IMG/VR virus record: IMGVR_UViG_3300007770_001284
Coordinates: 186,001 to 250,000 of that record
Direction: 5' to 3' (one strand)
DNA length: 64,000 bases
Shown here: positions 1 to 64,000 of the stretch, in pieces
Layout of the letters: each line of letters opens with the position of its first letter
Numbering within the stretch: position 1 is the first letter of the stretch
Program-made: the position numbers and the translations under genes
Notes under the pieces: model-generated
What the model was told of the DNA's origin: nothing
What the model saw: the letters and a program-made list of their open reading frames with translations, nothing else
Databases searched by the model: none

Positions 1-20
1 GTCGCGTTTTAGGAGAGAAA

Positions 21-623
21 GTGCATTGGACATCAGAAATTGATAACAAGATAGAGAAAGTTGAGTTACGAAAAAGCCCGCTCATTGTGAGAGTCAACAA
101 ATTCGATGAAGAATCCGCTAAGAAATTTAGCGATGAGATGGCTTTGGCTCACAATACAGGACAAGACATTATTCCAGTGGTCATTGATTCCTACGGTGGC
201 CAAGTTTATAGTCTTATGGCAATGATAAGTGCGATTAAGCATTCAGAGCTTCCGGTAGCGACGATTGTTGAGGGAAAAGCAATGTCATGTGGCGCTATTT
301 TGTTTTCTTTCGGTGAACAAGGCCGCAGGTTCATGGACCCAGACGCGACTTTAATGATTCATGACGTTTCTTCAATGGACATGGGGAAAGTGGAAGAGCT
401 AAAGGCTGGTGCCAAGGAAGCTGATCGGTTAAATGAAATTGTTTATAAGATGATGGCGCAAAACTGCGGAAAAGCAGATGATTATTTTATGCACATTGTT
501 GATAAAAAGAAACATGCTGACTGGTTCTTAGATGCAAAGCAGGCGAAGCGGCATGGGTTAGCAAATCAGCTCCGTGTTCCAAAGTTAAGCATAAAAGTTA
601 CTGTTGACATTGATTTTGAATAA
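21..623 (+). CDS. clpP: ClpP-like serine protease subunit
   Basis: DSYGG, AMSCG (catalytic Ser), MIHD (His), DWFLDAxQA (Asp) match the ClpP triad; AGGAG RBS before GTG. Confidence 0.85.
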   Translation: MHWTSEIDNKIEKVELRKSPLIVRVNKFDEESAKKFSDEMALAHNTGQDIIPVVIDSYGGQVYSLMAMISAIKHSELPVATIVEGKAMSCGAILFSFGEQGRRFMDPDATLMIHDVSSMDMGKVEELKAGAKEADRLNEIVYKMMAQNCGKADDYFMHIVDKKKHADWFLDAKQAKRHGLANQLRVPKLSIKVTVDIDFE

Positions 624-1036
624 TGCTAGCTTACAGAACCAGGCGACTGGTAAAAACAGAAGACTTAAATTCAAGGGGAACTTTGTTCGGTGGTCGACTC
701 CTGGAGTGGATTGATGAAGAGGCTTCGATTTTTTGCTTTTGTCAATTAGGGACTAGAAATATCGTAACAGTTCACATGTCAGAGATCAATTTTAGACACC
801 CTGCAAAATTGGGTGATGTTATTGAATTCGGTACTGACATGGTTTCATTTGGCAACTCTTCCATAACACTTAAAATGATTGTAAGGAATAAGAGAACAAA
901 GAAGACTCTTTTATCTGTTGAGAAGATTGTATTTGTGGCTTTGAATGAATTTGGTGAACCAGCGCCGCATGGAGTAACGAAATTTTCAGAACGAGGTAGA
1001 TGGAAACAACTTAAAAAAGGGAACGAAGATGGATAA
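623..1036 (+). CDS. Hotdog-fold acyl-CoA thioesterase (YciA-like)
   Basis: DLNxxGTLFGGxLLxWIDE signature; F-x-x-P-x-x-x-GD strand. Confidence 0.85.
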   Translation: MLAYRTRRLVKTEDLNSRGTLFGGRLLEWIDEEASIFCFCQLGTRNIVTVHMSEINFRHPAKLGDVIEFGTDMVSFGNSSITLKMIVRNKRTKKTLLSVEKIVFVALNEFGEPAPHGVTKFSERGRWKQLKKGNEDG

Positions 1037-1979
1037 AGACTTTTATAATAGTTCAAGTGCGGCAAAGCTGGGGTGGGAACCATCGTGGTTCGGCTGTGAT
1101 GAGTTCGATATTGATCTTGTGAAAGCAGTCAAGAAGTGGCAACGCGGTAACGGACTGACAGCAGACGGTCTTGTTGGCCCCATGACATATCGTAGAGTGT
1201 GGACAGAAAGAGAAGCAAGCATTTCTGACTGGATGGATACTCTTCCGTTAAAGAAAAGTTATAGACAAGGCGAAAAATATATTGTTCATAATGGTCATTT
1301 TATCCCTATAGAGTGGGATAATGTAATTTTATGGGACGAACCCAGTGGCCATAAGTCTAAGAAGGGATGTTACACAGATTATTCTGGGAGAGAAGATAGG
1401 GCTCCTACGTTTTTTGTTAATCATTGGGACGTGTGCCTAAGCGCAGATAGCTGCGCGAAAGTCTTGAATAAGCGCGGTATCTCTGTGCATTTTTTAATTG
1501 ATAATGATGGAACGATTTTTCAAATGCTGGATACGCAACACAAGGCATGGCACGCTGGTATACCGAATGGTGTCGGGGGAAATTCAAAAGGGATTGGTGT
1601 GGAAATTTCGAATGCTTATTATACAAAGTACCAAGACTGGTATGTTAAGCATGGCTATGGCGAACGGCCCATTCAAGAGCATGGTTACGTTCATGGCTCC
1701 ACGCGGGAGCCATTTCTAGATTTCTATCCAATCCAACTTGAGGCTTTAAAGGCGCTATGGAAGGCTGTCCACGTCGGGTTAGGCATTCCACTGGAGTATC
1801 CGAAAAATTCGTCGGGGCATATCGAGACCAGCGTGCATAAAGAATGTGTACGAGGAAAATTTCAGGGATTCTGTAATCACTACAATTTTATTAGAACAAA
1901 AATTGATTGCGCTGGCCTGGATCTTCCCGCTCTTTTAGAGGAAGTTAAAAAAACGCCGATGTACTGTTTAGATAAATAG
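1029..1979 (+). CDS. Endolysin-like: peptidoglycan-binding domain + N-acetylmuramoyl-L-alanine amidase
   Basis: AVKKWQRGNGLTADGLVGPMT (PG_binding_1); SVHFLID, AWHAG, IGVEI, H...KIDC (Amidase_2). Confidence 0.85.
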   Translation: MDKDFYNSSSAAKLGWEPSWFGCDEFDIDLVKAVKKWQRGNGLTADGLVGPMTYRRVWTEREASISDWMDTLPLKKSYRQGEKYIVHNGHFIPIEWDNVILWDEPSGHKSKKGCYTDYSGREDRAPTFFVNHWDVCLSADSCAKVLNKRGISVHFLIDNDGTIFQMLDTQHKAWHAGIPNGVGGNSKGIGVEISNAYYTKYQDWYVKHGYGERPIQEHGYVHGSTREPFLDFYPIQLEALKALWKAVHVGLGIPLEYPKNSSGHIETSVHKECVRGKFQGFCNHYNFIRTKIDCAGLDLPALLEEVKKTPMYCLDK

Positions 1980-1987
1980 CATATAAT
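1959..1987 (+). promoter_or_regulatory. sigma70-type promoter (ATGTAC-N17-TATAAT)
   Basis: Member of a recurrent promoter family; lies upstream of the glutamine synthetase RBS. Confidence 0.55.
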
Positions 1988-2007
1988 TGGTGTCATCAGG
2001 AGATGAT

Positions 2008-3015
2008 ATGCGAACAGTACATATAGATTATCTTTGGGTTGATGGGTTTGACACACCAGCAATTAGATCAAAGACGAAAGTCCAGCCGCTGAAGAGTGAC
2101 GACGACGAATCTTTTGAATTAGAAATTGAGCCGTGGAATTTTGATGGTTCCTCCACTGGGCAAGCCACCACAGCAGATTCAGAAAGAGTACTTCTTCCTG
2201 CTCGACTTTATCAAGTTTCTCCTGCGCATTATCTTCTTTTATGTGAAGTATGCAATGTTGATGAAACACCCCACGAGACGAATTATCGCGAGACGTTGCG
2301 GATATTTTTAGATGAAAATCCTCAGAAAAATATGTGGGTCGGATTTGAGCAAGAGTTTTTCTTAACCGATCAGAACAAAAATATTTTCTGGCCTGATGGA
2401 GCTGGTGAACCGATCAATGACCCGCGCTATTATTGTTCAGTTGGCGGTGATAGGGTAAAGAAGCGTAATCTGGTAAGGTCTCACGCAACAGGCTGTTGGG
2501 ATATTGGAATTCAGATTGTAGGGTATAATGCAGAGGTGGCTCCAGGCCAGTGGGAATTTCAATGTTTTGCAGAAGACGCATTACGAGCGTGTGATGATTT
2601 GTGGGTTGCTAGATATATGCTATCTTTATTATCTGAAACCGAAGACTTGGGGGTCGATTGGTCACCCAAGCCCCATGCCGGGTGGAATGGTAGCGGTTGC
2701 CACACAAACTTTTCTACAATGGAAATGAGAGATGTTGGTGGAGAGATGGCTTTTAACGAGATATTAGAGAAGATGAAGCAATTTCATCCTTCAACAGTAG
2801 AAAATTACGGAACGGGAAACGATCTCAGACTCGTCGGTGCGTACGAAACATCAAGCTATAATAAATTTACACACGGAATTGGCAGCCGAGATACATCGGT
2901 TAGAATACCCAATTCTGTCCCCAAGAATGAGTGGAAGGGATATCTCGAAGATCGGCGCCCTTCCTCTAATTGCGATCCCTATCGGGTAGTGTTTGAACTG
3001 CTGAAATTTGTGTAA
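2008..3015 (+). CDS. glnII: Glutamine synthetase, type II
   Basis: WNFDGSSTGQA, GQWEFQ, WNGSGCHTNFST, SVRIP, GYLEDRRPSSNCDPY; start moved to ATG after AGGAG. Confidence 0.9.
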   Translation: MRTVHIDYLWVDGFDTPAIRSKTKVQPLKSDDDESFELEIEPWNFDGSSTGQATTADSERVLLPARLYQVSPAHYLLLCEVCNVDETPHETNYRETLRIFLDENPQKNMWVGFEQEFFLTDQNKNIFWPDGAGEPINDPRYYCSVGGDRVKKRNLVRSHATGCWDIGIQIVGYNAEVAPGQWEFQCFAEDALRACDDLWVARYMLSLLSETEDLGVDWSPKPHAGWNGSGCHTNFSTMEMRDVGGEMAFNEILEKMKQFHPSTVENYGTGNDLRLVGAYETSSYNKFTHGIGSRDTSVRIPNSVPKNEWKGYLEDRRPSSNCDPYRVVFELLKFV

Positions 3016-3072
3016 TACTCACTCACCACCGAATACTTAACAATAGTTCGTTCGTTTCCGTGGTGATAAAGT

Positions 3073-3315
3073 ATGTCTAACACAAAAGCTTCTGATACTA
3101 TTTTGCGACTTCGCGCTCTTAGAGAGAAATTATGCGGTCACGATGTACCTTGGCAAGAGGCTTTTGAAGTTAGAGACGCTGTAGTCGAGCAGCTGTGTGA
3201 ATTACATGCATGCGCGAGTAGAGATGGCGCTGAGCTTCATATTGTGCAAGCAAAAATTGTTTCTATTCTTGAATATTTACATGTAGAGATCGAGTGCAAT
3301 GAGGAGAACAAGTAA
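3073..3315 (+). CDS. Hypothetical protein
   Basis: ORF in phase with neighbours; ATACTTA motif upstream. Confidence 0.55.
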   Translation: MSNTKASDTILRLRALREKLCGHDVPWQEAFEVRDAVVEQLCELHACASRDGAELHIVQAKIVSILEYLHVEIECNEENK

Positions 3316-3644
3316 TGCCAGCTCAAGACAATGATGGGTGGAGTGAATATTCAAGACTAGTCCTCAAAGAGCTAGAGACCTTGGCCGCCAGTATTCAATC
3401 TTTGAATTCAGAAATTCAAGAGCTTAAGCAAGAAATTGCAAGAATGCGAGAACGAGAAGATCGCGTTGATGATCTTAAGATGTGGAAAGAAAAAATCGAT
3501 GAGGTGGCTTCCCCCACCCAGCTACAGGTCATGGTAAAAGAAGTTGAAGACTTGAAGCTTTTCAAGACAAAAGCGATCACTGTTTTTGCGGTTGTACAGT
3601 TTGGTATGGCTCTTGCGATGTGGGCACTTAACTACTTTAAATGA
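3315..3644 (+). CDS. Coiled-coil protein with C-terminal transmembrane helix
   Basis: Heptad pattern followed by AITVFAVVQFGMALAMWAL; GAGGAG RBS. Confidence 0.6.
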   Translation: MPAQDNDGWSEYSRLVLKELETLAASIQSLNSEIQELKQEIARMREREDRVDDLKMWKEKIDEVASPTQLQVMVKEVEDLKLFKTKAITVFAVVQFGMALAMWALNYFK

Positions 3645-3693
3645 TGTAAATTTCGAATTTTTATATTATCATTTTTTGTAGGATGAGAGTATA

Positions 3694-4167
3694 ATGAATT
3701 CGTGGGTTCCACCAAGGTCGCCGTTTGATCTTTTGCAAGAGCGTTTCTGGCCAGATGGTTGGAAAATTCTTGTTACGTGCTTATTGTTAAACCAAACATC
3801 ACGTAAGCAGGTTGAACCGATGATTGAAAGGTTTTTCCAGCGCTATCCTTCCCCAGAAGTGCTAGCACACGCTGATCAAGAAGAATTGTATCATTACATC
3901 AAGGCGCTTGGATTAGCAAACAAGCGGGTAAAAACGCTTAAACGCTTCAGTCAAGAATTTTTAGAGGGGAATTGGACATCTGCGAAGGACCTCTACGGGT
4001 GCGGAAAGTATGCGGATGATACATACCGCATTTTCATCGTTGGAGATTGGCGAGAAACCTCGCCAAATGATCATGCCTTGAGCGATTATCACGGATGGTT
4101 ACAATCTTCTGATAATTCCTATAATAAAAATCGATGTGTGGAGGAAATATGGACACCGAAGAATTGA
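3694..4167 (+). CDS. MBD4-like HhH-GPD mismatch DNA glycosylase (stand-alone catalytic domain)
   Basis: WVPPRSPFDLLQE..WKILV..LLNQTS..LYGCGKYADDTYRIF..PNDHALSDYHGWL aligns by eye with the MBD4 glycosylase domain (WTPPRSPFNLVQE..LHGIGKYGNDSYRIF..PEDHKLNKYHDWL). Confidence 0.85.
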   Translation: MNSWVPPRSPFDLLQERFWPDGWKILVTCLLLNQTSRKQVEPMIERFFQRYPSPEVLAHADQEELYHYIKALGLANKRVKTLKRFSQEFLEGNWTSAKDLYGCGKYADDTYRIFIVGDWRETSPNDHALSDYHGWLQSSDNSYNKNRCVEEIWTPKN

Positions 4168-4388
4168 AATTAACAGATAACGCGATATCACATATCGCCC
4201 AGCTTTTGCAGATGGCAATCCTAACAGGAACAGACATCATGGACAATCTTCGATCTGCGACGTTTGTTGCATATGAAGGGACAGTGGACATCCATCCGGA
4301 TTACCATGAAACGTTCCAGGAGGGAATTCAGCGAATGGTTGAGGCAGTACAAGACGTCGCCTCTGATGGAGAAACCACGGATGAGTGA
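4149..4388 (+). CDS. Hypothetical protein
   Basis: GGAGG RBS before ATG 4149; overlaps neighbours. Confidence 0.6.
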   Translation: MDTEELKLTDNAISHIAQLLQMAILTGTDIMDNLRSATFVAYEGTVDIHPDYHETFQEGIQRMVEAVQDVASDGETTDE

Positions 4389-4767
4389 GACTGTCAGCAA
4401 TGAATTAGCTGAAATTTTTCGTTTACGTGAAAAGTTTATGCGTACATTACGAGCAAAGAAGCCCACCGAGTATCCGACTTGGCCGATTGATCTTTCTGAT
4501 AAAAAGAACCAGCAACATGTTAGAGATATGGCTCTACGTGGTGTTGAAGAAATGTTTGAGGCATTACAACATTTGAAAAACTGGAAGCCTCATCGAGACA
4601 CAGAATTACAAGAAGTTGATAGGGAAGAATTTTTAGAGGAAATTGTTGATGCATTCAATTACTTTTTCTCTGTGCTGGTCCTTGTCGGGGTTAATTCTGA
4701 TGAGCTTTTTGCTGCGTATTGTCGAAAGGATGAAATCATTCATTCGCGATTGGAGACGGGATATTGA
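4381..4767 (+). CDS. All-alpha NTP pyrophosphatase (dimeric dUTPase / T4 gp56 dCTPase-like)
   Basis: EEMFEA..NWKPH..EEIVD acidic metal-binding motifs. Confidence 0.7.
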   Translation: MSETVSNELAEIFRLREKFMRTLRAKKPTEYPTWPIDLSDKKNQQHVRDMALRGVEEMFEALQHLKNWKPHRDTELQEVDREEFLEEIVDAFNYFFSVLVLVGVNSDELFAAYCRKDEIIHSRLETGY

Positions 4768-4785
4768 CGATACTTATAGTACGCT

Positions 4786-5541
4786 ATGTCGTCGACTTCC
4801 CGTCAAATTCAGAGAAGAGTCCGGATGCTGAAGGCAGAATTGCGAATGTTGCAAAATTATTATGATGAGTCTTCTATTGTTTTAGTTGAGTATGAAGAGG
4901 AGTGGACTTCTGATCTCACTTATTTTCTTTTAAAGTACAATAATGAAAAAAAGTCTCTCGCCAGCTCAGATAACCAGTCTTTTGATATTGGACCCGTAAA
5001 GGGAGATGGTTGGGAAGAGAGGAATGCTCGTCGAAAACAACGCGATGATCGTATCAAGGCTCGCCGCGGCAAAAAGTGGGGTAGAGAAGCAAAAGAAAAG
5101 AATGCTAATACCCCACTTGAAAAAGACACCACGCCAGAATGGGCAAGAAAACTTTTTCGTGAAATTGCGAAATTAACGCATCCTGACAAAGCGCCAGAAG
5201 ATTCAAAAGAGAAGTTTTCAAAAATATTTCGGCGGGCATCTGCAGCAATTGATGGCGAAGACTATAAAGAGCTACTATCTCTTGCAATGGATTTAGATTT
5301 GTCTTTTGACATGTTAGATCAAGAGTTACGTCCCTTATTAGAACAACGAGTAGTTGATATGAGGGCTAAAATAAAGGCTCTTGAGGAAAAAGCCTCATGG
5401 ATTTGGGGTGAGAATTTCGGTATGTCTGCCCTCCGTGCAGAAGTCCTACAGCGGATATTGACACAGTCTGGAATAAGCAGATCGTTAGAAGAGCTAAAAG
5501 ATGAAATTGAGAAAAGAGAAGAGCAAAGTACAAGAGGGTAA
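4786..5541 (+). CDS. Coiled-coil protein with J-domain-like HPD motif
   Basis: RKLFREIAKLTHPDK. Confidence 0.6.
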   Translation: MSSTSRQIQRRVRMLKAELRMLQNYYDESSIVLVEYEEEWTSDLTYFLLKYNNEKKSLASSDNQSFDIGPVKGDGWEERNARRKQRDDRIKARRGKKWGREAKEKNANTPLEKDTTPEWARKLFREIAKLTHPDKAPEDSKEKFSKIFRRASAAIDGEDYKELLSLAMDLDLSFDMLDQELRPLLEQRVVDMRAKIKALEEKASWIWGENFGMSALRAEVLQRILTQSGISRSLEELKDEIEKREEQSTRG

Positions 5542-5713
5542 GATAGCGCATGTGGTCGATACCCACTGCGGTATCGGTGATGACGGTCTATCTTATATTC
5601 TTGAACCTGGAATGAGCGGTCTTGTGGTGTCTATCACACCAGAAATTACGACGTTGCTTATTCATGATAGACTTGTAGACGTTAGAGGATATAGCCTGGA
5701 AGCTTTATCATGA
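5501..5713 (+). CDS. Small hypothetical (SH3-like beta) protein
   Basis: Fills gap, ATGA overlap with next gene; start uncertain. Confidence 0.4.
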   Translation: MKLRKEKSKVQEGKIAHVVDTHCGIGDDGLSYILEPGMSGLVVSITPEITTLLIHDRLVDVRGYSLEALS

Positions 5714-6546
5714 AACGTATTTCAAGAAAGTATTTAAGCAAAATAATAAAAGAAGAGCTACATCTGCATAATCTCTTGGAATCGAATGTGAAGTCTGCTC
5801 GTGGGATGTCCAATCGTGTTACAAGAGCGATTATGGACCTTGTAAAGGATGGTGCCACAAATAGAGAGCGCTATGTTGTATTAACAATAGATGACTTAAT
5901 CGATGACGAAGGATATCGGTCGCAAGCCACGACTGCGTATAATCTGGATATTGACTTTATTCCCGGAAAAATAAACAGGCAGGCCGCTGATGAGGACTTC
6001 GAAGAATCAGACGCTTATTTAAGCGTTTCTCTTTTCGTAAACGAGGGTTCAGAACTGCATGTTTCGGGAGATGATATTAACAGGACGGGTGACCCTGGAA
6101 TTCATTTAACGATTATAAAGCCTGTAGAGTTAACAGGTGCAGATTTATCGACACTTCGAACAGAAATTTCAAATTCTGTTCGTCATGAAATGGAACATAT
6201 GACACAAAACCTTCCTCGCTATTATCAAGGGATGGAAAAACCTGACGGTGGTCGGTATGCATATGACGAATTTGATATTTCTGGAGAGCCAGAATCTGAT
6301 CGCGCGAAAGACTATTATCTCGATCCGAAGGAAGTGTCCGCTCATATTATGGGTTATGCACAGAATACATCATCAATAAGCGATTTAGAAGAAGAAATTC
6401 GAGAGATGCTTGATAATTGGGCTAGCCCAGACTGGGAGAAGCGTAAAAATGTTTTAATAGCTCCTGGTGACGTAGACATAATAGCGAATGCTTGGCTAGA
6501 TTGGGCAAAGAAGCATCTTCGAGGGAAACGATTTCAAGGGAAATAA
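5710..6546 (+). CDS. Zincin-like (HExxH) protein with N-terminal leader peptide
   Basis: RHEMEH..YYLDPKEVSAH; N-term ISRKYLSKIIKEEL..LLE; paralogous to the C-terminal domain of 53141..55264. Confidence 0.55.
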   Translation: MKRISRKYLSKIIKEELHLHNLLESNVKSARGMSNRVTRAIMDLVKDGATNRERYVVLTIDDLIDDEGYRSQATTAYNLDIDFIPGKINRQAADEDFEESDAYLSVSLFVNEGSELHVSGDDINRTGDPGIHLTIIKPVELTGADLSTLRTEISNSVRHEMEHMTQNLPRYYQGMEKPDGGRYAYDEFDISGEPESDRAKDYYLDPKEVSAHIMGYAQNTSSISDLEEEIREMLDNWASPDWEKRKNVLIAPGDVDIIANAWLDWAKKHLRGKRFQGK

Positions 6547-6591
6547 AAGTGAGTGATCATTCTAAAGGACATATACTGAGGTTAGAATATA

Positions 6592-7515
6592 GTGTTTGAA
6601 ATTTATATTCCATTTTATAACAGCCCGTTTTGTGCTGAGTATCAAGCGAAAACGCTGCGAGCATTTATGCGTGACGAAGATGTTACACTAATCTTTGTTG
6701 ATAACAATATGGGGTATCACCCAGAGGCCTCTTTACGAATTATTGAGATTTGCAAAGAGTATGATATAGAGCTTATTGTTAACAATGATCCGCTCTGTGC
6801 GAAATTTCAAGAGGGAATAGCGCAAGGTCATGTATCTACTTCCGATAAGCTGGGCCATACGCTTAATTTGATTTATGGCGTAGTCCAGCAAAGAAAACCT
6901 GATTATTTTGGGTTTCTCGATCAGGATTGTTTCGCGTTTAAGCCCGTTCAGCTTAAAGAATATCTAGATGAGCACGGCGCGTACGGAAAGGTGGTCCCAA
7001 CACATCCGGACGAAAGTCATGTGACACGATCTGGCGAGCATGTGTGGAATTTACATGTGATGTGTAATTTTTTTAAGCGAGATTTTCTTTCTAACATGAA
7101 CGTTAATTTTATGCCAGGGAGCTGGTGCGAGAGGCTTGGTTATGGCTATGATGTCATACTAGACACGGGAGGAGTTAATTGGTGGACAATGTATAAAGAC
7201 ATGGATCGATCTCAGTATGTGCTACCAGAAGAACATTTTCTGTATTATGATGATATTTCTCTCCTTGACCCCAATAATGATAGTCCTACTAAGACTCTTT
7301 ATGAAGTGCTTGACAACAAGTGGGTGCATATGGTCCACGCCGCAAATTCTGGTGCAGCAGCAGACTATCTTAAGCCAAAAACTTCATATATGAAGGGATT
7401 CCTTGATTTTGCGTTATTGGATGCGGGTGCCGTTGGTGCCAGCCCTCGTCCAGAGTCTGACTTCATACCGTCGTACAGAGACCCGAACCGTCATTTTTCT
7501 TTTGAGGGTTCCTAA
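6592..7515 (+). CDS. Putative GT-A fold glycosyltransferase
   Basis: IYIPFYN start strand, FVDNN, FGFLDQD (DxD), LDTGG. Confidence 0.6.
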   Translation: MFEIYIPFYNSPFCAEYQAKTLRAFMRDEDVTLIFVDNNMGYHPEASLRIIEICKEYDIELIVNNDPLCAKFQEGIAQGHVSTSDKLGHTLNLIYGVVQQRKPDYFGFLDQDCFAFKPVQLKEYLDEHGAYGKVVPTHPDESHVTRSGEHVWNLHVMCNFFKRDFLSNMNVNFMPGSWCERLGYGYDVILDTGGVNWWTMYKDMDRSQYVLPEEHFLYYDDISLLDPNNDSPTKTLYEVLDNKWVHMVHAANSGAAADYLKPKTSYMKGFLDFALLDAGAVGASPRPESDFIPSYRDPNRHFSFEGS

Positions 7516-7540
7516 ACCCACAAGATTAATTTACGTTAAG

Positions 7541-7569
7541 CTGAAAAAACCTCTCATACCCTCTATAAT
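7541..7569 (+). promoter_or_regulatory. sigma70-type promoter for dnaE operon (CTGAAA-N17-TATAAT)
   Basis: Family member; followed by GGAGG and GTG 7589. Confidence 0.55.
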
Positions 7570-7588
7570 ACATCACATTGGAGGTTTT

Positions 7589-10500
7589 GTGCGTAAGACT
7601 AAACTGGTTCCCCCAAATAAGTTCATCTCCCTTCATTCTCATGATGGGTTTTCTACTTTTGATGGGCTGGGCTATCCACAAGAGCACATCGACTTTGTCA
7701 TTGAGAACGGCATGGACGGATGGTGTCTCACAAATCATGGTCATATGAATTCATTTGGGCATGCTTTTCTTCATGCGGAAAAGGTCCAGAAGCGTGGGGG
7801 TACCTTTAGGTTTGTCCCTGGTTGTGAAATGTACGTTCATCCAGACCTTGACGCTTGGAAGCTGGATTACGAAATTCGCCAGGCTGCAAAGAAGGGTGAT
7901 AAAGAAGCGTTGTTCTCATTACGAGAACAGCGGGAAGCAATTACGACTCCGCTCACCGCCGTCACAGACCGCGACGATGAAATTATTGATATCGGTAAAG
8001 AAGAAGCTGGGCTTACCGTAGAAAATGAAGAGGAAACGAAGTCTGGAAAGTTTTACGATCCAGTGAAGCGTCGCCATCATTTGGTAGTTTTGCCCAAGAC
8101 CAGCGAGGGTCTCCAACGTTTGTTCCACCTCGTTAGTAGGGGTTACAGAGAGGGCTTCTATAGGTTCCCGCGTGTTGACTATAGGATGCTAAGGGAAGCT
8201 GCTGAGGGAGGCCATCTAATGGTCTCAACAGCATGTATTGGTGGCCCAATCGCATACGAGGTCTTTAGGCACGCTCAACAGGTCGAGTTTGATGATTTAA
8301 AGCATACGCTGCTTGACGATCCGTCATTTCACCGTAACGTTATGACGGGAGTTGGAAATGCGTATCAAGGGCTTGTTGATGCTGTCGGAATTGATGATGT
8401 ACACCTCGAGCTTCAATTTAACAAACTTCCAGCTCAGCATCTAGTAAATCGGGCGATCATTGAATTTGCAAATAACCAGGGGCTTCAAGACAAGCTGGTT
8501 GTTACAACAGATTCTCATTATGCCCGACCAGAGCATTGGCGTGAACGTGAGCTTTATAAAAAGCTGGGATGGCTAAACTATCGTGAATTCGATCCATCGA
8601 AATTGCCCCAATCAAGAGATGATTTGAAGTGCGAGCTTTATCCTAAGAACGCTCCTCAGGTTTGGGATACGTATCTAGAGTCAACAGACGGAATGGATTT
8701 TTACAATGACCAAGTGGTAAAGGACGCAATCGAGCGTCCGCATACGCTTGTTCACGAGGCTATCCAAGACATCGTTCCCGATCGTACCATGAAGCTTCCT
8801 TCTTATGTTGTACCTGAAGGTATGACAGATGATAAGGCTTTGCTTGAGGCATGTAAGAAGGGTCTTGTTGAGCGAGGGTTGGCAAACGATCCAAAATATA
8901 TCGAGCGAATAAAGCAAGAACTAAAAATCATCAAAGATAAGAATTTTTCTCGATATTTCTTAACAATGGAAGCGATTATTAAGATTGCCAAGAAAGCCAT
9001 GCTTGTCGGACCAGGACGCGGTTCGGCCGCGGGTAGTCTAGTTGCCTATGTTCTTAAGTTGACAGACGTTGACCCGTTCGAATACGATCTTATGTTTGGT
9101 CGTTTTCTAAACCCAAGTCGTGAGGGTGCCCCAGATATCGATACCGATGTTGGTGACCGAGATTTGCTTCTCCAGCTAATGAAAGATGAGTGGGGAGATG
9201 AGAATATTATCCCCATCTCGAATTATAATACTTTCAAGCTTAAGTCCCTTGTGAAGGATATCTCTCGTTTTTATGGAATTCCATTTAACGAGGTAAATAA
9301 GGCTCTGTCAACTGTAGATGAAGATGTGAAGCGTGCAGTGTTTAAGCAGGGGACTGATAAAAACCTGTTCGTTCTACTTTACGAAGATGCTCTAGCTCAT
9401 TCTAAGAAGTTTAGAGCGTTTATCGAGGCGCATCCAGAGGTCGCCGCCCCTATCCAGGTTTTGTTTAAACAGAACAAGGCTCTTGGTCGTCATGCAGGAG
9501 GTTGCATTGTCGCAGAAGATATAGCTGAAAGAATGCCGCTGATCAAAGCTCGAGGTGAGCTCCAGACCCCCTGGGCTGAAGGCATGAACTATAAGCATCT
9601 TGAAACATTTGGCTGGATTAAGTTCGATCTTCTCGGTCTTGAAACGCTACGGATCATTCAAAGAACGATTGAGCTGATTCTTCAAAGAAAAGAGGGTATT
9701 GAGGACCCAACATTCGAGCAGGTCTATGAGTGGTTCAATGCAAATATGGATCCCAAGGTTCTTGATATGGATGACCAGCATGTCTATGAGCATGTTTATG
9801 CAGGTGGTCGTTGGGCCGGTATCTTTCAGCTAGCGGGAAGAGGTGCGCAAAACCTCTTTAAGAAAGCCAAGCCCAAGAGCATTATCGATATTGCTACGCT
9901 GACCTCTATCTATCGTCCAGGCCCACTCACTGCGAAGGTCGATAGATTGTATATCAAGGCCAAGAATAATCCTGAGAAGATTGATTATGGGCATCCACTA
10001 ATCAAAGAAGTACTAGAAGAAACATACGGCTTGATAGTCTTTCAAGAGCAGATCATGAAGCTTTGTTCTGTTGTAGCTGGTTTCCCAGAGGAAGAAACAG
10101 ATACTGTTCGTCGCAGTATTATGAAGCGTAAAGCATCAGAGGCTGCAGAAAGTCTTGCTAAGGCTCGATCTATTAAGGAGCAGTTTGTTGCTGGCTCTGT
10201 TAAGAATGGAGTGGATAGTCAGCTTGCAGATGATTTGTACGAAAAGATTCTCTTCTTCGCAGGATACGGCTTCAATAAGTCTCATGCAGTTTGTTACGCT
10301 ATTGACTCTTACTACTGCGCTTGGCTTTTAACATATTTCGAAGAGGAATGGTTATGCGCTTATCTTGAAGCGATGTCGGGTAATGATAAGAAGCGAGCCA
10401 AGGCTTTCGCTGAGGTTAAGACGCTAGGGTATCGAGTTGTGCCCCTTGATATTAATTACGCGACCAAGGATTGGACAATTCTTGAAGGTAAGAAATTTAT

Positions 10501-11203
10501 GCCTTCTCTTTTGTCTTGTAAGGGTATTGGTGAATCTGCAATCGACGAACTTGTGACTAGTCGACCGTATAAGCATATTGACGACTTGTTGTGGGATGAT
10601 ATCGGAAAGTGGAGGCATTCCAAATTTAACAAGCGTGCTTTGGAGGCGTTAATCAATATTCAAGCATTCGAGTCTATGGATCTTATTGGTGACAACAAGA
10701 CATTTGAAAGCTACAAACAAATGCATGAAGTGTTGATTGGTAAAAATTCTGAAATCAAGAAATGGACAAAGAAGGATCCAGAACGTGGTCGTAGAAACTT
10801 TAACGAGGCGTTGCTTGATACTCAGGGAGCTGGTGTCTGGACACGACGAGAGCGAGTTGAGAATAACGTGCGACATTTCGGTTCATTTAATGCAGCTACA
10901 CTAGTCCCAAGCGAGGTTCAAGAAAAGCTTGCTAAAATGGACATTTTTCCCATTGATGAAATTAATGGTCATGACTTGTATTGGTTCCTCGTGTCAGATG
11001 TGAAGCCGAAGCTAACAAAGAACAAGCGGCCCTATCTACTGGTTACAGCAACTGCATTGTCTGGTCAGACCTATCGGATGTTTTGCTGGAGCTGGGATGG
11101 TGAAACCGAACTGCCGCTTTACAGTCTGTGCGTAGCTGAAGTGAAGAAAAATGATTTTGGATATCAAACTTCTATGAGAAAAATCAAAGTTCTTCAGTTA
11201 TGA
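7589..11203 (+). CDS. dnaE: DNA polymerase III alpha subunit (family C)
   Basis: PHP motifs HSH..DG, TNHG, GCEMY, TDSHY; GPGRGSAAGSLVAY; PDIDTD; KFDLLGL; YGFNKSHA; real start is probably GTG 7589 after GGAGG. Confidence 0.95.
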   Translation: MRKTKLVPPNKFISLHSHDGFSTFDGLGYPQEHIDFVIENGMDGWCLTNHGHMNSFGHAFLHAEKVQKRGGTFRFVPGCEMYVHPDLDAWKLDYEIRQAAKKGDKEALFSLREQREAITTPLTAVTDRDDEIIDIGKEEAGLTVENEEETKSGKFYDPVKRRHHLVVLPKTSEGLQRLFHLVSRGYREGFYRFPRVDYRMLREAAEGGHLMVSTACIGGPIAYEVFRHAQQVEFDDLKHTLLDDPSFHRNVMTGVGNAYQGLVDAVGIDDVHLELQFNKLPAQHLVNRAIIEFANNQGLQDKLVVTTDSHYARPEHWRERELYKKLGWLNYREFDPSKLPQSRDDLKCELYPKNAPQVWDTYLESTDGMDFYNDQVVKDAIERPHTLVHEAIQDIVPDRTMKLPSYVVPEGMTDDKALLEACKKGLVERGLANDPKYIERIKQELKIIKDKNFSRYFLTMEAIIKIAKKAMLVGPGRGSAAGSLVAYVLKLTDVDPFEYDLMFGRFLNPSREGAPDIDTDVGDRDLLLQLMKDEWGDENIIPISNYNTFKLKSLVKDISRFYGIPFNEVNKALSTVDEDVKRAVFKQGTDKNLFVLLYEDALAHSKKFRAFIEAHPEVAAPIQVLFKQNKALGRHAGGCIVAEDIAERMPLIKARGELQTPWAEGMNYKHLETFGWIKFDLLGLETLRIIQRTIELILQRKEGIEDPTFEQVYEWFNANMDPKVLDMDDQHVYEHVYAGGRWAGIFQLAGRGAQNLFKKAKPKSIIDIATLTSIYRPGPLTAKVDRLYIKAKNNPEKIDYGHPLIKEVLEETYGLIVFQEQIMKLCSVVAGFPEEETDTVRRSIMKRKASEAAESLAKARSIKEQFVAGSVKNGVDSQLADDLYEKILFFAGYGFNKSHAVCYAIDSYYCAWLLTYFEEEWLCAYLEAMSGNDKKRAKAFAEVKTLGYRVVPLDINYATKDWTILEGKKFMPSLLSCKGIGESAIDELVTSRPYKHIDDLLWDDIGKWRHSKFNKRALEALINIQAFESMDLIGDNKTFESYKQMHEVLIGKNSEIKKWTKKDPERGRRNFNEALLDTQGAGVWTRRERVENNVRHFGSFNAATLVPSEVQEKLAKMDIFPIDEINGHDLYWFLVSDVKPKLTKNKRPYLLVTATALSGQTYRMFCWSWDGETELPLYSLCVAEVKKNDFGYQTSMRKIKVLQL

Positions 11204-11248
11204 TTAAGGACTAAAGGGTATCGCGCTTAAAGATGAACGGGGTAAAAA

Positions 11249-12280
11249 TTGTTTGCTGGAAAATTTGAAAACTTCACTGAATGTTATCTATCATTGATTG
11301 ATGATGTCTATAATAATTCGACGTATTTATCTGCACCGAGAGGTCAGAAAATTAGGGAAAAACTTGGAGTATCTTTTACGATTGAGAATCCTCGTCACCG
11401 CATCCCCTACGTTGCGGGAAGAAAGTTTAGTGTGACGTATATGGTTGCCGAATTGTTGTGGTATCTTTCTGCAAATAATAAAACTGAATGGATCTCGAAG
11501 TACTCAGCTTTCTGGAAAGATATTAGTGATGATGGTGTGACAGCAAACTCTGCTTACGGTGCTCGGCTTTTTGCCCCTAATGAGAAGATTGCCAATGGTA
11601 GATTTACGCAATGGCAATATGTCGTAAACGAACTAAGAAGAGATCCAGACTCCCGCAGGGCAGTAATGCACTTGAGAATGCCGGCAGACGGAATTGATGC
11701 GAAGTTAGATGTACCATGCACACTTACGCTGCAATTTTTTATTCGAGATAATGAGCTGCATATGATTGTTAACATGCGAAGCTCTGATTTGATTTTTGGA
11801 ATTGCTTATGACATCCCTGCTTTTACATTTTTTCAAGAAATTTTAGCTGGACAATTGGGTGTCGAGCTTGGATCTTATACTCACATGAGCAATTCTCTTC
11901 ACATTTACGAACGTCATTTTGAGATGGTCGAGACGATTTTAAGCGAAAAATGTCTAGCTAAAACGCGCAAGCTAACTGATATTCATGGTCCAATGCCAGC
12001 GATTGACGCTGCTGGGTGCAACCAGCAGGCATTAACATACTGGATTAAGAAGCTAATGACATTTGAGAAAGCACTTTCTGATGCTACAACTCCTCGAGAT
12101 GCCGTTCGTCTGTGGACTGCTTATTTTGCTTATGCTAATAATTCTGATCAAATATGGGCTGACTGGGCTCGGGTCTTAGCTGCACAAAGAGCAAGAAGAC
12201 TTGGCGAGCCAGCAGAAGCAAACGAAATTCAAGCTATCACAGATTTTAGTGGATATTCATTTAATATCAGGAGTCGTTAA
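11249..12280 (+). CDS. Thymidylate synthase paralogue, predicted dCMP hydroxymethylase/hydroxylase
   Basis: SRRA, PCT (catalytic Cys), MRSSDLIFGIAYD with Asp at the position of E. coli ThyA Asn177 (as in T4 gp42), SLHIYERH. Confidence 0.8.
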   Translation: MFAGKFENFTECYLSLIDDVYNNSTYLSAPRGQKIREKLGVSFTIENPRHRIPYVAGRKFSVTYMVAELLWYLSANNKTEWISKYSAFWKDISDDGVTANSAYGARLFAPNEKIANGRFTQWQYVVNELRRDPDSRRAVMHLRMPADGIDAKLDVPCTLTLQFFIRDNELHMIVNMRSSDLIFGIAYDIPAFTFFQEILAGQLGVELGSYTHMSNSLHIYERHFEMVETILSEKCLAKTRKLTDIHGPMPAIDAAGCNQQALTYWIKKLMTFEKALSDATTPRDAVRLWTAYFAYANNSDQIWADWARVLAAQRARRLGEPAEANEIQAITDFSGYSFNIRSR

Positions 12281-13392
12281 TGACGTATCAGTATGATTAT
12301 CTTATTGTCGGTGCTGGAATATTCGGCGCGACGTTTGCTAGAGAAATGACTGACGCGGGCAAAAAGTGCCTTGTCATTGATAAGCGGAAGCACATCGGTG
12401 GTAACGTGTATTCTGAAAAGCGAAATGGCATTGACGTACACGTATATGGTGCCCATATTTTTCATACAAACAATGATCGAATTTGGGAGTACGTAAATCG
12501 ATTTACGACATTCAACAATTACATCAATAAACCGAAGGTACGCTTTGGCGATCGCATTTTTTCGTTTCCCATTAATCTAATGACGCTTCATCAACTATGG
12601 GGTGTTATGGACCCCGCTGAAGCGAAAGCAAAGCTTAATGAAGTGAGGATTCATTGTGAGAATCCTGAAAATTTAGAAGACTGGATCCTTTCCCAGGTTG
12701 GGCGAGAAGTATACGAAACGTTCATCCGTGGTTATACAATGAAGCAATGGCAACGCGACCCGCGGGAACTCCCTTCGTCTATTATCAAGAGACTTCCCAT
12801 TCGTCTTACATTTGATGAAAATTATTTTTTCGACAAGTACCAAGGAATTCCTGTTGACGGCTACACTGCAATGGTTGATAATATGCTGGAAGGAATTGAG
12901 GTGAAGACAGGTATTGATTATTTTGAAAACAGAGCCGTCTTTATTCCTGCTGCAAAGAAGACTGTGTTCACTGGTAAAATTGATGAATTTTTTGGGTTTG
13001 TTCATGGTGAGCTTGAGTATCGCACTTTGCGGTTCGAGCATGAAGAGCTGATGGGTGACTTTCAAGGAAACGCTGTAGTGAACTATACTTCACCAGATGT
13101 CCCCTTTACTCGGATTGTAGAACACAAGCATTTTTTGCCTGAATCGGCTGGAAAACTGGATAACACGATTATCACAAGAGAGTATTCCGCAGAGTATGAC
13201 AGGAGCAAAACGCCATATTATCCTATCGGCGATGCGAAGAATATAGCAATGTATAAGAAGTATTGCGAGATGGCTGAATCGGCAAAGGATGTCATTTTCG
13301 GGGGCCGGCTAGCAGAGTACAAATACTACGATATGCACCAAGTTATCGGTTCAGCACTTGTAAAAGCGAAAAGAGAACTTGAAAATAAATGA
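12280..13392 (+). CDS. glf: UDP-galactopyranose mutase
   Basis: IVGAGIFG, HIGGN, YGAHIFHT, YFxDKYQGIP, TRIVEHKHF, PYYP, GRLAEYKYYDMHQ. Confidence 0.95.
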   Translation: MTYQYDYLIVGAGIFGATFAREMTDAGKKCLVIDKRKHIGGNVYSEKRNGIDVHVYGAHIFHTNNDRIWEYVNRFTTFNNYINKPKVRFGDRIFSFPINLMTLHQLWGVMDPAEAKAKLNEVRIHCENPENLEDWILSQVGREVYETFIRGYTMKQWQRDPRELPSSIIKRLPIRLTFDENYFFDKYQGIPVDGYTAMVDNMLEGIEVKTGIDYFENRAVFIPAAKKTVFTGKIDEFFGFVHGELEYRTLRFEHEELMGDFQGNAVVNYTSPDVPFTRIVEHKHFLPESAGKLDNTIITREYSAEYDRSKTPYYPIGDAKNIAMYKKYCEMAESAKDVIFGGRLAEYKYYDMHQVIGSALVKAKRELENK

Positions 13393-13407
13393 AGATTTGG
13401 CTATAAT
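13379..13407 (+). promoter_or_regulatory. sigma70-type promoter (TTGAAA-N17-TATAAT)
   Basis: Near consensus; GGAG RBS follows. Confidence 0.65.
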
Positions 13408-13430
13408 AAAATAGCAAATTTGGAGAATAG

Positions 13431-14483
13431 ATGAGAGTTTTGTATAGTTTTTGGGGGTTTATTACTCCGCTTGAAAAAAATAGTATTGTAAATACACCTG
13501 ATGGTGAGCGTGGGAACAGGGTGGACTTTGTTACCGAGCTTATGAAGCGTGGCCACGTACCGATTCAACTTCAAAAGATGCGGGATATCGAGCGATATCC
13601 GGGTGTTGAATATGATGACGTAGGGTTTCCCGATGGTGATATTCTTTATGTCGAATGGCGTTGGCCCACTTGGAAGAACAGCGGCGATGACATTTTCGAG
13701 TCTGATTATACACGCCAGTGTAAGGTTCTTGACTATTATCATGATAAAGGAATACCCATCATTATTCATGACGGTGATTTGAAGATGACCCCTGAAGAAG
13801 AGCTCCGCTGGCCGAATGCAGTTCTAGCTGATGCGTGCGTGAACTCGCGACAGCAAACGAGGGAGCGTATTACCATTCCGTGGTGCAATTATATGAAACG
13901 CTATCTTGACCCTGTCGAGTATTCCTACAATTACACGTACGTTGGGAACAATTATGAGAGAGACGATCAATTTCAGAAGTATTACATAAGTTCAAGTCGC
14001 TCGCTTCGAGATCGAGGAATTCAAACGTCTATTTACGGTAATTGGTTACAAAAGTCTCCAGAGCGAAAAGACCCAAAAGAATTGCTGCAGGGAACTCCCT
14101 ATGTTGCCTTTGGCCCACGCTTGGCGTACAAAGATATTTTCGGAGTCTTGAATTCTTCTATCACTGTTACCCATATCACAAAAGACGCGTATACGCCGTA
14201 TGGTAATATTACGGGGAGATTTTTTGAAGCGATCAAAAGCAACGTACCAGCGTTAGTCCCAATAGAATTTAAGCACGCTCTTCCTGTTGGACTAAATGGT
14301 CAACTTGTGGTGGAATCAACTCGTGATGTAATAAGCAAAGTAAACTGGCTTTCATCGTTGAATGCCGAGCAAAGAAAAGCACTAGTAGACGAGCAGGAAG
14401 AGGCTCTTCGAACAGTGATTGATCCCAGACCAGAATACAGGGTAGATCTTCTTGAGCATATTTTGGGAGATTACCACGGATGA
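13431..14483 (+). CDS. GT-B fold glycosyltransferase, possibly DNA/nucleotide-modifying (beta-glucosyltransferase-like)
   Basis: YTYVGNNYER, IYGNW, ITGRFFEAI C-terminal GT-B motifs; context between glf and dNMP kinase. Confidence 0.65.
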   Translation: MRVLYSFWGFITPLEKNSIVNTPDGERGNRVDFVTELMKRGHVPIQLQKMRDIERYPGVEYDDVGFPDGDILYVEWRWPTWKNSGDDIFESDYTRQCKVLDYYHDKGIPIIIHDGDLKMTPEEELRWPNAVLADACVNSRQQTRERITIPWCNYMKRYLDPVEYSYNYTYVGNNYERDDQFQKYYISSSRSLRDRGIQTSIYGNWLQKSPERKDPKELLQGTPYVAFGPRLAYKDIFGVLNSSITVTHITKDAYTPYGNITGRFFEAIKSNVPALVPIEFKHALPVGLNGQLVVESTRDVISKVNWLSSLNAEQRKALVDEQEEALRTVIDPRPEYRVDLLEHILGDYHG

Positions 14484-15034
14484 AGGTAGCATTCATTGGA
14501 CCCGACATGACAGGAAAGTCAAATATTGCTGAAGAACTGTCTCGTCAGACAGACGTTCCTGTGTTCAAAAATTCCAGTGAATGGAAAACGCAACTTGATA
14601 GTCCAGATTATTTTCTTAATCTACTCAAATATGGTGGCCCATTTTTAATGGACTTTATTCGCCAAACAGGCGTATCAGTTATTTTAGACCGTTTTTATCC
14701 GTGTGAGTATGTCTACGCAGAAGCATTCGAGCGAGAGACAGATATGAATGCAATTTTGTGGATGGACGAGAATTTTTCTGAAGTAGGTGGGAAGTTTATC
14801 ATATGTTTGCGGAAAGACTACTCTGGTCTGGTCGATGATCAATATCCTGACCAATTACCACCTGAAATGTTGAAAAAGTTAGACATTTATTATCGTAAGT
14901 TTGCTGAGCGTACAAGTTGTGATTATCTGATTTTAGAGACAGATGACATGGACTTGAACAAGCAGGTAAAAGAGATTAAAATATTTTTAGGAATTAGAGA
15001 AATGGAAGCGGAGGATTTTTGTGTATACTCGTAA
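14480..15034 (+). CDS. Deoxynucleoside monophosphate (thymidylate-type) kinase
   Basis: P-loop GPDMTGKS; VILDRF. Confidence 0.75.
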   Translation: MKVAFIGPDMTGKSNIAEELSRQTDVPVFKNSSEWKTQLDSPDYFLNLLKYGGPFLMDFIRQTGVSVILDRFYPCEYVYAEAFERETDMNAILWMDENFSEVGGKFIICLRKDYSGLVDDQYPDQLPPEMLKKLDIYYRKFAERTSCDYLILETDDMDLNKQVKEIKIFLGIREMEAEDFCVYS

Positions 15035-16025
15035 AGCGTTAGTTACAGGGTGCTGTGGATTTATCGGCGGTCATCTTACGAAGATGTTAGTTGAGCAAGG
15101 GTGGGATGTAACTGGTGTCGACGATTTGTCAAATGGCGACCCCTCTGTATTAGACGGTATAGATATTAGGTGTATCCCACCTGCTCTTTTAGTGGCTTAC
15201 GAAACACAGGCCGTCGATGCTAGTAAGACGCTGGTTATTACTGGTGATTTTGCTCATGAATATGTTCTTATGAAAATTGCTGAAGGTGAATTTGATGTAA
15301 TTTTCCATCTGGCTGCCAATCCGCGTGTGGAGTTTTCTGTTAAGAATCCCGCATCGACTACCCATACAAACGTTCAAAAAACAATTGAATTAATGACAGC
15401 AGCTACCGGAAAAATTGATCGCTTTGTTTTTGCATCATCTTCGTCCAGCTATGGCAATACCGACCAATTTCCAACAAGAGAATCTTCTCCCACAAATCCA
15501 GAGTCACCTTACGGACTACAGAAGCTTGTCGTGGAACAATTTGGTGAATTGTACAACCGATTGTACAGTATGGATTTTGTTGCACTTCGGTTTTTCAATG
15601 TGTACGGCCCTGGCCAGGTGGGAGACTCTCCTTATTCAACTGCAATCGCTGCGTGGTGTACACGTCTTAAGAAAAATGAGCCCCTTCGAAGTGATGGAGA
15701 CGGAGAACAACGGCGTGATATGGTGTATGTAAATGATGTTGCAAGTGCTATGGTGACAGCCGCTGATCACCCCGATTCGTTAGGTTACGCAATGTATAAT
15801 GTTGCAACAGGCGTAGCTGTTACTAACAATGAAATTCTTAAGACACTTAAAGAGTATTTTCCTGAGATGGTTATCAATCATGCTCCCGCTCGCCCAGGCG
15901 ACGTAAAATTTACCTTGGGTTCTATAGATAAAATTAATGAGGAGCTCGGATGGATTCCCCGAAAGGAGTTTTGGGCTGGGCTCAGAAGCACGTTAAAGTG
16001 GTGGGGCTTATTGGACGATGAATAG
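15021..16025 (+). CDS. NAD-dependent nucleotide-sugar epimerase/dehydratase (GalE/WbpP-like)
   Basis: TGCCGFIG, HLAA, ASSSSSYG, SPYGLQK (YxxxK), LRFFNVYGP, DGEQRRD. Confidence 0.9.
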   Translation: MYTRKALVTGCCGFIGGHLTKMLVEQGWDVTGVDDLSNGDPSVLDGIDIRCIPPALLVAYETQAVDASKTLVITGDFAHEYVLMKIAEGEFDVIFHLAANPRVEFSVKNPASTTHTNVQKTIELMTAATGKIDRFVFASSSSSYGNTDQFPTRESSPTNPESPYGLQKLVVEQFGELYNRLYSMDFVALRFFNVYGPGQVGDSPYSTAIAAWCTRLKKNEPLRSDGDGEQRRDMVYVNDVASAMVTAADHPDSLGYAMYNVATGVAVTNNEILKTLKEYFPEMVINHAPARPGDVKFTLGSIDKINEELGWIPRKEFWAGLRSTLKWWGLLDDE

Positions 16026-16449
16026 AAACGCATGGACCAGCAAATCGGTGACAGTAGAAATGCCATGGGGTATAGAGACTCGCTGGAGCGCTGTCCCCAC
16101 AATTACTGGAAAAAAGCTTGAAATTTATTCTGGTTTATGTACAAGCTTAAAATTTCATAAACAAAAGAATGAAGTTTTGTTTGTTGCATCTGGGGAAGTG
16201 ACTGTTATTTTTGCTTGCGAGCGACATTTTGAAGACCCAATTCAGTATCCATCGTCAAAAGAAGTTTTAGGTCCAGGTGGTATGCTGAATGTCCAAGCAG
16301 GGTGCCCTTATCGGGTGTGTGCAAATAAAGATTCTGTAGTATATGAAATTTCGGATGGAAGTAGTGAGAACAGTGTCCGGCTTGAGGACGAATATGGAAG
16401 AGCAATCGACACAATTGACGAGTTTCAGTTTATTTATCCAAAGGACTAA
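16018..16449 (+). CDS. Cupin, mannose-6-phosphate isomerase C-terminal-like
   Basis: PWG..SLKFHKQKNE..VRLEDEYGR. Confidence 0.65.
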   Translation: MNRNAWTSKSVTVEMPWGIETRWSAVPTITGKKLEIYSGLCTSLKFHKQKNEVLFVASGEVTVIFACERHFEDPIQYPSSKEVLGPGGMLNVQAGCPYRVCANKDSVVYEISDGSSENSVRLEDEYGRAIDTIDEFQFIYPKD

Positions 16450-16472
16450 GTCCTAATTCTAAGGAGAAGAAA

Positions 16473-17312
16473 ATGAGCTCGATCGACCCAAATTCAGTAG
16501 ATGTAGTGATTTACCACGCTGATTGCACTGACGGTTACGGGGCTGCGTATTCAGCATGGAAGCTGTTGGGAAAACGTGCCGAGTTTTATCCGTGTAAGCA
16601 CGGTAATCCCCCCCCAAAAGTAAAGGGAAAGAACGTTGTTATTTTAGACTTCTCGTTTACGAATGCAGTTACAAAAAAGATGATAAAGTCTGCAAAAAAC
16701 CTCATCGTGATTGACCACCATAAATCTGCAATGGTAGAATTACATGATATAACAAATACACATTTTGACATGACTAAGTCGGGTGCAATGCTGGCTTGGG
16801 AATTTTTTCATCCTGGAAAAGATGCTCCCAAGTTTATTCAATATATTCAAGATCGTGATCTTTGGAAGTGGGAGCTCCCATACTCAAGGGAGTTCGCAGC
16901 AGCGTTTGATATGGTCCCCTTTGAGTTTGAGGAATTTGAAAAGTTTGAAGATGATTCGGTGTTTGATGACGCTGTTAAACGCGGTTCGTATATACTTGCT
17001 TATTCTAAGACAGTTGTAAAGAAGGTTTGCGAGAAAGCTGAGCCAAGAAAGTTTGAAGGGAAGGATGTTCTTGTTGTGAACGCTTCTCACTGGATGTCAG
17101 AAATCGGAGCAAGACTTTCACCAGATTGTGATTTTGCATTGATTTGGTACTGGGATCATGAAGATAAGGTTACGAAGGTCAGCTTACGTGCATTTCACGA
17201 TTCTGTTGACGTATCTGAAATTTCGAAAAAGTTTGGTGGCGGTGGTCACAAAAAAGCAGCAGGATTTACGCTTCCTAAGGAGACTCACATTGAAGAACTC
17301 TTTGACACTTGA
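16473..17312 (+). CDS. DHH/DHHA1 phosphoesterase (nanoRNase-like)
   Basis: YHADCTDG, IDHH, DRDLW, SLR, FGGGGHKKAAGF. Confidence 0.9.
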   Translation: MSSIDPNSVDVVIYHADCTDGYGAAYSAWKLLGKRAEFYPCKHGNPPPKVKGKNVVILDFSFTNAVTKKMIKSAKNLIVIDHHKSAMVELHDITNTHFDMTKSGAMLAWEFFHPGKDAPKFIQYIQDRDLWKWELPYSREFAAAFDMVPFEFEEFEKFEDDSVFDDAVKRGSYILAYSKTVVKKVCEKAEPRKFEGKDVLVVNASHWMSEIGARLSPDCDFALIWYWDHEDKVTKVSLRAFHDSVDVSEISKKFGGGGHKKAAGFTLPKETHIEELFDT

Positions 17313-17886
17313 TAGAACGCCAAAGTTTGATATTGTTTATTTAGATCCGCCATGGGACTACAAAGGCCAGCTACAACATAGTAAACCTGGAATGGGTGAT
17401 ACAGGTGGGGCTCGCAAGCATTATGGTACGCTCAAACTAAAACAGCTTAAGCAGTTTCCAATGCAGGAGCTTCTTAACGAAGACTCGCTTGTCTTTATGT
17501 GGGTAACAAACCCACACCTCGATCAGGGCATTGAGCTGCTTAAGAGCTGGGGGCTGAAATATTCTACAGTCGCCTTTGTGTGGAACAAGATGCGGGTTAA
17601 TCCTGGGTTTTATACCATGTCGCAGTGCGAGCTTTGCCTTGTTGGAAAAAATGGCAAGATTCCTCGACCTCGAGGTGCCAGAAACGTGCGACAATATCTA
17701 GAGCACCTCCGTGAAGAGCATAGCAAAAAGCCGGATGAAGTTAGGGCTCGCATTGAGCAGATGTTTCCAGACCAGACGAAGGTTGAACTGTTTGCTCGCC
17801 ACCAGTTACCTGGATGGTCAGTTTGGGGAGATGAAGTCGAAAGCTGTGACAGTCTTAAAGGGTACTTGAATGAGCTCGGATGGTAG
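17302..17886 (+). CDS. MT-A70 family adenine methyltransferase
   Basis: FDIVYLDPPW, FMWVT, CELCLVG, HSKKP, VELFAR, GWSVWGDE; start probably TTG 17302. Confidence 0.9.
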   Translation: MTLDRTPKFDIVYLDPPWDYKGQLQHSKPGMGDTGGARKHYGTLKLKQLKQFPMQELLNEDSLVFMWVTNPHLDQGIELLKSWGLKYSTVAFVWNKMRVNPGFYTMSQCELCLVGKNGKIPRPRGARNVRQYLEHLREEHSKKPDEVRARIEQMFPDQTKVELFARHQLPGWSVWGDEVESCDSLKGYLNELGW

Positions 17887-18298
17887 ACCGCCATGGGATG
17901 AAATCTGGATGGGGTTTGCTCATTCAATAGCTCGTCGTTCCTATGATCCGCGACATCAGGTTGGTGCTGTTGTTGTTACGAAAGAAAATACACAAGTGTT
18001 AGCTGTTGGGTATAACGGGAATTATACAGGCGGACCCAATGAGGCAGAGTCAGAAGTTCCGGGTGAGTCTGGAATGATTCATGCTGAAATTAACGCGCTG
18101 CTTAAATGTGATTACAATATTCTTGCGGAAAAGATAATGTACGTTACACTAAGTCCGTGTCGAATGTGCGCAAAAGCGATGGTAAATGGTGGGATTAGCG
18201 AAGTCATTTATAACGAGCAGTATCGTGATATTTCTGGGCTGGATCTATTGAGGGCCGCTGGAGTAAAAGTAAGGCGCTATTCCTATAAGAAATACTAG
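17870..18298 (+). CDS. dCMP deaminase
   Basis: RPPWD, QVGA, GYNG, HAEINA, SPCRMC. Confidence 0.9.
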   Translation: MSSDGRPPWDEIWMGFAHSIARRSYDPRHQVGAVVVTKENTQVLAVGYNGNYTGGPNEAESEVPGESGMIHAEINALLKCDYNILAEKIMYVTLSPCRMCAKAMVNGGISEVIYNEQYRDISGLDLLRAAGVKVRRYSYKKY

Positions 18299-18308
18299 CC
18301 GCGCGTAT

Positions 18309-18315
18309 ATATTTA
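18309..18315 (+). promoter_or_regulatory. Putative late promoter core ATATTTA
   Basis: ATA(T/C)TTA recurs shortly upstream of many genes. Confidence 0.45.
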
Positions 18316-18346
18316 GTCTAGTGCTTTGTTTGCCGGAGTTGTTCTT

Positions 18347-19693
18347 ATGCGTAGAGGTCTAGTAGAAAATCTTGCTGAAATTTCTGTTTGTGCAGTTTTT
18401 CGAGCATATTCTAGCGAGCTAACTTATCTTGCGTTGCAAGAGGGCCAAGTCCGTGGAATGCTTCTAGTTGAGGAATTCAGTAGTGAAGATGCCAACAAAC
18501 TAGACGCAGCAGTAAAAGAAATAAAGGCTTTGGTCGCTGCAGCAACAGACAAATTTGCAGATGCGGCAGAGGTCTGGTCCAAGCCATTCGGTGAATTTGA
18601 TACATTCATGACAGACATGCCTGATGCTGCGGAGATCGTTACTCTGATACAGGGTGGCGACGCAGACAAGCTTGGAAAGATGACAGCGGATTATACAAAA
18701 AAATTGCAAACAGTTGCTGGTGATATTGCCGCTTTGATCGCTGCGGTTGGCGCCGTGCAGAAAGATTTGGCAAATTTTAAAGACGCAGTGGGTGAAAATG
18801 GTGCTCAGACCATCGGCGAGTTGGCCGGCCAAGAAGGCGGAGAGTTCCCGGCGCTCGATAAATTAGATGCAGGGATTCAGCAAGCATATCAAATTCCTGG
18901 GTGGTTTGATAAGATTTGGGCCGCTGGCTCGAAAGCAGCAGAACAAGAAAGTGAGGGTGGCTTCTTTAAGAAGGCGATGGCGTTCATCGGCGGCTTATTT
19001 AAGAGCGATAAAAGTGGACGAGTTGTAGACGCTAGCCTAATCGCTGACGCCATTAAGCAGACTCCCTATGATGTGTTCATGGGCGTCGATCTTTCTGATG
19101 TGCAAACAAGCCTCGAAAGTGCCACCGAAGTCGCCGGTGAAGAAACGACACAGGCTACATCGGCAGCGCAATCAGCGGCAGGGGGAGCCGATGGCGTAAC
19201 TGATGCTGGTGAGGGGGACGCCGACCCATCTGATGAGATAGAAACAGCAGCTAAGGAGCCAGAGGCTCCCGGGGTGGCTGTTTCTAATGCCCTCGACGCT
19301 TGGTATGATGGGTTAGCCGCTGAGTCTCAAAAAACAATAAAGGCAAACGGTCGATATGACGCACTAAAGACCGGAATTAATGACACGCTTGATGGGCTGT
19401 CCAAAGCTGTAGAGAAGGAAGTTGGGAATGCCGTCGGCGCTTGGCGCAAGGAGCATGAAGAAGCTATGGGAAGAAGATTCTCTAAGAAAAATATGGACGC
19501 CCTGCAGGCCATGATTCCTAAATTGGCATCGACAATGATGCAGAAGAAAGAAGAATCAGTTGGACGATTTACTGTTGGCACAGTCCACAGAGCGGTTTAT
19601 CGTTATCTTGATGCTTCGCATCGCAGTGATAAAATTTTATTTGAGTCCACGAGGTGGGGCCAATTAGCGGGTGTTGGAGAAGACAATGAGTAG
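18347..19693 (+). CDS. Acidic helical protein, putative virion/internal protein
   Basis: Ala/Glu-rich; LLVEE near N-term; C-terminal RWGQLAGV motif. Confidence 0.5.
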   Translation: MRRGLVENLAEISVCAVFRAYSSELTYLALQEGQVRGMLLVEEFSSEDANKLDAAVKEIKALVAAATDKFADAAEVWSKPFGEFDTFMTDMPDAAEIVTLIQGGDADKLGKMTADYTKKLQTVAGDIAALIAAVGAVQKDLANFKDAVGENGAQTIGELAGQEGGEFPALDKLDAGIQQAYQIPGWFDKIWAAGSKAAEQESEGGFFKKAMAFIGGLFKSDKSGRVVDASLIADAIKQTPYDVFMGVDLSDVQTSLESATEVAGEETTQATSAAQSAAGGADGVTDAGEGDADPSDEIETAAKEPEAPGVAVSNALDAWYDGLAAESQKTIKANGRYDALKTGINDTLDGLSKAVEKEVGNAVGAWRKEHEEAMGRRFSKKNMDALQAMIPKLASTMMQKKEESVGRFTVGTVHRAVYRYLDASHRSDKILFESTRWGQLAGVGEDNE

Positions 19694-20126
19694 TGTTGAT
19701 TCGAGATATATTTTAGAGGTGCTGAAATTTGAATATAATCAAAGATTATCAGAGACCTTACGAGAAGCAGAAATTTTTGATGCTCAAGGAAATATTATCA
19801 TCAAACCTGATTTGAAAGTACGTCATAAGAAGTCTGGTTATGAATATACAGTCGATCGAGTCGAGGGTGATGTACCCGGCAGCGTTAAGATTGTTTTACG
19901 AGAACCCGATGAGCCAAGGTTTGAACCCCCTCCAGAGGGTGAAGAAGTTTTAGGCGGACCCCAGGATGGAGTATTGGCTGAAGATGATTTAACGATTCAG
20001 GGTAATGGTGTTGAAGTTGTGGTTCCAGGTGTCGCACCGGTGGAAGTACCGGAGGAAGAAGCCGAAGATGAAGAATATTTCGTGGTCGATGAAAAAGACT
20101 TTGAAGAAGAATACGAGGTAAAGTAA
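19686..20126 (+). CDS. Acidic hypothetical protein
   Basis: GGAG RBS; acidic C-terminus. Confidence 0.6.
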   Translation: MSSVDSRYILEVLKFEYNQRLSETLREAEIFDAQGNIIIKPDLKVRHKKSGYEYTVDRVEGDVPGSVKIVLREPDEPRFEPPPEGEEVLGGPQDGVLAEDDLTIQGNGVEVVVPGVAPVEVPEEEAEDEEYFVVDEKDFEEEYEVK

Positions 20127-20127
20127 A

Positions 20128-20841
20128 ATGTCATTTGACGATAAAGAGATTAAGAAAGTTATTCGAGACACGCTTGGGTTAAATGAAGTAAAAGAGCGAC
20201 TAGACGAAGCCTATGTGCTTCAAGCAAAGAAATACGATCTTAAGACAGATTTATTGAGCAGGAAAACAATCGATACACATCAGAAATTGTTACAAGGCTA
20301 TGTTGAGACTGCAAATAATATTTCTGCTAAATTAGATTCTGTTGATAGAACAGAAGCGAATGCAAATGATTCTGCTTTTCGATCTTTGAAAATTGAGGAA
20401 TCGTATAATTTAAATGCATCATTTCTTCATGCTTATTATTTCGATAATATTGCTGACCCCAACTCAAAGATAACAATGGATTCGCTAGCTTATATGCGAC
20501 TAGCCAGGGATTTTGGGACATTTGATGACTGGCAACGTGACTTTGTTGCATGTGCCTTGTCAGCGAGGAACGGTTGGGCAATGACTGTTTATAATTGCTT
20601 TTTAGATCGTTTCATGAACGTCGTTGTTGATCTACATAATATCAATATTCCACTAAATTGCTATCCAGTGATCGTTCTTGATATGTGGGAGCATGCATAT
20701 TTCAGGGATTATCTCAGTGATAAGCAGAAGTACGTATTTGCTATGATGAAGGAACTAAACTGGGATGTTATAGAAGACCGTGTTAGCCGTGCCGATAAGC
20801 TTGCAAGGTTGTTTAACAAACCTTCGGAGACGAAGCAATGA
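20128..20841 (+). CDS. Fe/Mn superoxide dismutase-like protein with N-terminal extension
   Basis: HQKLLQGYV, LHAYYF, RDFGTFDDW, GWA, LDMWEHAY. Confidence 0.8.
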   Translation: MSFDDKEIKKVIRDTLGLNEVKERLDEAYVLQAKKYDLKTDLLSRKTIDTHQKLLQGYVETANNISAKLDSVDRTEANANDSAFRSLKIEESYNLNASFLHAYYFDNIADPNSKITMDSLAYMRLARDFGTFDDWQRDFVACALSARNGWAMTVYNCFLDRFMNVVVDLHNINIPLNCYPVIVLDMWEHAYFRDYLSDKQKYVFAMMKELNWDVIEDRVSRADKLARLFNKPSETKQ

Positions 20842-21491
20842 AAGAAAAAGATATACGAGAATTTTTTAATCGAGCGTATGCTCATCTTTTACGAGAGCAA
20901 GACGAAGAAGACCCGTTTGCGACGGACGATGAGGGTGGAGATGAAGGCGGTGACGAAGAAGCTGGTGACGAAGAAGCCGGTGATGAGACTGCTGAAGGTG
21001 AAGAGGGTGAAGAAGCTGAAGGTGAAGAGGAAGAGCCAGAGGTTGAGGTAGAAGAAGAAGACGAAGTTAGGTTTGGGAAATCGCTGGATGACCAATTACA
21101 GGCAATCTTTATTGATATAGAATCTGATTCGCTTAAGAGCGCCGCGATACAGGAAGAAGGATATTCGCTGTCTAGAATTCTTCTACGAGAGCAAGAAGAT
21201 GACCCCGAAGCTCCTCCTATTGATATAGATAAATTTGCGAGTGAGACAGCTCGGCTTGTTAAGAACTTCGACGCCTTTTTTGATATTGAAGAGCTGCTCC
21301 AGGCGAAAGCTAGAAGCTTTTTGTTAGACAAGTATGGCGAGGAAATTGCTGATGAGTTTACTGACTTGCTAAAAGTGCGTCATGGTATCGAAACAAACGA
21401 AGAGGAGCGCGCTAAAAGAGAAGACCTCTCAACAGAAATACCAATTGCCGTTGGCGCTACTGCCGGTGGAGGTGGTGGTGGAGCTGTATGA
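20838..21491 (+). CDS. Highly acidic protein, putative virion/scaffold-type
   Basis: Two LLREQ motifs flanking a GDEEA low-complexity tract. Confidence 0.55.
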   Translation: MKEKDIREFFNRAYAHLLREQDEEDPFATDDEGGDEGGDEEAGDEEAGDETAEGEEGEEAEGEEEEPEVEVEEEDEVRFGKSLDDQLQAIFIDIESDSLKSAAIQEEGYSLSRILLREQEDDPEAPPIDIDKFASETARLVKNFDAFFDIEELLQAKARSFLLDKYGEEIADEFTDLLKVRHGIETNEEERAKREDLSTEIPIAVGATAGGGGGGAV

Positions 21492-21766
21492 GTGATTTTA
21501 TTCGCAAGAAATCGGTCCACTTTAACTTGCTTACCGAAACCCACGCAGAGTTTCGTGTCTTGGCTTTTCGTAAAAAGCTCTCGATGCAAGAAATTGTTGA
21601 GGGTCTTATTTCACGTTTAGCAAATGGTAATCCAACGTTAGTGAGGATTGTTGATAAGATTGCTGAAGAAAAATATGACTCTGAATTGAGAAAGGTTGTG
21701 GGAACAGACGCAGACAGCTTATTCGATGCGATTGAGAAACATGACCAATTACGGGGAGACGAATAA
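21488..21766 (+). CDS. Ribbon-helix-helix-like DNA-binding protein
   Basis: KSVHFNL strand followed by two helices (SMQEIVE). Confidence 0.5.
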   Translation: MSDFIRKKSVHFNLLTETHAEFRVLAFRKKLSMQEIVEGLISRLANGNPTLVRIVDKIAEEKYDSELRKVVGTDADSLFDAIEKHDQLRGDE

Positions 21767-22047
21767 TGGGGTGGTTTTTTAGGTCACGGAAAAAAGAACG
21801 AGAGCGAGTAAGGGTTTTAGAGCAAAAAGTCTATGAGCTAGAAAAAACTCTTACTCTGGTGAAAATGACACTGCATAATTTACAAAGTGCGCTACTAGCC
21901 ATGTCGCGGACACAAGACAGCATAGGAAGAGATATTTCGAATATTGGCGAAGTTGTTGAAAATATTGTGGGGGTTTTTGAAGTTGATACTACATCCTCAT
22001 TTCCTCTACAAACGACGCCCAGTAATGATGATGATTTACCAAATTAG
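21766..22047 (+). CDS. Coiled-coil hypothetical protein
   Basis: TAATG overlap, RBS. Confidence 0.55.
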   Translation: MGWFFRSRKKERERVRVLEQKVYELEKTLTLVKMTLHNLQSALLAMSRTQDSIGRDISNIGEVVENIVGVFEVDTTSSFPLQTTPSNDDDLPN

Positions 22048-22059
22048 GGGGAGTTTAAG

Positions 22060-22296
22060 ATGAGTAAAGAAGAGTTACCCGCTGAGGTTTCGGTGTTGGT
22101 AGAGCGAGTTGGAATTTTAGACAGGGTTACTTCTAAAATAATATCACGTAAATTTTTGGTTTTCGTAACAGCGACAGCTTTGCTAGCGTGGTCTGATTTG
22201 GAGAGTGACACTTGGGGAATGATCGCAATGATCTATATCGGCAGCCAAGCAGTAATTGATGCGGCTCTAGCGTGGAAGCACGGTCCTAACAGATAG
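22060..22296 (+). CDS. Small two-TM protein, holin-like
   Basis: SRKFLVFV..; two hydrophobic helices. Confidence 0.5.
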   Translation: MSKEELPAEVSVLVERVGILDRVTSKIISRKFLVFVTATALLAWSDLESDTWGMIAMIYIGSQAVIDAALAWKHGPNR

Positions 22297-22301
22297 GTGG
22301 C

Positions 22302-22682
22302 ATGATGGTTTGGGCAAAAATAAAAAATGCAGTTTGCGGTTGGTGCAAAAAGTATTGGCAGATTTTGGTGGGCTTTTTTGGAGCTTTATTTGCTGTTTTT
22401 GCTATATCTGGTGGTAATAAAGAAGCTAGAAAGATTTTAGATGCAAAAAATGATCTACTACGAAAAGAAGAAGAAGCGATCGCTGAGGCGCGAGATGCAG
22501 AAACCGAAGCAATTAAAAATAATATAGAAAAATATTTCGATGTTGAAGATGAAGCGAGGGAAGCTCTTCAAAAGTGGGTAGACGATTTAGATGAGCAAAA
22601 ACGTAATCGAGTATTGGAGTTGCTTGAATCAGATACCCCAGAAGAAGAAATCGCCGCGGGTCTGCGTCGGTTTTTAGAATAG
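22302..22682 (+). CDS. N-terminally anchored coiled-coil membrane protein (i-spanin-like)
   Basis: TM at residues ~18-35 followed by a charged coiled coil. Confidence 0.45.
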   Translation: MMVWAKIKNAVCGWCKKYWQILVGFFGALFAVFAISGGNKEARKILDAKNDLLRKEEEAIAEARDAETEAIKNNIEKYFDVEDEAREALQKWVDDLDEQKRNRVLELLESDTPEEEIAAGLRRFLE

Positions 22683-22734
22683 GAAGTTTGTTATAACACA
22701 CCATATTTAAGTGTAGGTTTTTCGGAGAAACAAG

Positions 22735-23919
22735 ATGGCAAAGCGAACGTTAGCTGAATTATACGGGTATTCAACCCCCAAGCGTAGGGCGAAAAAGCTC
22801 TCTTCTCGTAAATTACGGTCAGTTATTTTGCAAGAAATTCGGGGCATTCTAAATGAAGCAGGGGAGTCTGACGGTCCGGTCAACGTTGAGGGTGTTCCTG
22901 AGGCCTATCAAAAACCTGCGGGTACTGCGATGAAGGGCGGAGATAATATCAAGGGAGTCGATGCGACAGAAATAGTCGCACAGCTCGCTAGCGGTGATGT
23001 AAAAATGCCCATCTTTGCCGCCATTGGAGAGTATCATAATCCACAATTTACCCCAGGGATTCCAAAGGCCGACACACCAGAAGGCGCTGCTGCGATTGCA
23101 AATTGGGTGAAGACGAAAGGCCCTGACTTTTTACAACAGAACATTATCAATATTCAAGGCAAGCTTCCCTCTAGTGGCAAGCCAAAATCCGATATGCCTG
23201 CCCTCGAGCCTATGGATGTTGTCCACGTTAAGGATGCACTAAGCCCCGGCGGACAGATCAATATCGATATGGACGACCCTTCTGCTGATGATACAGCAGA
23301 TGTTGAAAAATGGCATAAGGAACATGGCGATGAAGCAGAGTTAGGCGGAGCTAAAAAAGAATCAAAATATTCGTTAGCGGCGAGTTTGTTAGAAGACAAA
23401 TTTCCCCAAGGTCATAAGGGCGGTATGCCAGGCGCGCCTGTGAAAGGTGAAAAAGATGCTGTCGACCTCAACGCGATCAAAGATTTGGCTCTTAGCTTTT
23501 TGACAAAAGGGCTTCAGTCATATGACGACGACGGTGGGGATGATATGATCGCAGTGCAGGAGAATGAACCGATTAAGGTGGCCGCAATGATCCCGACACA
23601 ATCAAACGTTCTTCTTGGAAAATCACTCGCATTTGCAATCGGTGGCGGGTTCGGTGGTCAGGAACTCGGAGCTTATATTACTGGCGGCAATGAGATTTTA
23701 GATGGTCACCACCGCTGGGCAGGAACAATGATTGTAGATCCGGGAGCTGAGATCAAGGGTCACAAGGTTATGGCTCCAGCTGCACAAATTCTCCCTGTTT
23801 TAACAACTTTGGGGAATGCATTAGGACGTCAACAGAAGGGGATGGAGCACAATGAATCTTTGAGCCCATCTGATAATGTACTTCTAGAGCGCTGGCGCAA
23901 GTTAGCAGGTTTACTGTAG
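22735..23919 (+). CDS. ParB/Srx-like domain protein with leader and RWxxLAG tail
   Basis: MIPTQS..ILDGHHRWA; N-term KLRSVILQEIRGILNE; C-term LLERWRKLAGLL. Confidence 0.55.
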   Translation: MAKRTLAELYGYSTPKRRAKKLSSRKLRSVILQEIRGILNEAGESDGPVNVEGVPEAYQKPAGTAMKGGDNIKGVDATEIVAQLASGDVKMPIFAAIGEYHNPQFTPGIPKADTPEGAAAIANWVKTKGPDFLQQNIINIQGKLPSSGKPKSDMPALEPMDVVHVKDALSPGGQINIDMDDPSADDTADVEKWHKEHGDEAELGGAKKESKYSLAASLLEDKFPQGHKGGMPGAPVKGEKDAVDLNAIKDLALSFLTKGLQSYDDDGGDDMIAVQENEPIKVAAMIPTQSNVLLGKSLAFAIGGGFGGQELGAYITGGNEILDGHHRWAGTMIVDPGAEIKGHKVMAPAAQILPVLTTLGNALGRQQKGMEHNESLSPSDNVLLERWRKLAGLL

Positions 23920-23943
23920 ACTTAATCACTCTACTATTTCGGT

Positions 23944-24396
23944 ATGAGAGTTTTTACAAATTTGCTTTGCGCATATATCTGCGCATGGCTTATCATATTC
24001 CCAACAATCGCATACGCTGACGATCCCCTTCCAATAAAAGCGGGCGATCCCGCTCCTCATGATGGAGTATTGTTTACCACCGAGGACGCCGCACGGCTTT
24101 TAGCGAATCTTGAGGTACAAGAAGCGACCTGTCAAGCGCAGATAGAATATGAGGTGGCAACAGCAGTGAATCAAACGCAGCTATTATTAGATAATTGCCA
24201 GTCAGCGCTGGATATTAGAACACAATTATATGATGAAAGATTAGCTTTCCATACTGATTATAGTGAATATTTAGAGAATAGATTGACAAAGCCAAAAATA
24301 TCACCAGAGGTTACTTTACTCATTGGAATATTAACTGGTGTGGGTTTGACAATCGGCGCTGGTGTTGCAATGAACCAAGCAGCAATATCTCCGTGA
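23944..24396 (+). CDS. Signal-peptide protein with coiled coil and C-terminal TM (spanin-like)
   Basis: AYA|D signal cleavage site; GDPAPHDGVL; C-terminal hydrophobic helix. Confidence 0.5.
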   Translation: MRVFTNLLCAYICAWLIIFPTIAYADDPLPIKAGDPAPHDGVLFTTEDAARLLANLEVQEATCQAQIEYEVATAVNQTQLLLDNCQSALDIRTQLYDERLAFHTDYSEYLENRLTKPKISPEVTLLIGILTGVGLTIGAGVAMNQAAISP

Positions 24397-24436
24397 AAAC
24401 CGCTATTCTTGGTGATACTTATTGGTGAGGTAGGCC

Positions 24437-25672
24437 ATGAAACGAAATTTCGAAAATTTTAGAACACAAGCCAGAAAACTTTTGTTTGAAGACACATATA
24501 GCCTTTACAGCGATCAAGATAATCAGAGGGCAGGCACTCAGTTTGAAGAACCAGAGACCGCAGATCCCTATGAGCCTCCGATCACTGTTAACCCCCAGAT
24601 GGCCACACAGCTATCAGTGGATGAACCCCCAGTTGACGACCCCGAATATAAGCCTGTAAGCAGTAAGGAGCTAGCAAAAGCAGTCGCAGTGTTGGCTCAG
24701 CGTTTACCTGACGAAGTAGCGGAGCTGACGTATGACAAATTTGAGAAATATGTTGTTGATAATGAAAGCGCTGGTGTTGAGGTCGTGGGTGAAGAAGAAG
24801 CCATGGCGGAAGAAGCTGAAGAGGATTCTGAGGTTAATGAGGTACGTAAGCTTGTCCAAACCGCGCTTTGGCGCCATCTAATCGCAGAGGGGGACTGGTC
24901 TCAATTTCGACTGGGAAGGCATGATCATGATGATGATGATCTCGGAGAGGAAGGGTCGTATTCAGAGGTAGAACCCACCGAAGATGACTTAGACACAATT
25001 GAGTCTGGTGGTGGTATGTCATTCGAGGATCTTGCTCAAGAAATTCCAGGCGTTTCCGGGGCTTCTGGAGCGAAACAAACCGTTAATAGAATCTTAAAAA
25101 AGATGGAGACATTGGCAAAACACTTTCCTGGAGATGTGGATGAAATTCGTCCTATAGCACGAAAAGCTTTTGTAGAAGGTAGCTTAGATCTTGGTCTTTT
25201 TGAACAAGAAGACGTTAGTGAAGTTGGTATTGATAATCCTATGTGGGATAAACTTGATGCGTTTCGGGCGTTTATGGATGCTGGGTTTATTTTACCAGCG
25301 CATCAATCGCTACTAAGAGATATGGGAAAAGAGATTCGAAAAGAGATTTCAGCTTCTGGGCTGGATCCGCTTGTCCATGAAATGGTCTTCAACCAGGCTG
25401 TCGGGAATTCCCCAGTGTCACCTCGTAAGATTGGATTGAAGCTGCAACGAAAAAATCCTGATATGTCCATGGAGGAGAGAGATGCAGAAGTGAAAAAAGC
25501 TTCAGGACTGGTGAGGAAGCTTACCACACAGCAGGAAAATTTGGGGGTTCTCTCTCCTGGACTGGCTGAAAGAGCGATAAGCGCATGGGATGGAAAATCA
25601 AATTCTCGTCAATTAAAGATTTTGTCTGATGCGTGGGCAGACGCAGCAGATTTTCGAGCTGAAGATTCATGA
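24437..25672 (+). CDS. Acidic hypothetical protein, putative virion protein
   Basis: RKLLFE and HLIAE motifs; ATACTTA at 24415. Confidence 0.55.
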   Translation: MKRNFENFRTQARKLLFEDTYSLYSDQDNQRAGTQFEEPETADPYEPPITVNPQMATQLSVDEPPVDDPEYKPVSSKELAKAVAVLAQRLPDEVAELTYDKFEKYVVDNESAGVEVVGEEEAMAEEAEEDSEVNEVRKLVQTALWRHLIAEGDWSQFRLGRHDHDDDDLGEEGSYSEVEPTEDDLDTIESGGGMSFEDLAQEIPGVSGASGAKQTVNRILKKMETLAKHFPGDVDEIRPIARKAFVEGSLDLGLFEQEDVSEVGIDNPMWDKLDAFRAFMDAGFILPAHQSLLRDMGKEIRKEISASGLDPLVHEMVFNQAVGNSPVSPRKIGLKLQRKNPDMSMEERDAEVKKASGLVRKLTTQQENLGVLSPGLAERAISAWDGKSNSRQLKILSDAWADAADFRAEDS

Positions 25673-25690
25673 TCTTGGATGGGCATTTTT

Positions 25691-26083
25691 ATGAAATTGG
25701 ATAAATTAATGAGAGAATATTTGGGTGAATCTGTTCCGCAAAGGAACCCGCTCAAAGATATTATGCCCCCCGATCTAGTGTGCGAAACAACAAGCCTTCC
25801 AGTGCAGGCAACTGAGGTTTCATGGGTTGTTGAAGAGGGGCCAGAAAGGCTTGTCCGGACATTTCATTTTCCAGATTTATCGACCAGAAATTGGTTCGTT
25901 TCAGAGATTATGGAAAAAGAAAAAGAAACAGACCATTATGGGAAGATATTGGTTGAGGGAAATGATGTTAAAATCGAGGTTCAAACTCACGATTTAAATC
26001 GAGTTACCGAGTTAGACCAGGAATACGCAGAGTATTGTGATGATGTCTTTGGAGACGTTGGGTTTATGAAGGAGCTGTTTTAA
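25691..26083 (+). CDS. Pterin-4a-carbinolamine dehydratase-like protein with leader
   Basis: LVRTFHF..DHYGKI..VQTHDLNRVTELD; N-term KLMREYLGE. Confidence 0.65.
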   Translation: MKLDKLMREYLGESVPQRNPLKDIMPPDLVCETTSLPVQATEVSWVVEEGPERLVRTFHFPDLSTRNWFVSEIMEKEKETDHYGKILVEGNDVKIEVQTHDLNRVTELDQEYAEYCDDVFGDVGFMKELF

Positions 26084-26511
26084 TGGCTGACATGAAAGTA
26101 ACAATGGATTATGAAGAACTTGTAGATACTGACCATATTATCCTTTCGGAAGAGTTAAAAGATGCTCTTTTTACCGACAAAGACCTGGGTAATATAGAAG
26201 CTGCAGATCACAGTAGATTAACAATTACTGTCGGTGATGATGGAACAACGGCGGTAGTAAATGGTGCGTTGCAATCAATCGTGTCAGGTGCATATTTAAC
26301 GATAGGATTTATTACGAGGAGTGATTGCAAAGAAATGTTAGGGGCTTTACAATCATGCGCGGTGAGCGATTCAAAGATCACGATCCGCGTAACGGGTGAT
26401 TACAGCCTACAGGCATCTAGTGAGTGCTTTAAAAAATGGGATCTGACCATTCAAGAAGATAGATCGGCGTTATTAACTTTTACCATGGGAACTGAAAATG
26501 TCATATTTTGA
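26083..26511 (+). CDS. Hypothetical protein
   Basis: AAGGAG RBS, TAATG overlap. Confidence 0.55.
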   Translation: MADMKVTMDYEELVDTDHIILSEELKDALFTDKDLGNIEAADHSRLTITVGDDGTTAVVNGALQSIVSGAYLTIGFITRSDCKEMLGALQSCAVSDSKITIRVTGDYSLQASSECFKKWDLTIQEDRSALLTFTMGTENVIF

Positions 26512-26674
26512 TAAGTTTATTAAAGATCTAGAAGATCGTCGTCAACGAAAGAAAGACTCAAAGACGATACTTGAGCAAGAGCAGCAGTACCAAGAGAAAA
26601 GAAGGGAGCGAATTCGTCGTTTTCAAGAGCGTTGGCAGAATACTGTTGTGTGGAAGCCGGTAAATAAAAAATGA
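26498..26674 (+). CDS. Small charged protein (58 aa, not in ORF track)
   Basis: MSYFDKFIKDLEDRR..VVWKPVNKK; fills gap, ATGA overlap. Confidence 0.55.
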   Translation: MSYFDKFIKDLEDRRQRKKDSKTILEQEQQYQEKRRERIRRFQERWQNTVVWKPVNKK

Positions 26675-27666
26675 AGCGTTTTGATCCCGAGGCCGTTGGT
26701 GCAAAAATAGCAAAGCTATTGCTATTAGAGCAGGTCGCTGCGAGCGAAGAAGAAAAGCTGCAAGATAAATTATCAAAACAAATTGATAAATTAAAGTTAC
26801 GCGCTCCTGAAGGCTCTGATGAAGAAAAAATAACAGATGAGCAGGAAGATGAAGAAGAAGAGGGGGAAGAAAAAGAAGCTAAGCCCGACGCTGAAGATGT
26901 AGATATGGACCCAAAGCCTGTTCCTGAAGAGGGCGAAGAAGGAGGCGAAGACTCAGAGGGTGGTCAGGGCGAAAAATTTAAAGTAACCGCTCCAGCGTAT
27001 ATCCCTACGCAGCTCAGCATTGGTGACATTGAGCGCCAGCTAAACAACCTCAGGGCCGGCAAGAGCCTTAAAGATAAGGTAATCGCAAAAGAGCTTGAAA
27101 CATATTTTGGAGAGCTTGGACAGGGTGAGCAACAAGCTCTCTTCACCTATCTCGCTTCATTGGCAGCGATAATGACGGGTGGTACATCTGGCGCAGCAGC
27201 CCCTCGTCCAGAGAATTTGGATGTTGATATTGATATTGAACCTAAGGCCGGCTCAGATGTTGCAAGAACAACGCAGTCTCGTCAACGTACATCATCGAGA
27301 AAGAAAGCTGCAACGCCTTCTGGAATTCCAGTTGACAGAGCAGCGCCGATAGTCGTTGGAGAGAGAGCGAATAAGCAGCTTGAACTAATGAGCGTTTTTG
27401 AGAATGCATCGTACGGCGATGATCACCGCTGTGTTGGGGGTCGTGTTGTTCCGTTCGGTTCCTCACGCTGCGTGCAAGATCTAGATATTAGAATTGAAGA
27501 CCTCGTTCAACAGCGAGATGATTTGACAAGAGGGACTGCTGATAGAGCAAGCTTAAACGGAACGCTAAAGTTTATGCGCCAAAAAAGAAGAAAGGCAAAT
27601 AAGTTTGCTGAGCAACAAAAACAAGAAAAACTCCAAGGCAGGCTTGACACAGCAGACGAGCTATAG
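26671..27666 (+). CDS. Acidic hypothetical protein
   Basis: LLLLEQ N-term; LNNLRAGKSLKD core. Confidence 0.6.
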   Translation: MKRFDPEAVGAKIAKLLLLEQVAASEEEKLQDKLSKQIDKLKLRAPEGSDEEKITDEQEDEEEEGEEKEAKPDAEDVDMDPKPVPEEGEEGGEDSEGGQGEKFKVTAPAYIPTQLSIGDIERQLNNLRAGKSLKDKVIAKELETYFGELGQGEQQALFTYLASLAAIMTGGTSGAAAPRPENLDVDIDIEPKAGSDVARTTQSRQRTSSRKKAATPSGIPVDRAAPIVVGERANKQLELMSVFENASYGDDHRCVGGRVVPFGSSRCVQDLDIRIEDLVQQRDDLTRGTADRASLNGTLKFMRQKRRKANKFAEQQKQEKLQGRLDTADEL

Positions 27667-27668
27667 AG

Positions 27669-28553
27669 ATGTTGTTCCACGTCAATCCTTTCTTGTGGTC
27701 TGTTGACGACTTAAGCCTCGACGATATACTTGAGATAGCAGATGTACTGACTCATCAGACGCCCGCAGTCCGACCAATTTTTGAGTGCGTGAAGGTGTAT
27801 GCTAAGCTGGATGAGAATGCCAAAGTGAGGTATGCTCGACACAAGTCAGACTTTCGTGGAGTTTACAAGCAGGACATCATTGATCGAATGAAAGGCTCCG
27901 CCGTTTCAGACGCAGTGGCTGAAGCGCTTCAAGAAATTGAAGATAACATTATAGATGTATGGCCCTTTCGTCCCGGGTCTGCGACGTGGTGCTTGTTTGA
28001 AATACTTGACCCTGCAATATGTATCGCTGGTTGGGAAAATTCCCAGAGGGTAATCGTAAGAGAAGCAGTTCGGATCGATATTAAGGGTAATAAGACTTCT
28101 AGTCCATTGATAGATCGCATGTTCGCAAGAATGAGAGAAGACATCAAGCGAAGTGACAGTTCACAGTTTATTTTTGATCCTGTTTTGCATCTTCGAAACA
28201 TTAGTGGTACTGGAGTATATACTGACTTAAGGGCTGATGTTGCTGCAATTTCAGCAGCTGAAGGCGGGACACGATTATCAGTGCGTGAATTAAGCGAGCA
28301 ATCGCAGAATTTCCTTGTGGCTAGTTTAAGGAAGTTTGCTGATCGTCTGTTTCTCGCGAATTCTACAAGTTTACTATATGAATCTTTAGAAGAATCAGAA
28401 GCTTTGCTTGACCATTTTCCCGGGATAAATGTGAAAATAGACGGCCTAGCATTTCGATTAAGCGGTTCTTTTCTGAGCAGAAAGGAAGAAATAGTCCTGG
28501 AGGGAGAGGCTCAAAAGAGTACACTCCCTCTTCCCCTTCCGTGGCGGTCGTAA
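27669..28553 (+). CDS. Hypothetical protein
   Basis: 294 aa ORF in operon. Confidence 0.6.
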   Translation: MLFHVNPFLWSVDDLSLDDILEIADVLTHQTPAVRPIFECVKVYAKLDENAKVRYARHKSDFRGVYKQDIIDRMKGSAVSDAVAEALQEIEDNIIDVWPFRPGSATWCLFEILDPAICIAGWENSQRVIVREAVRIDIKGNKTSSPLIDRMFARMREDIKRSDSSQFIFDPVLHLRNISGTGVYTDLRADVAAISAAEGGTRLSVRELSEQSQNFLVASLRKFADRLFLANSTSLLYESLEESEALLDHFPGINVKIDGLAFRLSGSFLSRKEEIVLEGEAQKSTLPLPLPWRS

Positions 28554-28786
28554 TGACACATAGCGAGATCCTTGAAGAAGCCATTGGTCTCGGGAGCGTT
28601 TGCGAGATAAACGAGTGGATGGAATTGAAAAAACTTTTACTAGTCAGTCTTCCCTCTGATGCTAGGAGAAATTTCTCCACTAGAGACCCAAAAACAAAAA
28701 GACAGCACCTAAATGATTTTGAGCATTGGTTGATTGATAATTACTTCCGTGCACTTGGCACAAAGCTTGGAGTTGAAGATGAATAG
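28553..28786 (+). CDS. Hypothetical protein
   Basis: TAATG overlap. Confidence 0.55.
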   Translation: MTHSEILEEAIGLGSVCEINEWMELKKLLLVSLPSDARRNFSTRDPKTKRQHLNDFEHWLIDNYFRALGTKLGVEDE

Positions 28787-30026
28787 AGCGCAGCGAGCCA
28801 ATGAGCAGTTTATCAGGCAACAAATTAGGAAAATTCTTGCAGAGTCTTCTCAAGAGCTATTGCTTGAGAATGAGTTCGGAGACTTTGCATCACCTGATGA
28901 AGTCTATAAAACTTTCATTGGTCCATTTGTTAACGTGATGAAGGTTGCCAAAACAGCTTTCAAGGATGTGTCATCCGCCACTCTTATTTCTCTGTCTCAT
29001 GCATTTTCTTTCAGTGAAAAAAATCGTGAGAAGCTCCGGGCAAAGTATAAAATAGATCGTGACAAATACCGGCAAGAATATGCTGAAACGATGAAAGAGA
29101 TTGATGAAACGTTGGCATCTAGCGATGCAAAGTTGATGGCTTTTATGTTCAACCCTGGTGCATTTTTGGGTGCTCAAATGCTATCTCAAGCCAATGACCT
29201 GAATGAGCCGGTTTATGACTATATAAAGATGAGGATGGATTGGATCAGTCCAGAGCTAGACGCAGTTTTTCGAGATGTTGACACCAAGAGGGGCGCAGAG
29301 GCAGGACCCGCTCGTGGCCTGTTGGGAGACCTCAAGGTGCTATTTTTTGGCGAGGGATATCAATCGGTCACGCCCTTGTTAGAAGCAGAAGAAGAAGGAA
29401 AGAAGGAAAAGAAGGAAGAAGAGGAAGAGCCTCCAGCTGAATTATCTGAAGAAGAAGTGATAGAAAGAATTACTAAAGCTCTTAAGGCTTCGGCTTGGGG
29501 TAAGCAATTGCGGAAGGATGCTGAGAATATCGTAAAGATGAAGATGGCTGAAATCGAGGAAGTAAAAGGGATGGTTCAGGATCAAATGGCTGCCCTTTCG
29601 GAATTAACATCTGCAAAAAGTCTGGAAGAAATAGCACCGGTCGCTCAAAAACTAAAAACAATGGATGTAGATCTCACCTCCCAACTTCAGGAAGTCGAGA
29701 AGGTTGTCACAAAGAAGAAAGAAGAGTTAGCTGGCCCTGACGGAAAGACAATGATGGATGATCTTCGAAAGTTACCTGATGGGAAGAGTCTTCCGAAAGA
29801 TGCTGGACCGGAGGATTTTGCACCGCTTCTAGAGAAGGGTATACTTGCAAGTATGTTTCAGGGAGCAACCGCGAAAGCTCGTCAAGAATTGCTTCAAGGT
29901 GTGATGGACTATGTCGCAGAAGACATGAAGCCAAGCGAAGTACAGGAATTCAAAGAAGCTGGTCCATTAGGCGAAAAATATTCTGATGTAATAATGAATT
30001 TCTCTAAAGAGCTTGCAAGCCTTTAG
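28779..30026 (+). CDS. Helical protein with leader, putative virion protein
   Basis: FIRQQIRKILAE..LLLE N-term; internal PLLEAE. Confidence 0.55.
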   Translation: MNRAQRANEQFIRQQIRKILAESSQELLLENEFGDFASPDEVYKTFIGPFVNVMKVAKTAFKDVSSATLISLSHAFSFSEKNREKLRAKYKIDRDKYRQEYAETMKEIDETLASSDAKLMAFMFNPGAFLGAQMLSQANDLNEPVYDYIKMRMDWISPELDAVFRDVDTKRGAEAGPARGLLGDLKVLFFGEGYQSVTPLLEAEEEGKKEKKEEEEEPPAELSEEEVIERITKALKASAWGKQLRKDAENIVKMKMAEIEEVKGMVQDQMAALSELTSAKSLEEIAPVAQKLKTMDVDLTSQLQEVEKVVTKKKEELAGPDGKTMMDDLRKLPDGKSLPKDAGPEDFAPLLEKGILASMFQGATAKARQELLQGVMDYVAEDMKPSEVQEFKEAGPLGEKYSDVIMNFSKELASL

Positions 30027-30096
30027 TTCTACTTTCCAGTTTTCATTTCGCGGTTTATGATTATAATGAAATCGTACATGTCTGGGAGATGATGTT

Positions 30097-30456
30097 ATGA
30101 ATGATGAGAGATGGATACCAGAAATTTGTTATGAAGAAGTTGAAGATGGACTGACATCTCATATTCCTTTTGTAGAAGTTCCAATTGGAGCTGAAATGCC
30201 GAAGGTTCTTTTCATTTTTGAATCTAGAAACACTGGTGAGACAGAGCCTGGTCTTGATGGCGAAGAAATGCCGATCGTGGAATTAGATTTGCATCAATAT
30301 GCTGATATGAATATTTTACGTGATCAATTGAGTACAGCCTTATATGATGAAGTAAGGCAAGCTCTAGGGCTAGAGTCTCTTTCGACGGCGATGCCAGCTG
30401 GCACGAAAATTACTGAAAATATTAGAAGTAAGCTGGGTAGTGAAACTAGTGATTGA
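30097..30456 (+). CDS. Hypothetical protein
   Basis: RBS; TATAAT at 30062. Confidence 0.6.
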   Translation: MNDERWIPEICYEEVEDGLTSHIPFVEVPIGAEMPKVLFIFESRNTGETEPGLDGEEMPIVELDLHQYADMNILRDQLSTALYDEVRQALGLESLSTAMPAGTKITENIRSKLGSETSD

Positions 30457-30457
30457 T

Positions 30458-30486
30458 GTGTAAAATTTGCGGTTTTATGGTAAAAT
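30458..30486 (+). promoter_or_regulatory. sigma70-type promoter GTGTAA-N17-TAAAAT (extended TG)
   Basis: Family member; GGAGG RBS follows. Confidence 0.6.
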
Positions 30487-30518
30487 ATAGCTATATCAAA
30501 TAATACCGGAGGTTTTTG

Positions 30519-31193
30519 ATGTCACACTCTTATCTTTCCCGTGAGGCAGCGATTGATGCTGTTAACAATATCATGGGATTTGCAGATGATATGACTCGAA
30601 CATACGCAAAACATGGAATAGATCTCGGTGGTGATGTTGGTAGACAAAATATCCTTCTGTCTCCCGCTCAAGAGCATTTTTTTGCTGATGCTATCCGGCA
30701 AGCCGTAGGCTCATGTCGTAACGATGGTAGGACTGGTGAACCTGATATCGTCATTACTGCATTGGGTGATAAAGAGCTTGAGTGTAAGGTTGTCTGCCAA
30801 GGAAAGTCCGGCGCATGGTCCCTCCAGGCAGATCGTACGTCACTGTCTGACGGTAGAACGTTAGATTTTCTATATCTTATGTTCGATCGCTCATATGAGA
30901 ATGTAGGCGTTTTCCTTTTTAGTGATTTAGGATATGATGATTTTAAGGTGGCTAGCCCTGGCTCAAGAGGGAAATCCCGAATGCATAAATCATCGGCATT
31001 TCAAAAGTGCATTCCGTTGATTGGCGGTTTTTCTGATAGGAGCAAAAAATTCATCGCGCAATATACTAAGGCGCTAGAGGAAGCCGTTACACCAGCGCAA
31101 CGTTCTCATGCTAAGCAAAAATTAGAGCTGTGGAAAACAAAGGGTCCGCAAATAGCAATTTCACTGGAGCCTATTGATGACATTAGAAAATGA
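30519..31193 (+). CDS. PD-(D/E)xK nuclease, restriction-endonuclease-like
   Basis: GEPDIV...ELECK motif; DFLYLMF strand. Confidence 0.55.
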   Translation: MSHSYLSREAAIDAVNNIMGFADDMTRTYAKHGIDLGGDVGRQNILLSPAQEHFFADAIRQAVGSCRNDGRTGEPDIVITALGDKELECKVVCQGKSGAWSLQADRTSLSDGRTLDFLYLMFDRSYENVGVFLFSDLGYDDFKVASPGSRGKSRMHKSSAFQKCIPLIGGFSDRSKKFIAQYTKALEEAVTPAQRSHAKQKLELWKTKGPQIAISLEPIDDIRK

Positions 31194-31578
31194 ATCAGAT
31201 TTTTCGGTTGGTCAAGTTGTTTATTTTATAGCAAACAAAACAGAGACAGTTATTCCAGCTTTGATTGCTGAAAAGATTGTTCGAACACGCATCGATGGTG
31301 AACAGGTTGGGTATATTTTAAGCGTTAGAACCAAGCAGGGCATTGAGCGTGCAGAGATTGACCCATCTAAAACTAAGCTTTTTTCCACAACTGTAGATGT
31401 TCGAGAGCACATGCTGACCTTGGCGACAGCAGCCATAGATCGATTGATCCTGACAGCTGAGAAAGCTGCTGAGGAATTCGGTCCGGCGCAAGAGGCAATC
31501 CCAATGAGCGAGACAGCAGGAGAGGAAGCTCAAGTTGTTTTAGAAGATGGCAAGATCGCAAGAATTAGGATGCCTTGA
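31174..31578 (+). CDS. Hypothetical protein (SH3-like N-terminus)
   Basis: FSVGQVVYF. Confidence 0.55.
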   Translation: MMTLENESDFSVGQVVYFIANKTETVIPALIAEKIVRTRIDGEQVGYILSVRTKQGIERAEIDPSKTKLFSTTVDVREHMLTLATAAIDRLILTAEKAAEEFGPAQEAIPMSETAGEEAQVVLEDGKIARIRMP

Positions 31579-31579
31579 T

Positions 31580-32410
31580 ATGAAACACTTGATTTTAGAT
31601 GCGAACAACTTGATCTTTCGAGCGCGTCATTCTTGCTATCAGCGTAATTACGAGAATGTTATTGTCCATACATTCTTTCGGAGTCTGAAACCGATCGTTG
31701 AAAAGTTTTCACCTGATTACGTGTATTTTGTGCTTGATGGAAGACCGAAAAAAAGGTTAGAGGTTCTTCCCGAGTATAAGGCAAACCGCACTTACCATGA
31801 TAAAGATGGCTTTAGTCATCAAAGAAAAGAAATTATAAGAATTGTTAGGGAGAAATTTCCATTTGTGACTTTACGACATCCTGAAGCAGAGGCTGATGAT
31901 GTAATAGCGCATTTGGCGCTTGAGTCTATTCCTGACGATCATGAAAAGATTATTGTTTCAAGCGATACAGATTTCATTCAATTGTGCCAAGATGCTCCGC
32001 TGACGCAGCTTTACAATCCCATCTCAAAAAGCTTTCGCCCGGCGCCCGCTTACCCCTACGCTATTTGGAAAGCGTTTCGAGGTGATGGGTCTGATAATAT
32101 TCCCGGTATTAGGGGGATTGGGAACAAGCGCGCAGCTACTCTGGCTAGCGATCTTAATGCCAGATCGTTGTTTTTCGAAAGCAGTCCAGAGCATGAAGAG
32201 GTTTTTTTGCGAAACGTAGGGTTGATATCGCTGACTGCGCTTGAGGATATATCAACGCTACAAATTTCTTATAGCGAACAAGAATTTTCTAGTGTGCTGG
32301 AAACCTTTACTACACTTGGATTCAAGAGTATGATTAGTCAAAATGCATGGCAAAAATATTCTAAGCCATTTGAGGACTTGAAAGATGGAACAAGGTACAT
32401 TACCTCCTGA
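31580..32410 (+). CDS. 5'-3' flap exonuclease / RNase H (T4 Rnh, Pol I N-domain family)
   Basis: LILDANNL, YKANR, EADDVI, SSDTDFIQL, GDGSDNIPGIRGIG. Confidence 0.9.
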   Translation: MKHLILDANNLIFRARHSCYQRNYENVIVHTFFRSLKPIVEKFSPDYVYFVLDGRPKKRLEVLPEYKANRTYHDKDGFSHQRKEIIRIVREKFPFVTLRHPEAEADDVIAHLALESIPDDHEKIIVSSDTDFIQLCQDAPLTQLYNPISKSFRPAPAYPYAIWKAFRGDGSDNIPGIRGIGNKRAATLASDLNARSLFFESSPEHEEVFLRNVGLISLTALEDISTLQISYSEQEFSSVLETFTTLGFKSMISQNAWQKYSKPFEDLKDGTRYITS

Positions 32411-32579
32411 GATTTTGGTAGAAATGCGCGCAAAAGGATTGATATCTGAGACTGAGATTGTCTATAAAGAGGGTGATCTTTATGTCGCAAAGGATGTTGT
32501 GACAAATTCAAAAAGAATTATTGAGTATGGAGGCCCAGTCCGTGAGGGCCGCGGCGGTAAGAGGCTGCTCAAAGGATGA
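32385..32579 (+). CDS. Small hypothetical protein
   Basis: Overlapping operon member ending RLLKG; not GroES-like. Confidence 0.5.
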   Translation: MEQGTLPPEILVEMRAKGLISETEIVYKEGDLYVAKDVVTNSKRIIEYGGPVREGRGGKRLLKG

Positions 32580-34159
32580 TTGATGAGTCTCCAAAATTAA
32601 TCAGCTTTTCCGATGACGCCCGCGAAAAAGTAAAAGTGGGAGTTGATACCCTCAACTCTGCTGTCGAGGTTACAATGGGCCCAAGCGGAAAAAACGTCCT
32701 AATTGAAAGAGACGGTATGTCTCCTATTTTAACAAAGGATGGGGTCACCGTAGCAAGAGCAGTTCATCTTCGCGATCGATTTGCCAATATGGGTGTACAT
32801 CTTGTACGAGAAGCAGCTCAAAGAACTGCTGAAGAGGCAGGAGATGGCACTACAACAGCCACTATTTTGGCATCTGCAATCTTCCACGAAGGGCTAAAGG
32901 CCCTTAATGCTGGTCATGAATTAAACGATATTAGAAGCGGTATCAGGTCTGCGACGTTAACGCTTATCGAGAAGCTCCAAAGCAAGTCAAGTCCCGTAAA
33001 GTCTGATAAAGATCTGTTAAGAGTCGCAAATATATCTGTTAATGGAGAAGAGGACCTTGCTGAATTGATCGTAGACGCGTTGAAAGCTGTCGGTGAAACA
33101 GGTAGCGTGACAGTCGATGAAGCAAAAGGCTTTGAGTCGTCTTTGGAGGTTGTTGATGGGTGTGAAATTGATCGTGGTTATGTGTCACCATACTTTATAA
33201 ACCGACCAGCGAGAATGTGTTGTGAACTTGAGAATCCTGCAATTTTAATTACAACACAAAAAGTCCACCTGTTGAGTCATATTATGCATTTTTTAGAAGA
33301 ATCGGCTTCAACAGGTAGACCGCTTGTATTAATATCACCAGAAGTAACTGGCGAAGCGCTTCAAGCATTAATTCTAAATCATTCAAAAAACTTAATCAAG
33401 ACATGCGTTCTTGCTGCTCCTGAATTTGGAGATGCAAGGATAGAGGCATTGAGAGATTTAGCGGTTTTATTTGGCTGCGAGATGTTAACAGACGAACCAT
33501 CGACTTGGACGAACTATGGTTTAGGGGACATGGGTCGGTGTGATAGGTTGTTGGCGTATAGGTTTCGAAGCATTTTTATCGGAGCAGCAGGTGATGAGAC
33601 AACTCGCTCTGAAAGAATTGACGATATTGTGGCTGCAAAAGAAAGCCAGCAAGAAAGCAATGAAATATACGCAGTTCTCGATCGTCGAATTCGGAGGATG
33701 AGTAGCGGTATCGGAATTTTACGAGTTGGCGGCGCGACAGAAGCAGAAATTCGTGAACGTAAAGACAGGGTTGACGATGCCATTTACGCGACTAGAGCAG
33801 CGATAGAGGAAGGAATTATCCCAGGTGGTGGAGCAGTTTTAGCAAGGATTGCTTCAGATATTTTAGAGCCTGAATCGGGGATAGGCGAGAAAATTTTATA
33901 CAAGTCTGCAACGGCGCCGCTTAAACAAATTGCGAAGAATTGTGGTGCTGTGCCTGAGGTAATTTTAGAGAAAATGCTTGAAAAACCCTCATCTTTTGGC
34001 TACAATGGTATATCTAATGAGGTGTGTAACCTTATGAAGGTAGGAATTGTGGATCCTGTGAAGGTTACTCGTTTGGCTCTTACAAATGCGTCCAGTGTTG
34101 CGATTAACCTGTTATCAATTGGTTGTGCAATGGTAAACGAAGAGGATAACAACGATTGA
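32576..34159 (+). CDS. groEL: Phage chaperonin GroEL (divergent)
   Basis: TMGPSGKNV, TKDGVTVA, AGDGTTTAT, DRGYVSPYF, VGGATE, EGIIPGGG, GIVDPVKV; no GGM tail. Confidence 0.93.
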   Translation: MIDESPKLISFSDDAREKVKVGVDTLNSAVEVTMGPSGKNVLIERDGMSPILTKDGVTVARAVHLRDRFANMGVHLVREAAQRTAEEAGDGTTTATILASAIFHEGLKALNAGHELNDIRSGIRSATLTLIEKLQSKSSPVKSDKDLLRVANISVNGEEDLAELIVDALKAVGETGSVTVDEAKGFESSLEVVDGCEIDRGYVSPYFINRPARMCCELENPAILITTQKVHLLSHIMHFLEESASTGRPLVLISPEVTGEALQALILNHSKNLIKTCVLAAPEFGDARIEALRDLAVLFGCEMLTDEPSTWTNYGLGDMGRCDRLLAYRFRSIFIGAAGDETTRSERIDDIVAAKESQQESNEIYAVLDRRIRRMSSGIGILRVGGATEAEIRERKDRVDDAIYATRAAIEEGIIPGGGAVLARIASDILEPESGIGEKILYKSATAPLKQIAKNCGAVPEVILEKMLEKPSSFGYNGISNEVCNLMKVGIVDPVKVTRLALTNASSVAINLLSIGCAMVNEEDNND

Positions 34160-34410
34160 TGGCTCAAAGAAGACAAACACGTCAGCCCTTTAGGAAAGTA
34201 GATATGCAAAATATCCAATATATGTCCGACTCTAAAGTCGAAATGTTACTGGAGCGATACAGACAAAAGAGGCGGTATAGTCCTCCTGAATTTTATAAGA
34301 GCTATGAAGAAGAAATATGTTATTTATTTCGAGAAGCGGAGTGTCGAAAAAATAGGAAAATTGCTCATCAAAATTATTTGAGAAAAAAGACAAGATATCG
34401 TGCAAAGTAA
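34159..34410 (+). CDS. Basic hypothetical protein
   Basis: TGATG overlap. Confidence 0.5.
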   Translation: MAQRRQTRQPFRKVDMQNIQYMSDSKVEMLLERYRQKRRYSPPEFYKSYEEEICYLFREAECRKNRKIAHQNYLRKKTRYRAK

Positions 34411-34429
34411 CGTACATATGGTGTATAAT
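34400..34429 (+). promoter_or_regulatory. sigma70-type promoter GTGCAA-N18-TATAAT
   Basis: Upstream of the sigma factor gene. Confidence 0.55.
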
Positions 34430-34495
34430 ATTAATGATGGATGGGGAAATACCTCTATCTGTGACTAACCTAATTTACTCGGGGCTATAAAACAT

Positions 34496-35251
34496 ATGAT
34501 GCTAGACCATTACTTTAAGGATGTGGGAAGCCATGATCTTCTCACGAGAGAAGAAGAAGTAGAGCTTGCAAAAGCAATTGAACTGGGTGACCAGTCTGCT
34601 AGAGAAAAGATGATTCAGTCGAATCTTCGTCTTGCGATCTCTATTGCAAAGAAATTCCGTGACCGCGGATGTTCGTTTGAAGACTTGATTCAAGAATCGA
34701 ATATTGGCTTGATTAGAGCGGTCGATCGTTTTGACTGGCGTAGGGGTTTCAAGTTCAGTACATATGCTGTGTGGTGGATTCGTCAAGCCGTGCAATCTCA
34801 CGTTGCTGGCCAGTCTGGCGCAATTAAGATGCCAACTTCTGCTCGAGCGCTAATGTACAGAGCGTACAAATTCACGGAAGAATATACCGAAGAGTTTAAA
34901 TGCGAGCCCTCTCCTGAAGAAGTCGCCGCGGCAGTTGGTGTTCCGGTTCAGACTCTAAAGGCAATCAGAAAGTCAGGAGCACCTCAACTATCACTGGACG
35001 CCCCGGTAGGGAAAAACGATTCGGGGAGTCGAACATTCGCTGAGCTTGTTGGAGGCACGGACGATCGTGATCCGGGCGATAGTCTGGATCGTATTGTTCT
35101 TCGGGGTGCTCTAGTTGGCGCTCTTAAGAAGCTATCTTCTCGAGAAGAAAAGATTATTCGTCTTCGATTTGGGTTGTCTGAAGATGACCATGATTCTGAG
35201 AATTTTCCAATTTCAAAAGCTGATTTTTTGAAGCTACAAGGGAGTAAGTAA
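34496..35251 (+). CDS. RNA polymerase sigma70-family factor (RpoD/RpoS-like)
   Basis: [74 protein letters not shown]. Confidence 0.93.
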
Positions 35252-35529
35252 TGAGTATGCCAAAGGGATTCAAAGCCACACACGGCTACGCAACAGTAAC
35301 TGAGCGGGGTGGCAAGGGCTATCGTGAAATTGCTGAAATTATGACAGAGCATGGCGATTCCATGAAGCACTCTGCTGCTAGAAACTATTTCTTAAGCGGA
35401 ATGCGAAAGGTTGCGTCTGTCGTATGCGAGCTTTACGAAATGCCAAATGACGAGATTGAGCGGATCGCTCTTGATCCAAGGTTCCAGGAAAGCGTAGCAG
35501 ACATTATGTCAGAGGGAATTGATTTGTGA
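35251..35529 (+). CDS. Small HTH protein, possibly completing sigma region 4
   Basis: GYREIAEIM..ARNYFLSGMRK resembles a region 4.2 HTH; TAATG coupled to the sigma gene. Confidence 0.45.
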   Translation: MSMPKGFKATHGYATVTERGGKGYREIAEIMTEHGDSMKHSAARNYFLSGMRKVASVVCELYEMPNDEIERIALDPRFQESVADIMSEGIDL

Positions 35530-35852
35530 GCCTGCGTTTATTCATAGAGCAATTTCAGTCCTTGAGAGAAAGGACTGAATTGCTTGAAGCGCTTGAGTGG
35601 GATGAAGAGCTATTAAACGAATTTTTAAATGAGCTAAGAGCAATGTTGTCCGCAGCCCCACCAGATCTAGGGAAAGCTTTGTTTTGGCTTAAGAACACTG
35701 GGTGGGAATGCTTCGATGGGAATCTAATGCCCGAAAACGTTTTTCGTACTGTTGAAATACTTATTTGTAATGCAAGAGATAGAATGCTAGCTGAAGAAGC
35801 TGCCAGAAAACGATATTATAGTTCAGGTAATGATGATGACAAATGGAATTAG
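35526..35852 (+). CDS. Hypothetical protein
   Basis: GTGA overlap. Confidence 0.5.
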   Translation: MSLRLFIEQFQSLRERTELLEALEWDEELLNEFLNELRAMLSAAPPDLGKALFWLKNTGWECFDGNLMPENVFRTVEILICNARDRMLAEEAARKRYYSSGNDDDKWN

Positions 35853-36198
35853 AAAACGCTCATTTGAAAGCTGGATCCACCGCCGACAGATAAATTTAGG
35901 CGAATGGTTAAAAAACAAACAGATTACTAGCTTGAGCCATCTCAAAAAGTGGTGCAATGAGAATAATCTGGTTCCCCCCAAGACCTCAGACGTATCTTCA
36001 TTGTTTATAGACACCTCTATAGCAGAAAAAGAACACACCGCTCCCGACAAGCCTGTACCCTCGTTGTCTTCTGAAGAAGTAAAGTCAAAACAAGCAGAGA
36101 AGACTTCTTCTAAGAAAGAAGCGTGGCATACTCCTGCCGCCGAGCGCCCACGTCGAGCGAAGAAAAAGAGAGTAACCAATGATTCCAAAAAGCGTTAG
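35830..36198 (+). CDS. Basic hypothetical protein
   Basis: Operon member. Confidence 0.5.
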   Translation: MMMTNGIRKRSFESWIHRRQINLGEWLKNKQITSLSHLKKWCNENNLVPPKTSDVSSLFIDTSIAEKEHTAPDKPVPSLSSEEVKSKQAEKTSSKKEAWHTPAAERPRRAKKKRVTNDSKKR

Positions 36199-36357
36199 AG
36201 GACGTATATTTGTTGTATTGACGTTTTTAAATTTTGGAATTGCTGCATTTTTTGCTGCGCTAGGAGAAGCGCAACAAACGCTGTTCAGCGGTGTTACTGC
36301 AACTTTGTGCTTTTTTGTTTGGTGGGCTGAAATTATTAGGCAAGATAGGGACTAACG

Positions 36358-37005
36358 ATGTATAAAAGTATTGTTACATGGCCGAATAAGACGTTGTCTA
36401 AAGTGTGTTCACCAATTACAACGGGAGAAGATTCATATCAATTCCTTGATGATCTAAAAGACACATTTCGAGTGCTCCAGGGATACGGTCTTGCAGCGCC
36501 CCAAATTGGATATTCGGTAAGCGCATTTGTTATAAACCCACAATTGCTTGAAATAGAGGACCATGAAGAAGAAGTTTTGGAAGTGATTAATCCCTCCATA
36601 TCATGTAGCGGTGAGATTGTTCGCGTTGAAGAATCGTGTTTCTCTATTCCAGAAATTTCTGCTTACGTTCCTCGTTATGAAAAATGTGTATTAACTTTTT
36701 GTGATCGTGAGGGAAACCCTAGAGAATTAAATTTGTTTGGGTTCCCAGCAGCATGTGTTCAGCATGAATTTGATCACCTGACAGGCCAGGTTTTTTTAAA
36801 TCGACTTTCTAGATTAAAGCGATCAATGCTCATTAAGAAGGTAAAGAAGACTAGAAAGCGTGATAGGGAGCTCGCGGCGCTGGTGAAAGCGCAGTTTGAG
36901 CAAGACAGCGAGCTTTATAACGGCAAATCAAGCAAGTCCTCACCGCAAAAAACAGGACGTAGTCGTAAGAAAAAAATACGCAAGAAGCGAAATAAACGAA
37001 AGTAA
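36358..37005 (+). CDS. def: Peptide deformylase
   Basis: GYGLAAPQIG, EESCFS (EGCLS variant), QHEFDHLTG; long Lys/Arg tail. Confidence 0.9.
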   Translation: MYKSIVTWPNKTLSKVCSPITTGEDSYQFLDDLKDTFRVLQGYGLAAPQIGYSVSAFVINPQLLEIEDHEEEVLEVINPSISCSGEIVRVEESCFSIPEISAYVPRYEKCVLTFCDREGNPRELNLFGFPAACVQHEFDHLTGQVFLNRLSRLKRSMLIKKVKKTRKRDRELAALVKAQFEQDSELYNGKSSKSSPQKTGRSRKKKIRKKRNKRK

Positions 37006-37081
37006 TTCCGAGTGTGTGAGTACACCAGCGGGCTTGTTTTTATATTTACTTGATGTAACAAAAAAGGTGTTGGGAGAAAAA

Positions 37082-37321
37082 ATGCCAAGCATTAAACTAC
37101 GAAAAGGTCAATCAGTTATTCGTTCTGTTAAGGGAGCCCGCGGTTTCTGTTATCCCGCTAGTTCTGTCGATGGTAAGCTTATTGTCGAAAAAAATTGCAC
37201 TGCCGAAAAAATGATGTGGAAGGATCACCTTGGTCTGAATGCATATGCTGTCACCACATCAGCTTTCAGGATGGAAGATCGCTATCCAGGTCACGCTTCG
37301 AAGATGGTTGTCTGGAAGTGA
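37082..37321 (+). CDS. Hypothetical protein
   Basis: GGGAG RBS before ATG 37082. Confidence 0.55.
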   Translation: MPSIKLRKGQSVIRSVKGARGFCYPASSVDGKLIVEKNCTAEKMMWKDHLGLNAYAVTTSAFRMEDRYPGHASKMVVWK

Positions 37322-37346
37322 AAAGCTGCTGAGTTTTTGGTATAAT
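37318..37346 (+). promoter_or_regulatory. sigma70-type promoter GTGAAA-N17-TATAAT (TGG extended)
   Basis: Family member. Confidence 0.6.
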
Positions 37347-37364
37347 ATATCAAAAGGATTTTAA

Positions 37365-37709
37365 GTGGCAAAGAAAGTAAAAAGGCGCTCTAGAACCAGA
37401 AAAGGTGTTTCGAAAAGCTGGGGTCGTACAGCTGATGCACAGATAAATTACACACCAATGAAGTTAGCGATTCCTTCTGGAAAGTGTCCGATTGTTTTAG
37501 CTGATACAAGCTACGAAGCAGTTCGGGAGTGGGTCATTGCGATAACGTCAAGTAAGCCTGAACCTCACACATACCAGCTTAGCGTTTACAGGTACTGGGT
37601 CAGGGATTTCTATGATATTTTCTCTGAAGAGTATAAGACAGTTGTCTCTGAATTAGAGAAAATAGTAACTCGTGATATAAAGACTGTCGATGATTTGGGA
37701 GGGCAATAA
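37365..37709 (+). CDS. Hypothetical protein
   Basis: AAGGA RBS. Confidence 0.55.
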   Translation: MAKKVKRRSRTRKGVSKSWGRTADAQINYTPMKLAIPSGKCPIVLADTSYEAVREWVIAITSSKPEPHTYQLSVYRYWVRDFYDIFSEEYKTVVSELEKIVTRDIKTVDDLGGQ

Positions 37710-37717
37710 AATGCCGA

Positions 37718-38074
37718 GTGTATTATCGAGCTAAGGAATTGGCTGTGGCGAATGGACGATCTTATCATTTGGCTGCAATTCTTCGCCGGAACGGTAGGGT
37801 CGTTCGCATTGGGGAGAACACCGACAAGACACATCCTCGTTTTAAGAGGCAATACGCTGACGGAACTTGGGCTTCTCACATGCATGCGGAAATGAACGTT
37901 CTTCGTTTTGCCGAGCCTGGTGACGAGCTGGAAGTGATGCGCTTTAAGAAGTGTGACCACGGTCGGACAATGGCAAAGCCTTGTCAGCTCTGTGTTTCTG
38001 AGATTCAAAAAGCTGGTATTAAAAAGGTGAAGTTTACCAATTGGGACGGTGAGTGGGAGGAACTTGAGTTGTGA
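37718..38074 (+). CDS. Zn-dependent cytidine/CMP deaminase-fold protein
   Basis: HAEMNV..AKPCQLC. Confidence 0.8.
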   Translation: MYYRAKELAVANGRSYHLAAILRRNGRVVRIGENTDKTHPRFKRQYADGTWASHMHAEMNVLRFAEPGDELEVMRFKKCDHGRTMAKPCQLCVSEIQKAGIKKVKFTNWDGEWEELEL

Positions 38075-38358
38075 TAAAAAAAGGTTCATTAGTTTCTCGA
38101 AAGCCCGATGGTTATTGCGCACATCTTCGTGGAGATATTTTTAAAAATGATTATCCGCCCGCTGGAGAAGTGTGTATTGTGGTTTCGACGCCCAAAGAGA
38201 AAGACCTTTCATATCAGTTGCGACGAGTCAGCGAAGATTATATTGCTCTGAAAAAAGCTATTGATGTTATTTATTGTGGAGCACTTTTTGAATTGTGTGA
38301 CATGGCACTCTTTGAAGAAGTTAAGCCTCCCCGTAGCGATGGAGCGGCTATAGAGTGA
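38071..38358 (+). CDS. Hypothetical protein
   Basis: GGAGG RBS, overlap. Confidence 0.5.
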   Translation: MIKKGSLVSRKPDGYCAHLRGDIFKNDYPPAGEVCIVVSTPKEKDLSYQLRRVSEDYIALKKAIDVIYCGALFELCDMALFEEVKPPRSDGAAIE

Positions 38359-38558
38359 AGGGTCGTGTTTTGGAAATTCTAGACGTATTAAGTCAGCTAC
38401 CGCTACCCAGCCTTTATCCCCCTCCAGGAGCTCGTGTTTTATGTATAAAAGAAGACCCTGGTTTAGATGTTGGAGAACCGTGGTACGAAGTGCTGTATGA
38501 AAACAAAGTTTATAAAGTTGACAAATATATGGTCGCAGAATGCAAGCACCGAAAATAG
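38355..38558 (+). CDS. Small hypothetical protein
   Basis: Overlap chain. Confidence 0.5.
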   Translation: MKGRVLEILDVLSQLPLPSLYPPPGARVLCIKEDPGLDVGEPWYEVLYENKVYKVDKYMVAECKHRK

Positions 38559-38728
38559 AAGTAGGGGACTTAGTTCTTCTTAAAAATGGACTAACTGCGA
38601 TGATTTTAGAAGAGCACCTGGGCCCGCCTGCTCTTGGGGTATTTTATACTATTCTTGTAGATTCGCAAAAGAAAGAGATACCAGGCTTTGAAATAAAGCG
38701 GGTTGTTGTTCAAAATGAGGAAAAATGA
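38540..38728 (+). CDS. Small SH3/KOW-like hypothetical protein
   Basis: IEVGDLV. Confidence 0.5.
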   Translation: MQAPKIEVGDLVLLKNGLTAMILEEHLGPPALGVFYTILVDSQKKEIPGFEIKRVVVQNEEK

Positions 38729-39066
38729 AGATTATCTACGCTGCAGCCATGTTCACTCTTCTCCACACGCTTGTATGGTTTGCGGCAAATACACAGTTTA
38801 TTTCACCTGAGTGGAAAGAAAAATCTCTTCAGATAGCGATTTTAACAGCGGTTCCCGCATCGCTATGTGCTTATTACGGGGCGCGGTTTGCGTATACTGC
38901 GCTAAATGATAGCGTTTGGGCATCCAGGTTCTTGGCTTTTGGGATTTCATATCTTGTGTTCCCCATCTTGACATACGCCCTTTTGGGGGAATCGATGCTT
39001 ACTATGAAAACGATGCTTTGTGTTGGACTTTCTTTTACTATAATCTTTATTCAAGTTTTTTTGTAA
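38725..39066 (+). CDS. Four-TM membrane protein (SMR/DMT-like)
   Basis: Four hydrophobic segments; LLGES motif. Confidence 0.55.
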   Translation: MKIIYAAAMFTLLHTLVWFAANTQFISPEWKEKSLQIAILTAVPASLCAYYGARFAYTALNDSVWASRFLAFGISYLVFPILTYALLGESMLTMKTMLCVGLSFTIIFIQVFL

Positions 39067-39102
39067 TAAGCTAATTTGCTATGTTGCACGATATTTAGTA
39101 AT

Positions 39103-39702
39103 ATGGAACAAGCGTTTTCGAGAGAAGATTACGAAGATGTTTATGCGACTGCGAGGATGGCCCACATGGGTCAGAAGCGTCGCTCTGGAGCCCCGGGATT
39201 TTCTCACCCGAGCGCTGTACGTAATTTAGCAAGAAAATATTACCCTAATGATAAGCAAGCACAGTTTGTTGCCTTGTTACACGATACGCTGGAAGACGCT
39301 CCGAAGGAAGGCACTGTCGGCTCTGAGGAAGAAATGAAGTCCTGGATTAGGGGAGCGTTCGGTGATCCAAGCGCTGCCGAAAAAATTCTTGCGACTGTGG
39401 AGGCTCTGACGCACTCGGCGGGAGTACGCTACGACGTTTATATTTCCTCACTTTTGGGTGATGAACTGGCGCTTCGAGTTAAGCTTGTGGATATGCTTCA
39501 TAATCTACGCACAAGCCCATCACCAAAGCAAGCACAGAAATACAAGAATGCGCTAGAGGTTTTAACTGATCTTGCTGGTGGAAAACCTACCGGAATAAGC
39601 CGTGAACACTGGGGCGCTCTGCAAACTGCCCTGACCGCGGTGACAGAAAGCAGAAAGAGGCAGATCGAAATTTCGTGCAAAATTCGATATGGTGTGGTAT
39701 AA
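39103..39702 (+). CDS. HD-domain small alarmone hydrolase (Mesh1/SpoT hydrolase-like)
   Basis: HMGQKRRSG..HP, LLHDTLED, VKLVDMLHN. Confidence 0.8.
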   Translation: MEQAFSREDYEDVYATARMAHMGQKRRSGAPGFSHPSAVRNLARKYYPNDKQAQFVALLHDTLEDAPKEGTVGSEEEMKSWIRGAFGDPSAAEKILATVEALTHSAGVRYDVYISSLLGDELALRVKLVDMLHNLRTSPSPKQAQKYKNALEVLTDLAGGKPTGISREHWGALQTALTAVTESRKRQIEISCKIRYGVV

Positions 39703-39703
39703 T
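39675..39703 (+). promoter_or_regulatory. sigma70-type promoter GTGCAA-N17-TATAAT (TGTGG extended)
   Basis: Family member; AAGGAG follows. Confidence 0.65.
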
Positions 39704-39724
39704 AATAATGTAAAAGGAGCTGGG

Positions 39725-39910
39725 ATGCTTTGGAAGTTTACGAAGGGTCCACATAAGGGATCGACTGCTTTGGCGGTCGAAACATCGAAGCTAAAGACTG
39801 CTTCTCACTCTGAAGATAAAGACTTCGTTACTTTGTATGTTGATGGAAAGATGATCTCATTCCTGAGAGAAGCACTGGAACAAATTGCTGTTTATGTCGA
39901 TGAGCAATAG
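39725..39910 (+). CDS. Small hypothetical protein
   Basis: Promoter and RBS. Confidence 0.55.
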   Translation: MLWKFTKGPHKGSTALAVETSKLKTASHSEDKDFVTLYVDGKMISFLREALEQIAVYVDEQ

Positions 39911-39911
39911 A

Positions 39912-40793
39912 TTATTTTTTGCTTCTTCCAAATAAGCGGCCTCTTTCTTTTTTCGTTCCACCACCACGTTGTTCCAGTTCCGTTTCGATCCATTTTTTAC
40001 CAATCGGATTTTTAATAGGTCGATTGACAAATCCACCCACCGCTTTCTGTACTGCTTCGTCGACAGGGCCGTACACTGTGTTGTCAACAATCGAAATGTT
40101 TCCCTGTCCAAATAATCCTTGGAATGCGCCAAGGTTTGCTTGAACGTCTGTCCAGATTTCTTCAACTTTTTTCGGCGGCAGCTTTCTTGGTCGGTTCATA
40201 TTTCTTTCTTGCGCAACCTCAAGCGTTGTGTTGACAAAAATCATGTAGGTATCATAGCCAAGTTTTTCCATGGCCTCTTTTTTCTTTTCAATTTTGGCTA
40301 GATCATCACCGGTTCCATCGATAATAACACCGAGCCGTGCCGTTGACTTTGTGTATTGCTGCGTAGCTGCTGTCTTGTATTGTTTTGCTTTCCCTCGAGG
40401 TGAGCTGGCAGGTACACCACGTTCATCGTCAAGTCCTAGCTCATAAGCTTTTTCGGGATCTTCTCTTGCAATTCTTGCAAGATCGCCTGGGTCGACACCT
40501 GCTTCTTCAAGATATTTTTCAAAAGCTGGATCAGAGTTAATAATTTTAAGTCCCATGGCCGTCGAAGCCGACAATTCATTTGCGAGGCTTCCGCCAAAGA
40601 GCACTTTTGCCGTAAAGCTTTTTCCGCTTCCTGGACCGCCAGCCATAAAGACAGCTTTAAGAATTCCAGGATCGTAGATACCTTCGCTTAATAATTCTCT
40701 GATCGCTTCTCGGAGCGTGATCAGTTCATGCTTTGAAAGCTCTTCTCTAATAATATACTGTAATTGCTGTTTAGAGACATTTAGCTTTTTCAT
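39912..40793 (-). CDS. P-loop kinase (AAA_33/zeta-toxin-like) with double leader
   Basis: AGGPGSGKS, IIDGTG, ERNMNRPR; N-term QLQYIIREEL..LREAIRELLSE. Confidence 0.75.
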   Translation of the reverse strand: MKKLNVSKQQLQYIIREELSKHELITLREAIRELLSEGIYDPGILKAVFMAGGPGSGKSFTAKVLFGGSLANELSASTAMGLKIINSDPAFEKYLEEAGVDPGDLARIAREDPEKAYELGLDDERGVPASSPRGKAKQYKTAATQQYTKSTARLGVIIDGTGDDLAKIEKKKEAMEKLGYDTYMIFVNTTLEVAQERNMNRPRKLPPKKVEEIWTDVQANLGAFQGLFGQGNISIVDNTVYGPVDEAVQKAVGGFVNRPIKNPIGKKWIETELEQRGGGTKKERGRLFGRSKK

Positions 40794-40859
40794 TGCTATT
40801 CCATCGCACACATACGCTTTTCATAAATATGCGGTCCGGCCAGATAAAAATGCTTAAGC

Positions 40860-42092
40860 TTATAGTCCACCAAGTAATGTAATAGCAATCAACCCTGGAA
40901 TTCCTTCTTTTACATAGATGCCAGAGAAAACAGTATTTGCTCGACCACCGACGTATGAGAATGCTGACTCAAGTCGTCTTCCGACTTCGGGGTCCGAAGC
41001 CATGTTATTGTCCACCACCAGCAGCAGTGCACCTGTTTCTGTGTTTCCGCTTGGTGTAGGACAAGGAGATGAACGCAAGCACCCCTGATAGACAAGAGAA
41101 CCAAGGTCGTTCCTATTAACATCTCTAACAACTGTGCTTCCGATAACCATACGACCTGCTGTGCTCAAGCAGCGCTCCAAGTCCTTTGTATCAAATGTCT
41201 GGATTTCTGTATGCTCTGACGCAAGCTTAAAGACTTGCCACAAAAGCTTAGCAAAGTTTTTATTGGCTACTGGCATCATGTTGAGAAGACCAGTCCTACC
41301 ACGGAGCAACTGTAATTGTCTCTCGTTGTCTATTACAATATGGGGGCTAGTGCCTACATCACTCATAAGTGATTGATAATTCGACTTGATAGTGGGGTTG
41401 AGAAGCTCTTGAGCTGTTGGTTTCGTTACGATATAGACAACACGACCTGCTGCTTCAATTGACTGTAGGTAGCGGCTTAATGAAGAATCTAATTCGTGGC
41501 ACGCGCTACCGGTTCCTCCACCACCACCGGCGATAACGAATAACCAATCGACCTGTCCGATTCGTGTTCGAGCAGCATCTTCAACAAATGCGCTGTTTTC
41601 TGCTAACACTTTTTTTCCAAGTGTGATATCTTTTCCAACACCATCCGCTCCGGGAACAAGAACAAAATGTTGCGGATCAACTCCGCCCGGCTGGTCCTTT
41701 TCAGTTGTGTTAACAAGTATTGTCTTACTGAATCCGAGATCGAGAAATGCTTTTGCAATTTTCCCTCCCCCTCCGCCAACGCCTATGAATCCACAATTAA
41801 TAGCTGAAACAGCTGTGTTGTCGGGGAGTAGTCTTTCGTCTGTGGCCGCGGGATCATCATCGTAGGCCATTACGAAATCAAAATCATCTCCCGCATCTGG
41901 GATGTTGATATGTGCATCGTCCGTAGGATTATCGCTTGTTTGCGCTTGCTCTTCGATAGCTTTGTCATTGTCGGGCATAATTTTTTTTAACCTCTCAGAA
42001 ATAATAGTGTCTGGGTGTGGCTTTATTTTCTTGTTCTCTTCTATGTTGGTGGGTTGTTCTAGTCCAACGCGGTTCCAAGATGTAGAAGCCAT
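40860..42092 (-). CDS. Tubulin/FtsZ-family GTPase (PhuZ/CetZ-like)
   Basis: IGVGGGGGKI, VNT, GVGKD, AGGGGGTGS, IDNE, TFDTKD; alternative start ATG 41978. Confidence 0.8.
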   Translation of the reverse strand: MASTSWNRVGLEQPTNIEENKKIKPHPDTIISERLKKIMPDNDKAIEEQAQTSDNPTDDAHINIPDAGDDFDFVMAYDDDPAATDERLLPDNTAVSAINCGFIGVGGGGGKIAKAFLDLGFSKTILVNTTEKDQPGGVDPQHFVLVPGADGVGKDITLGKKVLAENSAFVEDAARTRIGQVDWLFVIAGGGGGTGSACHELDSSLSRYLQSIEAAGRVVYIVTKPTAQELLNPTIKSNYQSLMSDVGTSPHIVIDNERQLQLLRGRTGLLNMMPVANKNFAKLLWQVFKLASEHTEIQTFDTKDLERCLSTAGRMVIGSTVVRDVNRNDLGSLVYQGCLRSSPCPTPSGNTETGALLLVVDNNMASDPEVGRRLESAFSYVGGRANTVFSGIYVKEGIPGLIAITLLGGL

Positions 42093-42164
42093 ACCTCGTT
42101 CCTAAAATTATAATCGTATCCATGATGATATAAATATGTTGTTTTAGTACAATTGTACAAAGAA

Positions 42165-42509
42165 TGGTGGAGGCGGCGGGAGTCGAACCCGCGTCCAAAG
42201 CAGTTTAGGGATCAAGTCATTCACAGGTTTAGACAGTTTTTCTAAACTGACAAATCTTCCGCTGGTGAAACCCCCCTGCTCGCGGATACAAGGTTCGAGC
42301 ATTATTTTATTTCAGTGATGCTACTTCACTTAGCCTAAATTGGATAGATGGTTTTAGGCAACCACCCGATTACGCAGCTAGGGCGTATTCGAAGTGATTG
42401 TTGTTATTGGCAACTATCTTTTTTGAAACCGCGATTTAGGTCTGCTGTTTCCTGAGACCACCTGCACTCTTATACTCCTTTGCTACCCTGTCGAAGCCAT
42501 ATCGCCCCC
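42165..42509 (-). ncRNA. ssrA: tmRNA; tag peptide ANNNNHFEYALAA (42411-42370)
   Basis: 5' GGGGGCG pairs with 3' CGCCUCC-ACCA including G3:U70; T-arm GCGGG-UUCGACU-CCCGC; UAGUU before resume codon GCC; tag ends YALAA-stop. Confidence 0.95.
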
Positions 42510-42562
42510 AGGATGAAAATTTTAACTATGTCTTTTATTATATTTAAGATTGAGGGAATTTC

Positions 42563-43318
42563 ATGCCTATACGAAAAATAGTTGCATTTGATTTTGATGA
42601 CACGCTGGCGGTTACTGAATCGCGAATCGGTGTTCAGCGCCCAGAGGCAGCTGGAACGTCCTCTCCCACGTTAGAAGACTGGTTGCTAGACCACAATATT
42701 CAATATATGGATGTAACGGGTACGGGTGGTAATGAGTTTTATTGGTTAGATTCTGCAAATTTTGCATTGTATGAAGAGCATGCTGAAGGATTTGAGGATG
42801 TGATTGATTACGTTGGGACATCTTCATTTGATGTGAGCAAAGCTCAAGTGATTACCCCAATGTTAAAAAAGCTGGTTGAAGCAGAATCAGATCCTGATAC
42901 GCTAGCATTAATCATAACGGCGAGAGCAGGGAAGAAGCAGATGTACAGTCCGTCTCAGGGAACGTCAGTAAAGCCCTTAAACCGCTCCCAGATCCTTCAG
43001 TTCTTAAAAGATAATGGAATCAGCTTTGATGACAGCAGATTACATACAGTGGGTGACCAGGGCTCTAATAGCGCTGCACACAAGGTCAACGTATTGACTG
43101 GATATCTAAACAAGTATAAACCAGATGAGTTAATTTTTTATGATGATAACGAAAATAATGTAAGGGCAGTTGCTGCATTGTGTAAGCAATTTGCTCCGTC
43201 AGTGAAGATATCAGCTTTCCGCGTGGCAGCGGGGTGGATTTCTTCGGAATCTGGGTGCAATGAAACGGTTAATTTACGCTTGAAAAAGATACTTAGTCGT
43301 ACAGGCCGCGCTCGTTAG
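42563..43318 (+). CDS. HAD-family phosphatase
   Basis: AFDFDDT, ITAR, K, FYDD. Confidence 0.75.
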   Translation: MPIRKIVAFDFDDTLAVTESRIGVQRPEAAGTSSPTLEDWLLDHNIQYMDVTGTGGNEFYWLDSANFALYEEHAEGFEDVIDYVGTSSFDVSKAQVITPMLKKLVEAESDPDTLALIITARAGKKQMYSPSQGTSVKPLNRSQILQFLKDNGISFDDSRLHTVGDQGSNSAAHKVNVLTGYLNKYKPDELIFYDDNENNVRAVAALCKQFAPSVKISAFRVAAGWISSESGCNETVNLRLKKILSRTGRAR

Positions 43319-43348
43319 ACGTTGGCCGCCCTAATAGGACGTGCCGGA

Positions 43349-43888
43349 ATGTCATTATTGCGAGAATATATCAAAGAAATTCTTAATGAAAGCATTGAGT
43401 TTCGGACGCTTGATTCTCCCCTTAAGTACAGTCGCGCTTCAGATATAAAAAGAATAGCACTTTGCGATACATCGGTAGAAGAACCCCACATGGGCCCTAC
43501 TGGCAAGCCCAAAATAGATGCATACTTCAACCAAAGACAAGAGATGGAATATTATGGCGCTTCGGGTCGACGATTAAAGAAACCGAGAAAGGGCCAGCTG
43601 GTTCCCGGGGTTTCTGATGCTTGCGTTATTGGATTTTTAGACTACCACAAAGAAGGTGTTTCGTCAGGCGGAAATGATATGTGGTACATTGACTATATGA
43701 AGACTCGTGGTGATAAAGGTGGCCAAGGGACTGCCAGCATGCTGATTGATGAATTTTATAACACTGTTGCCAAACCTGGTGACAACGTTAGTTTTGGTAA
43801 GATGATGCGGAAAGAGATCGGTCACCTCAAAGATAAGATGGTAGACAAGTATCCAGAAGTTAGCACTAGAGGAGCAGTGAATTTCTAA
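43349..43888 (+). CDS. LLREY-leader protein, GNAT-like
   Basis: MSLLREYIKEILNE; YIDYMKTR..GGQGTASMLI. Confidence 0.55.
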   Translation: MSLLREYIKEILNESIEFRTLDSPLKYSRASDIKRIALCDTSVEEPHMGPTGKPKIDAYFNQRQEMEYYGASGRRLKKPRKGQLVPGVSDACVIGFLDYHKEGVSSGGNDMWYIDYMKTRGDKGGQGTASMLIDEFYNTVAKPGDNVSFGKMMRKEIGHLKDKMVDKYPEVSTRGAVNF

Positions 43889-44148
43889 TGAAAATCACAA
43901 GACGACAGATTAGACAGATCATTGCTGAAGAGCTTGCGCTCGATCTTGAGGTTGGAGACATCATACTAACCGGTCGCTTCAAGAACAAGCGAACGGTGGT
44001 CAAGAAACTTGGTACCGATGACCTGGGCCAACCGACTGTGAATGGCATGAAAGTGTTAGCGTTCAGGATTGAAAAATTGATGCCGAAAGAGAAGTGGAGC
44101 AAGAAGACAATCGCCGAACTTGAGAAGGAAGAGGAAGATAAGAAATGA
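43888..44148 (+). CDS. Leader-bearing small SH3-like protein
   Basis: MKITRRQIRQIIAEE; LEVGDIILTGRFKNK. Confidence 0.55.
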   Translation: MKITRRQIRQIIAEELALDLEVGDIILTGRFKNKRTVVKKLGTDDLGQPTVNGMKVLAFRIEKLMPKEKWSKKTIAELEKEEEDKK

Positions 44149-44825
44149 GGTTAACTGAATCTGCTTTACGACATTTGATACGCAGAACGTTGTTGGAAAA
44201 GAGCTGGGCTGATTTCCAGGCACCCAAGGGAAAGACCATCCCTATCGATCCTGCAGATTTTGCAACCAATACTCCGAACGTGCGTGACTTGGATGAAGAA
44301 ATATTTGACCTGATACAAGTTGCATATCAAGATGTCGAGCTAACGCCGGCGTCGGAAGAGGGCCCAGCGACATTTGGCAACATCAAAATTCAAAGTCCAG
44401 GGGATCTACCCTATAAATACACTATCATGAAGGGAGCCGACATAGACGAAGATCCTGACCCCGATTATTTTCGCGGCGGAAAGATGGTCAAGGGCCGATT
44501 CAAGCTGGGCATCGTCGGCCATGATGGAACTCGTGCTGCAATCGATCGCTATCTCGAAGAGACAGCAGCAGATCTAAGAGCTGGTGCAATTGCAGAGATG
44601 TCAGGGAAGATTGCACATATCATGATCACTCGACATGGAGTCCCTGCAGTTCAGACAGAGGAGGCTGTGGAAGCGATGCTAGGTAAAGAGGTGGACTGGA
44701 CAGGCCGACATCCTAACGAGAAATATGCGAATAGGTACGGGCCTGATTATGAGGCTTGGTATTGTCGTGGTATCTCGGGGGCATGCGCCGGAGACCACAT
44801 GAAGATTCTACTGGGCGGCGGATGA
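44145..44825 (+). CDS. Leader-bearing hypothetical protein
   Basis: MRLTESALRHLIRRTLLE. Confidence 0.55.
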   Translation: MRLTESALRHLIRRTLLEKSWADFQAPKGKTIPIDPADFATNTPNVRDLDEEIFDLIQVAYQDVELTPASEEGPATFGNIKIQSPGDLPYKYTIMKGADIDEDPDPDYFRGGKMVKGRFKLGIVGHDGTRAAIDRYLEETAADLRAGAIAEMSGKIAHIMITRHGVPAVQTEEAVEAMLGKEVDWTGRHPNEKYANRYGPDYEAWYCRGISGACAGDHMKILLGGG

Positions 44826-45292
44826 TGCAATTATTGAACGAATATGCAAGAGAGATTATGACATCGCAGGTTGACTCCGGATGTATTGATCTACGTGTAC
44901 GTGGCTTTAAAGTTAACGCTGAGCTGGCAACAACGACAGAAGCAAGAAATCGAGGCTTGATGCATAGACAATCGATGAATGAGGATGATGGTATGTTGTT
45001 CGTTTTCCCTGACACCGACTATCGTTCATTTTGGATGGAGAATACCTTCATCCCGTTGTCGATTGCTTATCTAACAGAAGCTGGAAAAATTATTAATATA
45101 GAGCGGATGCATCCTTTTAACCGAACTTCTGTAAGGTCAACAGAGCCAGCAAAGTATGCGCTAGAAATGAATGCTGGCTGGTTTAAGAAGCGAGGCGTTC
45201 AAGTTGGTGATGTTGTAAGTGGTATTTCTTCCATGAACGAGTCTATGCTCCGCGAGTACGTAAGAACTTTGCTAATAGAACAGAGCGGGTAA
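44822..45292 (+). CDS. DUF192-like protein with leader motif at both ends
   Basis: RGLMHR..GMLFVF..FWMENTFIPLSIAY..ALEMNAG; N-term LLNEYAREIM, C-term MLREYVRTLLIE. Confidence 0.8.
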   Translation: MMQLLNEYAREIMTSQVDSGCIDLRVRGFKVNAELATTTEARNRGLMHRQSMNEDDGMLFVFPDTDYRSFWMENTFIPLSIAYLTEAGKIINIERMHPFNRTSVRSTEPAKYALEMNAGWFKKRGVQVGDVVSGISSMNESMLREYVRTLLIEQSG

Positions 45293-45295
45293 TTC

Positions 45296-46933
45296 ATGAC
45301 TCTCCTCCGCGAATGCGTAAAAGAAATGCTTGTAGAAAGTAATGTACTTGCTACAGGAATGTGTTTTCCTTTCGCATACCAGAAAGCTGAAGAGTGGTTT
45401 AACGATCACTTTACGAAGGCTAAGCCGGGCCGCGGCCCAAAGAGGCACCCGAACTTAAATGACAAGAGTAAGTTCAAAGTTGTTCATGGTACAGTAACAG
45501 ATAAGTGGAAGAAGCCGCCGAAGCCAGTTGTTCATGGGTGGGTTGAAATGGGAGATCTAGTCTTTGATGATCAGACCAGAATAACAAAACCAAATGGTAT
45601 TGAAAAAGAATTCTATTACGATATGTATCAGCCTGAGGTGTACAAGGAGTTCACTGCTGAAGAGGCTATACTCAATTGTGCGATGAAGGGTGGTGAAGGG
45701 CCTTGGGATGATGATCTCTATGTGATGATGCAGGACCGTGATGCATGGATGAATGAAGCGCTACTTCGAGAAGCTACCGCGATTCGTGAGCCGTTAAATC
45801 TCTCTGTACCAGAAGACTTGAAAGATATCCACCGTCGTATGCAGCAAGCGGGAAAAGAATTATATGTCGTTGGAGGTGCTGTTCGTGATGCGTTGATGGG
45901 GAAGACTCCCAAAGATTACGATGTCGCTACGAATGCAACTCCAGACCAGGTGATTCGAATTTTACAGAGCCATGGCAGACTCAGGCTTGACTTAACAGGA
46001 AAAGCTTTTGGTGTGGTGAGAGTGAAGACCCCCGACAAAAATGAATACGAGATTGCAACATTTAGAGAAGATATAGGCCCCGGTCGTCGACCTGAGGGCG
46101 TGGCATTCACCAGTATAGAGGGTGATGTAAAAAGACGCGATCTGACAGTGAACGCGTTGTTCTATGATATGAATACAGGCGAGGTCGTTGATTACGTTGG
46201 TGGAATAAAAGACATTGAAGACGGCGTAATTCGAGCCGTTGGAGATCCAGCCCAACGTTTTGATGAAGACAGGCTACGTATTTTACGTACTATTCGATTC
46301 GCAGGCCGAATGGGCGCAGAGCTGGATCCTGCTACAAAGGCTGCAATTCTTAAAGACAATAGTTTGACTGATGTTAGCCCAGAGCGTATAAGGGAAGAAT
46401 TTTTGAACGGTGTTAGTTCTGCTGCTAACCTTGATCACTTTATAAACCTGATAACAGAACTGGGATTGTTTGAGCAGATATTCCCGGGTCTTCAAATTAC
46501 ACCGCTTTCTGGTACAGCCAGCAATCCGTATGTACAGGTTGCAGCATTGCTGGGTGATAATGCATCACAAGATACGCAGCAGGTGCTGGAAGAAATGCGT
46601 TATTCTCGTAAGCAGATTATTCTTATTAATTTTTTGATTCGATTGAAAAGCATCACAAAAGAAACTGCGCCCCAATTAAAGAAGGACTTCATTCGACACA
46701 AGATTTCTATTAATGATATTGAGGATTTCGCAGCTGTCACCCCTCAGCTTTCTGATCGTGTTGTTCAGGGCTTTTTGAAATTTGTTTCAAATCCGCCAGC
46801 CAGCAATCCACAAGAGCTAATGGCTCAAGGCCTTGCAGGTGAAGCAATAGGACAAGCTATGAAGGCAGCTGAGGTTGATGCATATTCGAGTTTGGTTGGC
46901 GAGTTAAGGTCGTACATACGGGAGCTATTATGA
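45296..46933 (+). CDS. Polyprotein: Cys-His-Asp (papain/transglutaminase-like) domain + class II CCA-adding tRNA nucleotidyltransferase
   Basis: GMCF..VVHG..HGWVE..DD; then VVGGAVRD..KDYDVAT, RRDLTVNAL, FDEDRLRILRTIRF, VSPERIREE. Confidence 0.8.
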   Translation: MTLLRECVKEMLVESNVLATGMCFPFAYQKAEEWFNDHFTKAKPGRGPKRHPNLNDKSKFKVVHGTVTDKWKKPPKPVVHGWVEMGDLVFDDQTRITKPNGIEKEFYYDMYQPEVYKEFTAEEAILNCAMKGGEGPWDDDLYVMMQDRDAWMNEALLREATAIREPLNLSVPEDLKDIHRRMQQAGKELYVVGGAVRDALMGKTPKDYDVATNATPDQVIRILQSHGRLRLDLTGKAFGVVRVKTPDKNEYEIATFREDIGPGRRPEGVAFTSIEGDVKRRDLTVNALFYDMNTGEVVDYVGGIKDIEDGVIRAVGDPAQRFDEDRLRILRTIRFAGRMGAELDPATKAAILKDNSLTDVSPERIREEFLNGVSSAANLDHFINLITELGLFEQIFPGLQITPLSGTASNPYVQVAALLGDNASQDTQQVLEEMRYSRKQIILINFLIRLKSITKETAPQLKKDFIRHKISINDIEDFAAVTPQLSDRVVQGFLKFVSNPPASNPQELMAQGLAGEAIGQAMKAAEVDAYSSLVGELRSYIRELL

Positions 46934-48549
46934 AGATGTATCATGCAACCACTCCAGCAAATGCTCGTGATATATTAGCGAACGGTCTTGAGGTTGATGC
47001 TACCGGCGAAGCGGGCTATACCCAGGTGCACGCTCAATGGGCAGACCAGCTTTATGGTATGCGGCCTGTTTTTCTATCTGTTAAAAAGGGAAAATTCGCC
47101 GGGATTCCCTTGTTGGTCGACACAGAGGGATTATCCCTTGTAGCGGATTTAGCAGCTGTCGCAGACCTGGGAGACGAGCCCCCCAGCTTGGATGGAGATG
47201 AACTTATTTGGTGGGATGGAATCGGTCCAGAAGAATTATCCCCTATAGCAAGTGACGGCGCGGTCAATATAGAAAATTTGCTTGTTCCCGGAAGTAGGGA
47301 AGCCAAGTTAGCAATTGCAGTTACGGGAACAGCGGCAGTGTTGGAAGATATTCCGCCTGATAGAATCAAGATTGCTTCATATAATGAAGCTTTCCTACGC
47401 GAGTATGTAAGAGAGGTGTTGAGCGAAGAAGTGGAACGCCAAACGGTGGGAAGCGTTTTAGACGCTTTAGGAGCGATAAAGGGCGTCGATGATGAAGCCC
47501 AGCGCAAAGAGCGTATGAAAAAGCTTGCTAAGAAAATTGGTTGGGAAATGGTCAAATTCATTCCTGTGGTTGGAAAAGGAATCAAGATGGCCAAGACAAT
47601 CGGTGATATTTACAAATTAGCAAAAGACACTCCCGATGATCTGGCCACGAAAGACAACGTCGTTCTAGACATGCTGGATGTTGATGATAAGTATCAGCAA
47701 ATGTTGGATGATCGGCTTGAAGCTGCATTCGATGAGGTCGTGATTCCTTGGCTCGAAAGCCTTCCACCAGATGCTCCACTCCCTGACATGAATAATAAAT
47801 TGGAGGCTTGGGTTAATCAAAATTTCGATGAGCGAGGAATCCACGGCGCAGCCGGGGGTGTACCAGCTAGTTCATCTCCTGTAATGAAGCAAGAAAATGT
47901 CGAGTTATCGTTGCGTCAGTACGTAAGGACAATGTTGGAGGCCGGTGAACTTGGTCGGCAAATATTTTCTGATAGGGCTCCGCTGGGACGTCATATGGGA
48001 TCCGAAAGAGACACAGAGCTAGAGGGAGAAATTTGGACGGCATTATGGGGTCACCTGCAAGGCCTTAGTTCAAAAGTGCCTACAAACTTGCTAGATGCGA
48101 TGGTAAGTTTTTCCAAAGATCCAGCTTATAACGACGTTTTCATACTACATACGAGTGGCGACGCCTACCGCGGCATGGAAGTTTCACAAGAATACTTGGA
48201 TGAACACGCGCCTGGCTGGAAAGAAGCAACATGGCCAACATCGAAACTTCACTGGCAGTGGTCTGATGTTATCCCGGTTGATTTCGAATATCAAAACCGG
48301 AATGAATCAAGAACAGTGTCTTCATGGACTCCATCAAGAGACGTGGCCGAGCAATTCGGTCGAGCCGGACACGGTATGGTGGGAGTAGTTTTAATCGCAG
48401 ATTCGGCAACGAATACGTTTCTTGACTTGAAGGAATTGTACAGATTCGATCGTCTAGACGACTTTCATTGGGAAGAGGAGATCGTCGGATTTGGTTCCGT
48501 TCGAGTTAAGGGAATTAAAATCTTGAAGAAACTCGGGGGGCTCGGATGA
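46930..48549 (+). CDS. Polyprotein: ART-like domain + helical domain + R-S-E ADP-ribosyltransferase-like domain
   Basis: MYHAT..ILANGL..VFLS; linkers LREYVREVLSE and LRQYVRTMLE; AYRGM..VSSWT..VAEQF..EEEIV. Confidence 0.6.
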   Translation: MKMYHATTPANARDILANGLEVDATGEAGYTQVHAQWADQLYGMRPVFLSVKKGKFAGIPLLVDTEGLSLVADLAAVADLGDEPPSLDGDELIWWDGIGPEELSPIASDGAVNIENLLVPGSREAKLAIAVTGTAAVLEDIPPDRIKIASYNEAFLREYVREVLSEEVERQTVGSVLDALGAIKGVDDEAQRKERMKKLAKKIGWEMVKFIPVVGKGIKMAKTIGDIYKLAKDTPDDLATKDNVVLDMLDVDDKYQQMLDDRLEAAFDEVVIPWLESLPPDAPLPDMNNKLEAWVNQNFDERGIHGAAGGVPASSSPVMKQENVELSLRQYVRTMLEAGELGRQIFSDRAPLGRHMGSERDTELEGEIWTALWGHLQGLSSKVPTNLLDAMVSFSKDPAYNDVFILHTSGDAYRGMEVSQEYLDEHAPGWKEATWPTSKLHWQWSDVIPVDFEYQNRNESRTVSSWTPSRDVAEQFGRAGHGMVGVVLIADSATNTFLDLKELYRFDRLDDFHWEEEIVGFGSVRVKGIKILKKLGGLG

Positions 48550-50354
48550 GCTTGCTTCGAGAATATGTTAACGTCCCTCCAGAGGAAGAACTCCACCCAA
48601 GTCAGATGAAGACTGTCGGTGAGATCTTGGATCTTATCGAACGTATCCAAGAAGAAACAGACGAAGCCGGCCGTCGGGTGCGTAGTGCAAATGTCGGGAT
48701 TGAATTCATAAAGATCGCCATGGGGGAGATACCACTCGTTGGTGGTGCGCTTGGTGCCGCAGATGGATTATTTGCCATGTACCAAGCGGGGAAGAATGAG
48801 GAACACACCTGGGCCGAGCTGGAAGAGTATCCCATTCTGGCTCGGATGAAGATGCACCCTTCTTTGGCCAAACACCTCGATCCTGTAACACTGAAAGAAA
48901 TTGATAAAGCATATCAGGGCTATCTTCAGGGTCTTGGTCGCGAGACGCTAGTCAGCGAAATCACAGATATCGATAATTTTACGCATGATTGGATTATGGG
49001 TGATACAGACAGCAAGCTTAGCGTGGAGCTCCTACGTGAGTACGTAAGAGAACAATTTCTACTTGAAAGAGAGGAAGCAGAAGCGTCCCTGCTTTCAGGG
49101 GTGAGTGACTTTATAGAGACTCGTCATTATGATGACGTGTTAGATGCTGCGTTTAAACGCATAGCCCCTGGTTTAGTTCGTCATGTCATGGAGCAAGAAA
49201 TCAACGAGGATGTTGCTGAATTTCTTGATGGCGCAATAGAGGGTCGGTGGGAGAAACAAAAAGGGTGGTCTTTTGAAGATCCAAGTCCAAAACAGTTGGG
49301 TCACTCTGAGGATTCTGCCGATTACATATTGGGGTACTCATGGGGCTGGAATAATGCAGACTCGTGGGAAGGTAATCGATTGCCGACCCAAGCCAGGAAA
49401 GAAGCAGTTGAGGCGCAGATCGCAGAATTTGAAGATCAAATATCTGAGCAGATGGTCATTGCGGCGCTGGAAACTGCCAATGAAAAGGTTAACCCCGTTA
49501 AGCTCATCAAAAAGGCAATTGGTGCAATTCGTAGTGCAGTTCGGGAAGAGGGTCTTTCTGGTGGCCTCAAAAAGGGCTTGCCTATCGCGATAGGAATTAT
49601 TGTAGGGGAGGCACTCGATAATTTTATTATACCCATGGCATTCTTTTCGATGACCGGCATTCCCATCCCTCCGCTTCCGATTGGAGTGGGGGAAATCATT
49701 AATCCCGTAGTGATCAGTATGGTCGGTGCCGATATAGAGTCAGACGAACTAGTTGATGAGCTAGGGTGGTACGAGGAAGAGTACGGAGAGGCATCTTCGC
49801 TGGGTCCTCGAGAGACGAACGAGTTACGTGCGTATATACGAGAAGCGTTACTTACAGAGTATTGGCCTGCCCGTACAGAGGGCAAGAAAAATGTCTGGCG
49901 TGGCATGAAGATCAAGATGTCACCAGCTATTTTGGCTTCAAAGGTCCGTCAGTACATTAAGACTGGCGAAGAGAAAGGAATTACGCAGCAAGAATTGATA
50001 AGATTTTTGCTTGGCCGTCTTGAGGGCGAAAGTACGGGTGCATCATGGTCGCTCAGCTTTGATGTTGCTGTTAGTTTTGCAGATGCCTGGGGAGCAACAA
50101 ACCGTGGCGCCGAACTCCACGTCATATTTCAAGCCACGGTCGATGAAGAAGCTGGATACGATCCTCAGGCTGCAGGCGAAGAGCCCGGCTTGTTTTACGA
50201 TGAGGCAGAAGTAAGGTTTAAGCCTGGCGCTGAGATACCTCTCACTGGAATTTACGTCTTTATCAAGTCTAAGGATCAGTGGGCCAAGCAAAGGACTCAG
50301 TTCCGGCCTCTAATGATAAAGGCAGAAGACAATCCGATGATGGTAAAGGCATGA
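48546..50354 (+). CDS. Polyprotein: helical domain + hydrophobic-hairpin domain + R-S-E ADP-ribosyltransferase-like domain
   Basis: Three LREY motifs; VWRGM..GASWSLSFDVAVSFA..EAEV. Confidence 0.6.
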   Translation: MSLLREYVNVPPEEELHPSQMKTVGEILDLIERIQEETDEAGRRVRSANVGIEFIKIAMGEIPLVGGALGAADGLFAMYQAGKNEEHTWAELEEYPILARMKMHPSLAKHLDPVTLKEIDKAYQGYLQGLGRETLVSEITDIDNFTHDWIMGDTDSKLSVELLREYVREQFLLEREEAEASLLSGVSDFIETRHYDDVLDAAFKRIAPGLVRHVMEQEINEDVAEFLDGAIEGRWEKQKGWSFEDPSPKQLGHSEDSADYILGYSWGWNNADSWEGNRLPTQARKEAVEAQIAEFEDQISEQMVIAALETANEKVNPVKLIKKAIGAIRSAVREEGLSGGLKKGLPIAIGIIVGEALDNFIIPMAFFSMTGIPIPPLPIGVGEIINPVVISMVGADIESDELVDELGWYEEEYGEASSLGPRETNELRAYIREALLTEYWPARTEGKKNVWRGMKIKMSPAILASKVRQYIKTGEEKGITQQELIRFLLGRLEGESTGASWSLSFDVAVSFADAWGATNRGAELHVIFQATVDEEAGYDPQAAGEEPGLFYDEAEVRFKPGAEIPLTGIYVFIKSKDQWAKQRTQFRPLMIKAEDNPMMVKA

Positions 50355-50902
50355 ACCTCCTCCGTGAATGCATAGAAGAGCTGCTCCGTGAGTCTCATTT
50401 TCCATTGACAGGTGGAGAGAAGGTGCGCATCCACCACAGCCGACAAGACACTAGAGACGGTAAAGAACCACAGATCAGTGGTTTTTCACAGAGGGTTGGC
50501 TACAAGCCCAGTGGTCTGTGGTATGAATGCAAAGACGGTAGCTCGATAGACTGGCTGGAATTTTGTAGGACGGGCCTAACGGACGGTGCAAGTAGATATG
50601 ATAGCGCATATAACGTTGTCTTGAATGATTATGAAATCTTGTTCATAACAGATAATCATGATTTTAAGAAATTTGAGAAGATGTACGGCGTTCCCAATAG
50701 CTACGGGGACATCAAGATTGACTGGCCAAAGGTCGCAAGTCATTATGACGGTATTGAGATCTGTCCCTATCTATGGAAAATGCGACCGGACTCGGACTGG
50801 TATTACGGGTGGGACGTAGCGTCAGGGTGCGTGTGGAACGCGTCTGGAATAAAAGAACTTATAAGTGCAGAGGAGGGTTGTGAAGATGAATCCGCTGCGT
50901 GA
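50351..50902 (+). CDS. LLRE-leader hypothetical protein (possible ART-like fold)
   Basis: MNLLRECIEELLRE; IHHS..KPSGLWY..YDGIEI..WDVASGCVWN. Confidence 0.55.
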   Translation: MNLLRECIEELLRESHFPLTGGEKVRIHHSRQDTRDGKEPQISGFSQRVGYKPSGLWYECKDGSSIDWLEFCRTGLTDGASRYDSAYNVVLNDYEILFITDNHDFKKFEKMYGVPNSYGDIKIDWPKVASHYDGIEICPYLWKMRPDSDWYYGWDVASGCVWNASGIKELISAEEGCEDESAA

Positions 50903-51368
50903 GTATATAAGAGAGATCTTGACCGAAGACGCTGACTCTTCTGGAGTCACTATCAGAGTACAAAATTATGGAAATGGAGTCGCAGCTGCTATAATGATGA
51001 GCGGAATGAGAATAGGCTCAGCTACAGCTCGCGAAGTTCTTAAGTACGAGCACTGTACAGAAGATGTAGAGAAACTCAAAGCTCAGGGTTATGATTACGA
51101 TAATCCGAAATTTCCGACCCTGGGGCCGACGCTATATGCGATAGGAGAATCTCATGTGGATGAAGCTTTTAGGGGATTTGGATACGGTAAGAAGTTATAC
51201 AAGGCAATAATTGAAGAGATTGGTAAGCATGTTGGTAATCGTGGTGCCTTTGTCGGCGCTGATGAGTGTGCAGCGGGTTCTACTTCCGGCACCGCGCAGC
51301 GAGTCTGGAAGTCGGTGGGTCGTGATTACCCATCATCTGGTAATGTAGTTTATGTGGGACCAAAATGA
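50886..51368 (+). CDS. LREY-leader GNAT-like acetyltransferase
   Basis: MNPLREYIREILTE; VDEAFRGFGYGKKLY (motif A)..AQRVW. Confidence 0.65.
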   Translation: MNPLREYIREILTEDADSSGVTIRVQNYGNGVAAAIMMSGMRIGSATAREVLKYEHCTEDVEKLKAQGYDYDNPKFPTLGPTLYAIGESHVDEAFRGFGYGKKLYKAIIEEIGKHVGNRGAFVGADECAAGSTSGTAQRVWKSVGRDYPSSGNVVYVGPK

Positions 51369-52009
51369 ACCTGCTTCGCGAATATATCCGAGCTCTGCTC
51401 ACCGAAGCTGCCAAGACCGTGGAAGATCTTCCTGAGGGTGCTTTCGTGACAATACTAAAAAGGTACGGCGGTTCATCAGTGTTCGTATACATCGGCGATG
51501 AGAAGGGAAATCGGTGGAGGACTAGAGAGGAGCACGGGGAGAGGTATGATAATTCCATACACGCAGGAATAGAAATTGCCAAGCCAAGACCGTCAGAGAC
51601 CGGACCTTGTGGCGATGCATTCGTGGTGGAAGGTTCTGGAGCAACTCACGGTTGGGGTCCGTTAGTATATGATGTTGCAATTGAGTACGCATCGCTTGAC
51701 GGATCTGGCGGCTTAATTTCAGATAGAAGTTCGGTTTCTCCTTATGCTCGACGTGTATGGGAATACTATATGAACAACCGACCGGACGTCACAGCGCATC
51801 AATTAGATGACATGAAAGATACGCTAACTCCAGAATGGGAAGATAACTGCCAGCAGTGGATAGCCATGAAGACAACGGTACCAGCATTCACCGCAGAAAA
51901 ATCTGATGATACTCGCTGGGTTGATTCACCGCTCAGTAAGAGATACACGGCACCTCCCAAAACCATCGATGCGCTTCGTGCAGCTGGAAAACTGGTGGAG
52001 ATTGAATAA
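51365..52009 (+). CDS. LLREY-leader GNAT-like protein
   Basis: MNLLREYIRALLTE; HGWGPLVYD..SDRSSVSPYARRVW. Confidence 0.55.
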   Translation: MNLLREYIRALLTEAAKTVEDLPEGAFVTILKRYGGSSVFVYIGDEKGNRWRTREEHGERYDNSIHAGIEIAKPRPSETGPCGDAFVVEGSGATHGWGPLVYDVAIEYASLDGSGGLISDRSSVSPYARRVWEYYMNNRPDVTAHQLDDMKDTLTPEWEDNCQQWIAMKTTVPAFTAEKSDDTRWVDSPLSKRYTAPPKTIDALRAAGKLVEIE

Positions 52010-52473
52010 TGAACCTTCTCCGTGAATACATAAGCGAGCTTTTGACAGAGATAAATCTTGGTCAGGGCTATGGGATAGAATATACAGCATTTGTTCTGGA
52101 CGACGCGTCACATCAGAAGCTAGCCGCTTTTGCTCCCGAAGGCTGGAAAGTCTTTGCTCATCACATGACGATTATTAATCCACCCAACCAGAAATTACGG
52201 TTACCGTCGCAATGGCTTGACCAAGACCTTTGCGTGAGAGTCGTGGGAATTGCACAATCGGCTCAGGTCATGACTGCGCTAGTTGATCTGGAAGGATTAC
52301 CTCTTCCGATGAAGGGACCAGAATATCCTCACATCACTATTGCTACGAATCCAGCAGAGGGTGGCAAGCCTGCGATGTCTAATTGGAAGTTTAAGCCAGT
52401 TATCGATAAGCATAATTTTGAGGCTATTACCTCAATCGTTGTGTGCGGCAGAATAGAGGAAATATTAAGGTGA
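52009..52473 (+). CDS. LLREY-leader 2H phosphoesterase
   Basis: MNLLREYISELLTE; two HxT motifs (HHMTI, PHITI). Confidence 0.75.
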   Translation: MNLLREYISELLTEINLGQGYGIEYTAFVLDDASHQKLAAFAPEGWKVFAHHMTIINPPNQKLRLPSQWLDQDLCVRVVGIAQSAQVMTALVDLEGLPLPMKGPEYPHITIATNPAEGGKPAMSNWKFKPVIDKHNFEAITSIVVCGRIEEILR

Positions 52474-53144
52474 GCTTACTTCGCGAATACATCAGTGAGG
52501 TGCTGCAAGTGACTGCTCGAGTGCAACCCGAGTCCCAGATATTCTGTGACATGGACGGCGTTTTGGTAAATTTTGAAGATATGATTGTGAGATTTATCAA
52601 CGGTCTTTTGGGCGGTGGCATCTCTCCAGGGATTGAAATTACGAAGGGTTACGAGAAGAGGCTAGCAAAAGTACGCGGAGAGCTCGGTCCAGATTGGCGC
52701 GCAAAGGGTCGTCCTGATTTAGATATTAAGTCGGTTCGAAATTTTATGATGGGTGCTGTTGGAGCAAATCCTGGTCCTATATTTGCTGAGATGAAGCCAC
52801 ATGCTGACGCTCTGGAAAAACTTTGGCCATTTCTGACGGGGACTGGTCGGACTGTGAATATACTGACTGCTGAAATTAGGGCGAGAGAGGGAGCTGTTAT
52901 GACAACGGCCGAAGGGAAGGAATTGTGGATACACAGGTGGCTTAAGCCTCAACCTTCTCAAATTATTATGTCACCAGCCAAACAGAAAGCCAGGTATGCA
53001 ACGACCAACGGCATTCCCAACATACTTATTGATGATAAACTTACGACCGTCGACAGCTGGAATGCCGCCGGCGGAATTGGTATCTGGCATCTGCCGGGCG
53101 GAAGCGTAGACACTGTGGAACAGCTAAAGGAATTGGGCGTATGA
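52470..53144 (+). CDS. LLREY-leader HAD 5'(3')-nucleotidase (NT5C-like)
   Basis: GTG start, SLLREYISEVL; FCDMDGVL, ILTA, K, ILIDD, WNAAGGIGI. Confidence 0.8.
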   Translation: MSLLREYISEVLQVTARVQPESQIFCDMDGVLVNFEDMIVRFINGLLGGGISPGIEITKGYEKRLAKVRGELGPDWRAKGRPDLDIKSVRNFMMGAVGANPGPIFAEMKPHADALEKLWPFLTGTGRTVNILTAEIRAREGAVMTTAEGKELWIHRWLKPQPSQIIMSPAKQKARYATTNGIPNILIDDKLTTVDSWNAAGGIGIWHLPGGSVDTVEQLKELGV

Positions 53145-55264
53145 AAACTCAGTTGCACATATACGATTTTGATGCAACTCTTTTCATGAGCCCGATGCAT
53201 CCCGACGATTGGGAAGGTCACATCGGTCATTGGTACGATACGCTACAATCGTTGTCACCGCCCTGTGTAATCGATCCTCCCAATGATTTGTGGATAGGCA
53301 GCACAGTGTCTAGTGCACATAGCAGTATAGCCGACCCCAATGTATATGCGATTTTAATGACAGGTCGCACAAGAAAACCTGAATTAGTTGGTCGGATAGC
53401 AGAGCTTCTTGCTATGGGAGGGCTAACGTTTGAAGAGATCTTGCTTAAGCCCACTGGAGATGTTAGGACTCTGCCGTGGAAATCTTCAATGATTGAAAAG
53501 CTAGCTGAAAAATTGCCTGACTTACAAGAAGTACATATCTGGGAAGATAGAGCAGACCATCTACAGGCTTTTGTTAAGCTTGTAGAATCTATGGGACTCA
53601 CAGCGGTACCGCACTTTGTTAATGTTGTGCTCAATGCGCCCTGCGATTTAGGGAGTGTACAGCCCGACGTCGACCCTGGCGCTGTGATGGATCTCCCAGT
53701 GTTGAGTAAGCAGAATGAAAATTTAGTAAGACGATACATCAAGCTTTGTTTGGAAAAAACCGTCCGAAGCCAGAAAGACAAACGTGTCCTGTATCACATT
53801 AATCGCTTTCGTCCCGCTCGTCCCCAGCCGAAAATGTCGTATTTTCAAGAGTGGGACCCGGATGCAATTGACCCGGACACGCATGAAAGAACAGGCGACT
53901 ATGTAGACGTTCCAGGAACCGACAACTGGCAACGACACTGGCTTGATAGTCCAGTTAAGTCCGGCGTTTTCTTAACCCCCAACCCAATTGATATAGCGAT
54001 CAATCACGGTAGATCTGGTCACGTATACGCCTATAAAGTACCACAGTGGGTTATAGCTAAATCAGGTGGTTTACATCGATATGATCATGGTTCCGAAGTA
54101 CTAGTTCCTGAAGATGTCTGGAACGAGGCGGGTAAAGAGATCGAGTTCATGGGTAAGAGTATGGACAAGGAAGAGTTGTGGGATGAGATGATGCCTTCCC
54201 TGTATGGACGTGGCCACCACCGGCCAGCAACAAAACCATCCTGGATGTCCGGTGAAGAATTAAAGCAATGGAAAAAGGGTCAAAGTAAATTTAATCTCTC
54301 TGGCTTAAGAGCAACACGACATCCCGAAGATGTAATCAAAATGCTTACGTCAGATGAACAGCGAAAGGCGATTGAAGCGATTGAAGCGAAGAAAGAGGAT
54401 ATTCCTGGCTTTATTGAAAAAGGCCCAAGAGACAAAAAGGGAATTGTGGTTCCGCCATTTGGACAACTATTAGACAAGAAAGACGAAGAGCTCTTGGCTT
54501 TGCTGAACAAACACCTGAACGAAGATATATTACGTGGGTACGTGAGGGCTCTATTGATCGAAAAATCATTAACTGGCCGGAAGCTTGAGAAGGTCGCAAC
54601 ATTGATAGCTGATGAAGTTATCGAATATCTTTTAGATGAAGACCTCAGGGGTGCGTTTGCGGCACAGGGTCCGCTTGGGTTTCAAGTAGAAGTTGAGTTA
54701 CCAGAAGCAGTGTTGTGGCTGCGAAATGTGTATGTGAAAATGGAGCCAGCAGATATTTTTAACAGCGATGCAAGCTATGAATTTGATCTAGATGCGACTG
54801 ATGAGCAGCGAGAAGAATCAGATATTCGAATTAATCTTCAAATGCCAACAGACTACTCAGACGAAGAAGTAGAAAAGCTTAAAGTAGAAATTGAAGCTGA
54901 TATTCGCCACGAGCTAGAACATTCAGGACAGTCCACAGATGTCCTAATGGATGTACAGAGGAACGTCCCGGATTCTGAGATATGGAAATCCTTAGATCGT
55001 GCTGATTATTACTACACAAGTGAGGCTGAGGTGCCCTCATACGTGTCCAGCCTTGTTCTTAAATCTAAGAGGCATGAGTCGCATGCAGCGGATGAAATTG
55101 ATGAAGACCTCAATAAGATCTACGCTACAGGACTAAGCAAGGGCTACTCTGAAGAAGAGTTGTCCCCCCTGATGACAAAGATTAGAGACACTTGGCAGTA
55201 TTATTTAATGTCTCGGTGGCCTGAGCAAGAATGGCCGATTGAATTTAGGCCAGAAAATGGGTAA
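53141..55264 (+). CDS. Polyprotein: RNA-repair-type HAD phosphatase + ART-like domain + zincin (HExxH) domain
   Basis: YDFDATLF..MTGR..WEDR; linker LVRRYIKLCLE; LYHI..GVFLT..VYAY..SEVLV; linker ILRGYVRALLIE; RHELEH..YYTSEAEV. Confidence 0.65.
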   Translation: MKTQLHIYDFDATLFMSPMHPDDWEGHIGHWYDTLQSLSPPCVIDPPNDLWIGSTVSSAHSSIADPNVYAILMTGRTRKPELVGRIAELLAMGGLTFEEILLKPTGDVRTLPWKSSMIEKLAEKLPDLQEVHIWEDRADHLQAFVKLVESMGLTAVPHFVNVVLNAPCDLGSVQPDVDPGAVMDLPVLSKQNENLVRRYIKLCLEKTVRSQKDKRVLYHINRFRPARPQPKMSYFQEWDPDAIDPDTHERTGDYVDVPGTDNWQRHWLDSPVKSGVFLTPNPIDIAINHGRSGHVYAYKVPQWVIAKSGGLHRYDHGSEVLVPEDVWNEAGKEIEFMGKSMDKEELWDEMMPSLYGRGHHRPATKPSWMSGEELKQWKKGQSKFNLSGLRATRHPEDVIKMLTSDEQRKAIEAIEAKKEDIPGFIEKGPRDKKGIVVPPFGQLLDKKDEELLALLNKHLNEDILRGYVRALLIEKSLTGRKLEKVATLIADEVIEYLLDEDLRGAFAAQGPLGFQVEVELPEAVLWLRNVYVKMEPADIFNSDASYEFDLDATDEQREESDIRINLQMPTDYSDEEVEKLKVEIEADIRHELEHSGQSTDVLMDVQRNVPDSEIWKSLDRADYYYTSEAEVPSYVSSLVLKSKRHESHAADEIDEDLNKIYATGLSKGYSEEELSPLMTKIRDTWQYYLMSRWPEQEWPIEFRPENG

Positions 55265-56075
55265 CTTCGAAAAATTTAAGGTGCTTGGGTATATCCGTCC
55301 AGCTGAGGTATTTTTTACGTTAGGCGAATGGCGTACCGTTGTGGAAGAATTAATAGAGCTTCAGTCCCGTGGATTCGACACGAGGTCAGGTAAAATCAGC
55401 TGTAAACATATGTCTTTTTGCACACAAGAAGATATGGATCGATTCGTACAACTTATTGCAAAATTCTGGGGCTATCAGCTCACAGTAGAGGTGGATAGAT
55501 ATGACCTCCTGACAAGCAAAAATGTTCTTGATTTCATAGAGGACTTCGTGAACCATCGCTTTTGGGGGTTCGAGAATGAATTTAGCCATTACTTCCCAGA
55601 CGTCTCTAAATTGAAGTTTGCATACTTTTATTCTCGTGGGGATATCGAACCATATGTGATGTTGGACGATGAATACACGACGCAGCTTTATGGTACCCTG
55701 GAAAATCCAGCAGATCTATGGCACTTTACAAGCCCGGATGGGTTAGATCGTTTGTCCCGCGCGATAGAAGCTGGAGAGCAATTTGATATTTCAACTTTCA
55801 CTGTAGCTGAGCGGATGTTTTTCAGAAAGACTTCCACTCTTACTGTTAGGTTAGTAGGAAATGTAAGGGCTGCGTTCCGTAGCGATATAAAGTCTTTGGC
55901 TCTGGATAACGGCAGACGAGCGTGCAACATGTATCGCCTTGAGTATCCCGGTAGGGCAGCGAATAATATTTGCTATGATTTAGACAAGTGCTTAGATCCA
56001 GAGGGCGTACAGACTGGATTATGGAATGAGTATATTGCAACGCCGCTCGAGATTATAAGCGTCGAATCATCTTAA
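55257..56075 (+). CDS. Hypothetical protein
   Basis: Last gene of the array; LWHFTS..ISTFT..WNEYI may be ART-like. Confidence 0.55.
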   Translation: MGNFEKFKVLGYIRPAEVFFTLGEWRTVVEELIELQSRGFDTRSGKISCKHMSFCTQEDMDRFVQLIAKFWGYQLTVEVDRYDLLTSKNVLDFIEDFVNHRFWGFENEFSHYFPDVSKLKFAYFYSRGDIEPYVMLDDEYTTQLYGTLENPADLWHFTSPDGLDRLSRAIEAGEQFDISTFTVAERMFFRKTSTLTVRLVGNVRAAFRSDIKSLALDNGRRACNMYRLEYPGRAANNICYDLDKCLDPEGVQTGLWNEYIATPLEIISVESS

Positions 56076-56795
56076 GGCATGTCGGATTCTGGCAACGTGA
56101 TCAGCGCTCAGTTCATGCATATAAACAAGGTCTTCTAGTACCTGCCTCGTTTCATCGTATTCCTGTACACCGACCGCAACGACTATACCCACGATGTCTC
56201 CTTGAGCATTGAACACGCCGCTACCAGAGTAGCCGAACCAAATAAACCCATGCAGCAGAACAGCCCTATATCCGTCTTCATAACCTGTAACATATGCTCT
56301 TGTTGTTAACATGTCGTAGCTAGCCGGATAACCGCTGTATACCACTTCGTCTCCGACGCTTAATTGACGATTATGCCTGGAAACATTAACTGCTTTTCTA
56401 GAGTTCAATCTCGGTATTTTCAACAATGCGATGTCATGAGTTTCTGATTTCCATATTACTTGACCAACGACTTTCTCTGCTCCGGTTGAAACATAAAAAA
56501 TATTAGAATCATCGACAACATGTCGAGCAGTTAGAACAGCGTAGTGGTCGTTGTGCTTGATATACGTTCCCGATCCATGTCCGCCGCTTAAGCCTTGAAC
56601 AGCTACAGAGCTGTGACGGCTTGTTCTTTCGTTCATTCGAGTTGAGGACACCGTCTGGATAATTGCGGGACGGGGAGATGTTGTGTTTGCGATTACTTTT
56701 GGTGCTTCTGCGTGCACTTTCGGTGTGTTGAAAAATGTAATGCAAAAAACTGCAGATACAGACAGAAAAATTGCTATGAAAAATGTTCTTGTCAT
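56067..56795 (-). CDS. Secreted trypsin-like serine protease
   Basis: Signal peptide; LTARHVV, DIALL, FGYSGSGVF. Confidence 0.85.
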   Translation of the reverse strand: MTRTFFIAIFLSVSAVFCITFFNTPKVHAEAPKVIANTTSPRPAIIQTVSSTRMNERTSRHSSVAVQGLSGGHGSGTYIKHNDHYAVLTARHVVDDSNIFYVSTGAEKVVGQVIWKSETHDIALLKIPRLNSRKAVNVSRHNRQLSVGDEVVYSGYPASYDMLTTRAYVTGYEDGYRAVLLHGFIWFGYSGSGVFNAQGDIVGIVVAVGVQEYDETRQVLEDLVYMHELSADHVARIRHALR

Positions 56796-56859
56796 AATTG
56801 CCCTGTTAATAACTATAGATTTGGGGGGTATATTTACAGTTGGTTGAAAGGGTAGTATT

Positions 56860-57270
56860 ATGACAACTTCTGGTAAGAGCTGTGGCCCAATTTTTATTGA
56901 AAATTCTAGGGTGCCAGTGTGTCTTTCTGCTTTTTCTCCAATCGATATTCACGCTATCAACTTAGTTTTTTTTGTATTTTGTAGAACCGAGATGAGCGAC
57001 CAAACAAAGCAACACGAAACGATCCATTTCAAGCAGTGGCTAGAATTATTGATCGTTGGATTCGGTGTTCTTTACGTCGCTTTCTATCTTTGGTTTCGTC
57101 TGGTTAAACGATTAGATGGACCCGCTGCATATCGCGCTATTCCGTTCGAACGCGAAGCGTATGCACATCAAGGGACTGTCTCGTATCTTTCTGAAAGAAA
57201 AATGTACGCATGGACGAAATATATTCGTTCGAATTTACCAGGAGATACCGGAGATGCTCAAGAAACATGA
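56860..57270 (+). CDS. Membrane-associated HExxH metallopeptidase-like protein
   Basis: HETIH..TM..AYRAIPFEREAY. Confidence 0.6.
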   Translation: MTTSGKSCGPIFIENSRVPVCLSAFSPIDIHAINLVFFVFCRTEMSDQTKQHETIHFKQWLELLIVGFGVLYVAFYLWFRLVKRLDGPAAYRAIPFEREAYAHQGTVSYLSERKMYAWTKYIRSNLPGDTGDAQET

Positions 57271-57439
57271 TCTTGTGATATGTCTAGAGACGGGTGAGAT
57301 GGGGGAAATATTAGCTGTTTTTTCGATTTCACGAATTCGTGTGAGGTTCCCCTCGGGCGAGTGTATTCTATGTACAGAAGATGTAATGACAGTTGAAGGA
57401 GAAAATGATGATACCGTGCCACCACCTTACGAAAAGTAA
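57254..57439 (+). CDS. Small hypothetical protein
   Basis: GGAG RBS before ATG 57254. Confidence 0.45.
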   Translation: MLKKHDLVICLETGEMGEILAVFSISRIRVRFPSGECILCTEDVMTVEGENDDTVPPPYEK

Positions 57440-57635
57440 CATGACGTATTCTCAGCATTTTAAGAGAGCTGGCTCCTTTGCTGTGTCGTGTATGTTGATG
57501 TCAGTTGTCTGCGGCATCCATGCAGTTTTGCCGTGGTTTTTTACCGAAACTTTCTCTGATTTTGTTATAAAATTAGCACGTAAGTTTAACGAAGAGAGAG
57601 TTCAACATAATGAAAAATTTGAAGGTTGGTTCTAA
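57405..57635 (+). CDS. Small membrane protein
   Basis: HL..MTYSQHF..IHAVLPWFF. Confidence 0.55.
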   Translation: MMIPCHHLTKSNMTYSQHFKRAGSFAVSCMLMSVVCGIHAVLPWFFTETFSDFVIKLARKFNEERVQHNEKFEGWF

Positions 57636-57813
57636 AGTATACCACTTTATGCAGATGAGCAGGGTCGGCACTGTTATTCGTATTGAGAAAGTACCGATGC
57701 CGTTTATGACAACAGAGGGATCGATGTCTGGTCTTACAAAGATTATCGTGAAATTTGATGATAATACTGAAGAGTCATTTTCTCCCGAAGATTTGATGCG
57801 AGCAGATATCTGA
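57610..57813 (+). CDS. Small SH3-like hypothetical protein
   Basis: LKVGSKV..IVKFDD. Confidence 0.5.
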   Translation: MKNLKVGSKVYHFMQMSRVGTVIRIEKVPMPFMTTEGSMSGLTKIIVKFDDNTEESFSPEDLMRADI

Positions 57814-57816
57814 TTA

Positions 57817-57845
57817 GTGTAAATTCACTCCCTACCTGGTATAAT
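57817..57845 (+). promoter_or_regulatory. sigma70-type promoter GTGTAA-N17-TATAAT (TGG extended)
   Basis: Family member; AGGAGG follows. Confidence 0.65.
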
Positions 57846-57865
57846 AAAATTAATAGGAGGGTGAA

Positions 57866-58027
57866 ATGCTGCTTTTTCTGATCTTTCTCATTGGTCTGTT
57901 TACCGGTGATTTTGCTTGGGCTTTTAAGGTTGCAGGAGCGTATATTCTTGCCCTTCTGATTGTAGAACTATTCTTTTGGATGATGGTTTTTGGTATATTT
58001 GGAATGCTGTACGTGGTGTTTTTATAG
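57866..58027 (+). CDS. Small hydrophobic membrane protein (53 aa, not in track)
   Basis: AGGAGG RBS; MLLFLIFLIGLF.. Confidence 0.55.
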   Translation: MLLFLIFLIGLFTGDFAWAFKVAGAYILALLIVELFFWMMVFGIFGMLYVVFL

Positions 58028-58035
58028 GGTGCTGG

Positions 58036-58350
58036 ATGTATGTAAGAGATGCAAACGTTGGTGATGTGATTCGTGTTGTCGGTGATAATAAGGGTGTTCG
58101 ACAAAGCATTTTTCGTATATCACAAGAAGAAAGAGACGAAGCGCGTAAGCATGGTTTTATGATTGGATTTGTTCGTCATTTCTGGAAAGGTAATCCTGAC
58201 AAGCCATATGACATGGTATATCTTGGTCCAGTAAGCACAAGGATTCCCGTGGCTGGCCTTTTTAAACATCATTTATTTTTGACTCCAGATGGTACGTACG
58301 GGATAGAGGGATATGACTTTCGATATTTGGAGAAAATTACAGGGCGATAG
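58036..58350 (+). CDS. Hypothetical protein
   Basis: VGDVIRV; stop codon lies inside the tRNA 5' end. Confidence 0.5.
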   Translation: MYVRDANVGDVIRVVGDNKGVRQSIFRISQEERDEARKHGFMIGFVRHFWKGNPDKPYDMVYLGPVSTRIPVAGLFKHHLFLTPDGTYGIEGYDFRYLEKITGR

Positions 58351-58418
58351 CTCAATTTGGTCAGAGCAACGGTCTCATAAACCGTGGGTTCCGGGTTCAA
58401 GTCCCGGTCGCCCTACCA
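58341..58418 (+). tRNA. tRNA with CAT anticodon, probably Ile2 (lysidine-modified)
   Basis: Cloverleaf: AGGGCGA/TCGCCCT, ACGGT-CTCATAA-ACCGT, TTCAAGT loop, A-CCA; no initiator GGG/CCC stem; directly upstream of tilS. Confidence 0.9.
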
Positions 58419-58425
58419 CTTAAAA

Positions 58426-59049
58426 ATGATTAGACTATCAACGAAATTACCACGCAGGCTAGCGATTGCTGTCTCGGGTGGACCTGATTCAATGGCAGCT
58501 CTAGATTTTCTTTCACGAAGCAACAAAGAAATTCTGGTGTTGCACTTTAATCACAACACCCACCATGCGCAAAGTGCTGAAAATGTAGTATCTGATTATT
58601 GCGGCTCTAAAAGCATTCCCCATATAATTGGTGGCCTCAAAGAGGCCGTTCCTCCCGGCATGTCTAAAGAAGACTTTTGGCGGAAGGCTCGCTACGATTT
58701 TTTTGAGCGTGAGGCGGGTGATTTGCCTGTTGTTACGTGTCACCACCTTGATGATGTTGTAGAAACCTGGCTGTTTACGGCTTTCCATGGAGAGGCTAGA
58801 TTAATCCCATCGAAGCGCGGAAGGTATCTGAGGCCGTTTCTAGAGACGAGAAAGGCAGTGTTTGAGGACTGGTGTGACCGAAAGGATGTGCCATACGTAA
58901 TAGATTCAAGTAATTTCGATATTTCTTTTATGAGAAATTATATTAGACATGAAGTCGTACCGAAAGCCCTTATGGTTAATCCAGGGTTGCCAAAGGTCCT
59001 ACGAAAAAAGATTGTGAATAATCCTGTAATATTTACAGAAGCTGTTTAG
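58426..59049 (+). CDS. tilS: tRNA(Ile)-lysidine synthase (minimal catalytic domain)
   Basis: AVSGGPDSM, HFNH, RKARY, HHLDDVVET, RPFL, DSSN, RNYIRHEVVP. Confidence 0.92.
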   Translation: MIRLSTKLPRRLAIAVSGGPDSMAALDFLSRSNKEILVLHFNHNTHHAQSAENVVSDYCGSKSIPHIIGGLKEAVPPGMSKEDFWRKARYDFFEREAGDLPVVTCHHLDDVVETWLFTAFHGEARLIPSKRGRYLRPFLETRKAVFEDWCDRKDVPYVIDSSNFDISFMRNYIRHEVVPKALMVNPGLPKVLRKKIVNNPVIFTEAV

Positions 59050-59071
59050 ATTTATCTTCAAGGGAGAAACA

Positions 59072-59263
59072 GTGGGTTCAAAAACGGAGCGTCAAAATCA
59101 GCACATTAAGCGGATTGAAAAGAAGATTAGAAAGTTTACAAAAAGGGGTAAGTCCACAGAGAGGCTCACAAAAGAACTTGGTTATATGATGGGTGAAGAC
59201 AGGCCTGAGTTTAAGACAGGCCGCGATGTCGATCCCAGACTAAAGAAGACATGGCAAAATTAG
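59072..59263 (+). CDS. Small basic protein
   Basis: GGGAG RBS before GTG. Confidence 0.55.
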   Translation: MGSKTERQNQHIKRIEKKIRKFTKRGKSTERLTKELGYMMGEDRPEFKTGRDVDPRLKKTWQN

Positions 59264-59275
59264 GAGTGAAGAAAA

Positions 59276-59422
59276 ATGGCAACAAATAGAATTACAAATG
59301 TAGCACAATCGTTATCTAGCGTGCGTGATGACGCTAGTAAACTTAAACGGCTTGTTTATGTGGTGTGCTTAATTGAATTACTGCATGTCGGCTGGTCTGT
59401 TTTTACTTACTTTTCCAGCTGA
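59276..59422 (+). CDS. Small protein with C-terminal TM (48 aa, not in track)
   Basis: AGGAG RBS; MATNRITNVAQ.. Confidence 0.5.
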   Translation: MATNRITNVAQSLSSVRDDASKLKRLVYVVCLIELLHVGWSVFTYFSS

Positions 59423-59434
59423 TTGCCTAATTTG

Positions 59435-59510
59435 GGGCCGTTAGCTCAACAGGTAGAGCAAAAGACTTTTAATCTTTAGGTTCAGGGTTCGAGTCCCTGG
59501 CGGCTCACCA
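59435..59510 (+). tRNA. tRNA-Lys(TTT)
   Basis: GGGCCGT/GCGGCTC, AAAGA-CTTTTAA-TCTTT, TTCGAGT, A-CCA. Confidence 0.93.
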
Positions 59511-59552
59511 CTACTAATTTTTTGTAGCATAATTATGACTAGAACACAAAGA

Positions 59553-59625
59553 TGGGGTGTAGCATAATTGGCAGTGCACCGGGTTGTTACCCCGGAGGTT
59601 GGTGGTTCGAATCCACCCGCCCCAG
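59553..59625 (+). tRNA. tRNA-Asn(GTT), CCA not encoded
   Basis: TGGGGTG/CGCCCCA, CCGGG-TTGTTAC-CCCGG, TTCGAAT, discriminator G followed by CCT. Confidence 0.88.
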
Positions 59626-59634
59626 CCTTGGTAC

Positions 59635-59823
59635 ATGGAATATAAGATGAGTGGATTTTTACTATTTTTGACAGGCTGTTATCTTGGTTTGGATGCTTTA
59701 AATAATGAGTGTCCGGGTGGCTCTAATTGCTGGTGCCCGTGGGACACTGCTCATGAATATTTTCCACCCCTTGATGAACATAATAACATCATTTGTGATG
59801 ATTCTGGTGAAGGGAACCAATAA
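59635..59823 (+). CDS. Small Cys-containing hypothetical (lipoprotein-like)
   Basis: FLLFLTGC; start placed after the tRNA-Asn. Confidence 0.45.
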   Translation: MEYKMSGFLLFLTGCYLGLDALNNECPGGSNCWCPWDTAHEYFPPLDEHNNIICDDSGEGNQ

Positions 59824-59825
59824 GA

Positions 59826-60230
59826 ATGCAGACGTCTAATTCGATTACAGGGTACTATTGTCGAACGTGTAATAATACAATTTTTTCTAGGACTCGTCAC
59901 GATTTTCGAACGTGTATGTGTTGGCGAGACAAGTCTAAGCGCACAGGCGTCGCCGTTGACGGCGGTCGGGACTATTTTAGAGTTTCGCTTGAGAAGCACT
60001 TCAAGGGTGAAAAGGTTGAGATTGAAGTACGTCTTTTGGCTCATGAATTATACGATGATTGGAACCATCGTCATGACCGCTGGGGCATGCATAGCGGAAA
60101 AATAGAAATGATTCCTATTCCAATAAGCACTAGTCGTAAGTCTTGTAGGCCGCTAGACAAAGCGATTAAGGGTCAAGAAGAAGAATATGAAGATGAGATT
60201 GAGCTTTATAAGACCTACGGTGGAGATTGA
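59826..60230 (+). CDS. Zn-ribbon phage protein
   Basis: CRTC..HDFRTCMC..AVDGG. Confidence 0.6.
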   Translation: MQTSNSITGYYCRTCNNTIFSRTRHDFRTCMCWRDKSKRTGVAVDGGRDYFRVSLEKHFKGEKVEIEVRLLAHELYDDWNHRHDRWGMHSGKIEMIPIPISTSRKSCRPLDKAIKGQEEEYEDEIELYKTYGGD

Positions 60231-60234
60231 CTGT

Positions 60235-60441
60235 TCACCAGCTTTTTTCGATACATGAGCTATTGATGAATATCATTTCGTCTAATTCGGTCAGCACCCA
60301 AAAATCGAAAGTAGTCCATCCGTTTTCTCGTAAAACTTCTGTTTTGTGAATTTTTACGATGATTGCTAACTTGCCATGTCCACGATATCTCTGCTTTAGG
60401 CGTATCAAGTCCCCTACGCTGTATTTTGAGTCAGCTGTCAT
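60235..60441 (-). CDS. Small SH3-like hypothetical protein
   Basis: YSVGDLI; fills gap. Confidence 0.5.
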   Translation of the reverse strand: MTADSKYSVGDLIRLKQRYRGHGKLAIIVKIHKTEVLRENGWTTFDFWVLTELDEMIFINSSCIEKSW

Positions 60442-60492
60442 TATAAAGTAAGCATTGCCCCCTGGAATATAAGTAGTATTAGGGGTCGAGAA

Positions 60493-60993
60493 TTGCGCAT
60501 ACGCTTGCCAAAGATATCAAACGCTATGCTACTGTGGTGGCTCTGCTTCTGCACGATGCTTGTGGGAGCTGAGCTGGCGTATGTTTACGGGCTTCTCCAG
60601 GAAATTATGATGAATGATGTAACAAGGATTACATTCATCGTCGCTGCGATTCTTGTGTGGCAATCGATCGCTTGTGGGATTGAAATCGGGAAGACAAGGT
60701 TTTCATGGGACCTCGGAAAACCAAATCCCACTTTAGAGCGCGGGTGGTTTTTTAGTGACATCGTACTTTCTCTTGGAATGATAGGCACCGTTGTTGGGTT
60801 CATGATGATGCTGGCTGGTTTTGCGACATTAGACTTTTCTGATATTGAAGCTGCACAAGAGATGGTCGCTCGTTTGGGCGCCGGGATGGCAACTGCGCTG
60901 TCTACAACTCTCACTGGGCTAATAGCAAGTGTTCTTTTAAAGCTTCAATTTTTTATGCTTGAGCGAACACTGGAGCGTGAGGAGCACGGGTGA
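60493..60993 (+). CDS. MotA/TolQ/ExbB proton-channel family protein
   Basis: LGMIGTVVGF..GMATALSTTLTGL. Confidence 0.8.
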   Translation: MRIRLPKISNAMLLWWLCFCTMLVGAELAYVYGLLQEIMMNDVTRITFIVAAILVWQSIACGIEIGKTRFSWDLGKPNPTLERGWFFSDIVLSLGMIGTVVGFMMMLAGFATLDFSDIEAAQEMVARLGAGMATALSTTLTGLIASVLLKLQFFMLERTLEREEHG

Positions 60994-61601
60994 GACGCTC
61001 GTATCATTCTAACCTGGCATTTTTAGACGTACTTTTTAACACGCTTCTATGCTTTGTTGTATTTTTTGTTATTGCGTTGATCTTCATGCAAAGGGAAGAT
61101 ACCTCAGAGGCCGATGTTGAGCTGTCTGCTTATGTCATTATTGTTGCCAGTTGGCCAGGTGAATATGATGATGATGTAGATTTGTACGTTCGTGATCCTC
61201 GGGGCGAAGTTGTTTTCTTCCGTCAGATGAATAATTCTGTGATGCATTTAGATCGTGATGATCTGGGCACTCACTATGATAATCCAAATTACGACACAGT
61301 CGATACAGCTGCTGAACCAGAAAATCGAGAGATTGTAATGATTAGAAGAAAGATTCCTGGCGAGTTTATTGTTAATGCGCACATGTACAATAAAGTGACA
61401 GATGACCCAATCCCTGTCCGCGTAACTGTTTATCGTATCTCTCCACGTAAGGAGATTGCTGATACTATTTTAATGTTTACGTATCGTGGACAAGAAGAAA
61501 CGGTCTGCAGGTTTACCATAGATTCTGGCGGAAAGATTTTAGACATCAATGACCTGCCCCATGTGATTGCAGGAGAAATCCTTCATGGCGGATATTATTA
61601 A
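60990..61601 (+). CDS. ExbD/TolR/MotB-like partner with periplasmic domain
   Basis: AFLDVLFN TM with conserved Asp; DVDLYV..LDRDD..NRE. Confidence 0.65.
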   Translation: MRRSYHSNLAFLDVLFNTLLCFVVFFVIALIFMQREDTSEADVELSAYVIIVASWPGEYDDDVDLYVRDPRGEVVFFRQMNNSVMHLDRDDLGTHYDNPNYDTVDTAAEPENREIVMIRRKIPGEFIVNAHMYNKVTDDPIPVRVTVYRISPRKEIADTILMFTYRGQEETVCRFTIDSGGKILDINDLPHVIAGEILHGGYY

Positions 61602-62119
61602 TGAGTTTCTTAGTTTATCTAACCATCGTATCTATTTGCGTCGCGGTTTGTTTGGTACAGTCAAATTTGCACCAAGCGTTGAAGGTAATGCTTGTTGTTG
61701 TATTAATGCACGGTTACCTGACAGCTTTTTCTACGTTTAGGGACGTGAGCGGCTATCCAACACAGGCTGATTTACCTGAAGAATTTGAAGTGGTGTGGGC
61801 TCGAGCAGTTGAAATACCTCAGAACGATGTTAAGTTTATAGAGCTGTGGGTGGCTTATGATTTTTCTTTTACTGAGGTGTGGATAAGTCGATTTTCTCTG
61901 GCACACAGAAAAGATTCACTATCAAGAGTTTATAGACTTCCTTATTCACAAGAGAATCATGAGTTTGTTCTTGAGATGCAGCAAGCAATTCAATTGGGCA
62001 AGCAGATGAAGCTATCTTTTCAAAATATTTCAATGGATGAGAAAATCGATTTACGAGAAGCAGCACAGAATTACGCGATTAACCACGAAGAGTGGGTCAT
62101 TAGTAAACAATCCAAATAA
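61601..62119 (+). CDS. Membrane protein, third gene of the ExbBD-like operon
   Basis: Two N-terminal TMs; GYP..RVYRLPYS. Confidence 0.55.
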   Translation: MSFLVYLTIVSICVAVCLVQSNLHQALKVMLVVVLMHGYLTAFSTFRDVSGYPTQADLPEEFEVVWARAVEIPQNDVKFIELWVAYDFSFTEVWISRFSLAHRKDSLSRVYRLPYSQENHEFVLEMQQAIQLGKQMKLSFQNISMDEKIDLREAAQNYAINHEEWVISKQSK

Positions 62120-62180
62120 TATGTACAAGCATAGTAAACCTATTATTTATTAATTGGTTGATAAAACCAAGGAGCGAAAC

Positions 62181-62489
62181 ATGTTTACTATATTGGCTGC
62201 ATTTTGTCTGGGGTGTGCAACACACGCACATACACACCACAGGACCCCCCCTCCACCGACTCCGAAACCGTCAGTTTCGGTATCTGTGAATTGGGCATGG
62301 GTCGATGCACACTGGTCTCACGGCGTTCGAGTTAAGTCTCACTGGGCTCATCCCCACTATGGGAAGTCCTATCGTTCACGGACTGTAGGTCCACCCCCAC
62401 CTCGTCCCCACATGGGGGCCCATTGGGAACCTGGACATTGGGAAAGACGCGGCCACCGTAGAGTATGGGTGGCAGGCCACTGGTCGTAA
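62181..62489 (+). CDS. YXWGXW-repeat-like lipoprotein
   Basis: FCLGC lipobox; WVDAHW, HWEPGHW, VWVAGHW; AAGGAG RBS. Confidence 0.65.
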   Translation: MFTILAAFCLGCATHAHTHHRTPPPPTPKPSVSVSVNWAWVDAHWSHGVRVKSHWAHPHYGKSYRSRTVGPPPPRPHMGAHWEPGHWERRGHRRVWVAGHWS

Positions 62490-62677
62490 AATGAGTGATG
62501 GCGCGGTGTTGCTCGTGCAGCGATGCACAAATTTATAAAGTAAAAGGTGAACGACGTCCGCGCGCGTCAAGTAACCACCATTTTTTTAGCAAAAATTGTA
62601 CATTTGTGAAAAAAGGCTTATACTTTCTGGAGTTTAGAGTATAAATAAAGGTCTCACCCACAAAGGAGAGAATACAA

Positions 62678-62809
62678 ATGTGGAAGTACGGAGCAGTTGC
62701 CTTCATGGCAGCTATTTTTTTTGGGTCGTTAATTGCATGTAGCGATGACGGCGATGATACAGCAGTTGAAGATACAGCAGTTGAAGATACGGCGCAGGAG
62801 TCAGAGTAA
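62678..62809 (+). CDS. Small lipoprotein with DTAVE repeats (43 aa, not in track)
   Basis: AAGGAG RBS; LIAC lipobox; SDDGDDTAVEDTAVEDTA. Confidence 0.6.
   Translation: MWKYGAVAFMAAIFFGSLIACSDDGDDTAVEDTAVEDTAQESE
62756..62790 (+). repeat. 15-bp tandem repeat GATACAGCAGTTGAA x2.3 (coding)
   Basis: Direct inspection. Confidence 0.8.
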
Positions 62810-63094
62810 ATGATCAATCATCTTAAGAATCTATGGGCAAAGTGGAAGGTACAGATTTCCGTTGTTGGTGGTGCTATAATCATAGCAACAGCATGGGGAA
62901 CTTGTACAGTCCAACCAGCCCAAGTTGAGGAAGCTGAGGAGTCATCCGAAGGTAGTGAAGAAGCAGTTGAAGAGGTGTCAAATTCTAGTGTAGCCCCCAC
63001 TGAAAATGAGACAATATCAGCAGCCGATGAAAATGGTGAGGCTAGCACTACCAACGTAACGAACACAACCGTTACGAATAAGGGTGATAACTAG
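62810..63094 (+). CDS. Membrane-anchored protein with acidic/Thr-rich tail
   Basis: WKVQISVVGGAIIIATAWGTC. Confidence 0.6.
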   Translation: MINHLKNLWAKWKVQISVVGGAIIIATAWGTCTVQPAQVEEAEESSEGSEEAVEEVSNSSVAPTENETISAADENGEASTTNVTNTTVTNKGDN

Positions 63095-63144
63095 AGATTT
63101 TCTCTCCGCAGGGAGGCACGGGATTATAGGTGTCTCATATCCGT

Positions 63145-63186
63145 AAAGAGGACCATTAATTTGGTCCTCTTTTTTATTTTTTATTT
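63145..63186 (+). terminator. Rho-independent terminator
   Basis: AAAGAGGACCA-TTAATT-TGGTCCTCTTT followed by a T-run. Confidence 0.8.
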
Positions 63187-63295
63187 CGTGTATAAGGAGA
63201 TAACATGTCTGTTTATTTTGCTGTCGGTATAATGAGCGCCCTATGGGGTGTTGCCGGTGTTGGAATGGCTTTCGAAACATTTCGAGATTAATACA

Positions 63296-63324
63296 TTGAA
63301 CTTTTCGAGGTAAGGAGCTATAAT
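63296..63324 (+). promoter_or_regulatory. sigma70-type promoter TTGAAC-N17-TATAAT for tRNA-Arg
   Basis: -10 box ends 8 nt before the tRNA 5' end. Confidence 0.65.
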
Positions 63325-63332
63325 GAATTTGA

Positions 63333-63408
63333 GCCTCCTTAGCTCAGTGGATAGAGCACCGGCCTTCTAAGCCGTAGGTCGCAGGTTCGAATCCTGCAGG
63401 GGGTGCCA
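63333..63408 (+). tRNA. tRNA-Arg(TCT)
   Basis: GCCTCCT/AGGGGGT, CCGGC-CTTCTAA-GCCGT, TTCGAAT, G-CCA. Confidence 0.92.
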
Positions 63409-63427
63409 TTACAGGAGAAGTGTTATT

Positions 63428-63586
63428 ATGGCAAGGAATTTTTTAAGCTCAAGTAGGTTTAGCTTGTTTTGTGCGGTCTTGAATGTCGCATTTGCCCTAC
63501 AGGCGTTTTCACACGGTAGCTGGATATTTGGAGCGATTTGCACAGTTTTTGCATGCCTTTGCTTTAGCAATTACAAGCGTGCATAA
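63428..63586 (+). CDS. Small two-TM protein (52 aa, not in track)
   Basis: AGGAG RBS; TAATG overlap with tdk. Confidence 0.5.
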   Translation: MARNFLSSSRFSLFCAVLNVAFALQAFSHGSWIFGAICTVFACLCFSNYKRA

Positions 63587-64000
63587 TGAAAAATAGGTTC
63601 GTCATTTTCTGTGGTCCGATGTTCGGCGGAAAGACGTCGAAGTTGCTCAGCGCGATCGATCGATACAGTTATCAAAAAAGAACAATCCTCGCGTTTAAGC
63701 CCTGCGTTGATGATCGGTATGACAATAATTCCATTGTTACTCACACTGGCGGAAATGTCGCAGCAGCTGTCGTTGACAATGGTGAAGACATCCTTGCTAG
63801 CGTAGAGATCTTTACTTCCCCCATCGTGATTGCGGTTGATGAAGCTTTCATGATACCCGGCTCGGGAAAAGCTTTGGTTGAGCTCTACAACCGCGGTCAC
63901 ACTATACTAATTTCGAGCCTCCAGCTTTCTTCTAGCGGTGAGGCCTATGGTGAAATTGCGCAGATGATGCCATACGCAACAAAGATCGAAATATGTCCCG
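63586..64000 (+). CDS. tdk: Thymidine kinase (runs off the window end)
   Basis: Manual translation: GPMFGGKTS, FKPCVDDRY, IVTH, VIAVDEAFM. Confidence 0.9.
   Translation, partial: MKNRFVIFCGPMFGGKTSKLLSAIDRYSYQKRTILAFKPCVDDRYDNNSIVTHTGGNVAAAVVDNGEDILASVEIFTSPIVIAVDEAFMIPGSGKALVELYNRGHTILISSLQLSSSGEAYGEIAQMMPYATKIEICP

What the first reader, a model, noticed from the sequence alone, without database searches (positions are those of the whole stretch)
45233..46990. Orphan C-terminal tags suggest cassette shuffling or fusion/fission at the tag DNA
Seen: the DUF192 gene ends SMLREYVRTLLIEQSG-stop and the CCA gene ends ELRSYIRELL-stop, so each has a tag with nothing behind it. The second abuts, by ATGA overlap in the -1 frame, gene 46930, which lacks its own N-terminal tag. 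The tag DNA is also similar between copies (roughly CTNCGNGARTAYRTA). Inference: the tag-coding DNA acts as short homology for recombinational insertion and deletion of modules, giving an integron-like array without an integrase. A single indel or frameshift here would fuse two polyproteins.
Basis: partly seen in the sequence, partly recalled or inferred. Interest (0 to 1): 0.6.

Follow-up and report, generated by a model that had tools for sequence, protein, structure and literature searches.

The report
Peptide-tagged enzyme cassettes in jumbo phage
An uncultured giant phage with a T4-type head carries about twenty enzyme modules that each start with the same 14-residue peptide tag, and related phages show these tag-plus-module units being swapped, fused and split at the tags; the tag may be a signal for loading the enzymes into the capsid, but that is untested.

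Summary
The DUF192 gene (44822-45292) ends NESMLREYVRTLLIEQSG-stop. The CCA gene (45296-46933) ends GELRSYIRELL-stop and overlaps the next, untagged gene by ATGA.

Both ends are copies of a 14-residue tag, consensus MNLLREYIRELLTE. The tag occurs about 19 times in window 40.7-54.6 kb and, above noise, nowhere else in the 254.7-kb phage genome.

About 15 related contigs show tag+module cassettes reordered, fused and split, with junctions at tags. A close relative (85-92% nt) keeps both "orphan" tags and the ATGA overlap. It differs from the window by a tag-to-tag indel, a cassette indel whose crossover lies in the first 20 nt of a tag, and an in-register hybrid tag. In three other relatives the tag after CCA is followed in frame by three different modules.

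The tag is conserved as a peptide (pN/pS 0.12). Its DNA similarity equals what codon usage predicts, and synonymous sites are not conserved. The orphan tags are also under purifying selection.

Best reading, inferred only: a T4 CTS-like capsid-targeting and prohead-protease signal. The phage has a gp21-family protease, portal and capsid protein, and 94-97% of tags end [LIVMF]-x-E.

The parts
44822..45292 (+). DUF192 gene. It has an aberrant N-terminal tag (MMQLLNEYAREIMTSQ, 44828-44869), the DUF192 domain, and a C-terminal 'orphan' tag (NESMLREYVRTLLIEQSG, 45236-45289), then the stop.
   Evidence: Pfam PF02643, E 1.9e-32. Tag profile scores are 17.4 and 18.8 bits. The close relative L066 has T-D-decayed tag-K'-like module-NESTLREYVRTLLIEQSR-stop. 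For the orphan tag, synonymous differences are 6.5 of 8.8 sites and nonsynonymous 1.5 of 30.2.
45296..46933 (+). Two-module gene. Parts: N-terminal tag (45296-45340), module E (45341-45757), decayed internal tag ALLREATAIRE (45758-45790), CCA-adding enzyme (45797-46897), and a truncated C-terminal 'orphan' tag GELRSYIRELL (46898-46930), then the stop.
   Evidence: PF01743, E 9e-37, and PF12627. In relatives CCA is its own gene starting with a tag (L019, L020, L048). E is a separate gene in L020, L024 and L029. After CCA the orthologous tag is followed in frame by a 127-aa module (L019), a 156-aa module (L020) or the Q nucleotidase module (L048).
46930..48549 (+). Three-module gene G-tag-H-tag-I. 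The start overlaps the CCA stop as ATGA. There is no N-terminal tag. Internal tags lie at 47392-47430 and 47908-47943. Module I carries R / S-x-S / E-x-E residues typical of ADP-ribosyltransferases, seen by eye only.
   Evidence: The same ATGA overlap is present in L066. H occurs as T-H-x113 in L043 and as S-t-H in L039. No Pfam or PHROG family matched G, H or I.
48546..50354 (+). Three-module gene J-tag-K-tag-L. It starts with a cut-short N-terminal tag (MSLLREYVN, 48546-48572). Internal tags lie at 49026-49061 and 49818-49856. Module L has an ADP-ribosyltransferase-like fold.
   Evidence: K is a separate gene in L013 and ends with its own orphan tag. In L066 the 91.5% homology ends inside the tag at about 49042 and a different module follows. 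L model: pLDDT 81. The best structural matches are nearly all ADP-ribosyltransferase-fold proteins, Z 5-6.2. R27, S75 and E128-x-E130 are invariant.
43349..43888 (+). Single cassette: tag (43352-43393) + module A.
   Evidence: Tag score 20.1 bits. Module A follows an internal tag in L018 and L023 and is fused behind module R in L013 and L019.
43888..44825 (+). Two genes, B (43888-44148) and C (44145-44825). Both start with a variant helix (MKITRRQIRQIIAEEL; MRLTESALRHLIRRTLLEK).
   Evidence: In L013, C follows a regular tag plus an extra module in one frame.
50351..53144 (+). Five single cassettes, each tag + module:
- M (50351-50902)
- N (50886-51368), weak GNAT match
- O (51365-52009)
- P (52009-52473), 2H phosphoesterase-like
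- Q (52470-53144), 5'-3' deoxyribonucleotidase
   Evidence: Tags score 15.1-22.2 bits. Q matches phrog_2643, E 5e-16. M matches phrog_8582, E 5.6e-18. P is weak against PF08302, E 0.009. N is weak against PF00583. The order is M,N,O here but O,M,N in L013. Actinophage homologs of M lack the tag.
53141..55264 (+). Three-module gene R-tag-S-tag-U. R is a HAD phosphatase. Tags lie at 53720-53761 and 54527-54562. U carries an HExxH motif (HELEH, 54908-54922).
   Evidence: R matches PF10307 HAD_SAK_1, E 1.6e-16. R is followed by tag+A in L013 and L019 and by tag+L in L024. An S-module tract at 95.5% nt to L018 begins right after the tag, at 53773. HELEH position.
42563..43318 (+). Untagged HAD-family gene at the head of the array. 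It was used as the anchor to find relatives.
   Evidence: PF11019, E 2.1e-5; PF10307 weak. It is conserved at 48-69% aa in seven related contigs directly upstream of the arrays.
39915..40820 (-). Kinase-like gene (Zeta_toxin/AAA_33) on the other strand, with one internal tag copy (LITLREAIRELLSEG, 40680-40718).
   Evidence: PF06414, E 1.7e-8. Tag score 14.6 bits.

Best explanation
**What it is (shown).** The window holds a 14-kb array in an uncultured jumbo phage with a T4-type head.
- The unit of the array is a cassette: a 14-residue tag (consensus M-N-L-L-R-E-Y-I-R-E-L-L-T-E) followed by one enzyme module.
- A gene holds one to three cassettes in frame.
- Among related phages, cassettes are gained, lost, reordered, fused and split, and the junctions lie at or inside the tag-coding DNA.

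**The two C-terminal tags of the finding.** They are the leading tags of junctions whose downstream partner is missing in this lineage.
- Behind CCA, relatives carry three different in-frame modules after the orthologous tag.
- In the DUF192 gene, a close relative has an extra decayed tag and a K'-like module in front of the same terminal tag. The window differs by a tag-to-tag indel.
- Both terminal tags are old enough to be shared with that relative, and both are kept by purifying selection as peptides.

**How the shuffling works (inferred).** General recombination acts on the short, imperfect similarity of the tag DNA. The phage encodes a RecA-family protein and no integrase was found. Selection then keeps only in-frame, whole cassettes.

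**What the tag does (inferred, not shown).** It works like the capsid targeting sequence of T4 internal proteins.
- It would be an exposed amphipathic helix that brings the protein into the prohead core.
- The gp21-family prohead protease would then cut after the Glu of its terminal [L/I/V/M]-x-E.
- At internal tags the protease would also cut at the hydrophobic-x-E that often precedes them. Polyproteins would thus be cut into single enzymes inside the capsid and injected with the DNA.
- A terminal tag with nothing behind it could still target its protein, or be trimmed off harmlessly.
For: **Cassette structure and shuffling**
- 109 distinct tags were collected from this genome and relatives: 84 N-terminal, 23 internal, 3 C-terminal.
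- Cassette maps of 16 related loci show the same module alone, first, internal or last in a gene, almost always with a tag in front.
- Synteny blocks against L013 end within tens of bases of tags.

**Close relative L066 (85-92% nt)**
- A roughly 750-nt indel is bounded by a decayed tag and by the first codon of the NES-tag.
- A tag+module cassette is present between I and J. Window 48546-48565 aligns to both flanking tags.
- Homology ends inside a tag at about 49042, leaving a hybrid tag.
- CCA-tag-X1, CCA-tag-X2 and CCA-tag-Q occur in L019, L020 and L048.

**Selection on the peptide**
- Tags have pN/pS 0.12, like the modules (0.08-0.20). The orphan tags change mostly synonymously.
- Synonymous sites are scrambled within the genome.

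**The tag is an add-on, not part of a fold**
- Homologs of CCA, DUF192 and M outside the clade lack it.
- In the AlphaFold model of tag+L, residues 1-13 form a detached helix with pLDDT below 50 beside a confident domain.

**Link to T4-type head assembly**
- The genome has a gp21-family protease (PF03420, E 2.3e-25), a T4 portal (PF07230, E 4.9e-74) and Gp23 capsid protein (PF07068, E 1.4e-66), in T4 order.
- T4 gp21 cuts after L/I-X-E. The 10-residue CTS alone loads foreign proteins. Alt loses propeptides at both ends (PMC9026906).
- Tag conservation stops at the Glu of [LIVMF]-x-E, which is present in 102 of 109 tags.
- Internal tags are weaker overall (11.3 against 16.9 bits, p 2e-6) but keep that end (94% against 97%).
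- 10 of 22 internal tags are directly preceded by hydrophobic-x-E, against a background of 2.4%.
- Cargo resembles known injected enzymes: module L has an ADP-ribosyltransferase fold with an R/S/ExE triad, like T4 Alt (PMC5512222).

**Recombination machinery**
- RecA family present; tyrosine integrase not found.
Against: - No data show that any tagged protein is in virions or is cut at the tag.
- The complex prediction of protease with a tagged N-terminus gave no verdict.
- A profile of the tag-like N-terminus of the head-cluster protein p143 does not hit the array tags. No sequence link to a known head protein was found.
- The most conserved tag positions are L3, R4, Y6 and I7, not the L-x-E end.
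- Three other candidate proteases lie in or beside the array: a Trypsin_2 peptidase at 56067-56795(-), an HExxH motif in module U, and a Cys/His module E.
- The T4 late-promoter motif is not enriched, so timing of expression is unknown.
- Junctions at tags are also what selection alone would leave, because tags sit at every domain boundary.
- Exact matches between tag copies in this genome are at most 12 nt.
Confidence: 0.55

Rival explanations
1. The tag is a docking or assembly helix used in the infected cell, not in the capsid. All tagged enzymes (RNA-repair-type enzymes, ADP-ribosyltransferase-like modules, nucleotidases) would bind one shared hub or bundle together into a multi-enzyme body. 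Internal tags would be flexible connectors that are never cut.
For: - The tag has the pattern of a four-turn amphipathic helix, with hydrophobic residues at positions 2,3,6,7,10,11.
- It is modelled as a free helix.
- The best-conserved positions are in the helix body rather than in the L-x-E end.
- Several modules belong together functionally: CCA enzyme, HAD_SAK_1 phosphatase, kinase, 2H-like esterase.
- The array lies next to a tubulin-like gene and a tmRNA.
Against: - No conserved hub protein was identified.
- This reading does not explain why 94-97% of tags end in [LIVMF]-x-E, or why internal tags are so often preceded by a second such motif.
- It does not explain why internal tags relax in the helix body but not at that end.
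Confidence: 0.2
2. The tags are cleavage sites of a polyprotein system run by a protease of the array itself, as proposed for phage 'polyvalent proteins', with or without packaging. Candidate proteases are the Trypsin_2 peptidase just downstream, the HExxH module U and the Cys/His module E.
For: - Trypsin_2 (PF13365, E 9e-18) lies at 56067-56795(-), and part of it is syntenic in L024.
- HELEH lies at 54908-54922, and further HExxH modules occur in the arrays of relatives.
- Module E has invariant Cys23, His64 and His80. Its weak best fold matches are papain/transglutaminase-like enzymes, Z 2.7-4.5.
- Polyvalent proteins are predicted to be processed by zincin-like peptidases (PMC5512222).
Against: - 84 of 109 tags sit at the N-terminus of single-module proteins, where no separation is needed. 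Cleavage between modules therefore cannot be the tag's only role.
- The Trypsin_2 protein has a hydrophobic, signal-like N-terminus.
- No Pfam peptidase family matches U or E.
- The fold matches for E are below any safe threshold.
Confidence: 0.15
3. The two C-terminal tags are neutral scars or artefacts: a sequencing frameshift at 46930, or a recent accident. On this reading they say nothing beyond a broken polyprotein.
For: - The CCA tag is cut two codons short of the usual end.
- It abuts an untagged gene in another frame.
- C-terminal tags are rare: 3 of 109, plus one weak case in L013.
Against: - Three independent contigs are identical here.
- L066 at 85-92% nt has both terminal tags and the same ATGA overlap.
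- Changes in both terminal tags are mostly synonymous.
Confidence: 0.05
4. The conserved element is the nucleic acid, with the peptide a by-product. It would be a recombination site, RNA signal or regulatory motif, in the manner of integron attC sites or T4 PeSL elements.
For: - The DNA pattern recurs far above chance.
- It forms direct-repeat families of 30-34 nt.
- Crossovers map inside it.
Against: - Codon choice at identical residues is random (0.335 against 0.313).
- Synonymous divergence between close relatives is higher in tags than in modules, while amino acids are kept.
- The element always lies in frame, on the coding strand.
- No Rfam family other than tmRNA was found in the region.
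Confidence: 0.03

Closest known systems
Capsid targeting sequence (CTS) of T-even phage internal proteins IPI-III and other gp21 substrates such as Alt
   Same: - A short N-terminal peptide is the only thing shared by otherwise unrelated proteins of a variable locus.
- It ends in a hydrophobic-x-Glu motif, like the site of the gp21 prohead protease.
- The phage has gp21-, gp20- and gp23-family head genes.
- The cargo includes an ADP-ribosyltransferase-like module, as with Alt.
- T4 facts are from PMC9026906, PMC3012670 and PMC12373910.
   Different: - The peptide is 14 residues with a different sequence. The T4 CTS is 10 residues, and its sequence is known to me only from memory.
- There are about 20 copies per genome instead of 3.
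- A fifth of copies are internal and join modules into polyproteins.
- The cargo is mostly enzymes of 140-370 residues rather than small basic proteins.
- Genes are packed with ATGA overlaps and lack the promoter/stem-loop spacers of the T4 IP loci.
- Packaging and cleavage are not shown here.
PeSL-mediated modular shuffling in hyperplastic regions of T4-type genomes
   Same: - Short conserved sequences flank variable genes and serve as preferred crossover points for the phage's own recombination system.
- The authors themselves compared this with integrons that lack an integrase (PMC2839356, PMC4122927).
- Here, crossovers map in the conserved element in a close relative.
   Different: - PeSLs are about 100-bp intergenic promoter plus stem-loop elements conserved as DNA.
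- Here the shared element is coding, about 42 nt, and conserved only as a peptide.
- Exchanges here must be in frame and can create fusion proteins.
- No mini-circles or other intermediates were looked for.
Polyvalent proteins of phages and conjugative elements (Iyer, Burroughs, Anand, de Souza, Aravind 2017)
   Same: - Several unrelated enzymatic domains share one polypeptide.
- They are predicted to be delivered with the DNA and processed into pieces.
- They show extensive domain mosaicism (PMC5512222).
- The window has four such genes.
   Different: - That work has no occurrence of 'linker' in its text and, in the passages read, no repeated inter-domain tag.
- Its hallmark domains (MuF, zincin-like peptidase) are not confirmed here. 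There is only an HExxH motif and a PHROG 'head morphogenesis' hit at E 0.009.
- Most cassettes here are single-module genes.
Integron gene cassettes (own knowledge)
   Same: An array of promoterless, one-way cassettes that vary between relatives.
   Different: - No IntI-type integrase was found.
- There are no non-coding attC hairpin sites. The repeat is a translated peptide.
Polymorphic toxin loci (CdiA-CT after VENN, Rhs tips after PxxxxDPxGL) with orphan modules (own knowledge)
   Same: A conserved peptide motif marks the border where variable C-terminal modules are exchanged. Leftover 'orphan' pieces keep part of the motif-coding DNA.
   Different: - Those are secreted bacterial toxins with immunity genes.
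- Here the locus is in a phage, no immunity genes are evident, modules are mostly repair or metabolic enzymes, and the motif precedes every module rather than one tip.

Membership tests
T4-type CTS / internal-protein cargo | A short N-terminal peptide shared by otherwise unrelated proteins of one phage | tested here: met
   84 N-terminal copies in front of more than 20 unrelated module families. Homologs outside the clade lack it.
T4-type CTS / internal-protein cargo | The peptide ends in the gp21 cleavage motif L/I-X-E | tested here: met
   [LIVMF]-x-E is at the tag end in 102 of 109 copies, and conservation stops at the Glu. The motif definition is from PMC9026906.
T4-type CTS / internal-protein cargo | The phage encodes a gp21-family prohead protease in a T4-type head gene cluster | tested here: met
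   PF03420 E 2.3e-25, PF07230 E 4.9e-74, PF07068 E 1.4e-66, in T4 order at genome 142-152 kb.
T4-type CTS / internal-protein cargo | Tagged proteins are in the virion, cut at the tag, and injected | not testable with these tools
   No proteome or cultured member exists. The complex prediction gave no verdict.
T4-type CTS / internal-protein cargo | Sequence relatedness of the tag to the T4 CTS | not tested
   The T4 CTS sequence is known to me only from memory and is too short for a meaningful search. The tag gives no tblastn match in 50,697 phage records, even at E 10.
Polyvalent proteins | Two or more unrelated enzymatic domains in one phage polypeptide | tested here: met
   E+CCA, G+H+I, J+K+L and R+S+U.
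Polyvalent proteins | A zincin-like processing peptidase or MuF-type packaging domain in the same protein | tested here: inconclusive
   An HELEH motif in U but no Pfam match. PHROG 'head morphogenesis' hit at E 0.009 only.
Integron | IntI tyrosine recombinase | tested here: not met
   PF00589 was not found in the genome, which is 75% complete, while all 14 control genomes matched.
Integron | Non-coding attC recombination sites between cassettes | tested here: not met
   Cassettes abut or overlap (ATGA). The repeat is translated and conserved only as a peptide.
PeSL cassettes of T4-type phages | An intergenic promoter plus stem-loop element of about 100 bp flanking variable genes | tested here: not met
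   There are no intergenic spacers in 43349-55264. The direct repeats found are the tag-coding stretches.

The most novel reading that the evidence does not exclude
A clade of uncultured jumbo phages uses a 14-residue peptide as a general address label. On this reading:
- Any protein that carries the label, at its start or between modules, is loaded into the T4-type prohead.
- The prohead protease cuts it free at the Glu residues that bracket the label, and it is injected with the DNA.
- The 14-kb array is then a fast-shuffling arsenal of about 20 injected enzymes. It would include tRNA/RNA-repair enzymes and ADP-ribosyltransferases, built as polyproteins that are processed inside the capsid.
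- The label-coding DNA would double as the in-frame crossover point that lets phages trade modules.
Probability: 0.35. Interest if true: 0.85.

Novelty: new variant of a known kind. Interest (0 to 1): 0.7.

Why it matters
**If the tag is a packaging and processing signal**
- It would extend the T4 internal-protein principle from three small proteins to a large, modular set of injected enzymes and polyproteins in giant phages.
- It would point to RNA repair and protein ADP-ribosylation as first-minute countermeasures.
- It would offer a natural, portable label for loading foreign proteins into large capsids.

**Independently of function**
- The locus is a clear natural case of domain shuffling at a short conserved peptide-coding element.
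- Fusion, fission, insertion and hybrid-junction events are all visible between close relatives. That bears on how multi-domain phage proteins arise.

**For annotation**
- The tag gives a simple way to recognise this class of accessory genes in metagenomic phage contigs.
- It was found on about 18 large IMG/VR contigs and several contigs binned into MAGs.

Tried and rejected
- **Complex prediction.** Prohead protease (L014:1411-2034) was paired with a tagged N-terminus (window:51365-51484). The result was no verdict, score 0.01, and it is not evidence either way.
- **Sequencing runs.** No reads were laid, and the suggested read-level check for an indel at 46930 was not done.
- **Near-identity and protein searches of deposited phages.** No match was found for the 10-kb array, for the O cassette, for the tubulin-like protein, or for a 22-residue tag query at E 10.
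- **Literature search.** Full-text searches for the tag and for the variant motif as strings found nothing relevant.
- **Head-cluster protein p143.** A profile of its tag-like N-terminus, which is conserved in six genomes, does not find the array tags. I dropped the idea that they are the same element.
- **T4 late promoter TATAAATA.** It occurs 5+2 times against about 10 expected per strand, so nothing can be inferred about timing.
- **Profile of module L against PDB sequences.** Nothing was found. Foldseek gave only E of 0.027 or worse. The fold assignment rests on the second-look aligner and the catalytic triad.
- **Programmed -1 frameshift at the CCA/G overlap.** I considered this and rejected it by eye: CTA TTA TGA has no slippery heptamer.
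- **Huge-phage CCA homologs (LR745206, LR756502).** They carry different N-terminal motifs and are not members of this tag family.
- **Large protein searches.** Statements about absence therefore rest on the IMG/VR and GTDB-genome pattern scans and the tblastn of deposited phages.
- **Other limits.** No alternative genetic code was used.

Full report
**Setting.** The window is bases 186001-250000 of a 254,743-bp IMG/VR virus record. The record is 44% G+C and CheckV rates it 75% complete.
- It is a jumbo phage with a DnaE-type polymerase, ThyX and GroEL.
- It has a T4-type head gene cluster: terminase, T4-family portal, gp21-family prohead protease and Gp23-family capsid protein, in T4 order at genome 140-152 kb.
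- No RNA polymerase beta subunit was found.
- No deposited phage is close. The best polymerase match is 29% identical.

**The observation.**
- The DUF192 gene ends NESMLREYVRTLLIEQSG-stop (PF02643, E 1.9e-32).
- The CCA-enzyme gene ends GELRSYIRELL-stop (PF01743, E 9e-37).
- The ATG of the next gene, which has no tag, overlaps that stop as ATGA.
- Three IMG/VR contigs from other samples are 99.995-100% identical across 35296-56930 with no indel.

**The tag.**
- A profile built from the copies finds 17 hits at E<0.06, all between window 40.7 and 54.6 kb. The rest of the genome has nothing above noise.
- With relatives included there are 109 distinct copies.
- Consensus, with per-cent frequencies: M75 N43 L68 L96 R99 E82 Y94 I84 R86 E67 L65 L86 x E79. 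Conservation stops at that Glu, and 102 of 109 copies have [LIVMF]-x-E there.
- 84 copies sit directly after a start Met, 23 are internal and 3 are C-terminal.
- Internal copies score lower than N-terminal ones (11.3 against 16.9 bits, p 2e-6; this genome left out). They keep the [LIVMF]-x-E end just as often (94% against 97%).
- 10 of 22 internal copies are directly preceded by a hydrophobic-x-Glu triplet, typically M/V-N-E. The background for that triplet is 2.4% per position.

**Peptide or DNA?**
- It is only the back-translation of L-R-E-Y-[IV]. Within the genome, identical residues use the same codon 33.5% of the time against 31.3% expected from codon usage (p 0.13).
- The longest in-register exact match between two copies is 12 nt against 12.6 expected.
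- Tag copies form direct repeats of 30-34 nt at 62-84% identity.
- Against the close relative L066, tags show pS 0.50 and pN 0.059 (ratio 0.12). Modules show pS 0.23-0.32 and ratios 0.08-0.20.
- So the tag is kept as a peptide and synonymous sites are not conserved. They are about twice as diverged as in the modules. That would fit tags having a more mixed ancestry than their modules, but the sample is small.

**The tag is an add-on.**
- CCA homologs in other large phages, DUF192 proteins, and actinophage homologs of module M align without it.
- In the AlphaFold model of tag+module L (pLDDT 81, pTM 0.80), residues 1-13 are a helix with pLDDT below 50, set apart from the domain.

**Relatives.**
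- A degenerate DNA pattern for MN[LF]L[RS]EYI[RS]E hits 23 stretches on about 18 IMG/VR contigs of 20-293 kb. By my own arithmetic the chance expectation is well below one.
- The same pattern hits contigs binned into MAGs labelled Halobacteriovorax, Ca. Peribacter and Flavobacteriales. I do not take binning as host evidence.
- The untagged HAD gene at the head of the array served as an anchor and brought in seven syntenic relatives at 48-69% identity.

**Shuffling across these relatives.**
- Module E is fused in front of CCA only in the window. It is a gene of its own in L020, L024 and L029. It is followed by N in L043 and by a 534-residue stretch in L048, and it lies behind another module in L028 and L013.
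- Module A stands alone, or behind R, or behind other modules.
- Module L is last of three in the window, alone in five relatives, and behind R in L024.
- K is internal in the window. In L013 it is a gene of its own that ends with an orphan tag, followed by an ATGA-overlapping untagged gene. That is the same layout as CCA/G here.
- Gene order also differs: M,N,O here and O,M,N in L013.

**The two tags of the finding: CCA.**
- The native end of the enzyme (…AY-x-x-[LI]-V-G-E) is followed by the tag in all four lineages.
- After the tag comes a 127-residue module in L019, an unrelated 156-residue module in L020, the Q nucleotidase in L048, and a stop in the window.
- A more distant homolog, L006 (42% identity), ends without the tag.
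- In relatives the CCA module itself starts with a tag as a separate gene. In the window that tag has become internal and has decayed to ALLREATAIRE.

**The two tags of the finding: DUF192.**
- L018 has tag-D followed by another module.
- L020 and L024 have D without an N-terminal tag. In L024 it heads a 619-residue polyprotein; the L020 locus ends inside the gene.

**The close relative.** L066 is the 13.1-kb contig DJKT01000027, read on its reverse strand. It is 85-92% identical in DNA to window 43323-49042.
- It keeps both terminal tags (NESTLREYVRTLLIEQSR-stop; GELRLYIRGLL-stop) and the ATGA overlap, base for base in register.
- It differs from the window by three mappable events:
  1. Its DUF192 gene has a decayed tag (ATIREAIVLLE) and a 240-residue K'-like module between the domain and the terminal tag. 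Homology to the window resumes exactly at the first codon of N-E-S-tag (45236).
  2. It has an extra tag+120-residue cassette between I and J. Window 48546-48565, the first 20 nt of J's tag, aligns to both flanking tags.
  3. After J, 91.5% identity runs into the tag and stops at about 49042. The window continues with VREQFLLE and K, while L066 continues with IQALLTE and an L-type module. This is an in-register hybrid tag.
- An apparent insertion inside G in L066 is a run of N and says nothing.
- Both terminal tags have changed mostly synonymously between the two genomes. DUF192 tag: 6.5 synonymous against 1.5 nonsynonymous differences. CCA tag: 5.5 against 2.5.
- The N-terminal tag of DUF192 is aberrant in all three genomes that have it: Asn for the 99%-conserved Arg, and no L-x-E. 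The C-terminal copy may therefore be the working one for that protein. This is an inference.

**How the shuffling works.**
- No tyrosine integrase was found, and the phage has a RecA-family gene.
- T4-type recombination needs only short patches of homology. In T4 relatives it shuffles genes at conserved intergenic PeSL elements, which their discoverers likened to integrons (PMC2839356, PMC4122927).
- Here the only sequence shared by cassettes is the tag-coding stretch.
- The hybrid tag and the 20-nt double alignment favour crossovers guided by that stretch.
- However, tags sit at every module border. Selection for whole, in-frame products would give the same picture, so I treat the mechanism as likely but not shown.

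**What the tag does.** This is the weakest step. In favour of a T4 CTS-like role:
- The head genes are T4-type, including the gp21-family protease.
- T4 gp21 cuts after L/I-X-E. The first 10 residues of IPIII suffice to load foreign proteins. In that CTS the targeting and processing residues are separable. Alt loses propeptides at both ends (PMC9026906).
- T-even internal proteins share nothing but that leader (PMC12373910, PMC3012670).
- The tag here ends in the same kind of motif, and internal copies are bracketed by two such motifs.
- Internal copies relax everywhere except at that end.
- The cargo includes an ADP-ribosyltransferase-like fold with invariant R, S and E-x-E. Its best structural matches are almost all ADP-ribosyltransferase-fold proteins (toxin A subunits, Tpt1, PARP14), at a modest Z of 5-6.2.
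- Other modules are enzymes that would be useful on arrival: the CCA enzyme, a HAD_SAK_1 phosphatase (E 1.6e-16), a 5'-3' deoxyribonucleotidase (E 5e-16), a weak 2H phosphoesterase match, and a kinase.

Against it:
- There is no direct evidence of packaging or cleavage.
- The complex prediction was uninformative.
- The tag-like N-terminus of a head-cluster protein is not detectably the same element.
- Other candidate proteases lie in or next to the array.

**Verdict.**
- The claim that tag DNA is specially similar is not borne out. The homology mechanism is plausible but unproven.
- The "orphan" tags are conserved, selected peptides rather than debris.
- The system is best described as a new variant of the T4 internal-protein/CTS principle combined with polyvalent-protein architecture (PMC5512222).
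- The tag family was not found in the full-text paper library searched or in the deposited phage genomes searched.

Noticed in passing
window 42165-42509 (-): A phage-encoded tmRNA (ARAGORN; Rfam RF00023, 124 bits) with tag peptide ANNNNHFEYALAA. It lies between the tubulin-like gene and the array. It is conserved at 73-90% nt in relatives, well above the ~70% backbone in L013 and L022.
   Followed up: partly
window 40860-42092 (-): A tubulin/FtsZ-like gene. The Pfam Tubulin match (E 7e-5) is below the curated cut-off, but GGGGK and GGGTGS motifs are present. It is 76% identical in L013 and has no match in deposited phages.
   Followed up: partly
window 56067-56795 (-): A Trypsin_2 serine peptidase (PF13365, E 9e-18) with a hydrophobic, signal-like N-terminus. 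It lies directly after the array on the other strand and is partly syntenic in L024. It is a possible alternative protease for the tags.
   Followed up: partly
window 45341-45757 (module E) and its homologs in 9 relatives: A widespread array module with invariant Cys23, His64, His80 and acidic residues. The model is weak (pLDDT 64). Its best, low-scoring fold matches (Z 2.7-4.5) are papain/transglutaminase-like Cys-His enzymes. Function is unknown.
   Followed up: partly
window 54908-54922 (module U); also L024 17308-19167 and L028: HExxH motifs (HELEH here; HEVHH, HELVH and HEAGH in relatives) recur in array modules. They may be zincin-like peptidases of the kind predicted in polyvalent proteins. 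No Pfam match was found.
   Followed up: no
window 43888-43935 and 44145-44204; genome 26050, 27342, 176278; L018 17095-17210: A second, looser N-terminal helix type (MKITRRQIRQIIAEEL, ITTRQLRSLIREVLIKE, MNEEKLRQHIRKILLEE) heads other small genes, some far from the array. In L018 it replaces the regular tag in front of module S.
   Followed up: no
genome 146122-146553 (L014 2584-3015), outside the window: A 143-residue protein sits two genes after the prohead protease. Its N-terminus MAK-x5-LK-x-[LI][VI]KECL-x-EIL-x-E is conserved in six genomes. It is an amphipathic helix ending in L-x-E, but it is not detected by the tag profile, nor the tags by its profile.
   Followed up: yes
genome 253813 (outside the window): One further weak, internal tag-like copy (ESLLRGYVRDLIYEA, 5.3 bits) lies in a 651-residue frame near the end of the record.
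   Followed up: no
L001 (LR745206) 3188-8066 and L002 (LR756502) 4275-7119: The 630-640-kb 'huge phage' genomes with the nearest outside CCA homolog (34-37.5%) have their own recurring N-terminal motifs on CCA and neighbouring genes (M-x-[LI]-x-K-Y-x-x-F-[LI]-[EK]-S; MK[YH]LK[RK]FNEEL). This may be an analogous tagging habit in other giant phages.
   Followed up: no
L013 11340-11500, L019, L020, L048 (behind tags): A conserved stretch of about 40 residues (NEY-x-W ... MLLDK-x-GM-x-x-SDKDN ... SLGLME) recurs directly after a tag and in front of different modules, as a small spacer module.
   Followed up: no
L057/L058 (PBIO01000025, PBIO01000016), L059 (DJKT01000027), L060/L062 (DQKQ01): Array-bearing phage contigs are binned into MAGs named Halobacteriovorax, Ca. 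Peribacter and Flavobacteriales. PBIO01000025 has the same length (101,404 bp) as IMG/VR contig 2788500220_000014. These are probably binning artefacts, not host assignments.
   Followed up: partly
window 58341-63408: Four tRNA genes (Met-CAT, Lys-TTT, Asn-GTT, Arg-TCT) lie downstream of the array. This fits the tRNA/RNA-repair flavour of the cargo (CCA enzyme, HAD_SAK_1, kinase, 2H-like esterase).
   Followed up: no
window 38998: The only difference between the window and two of the three near-identical IMG/VR contigs is C to T at 38998.
   Followed up: yes
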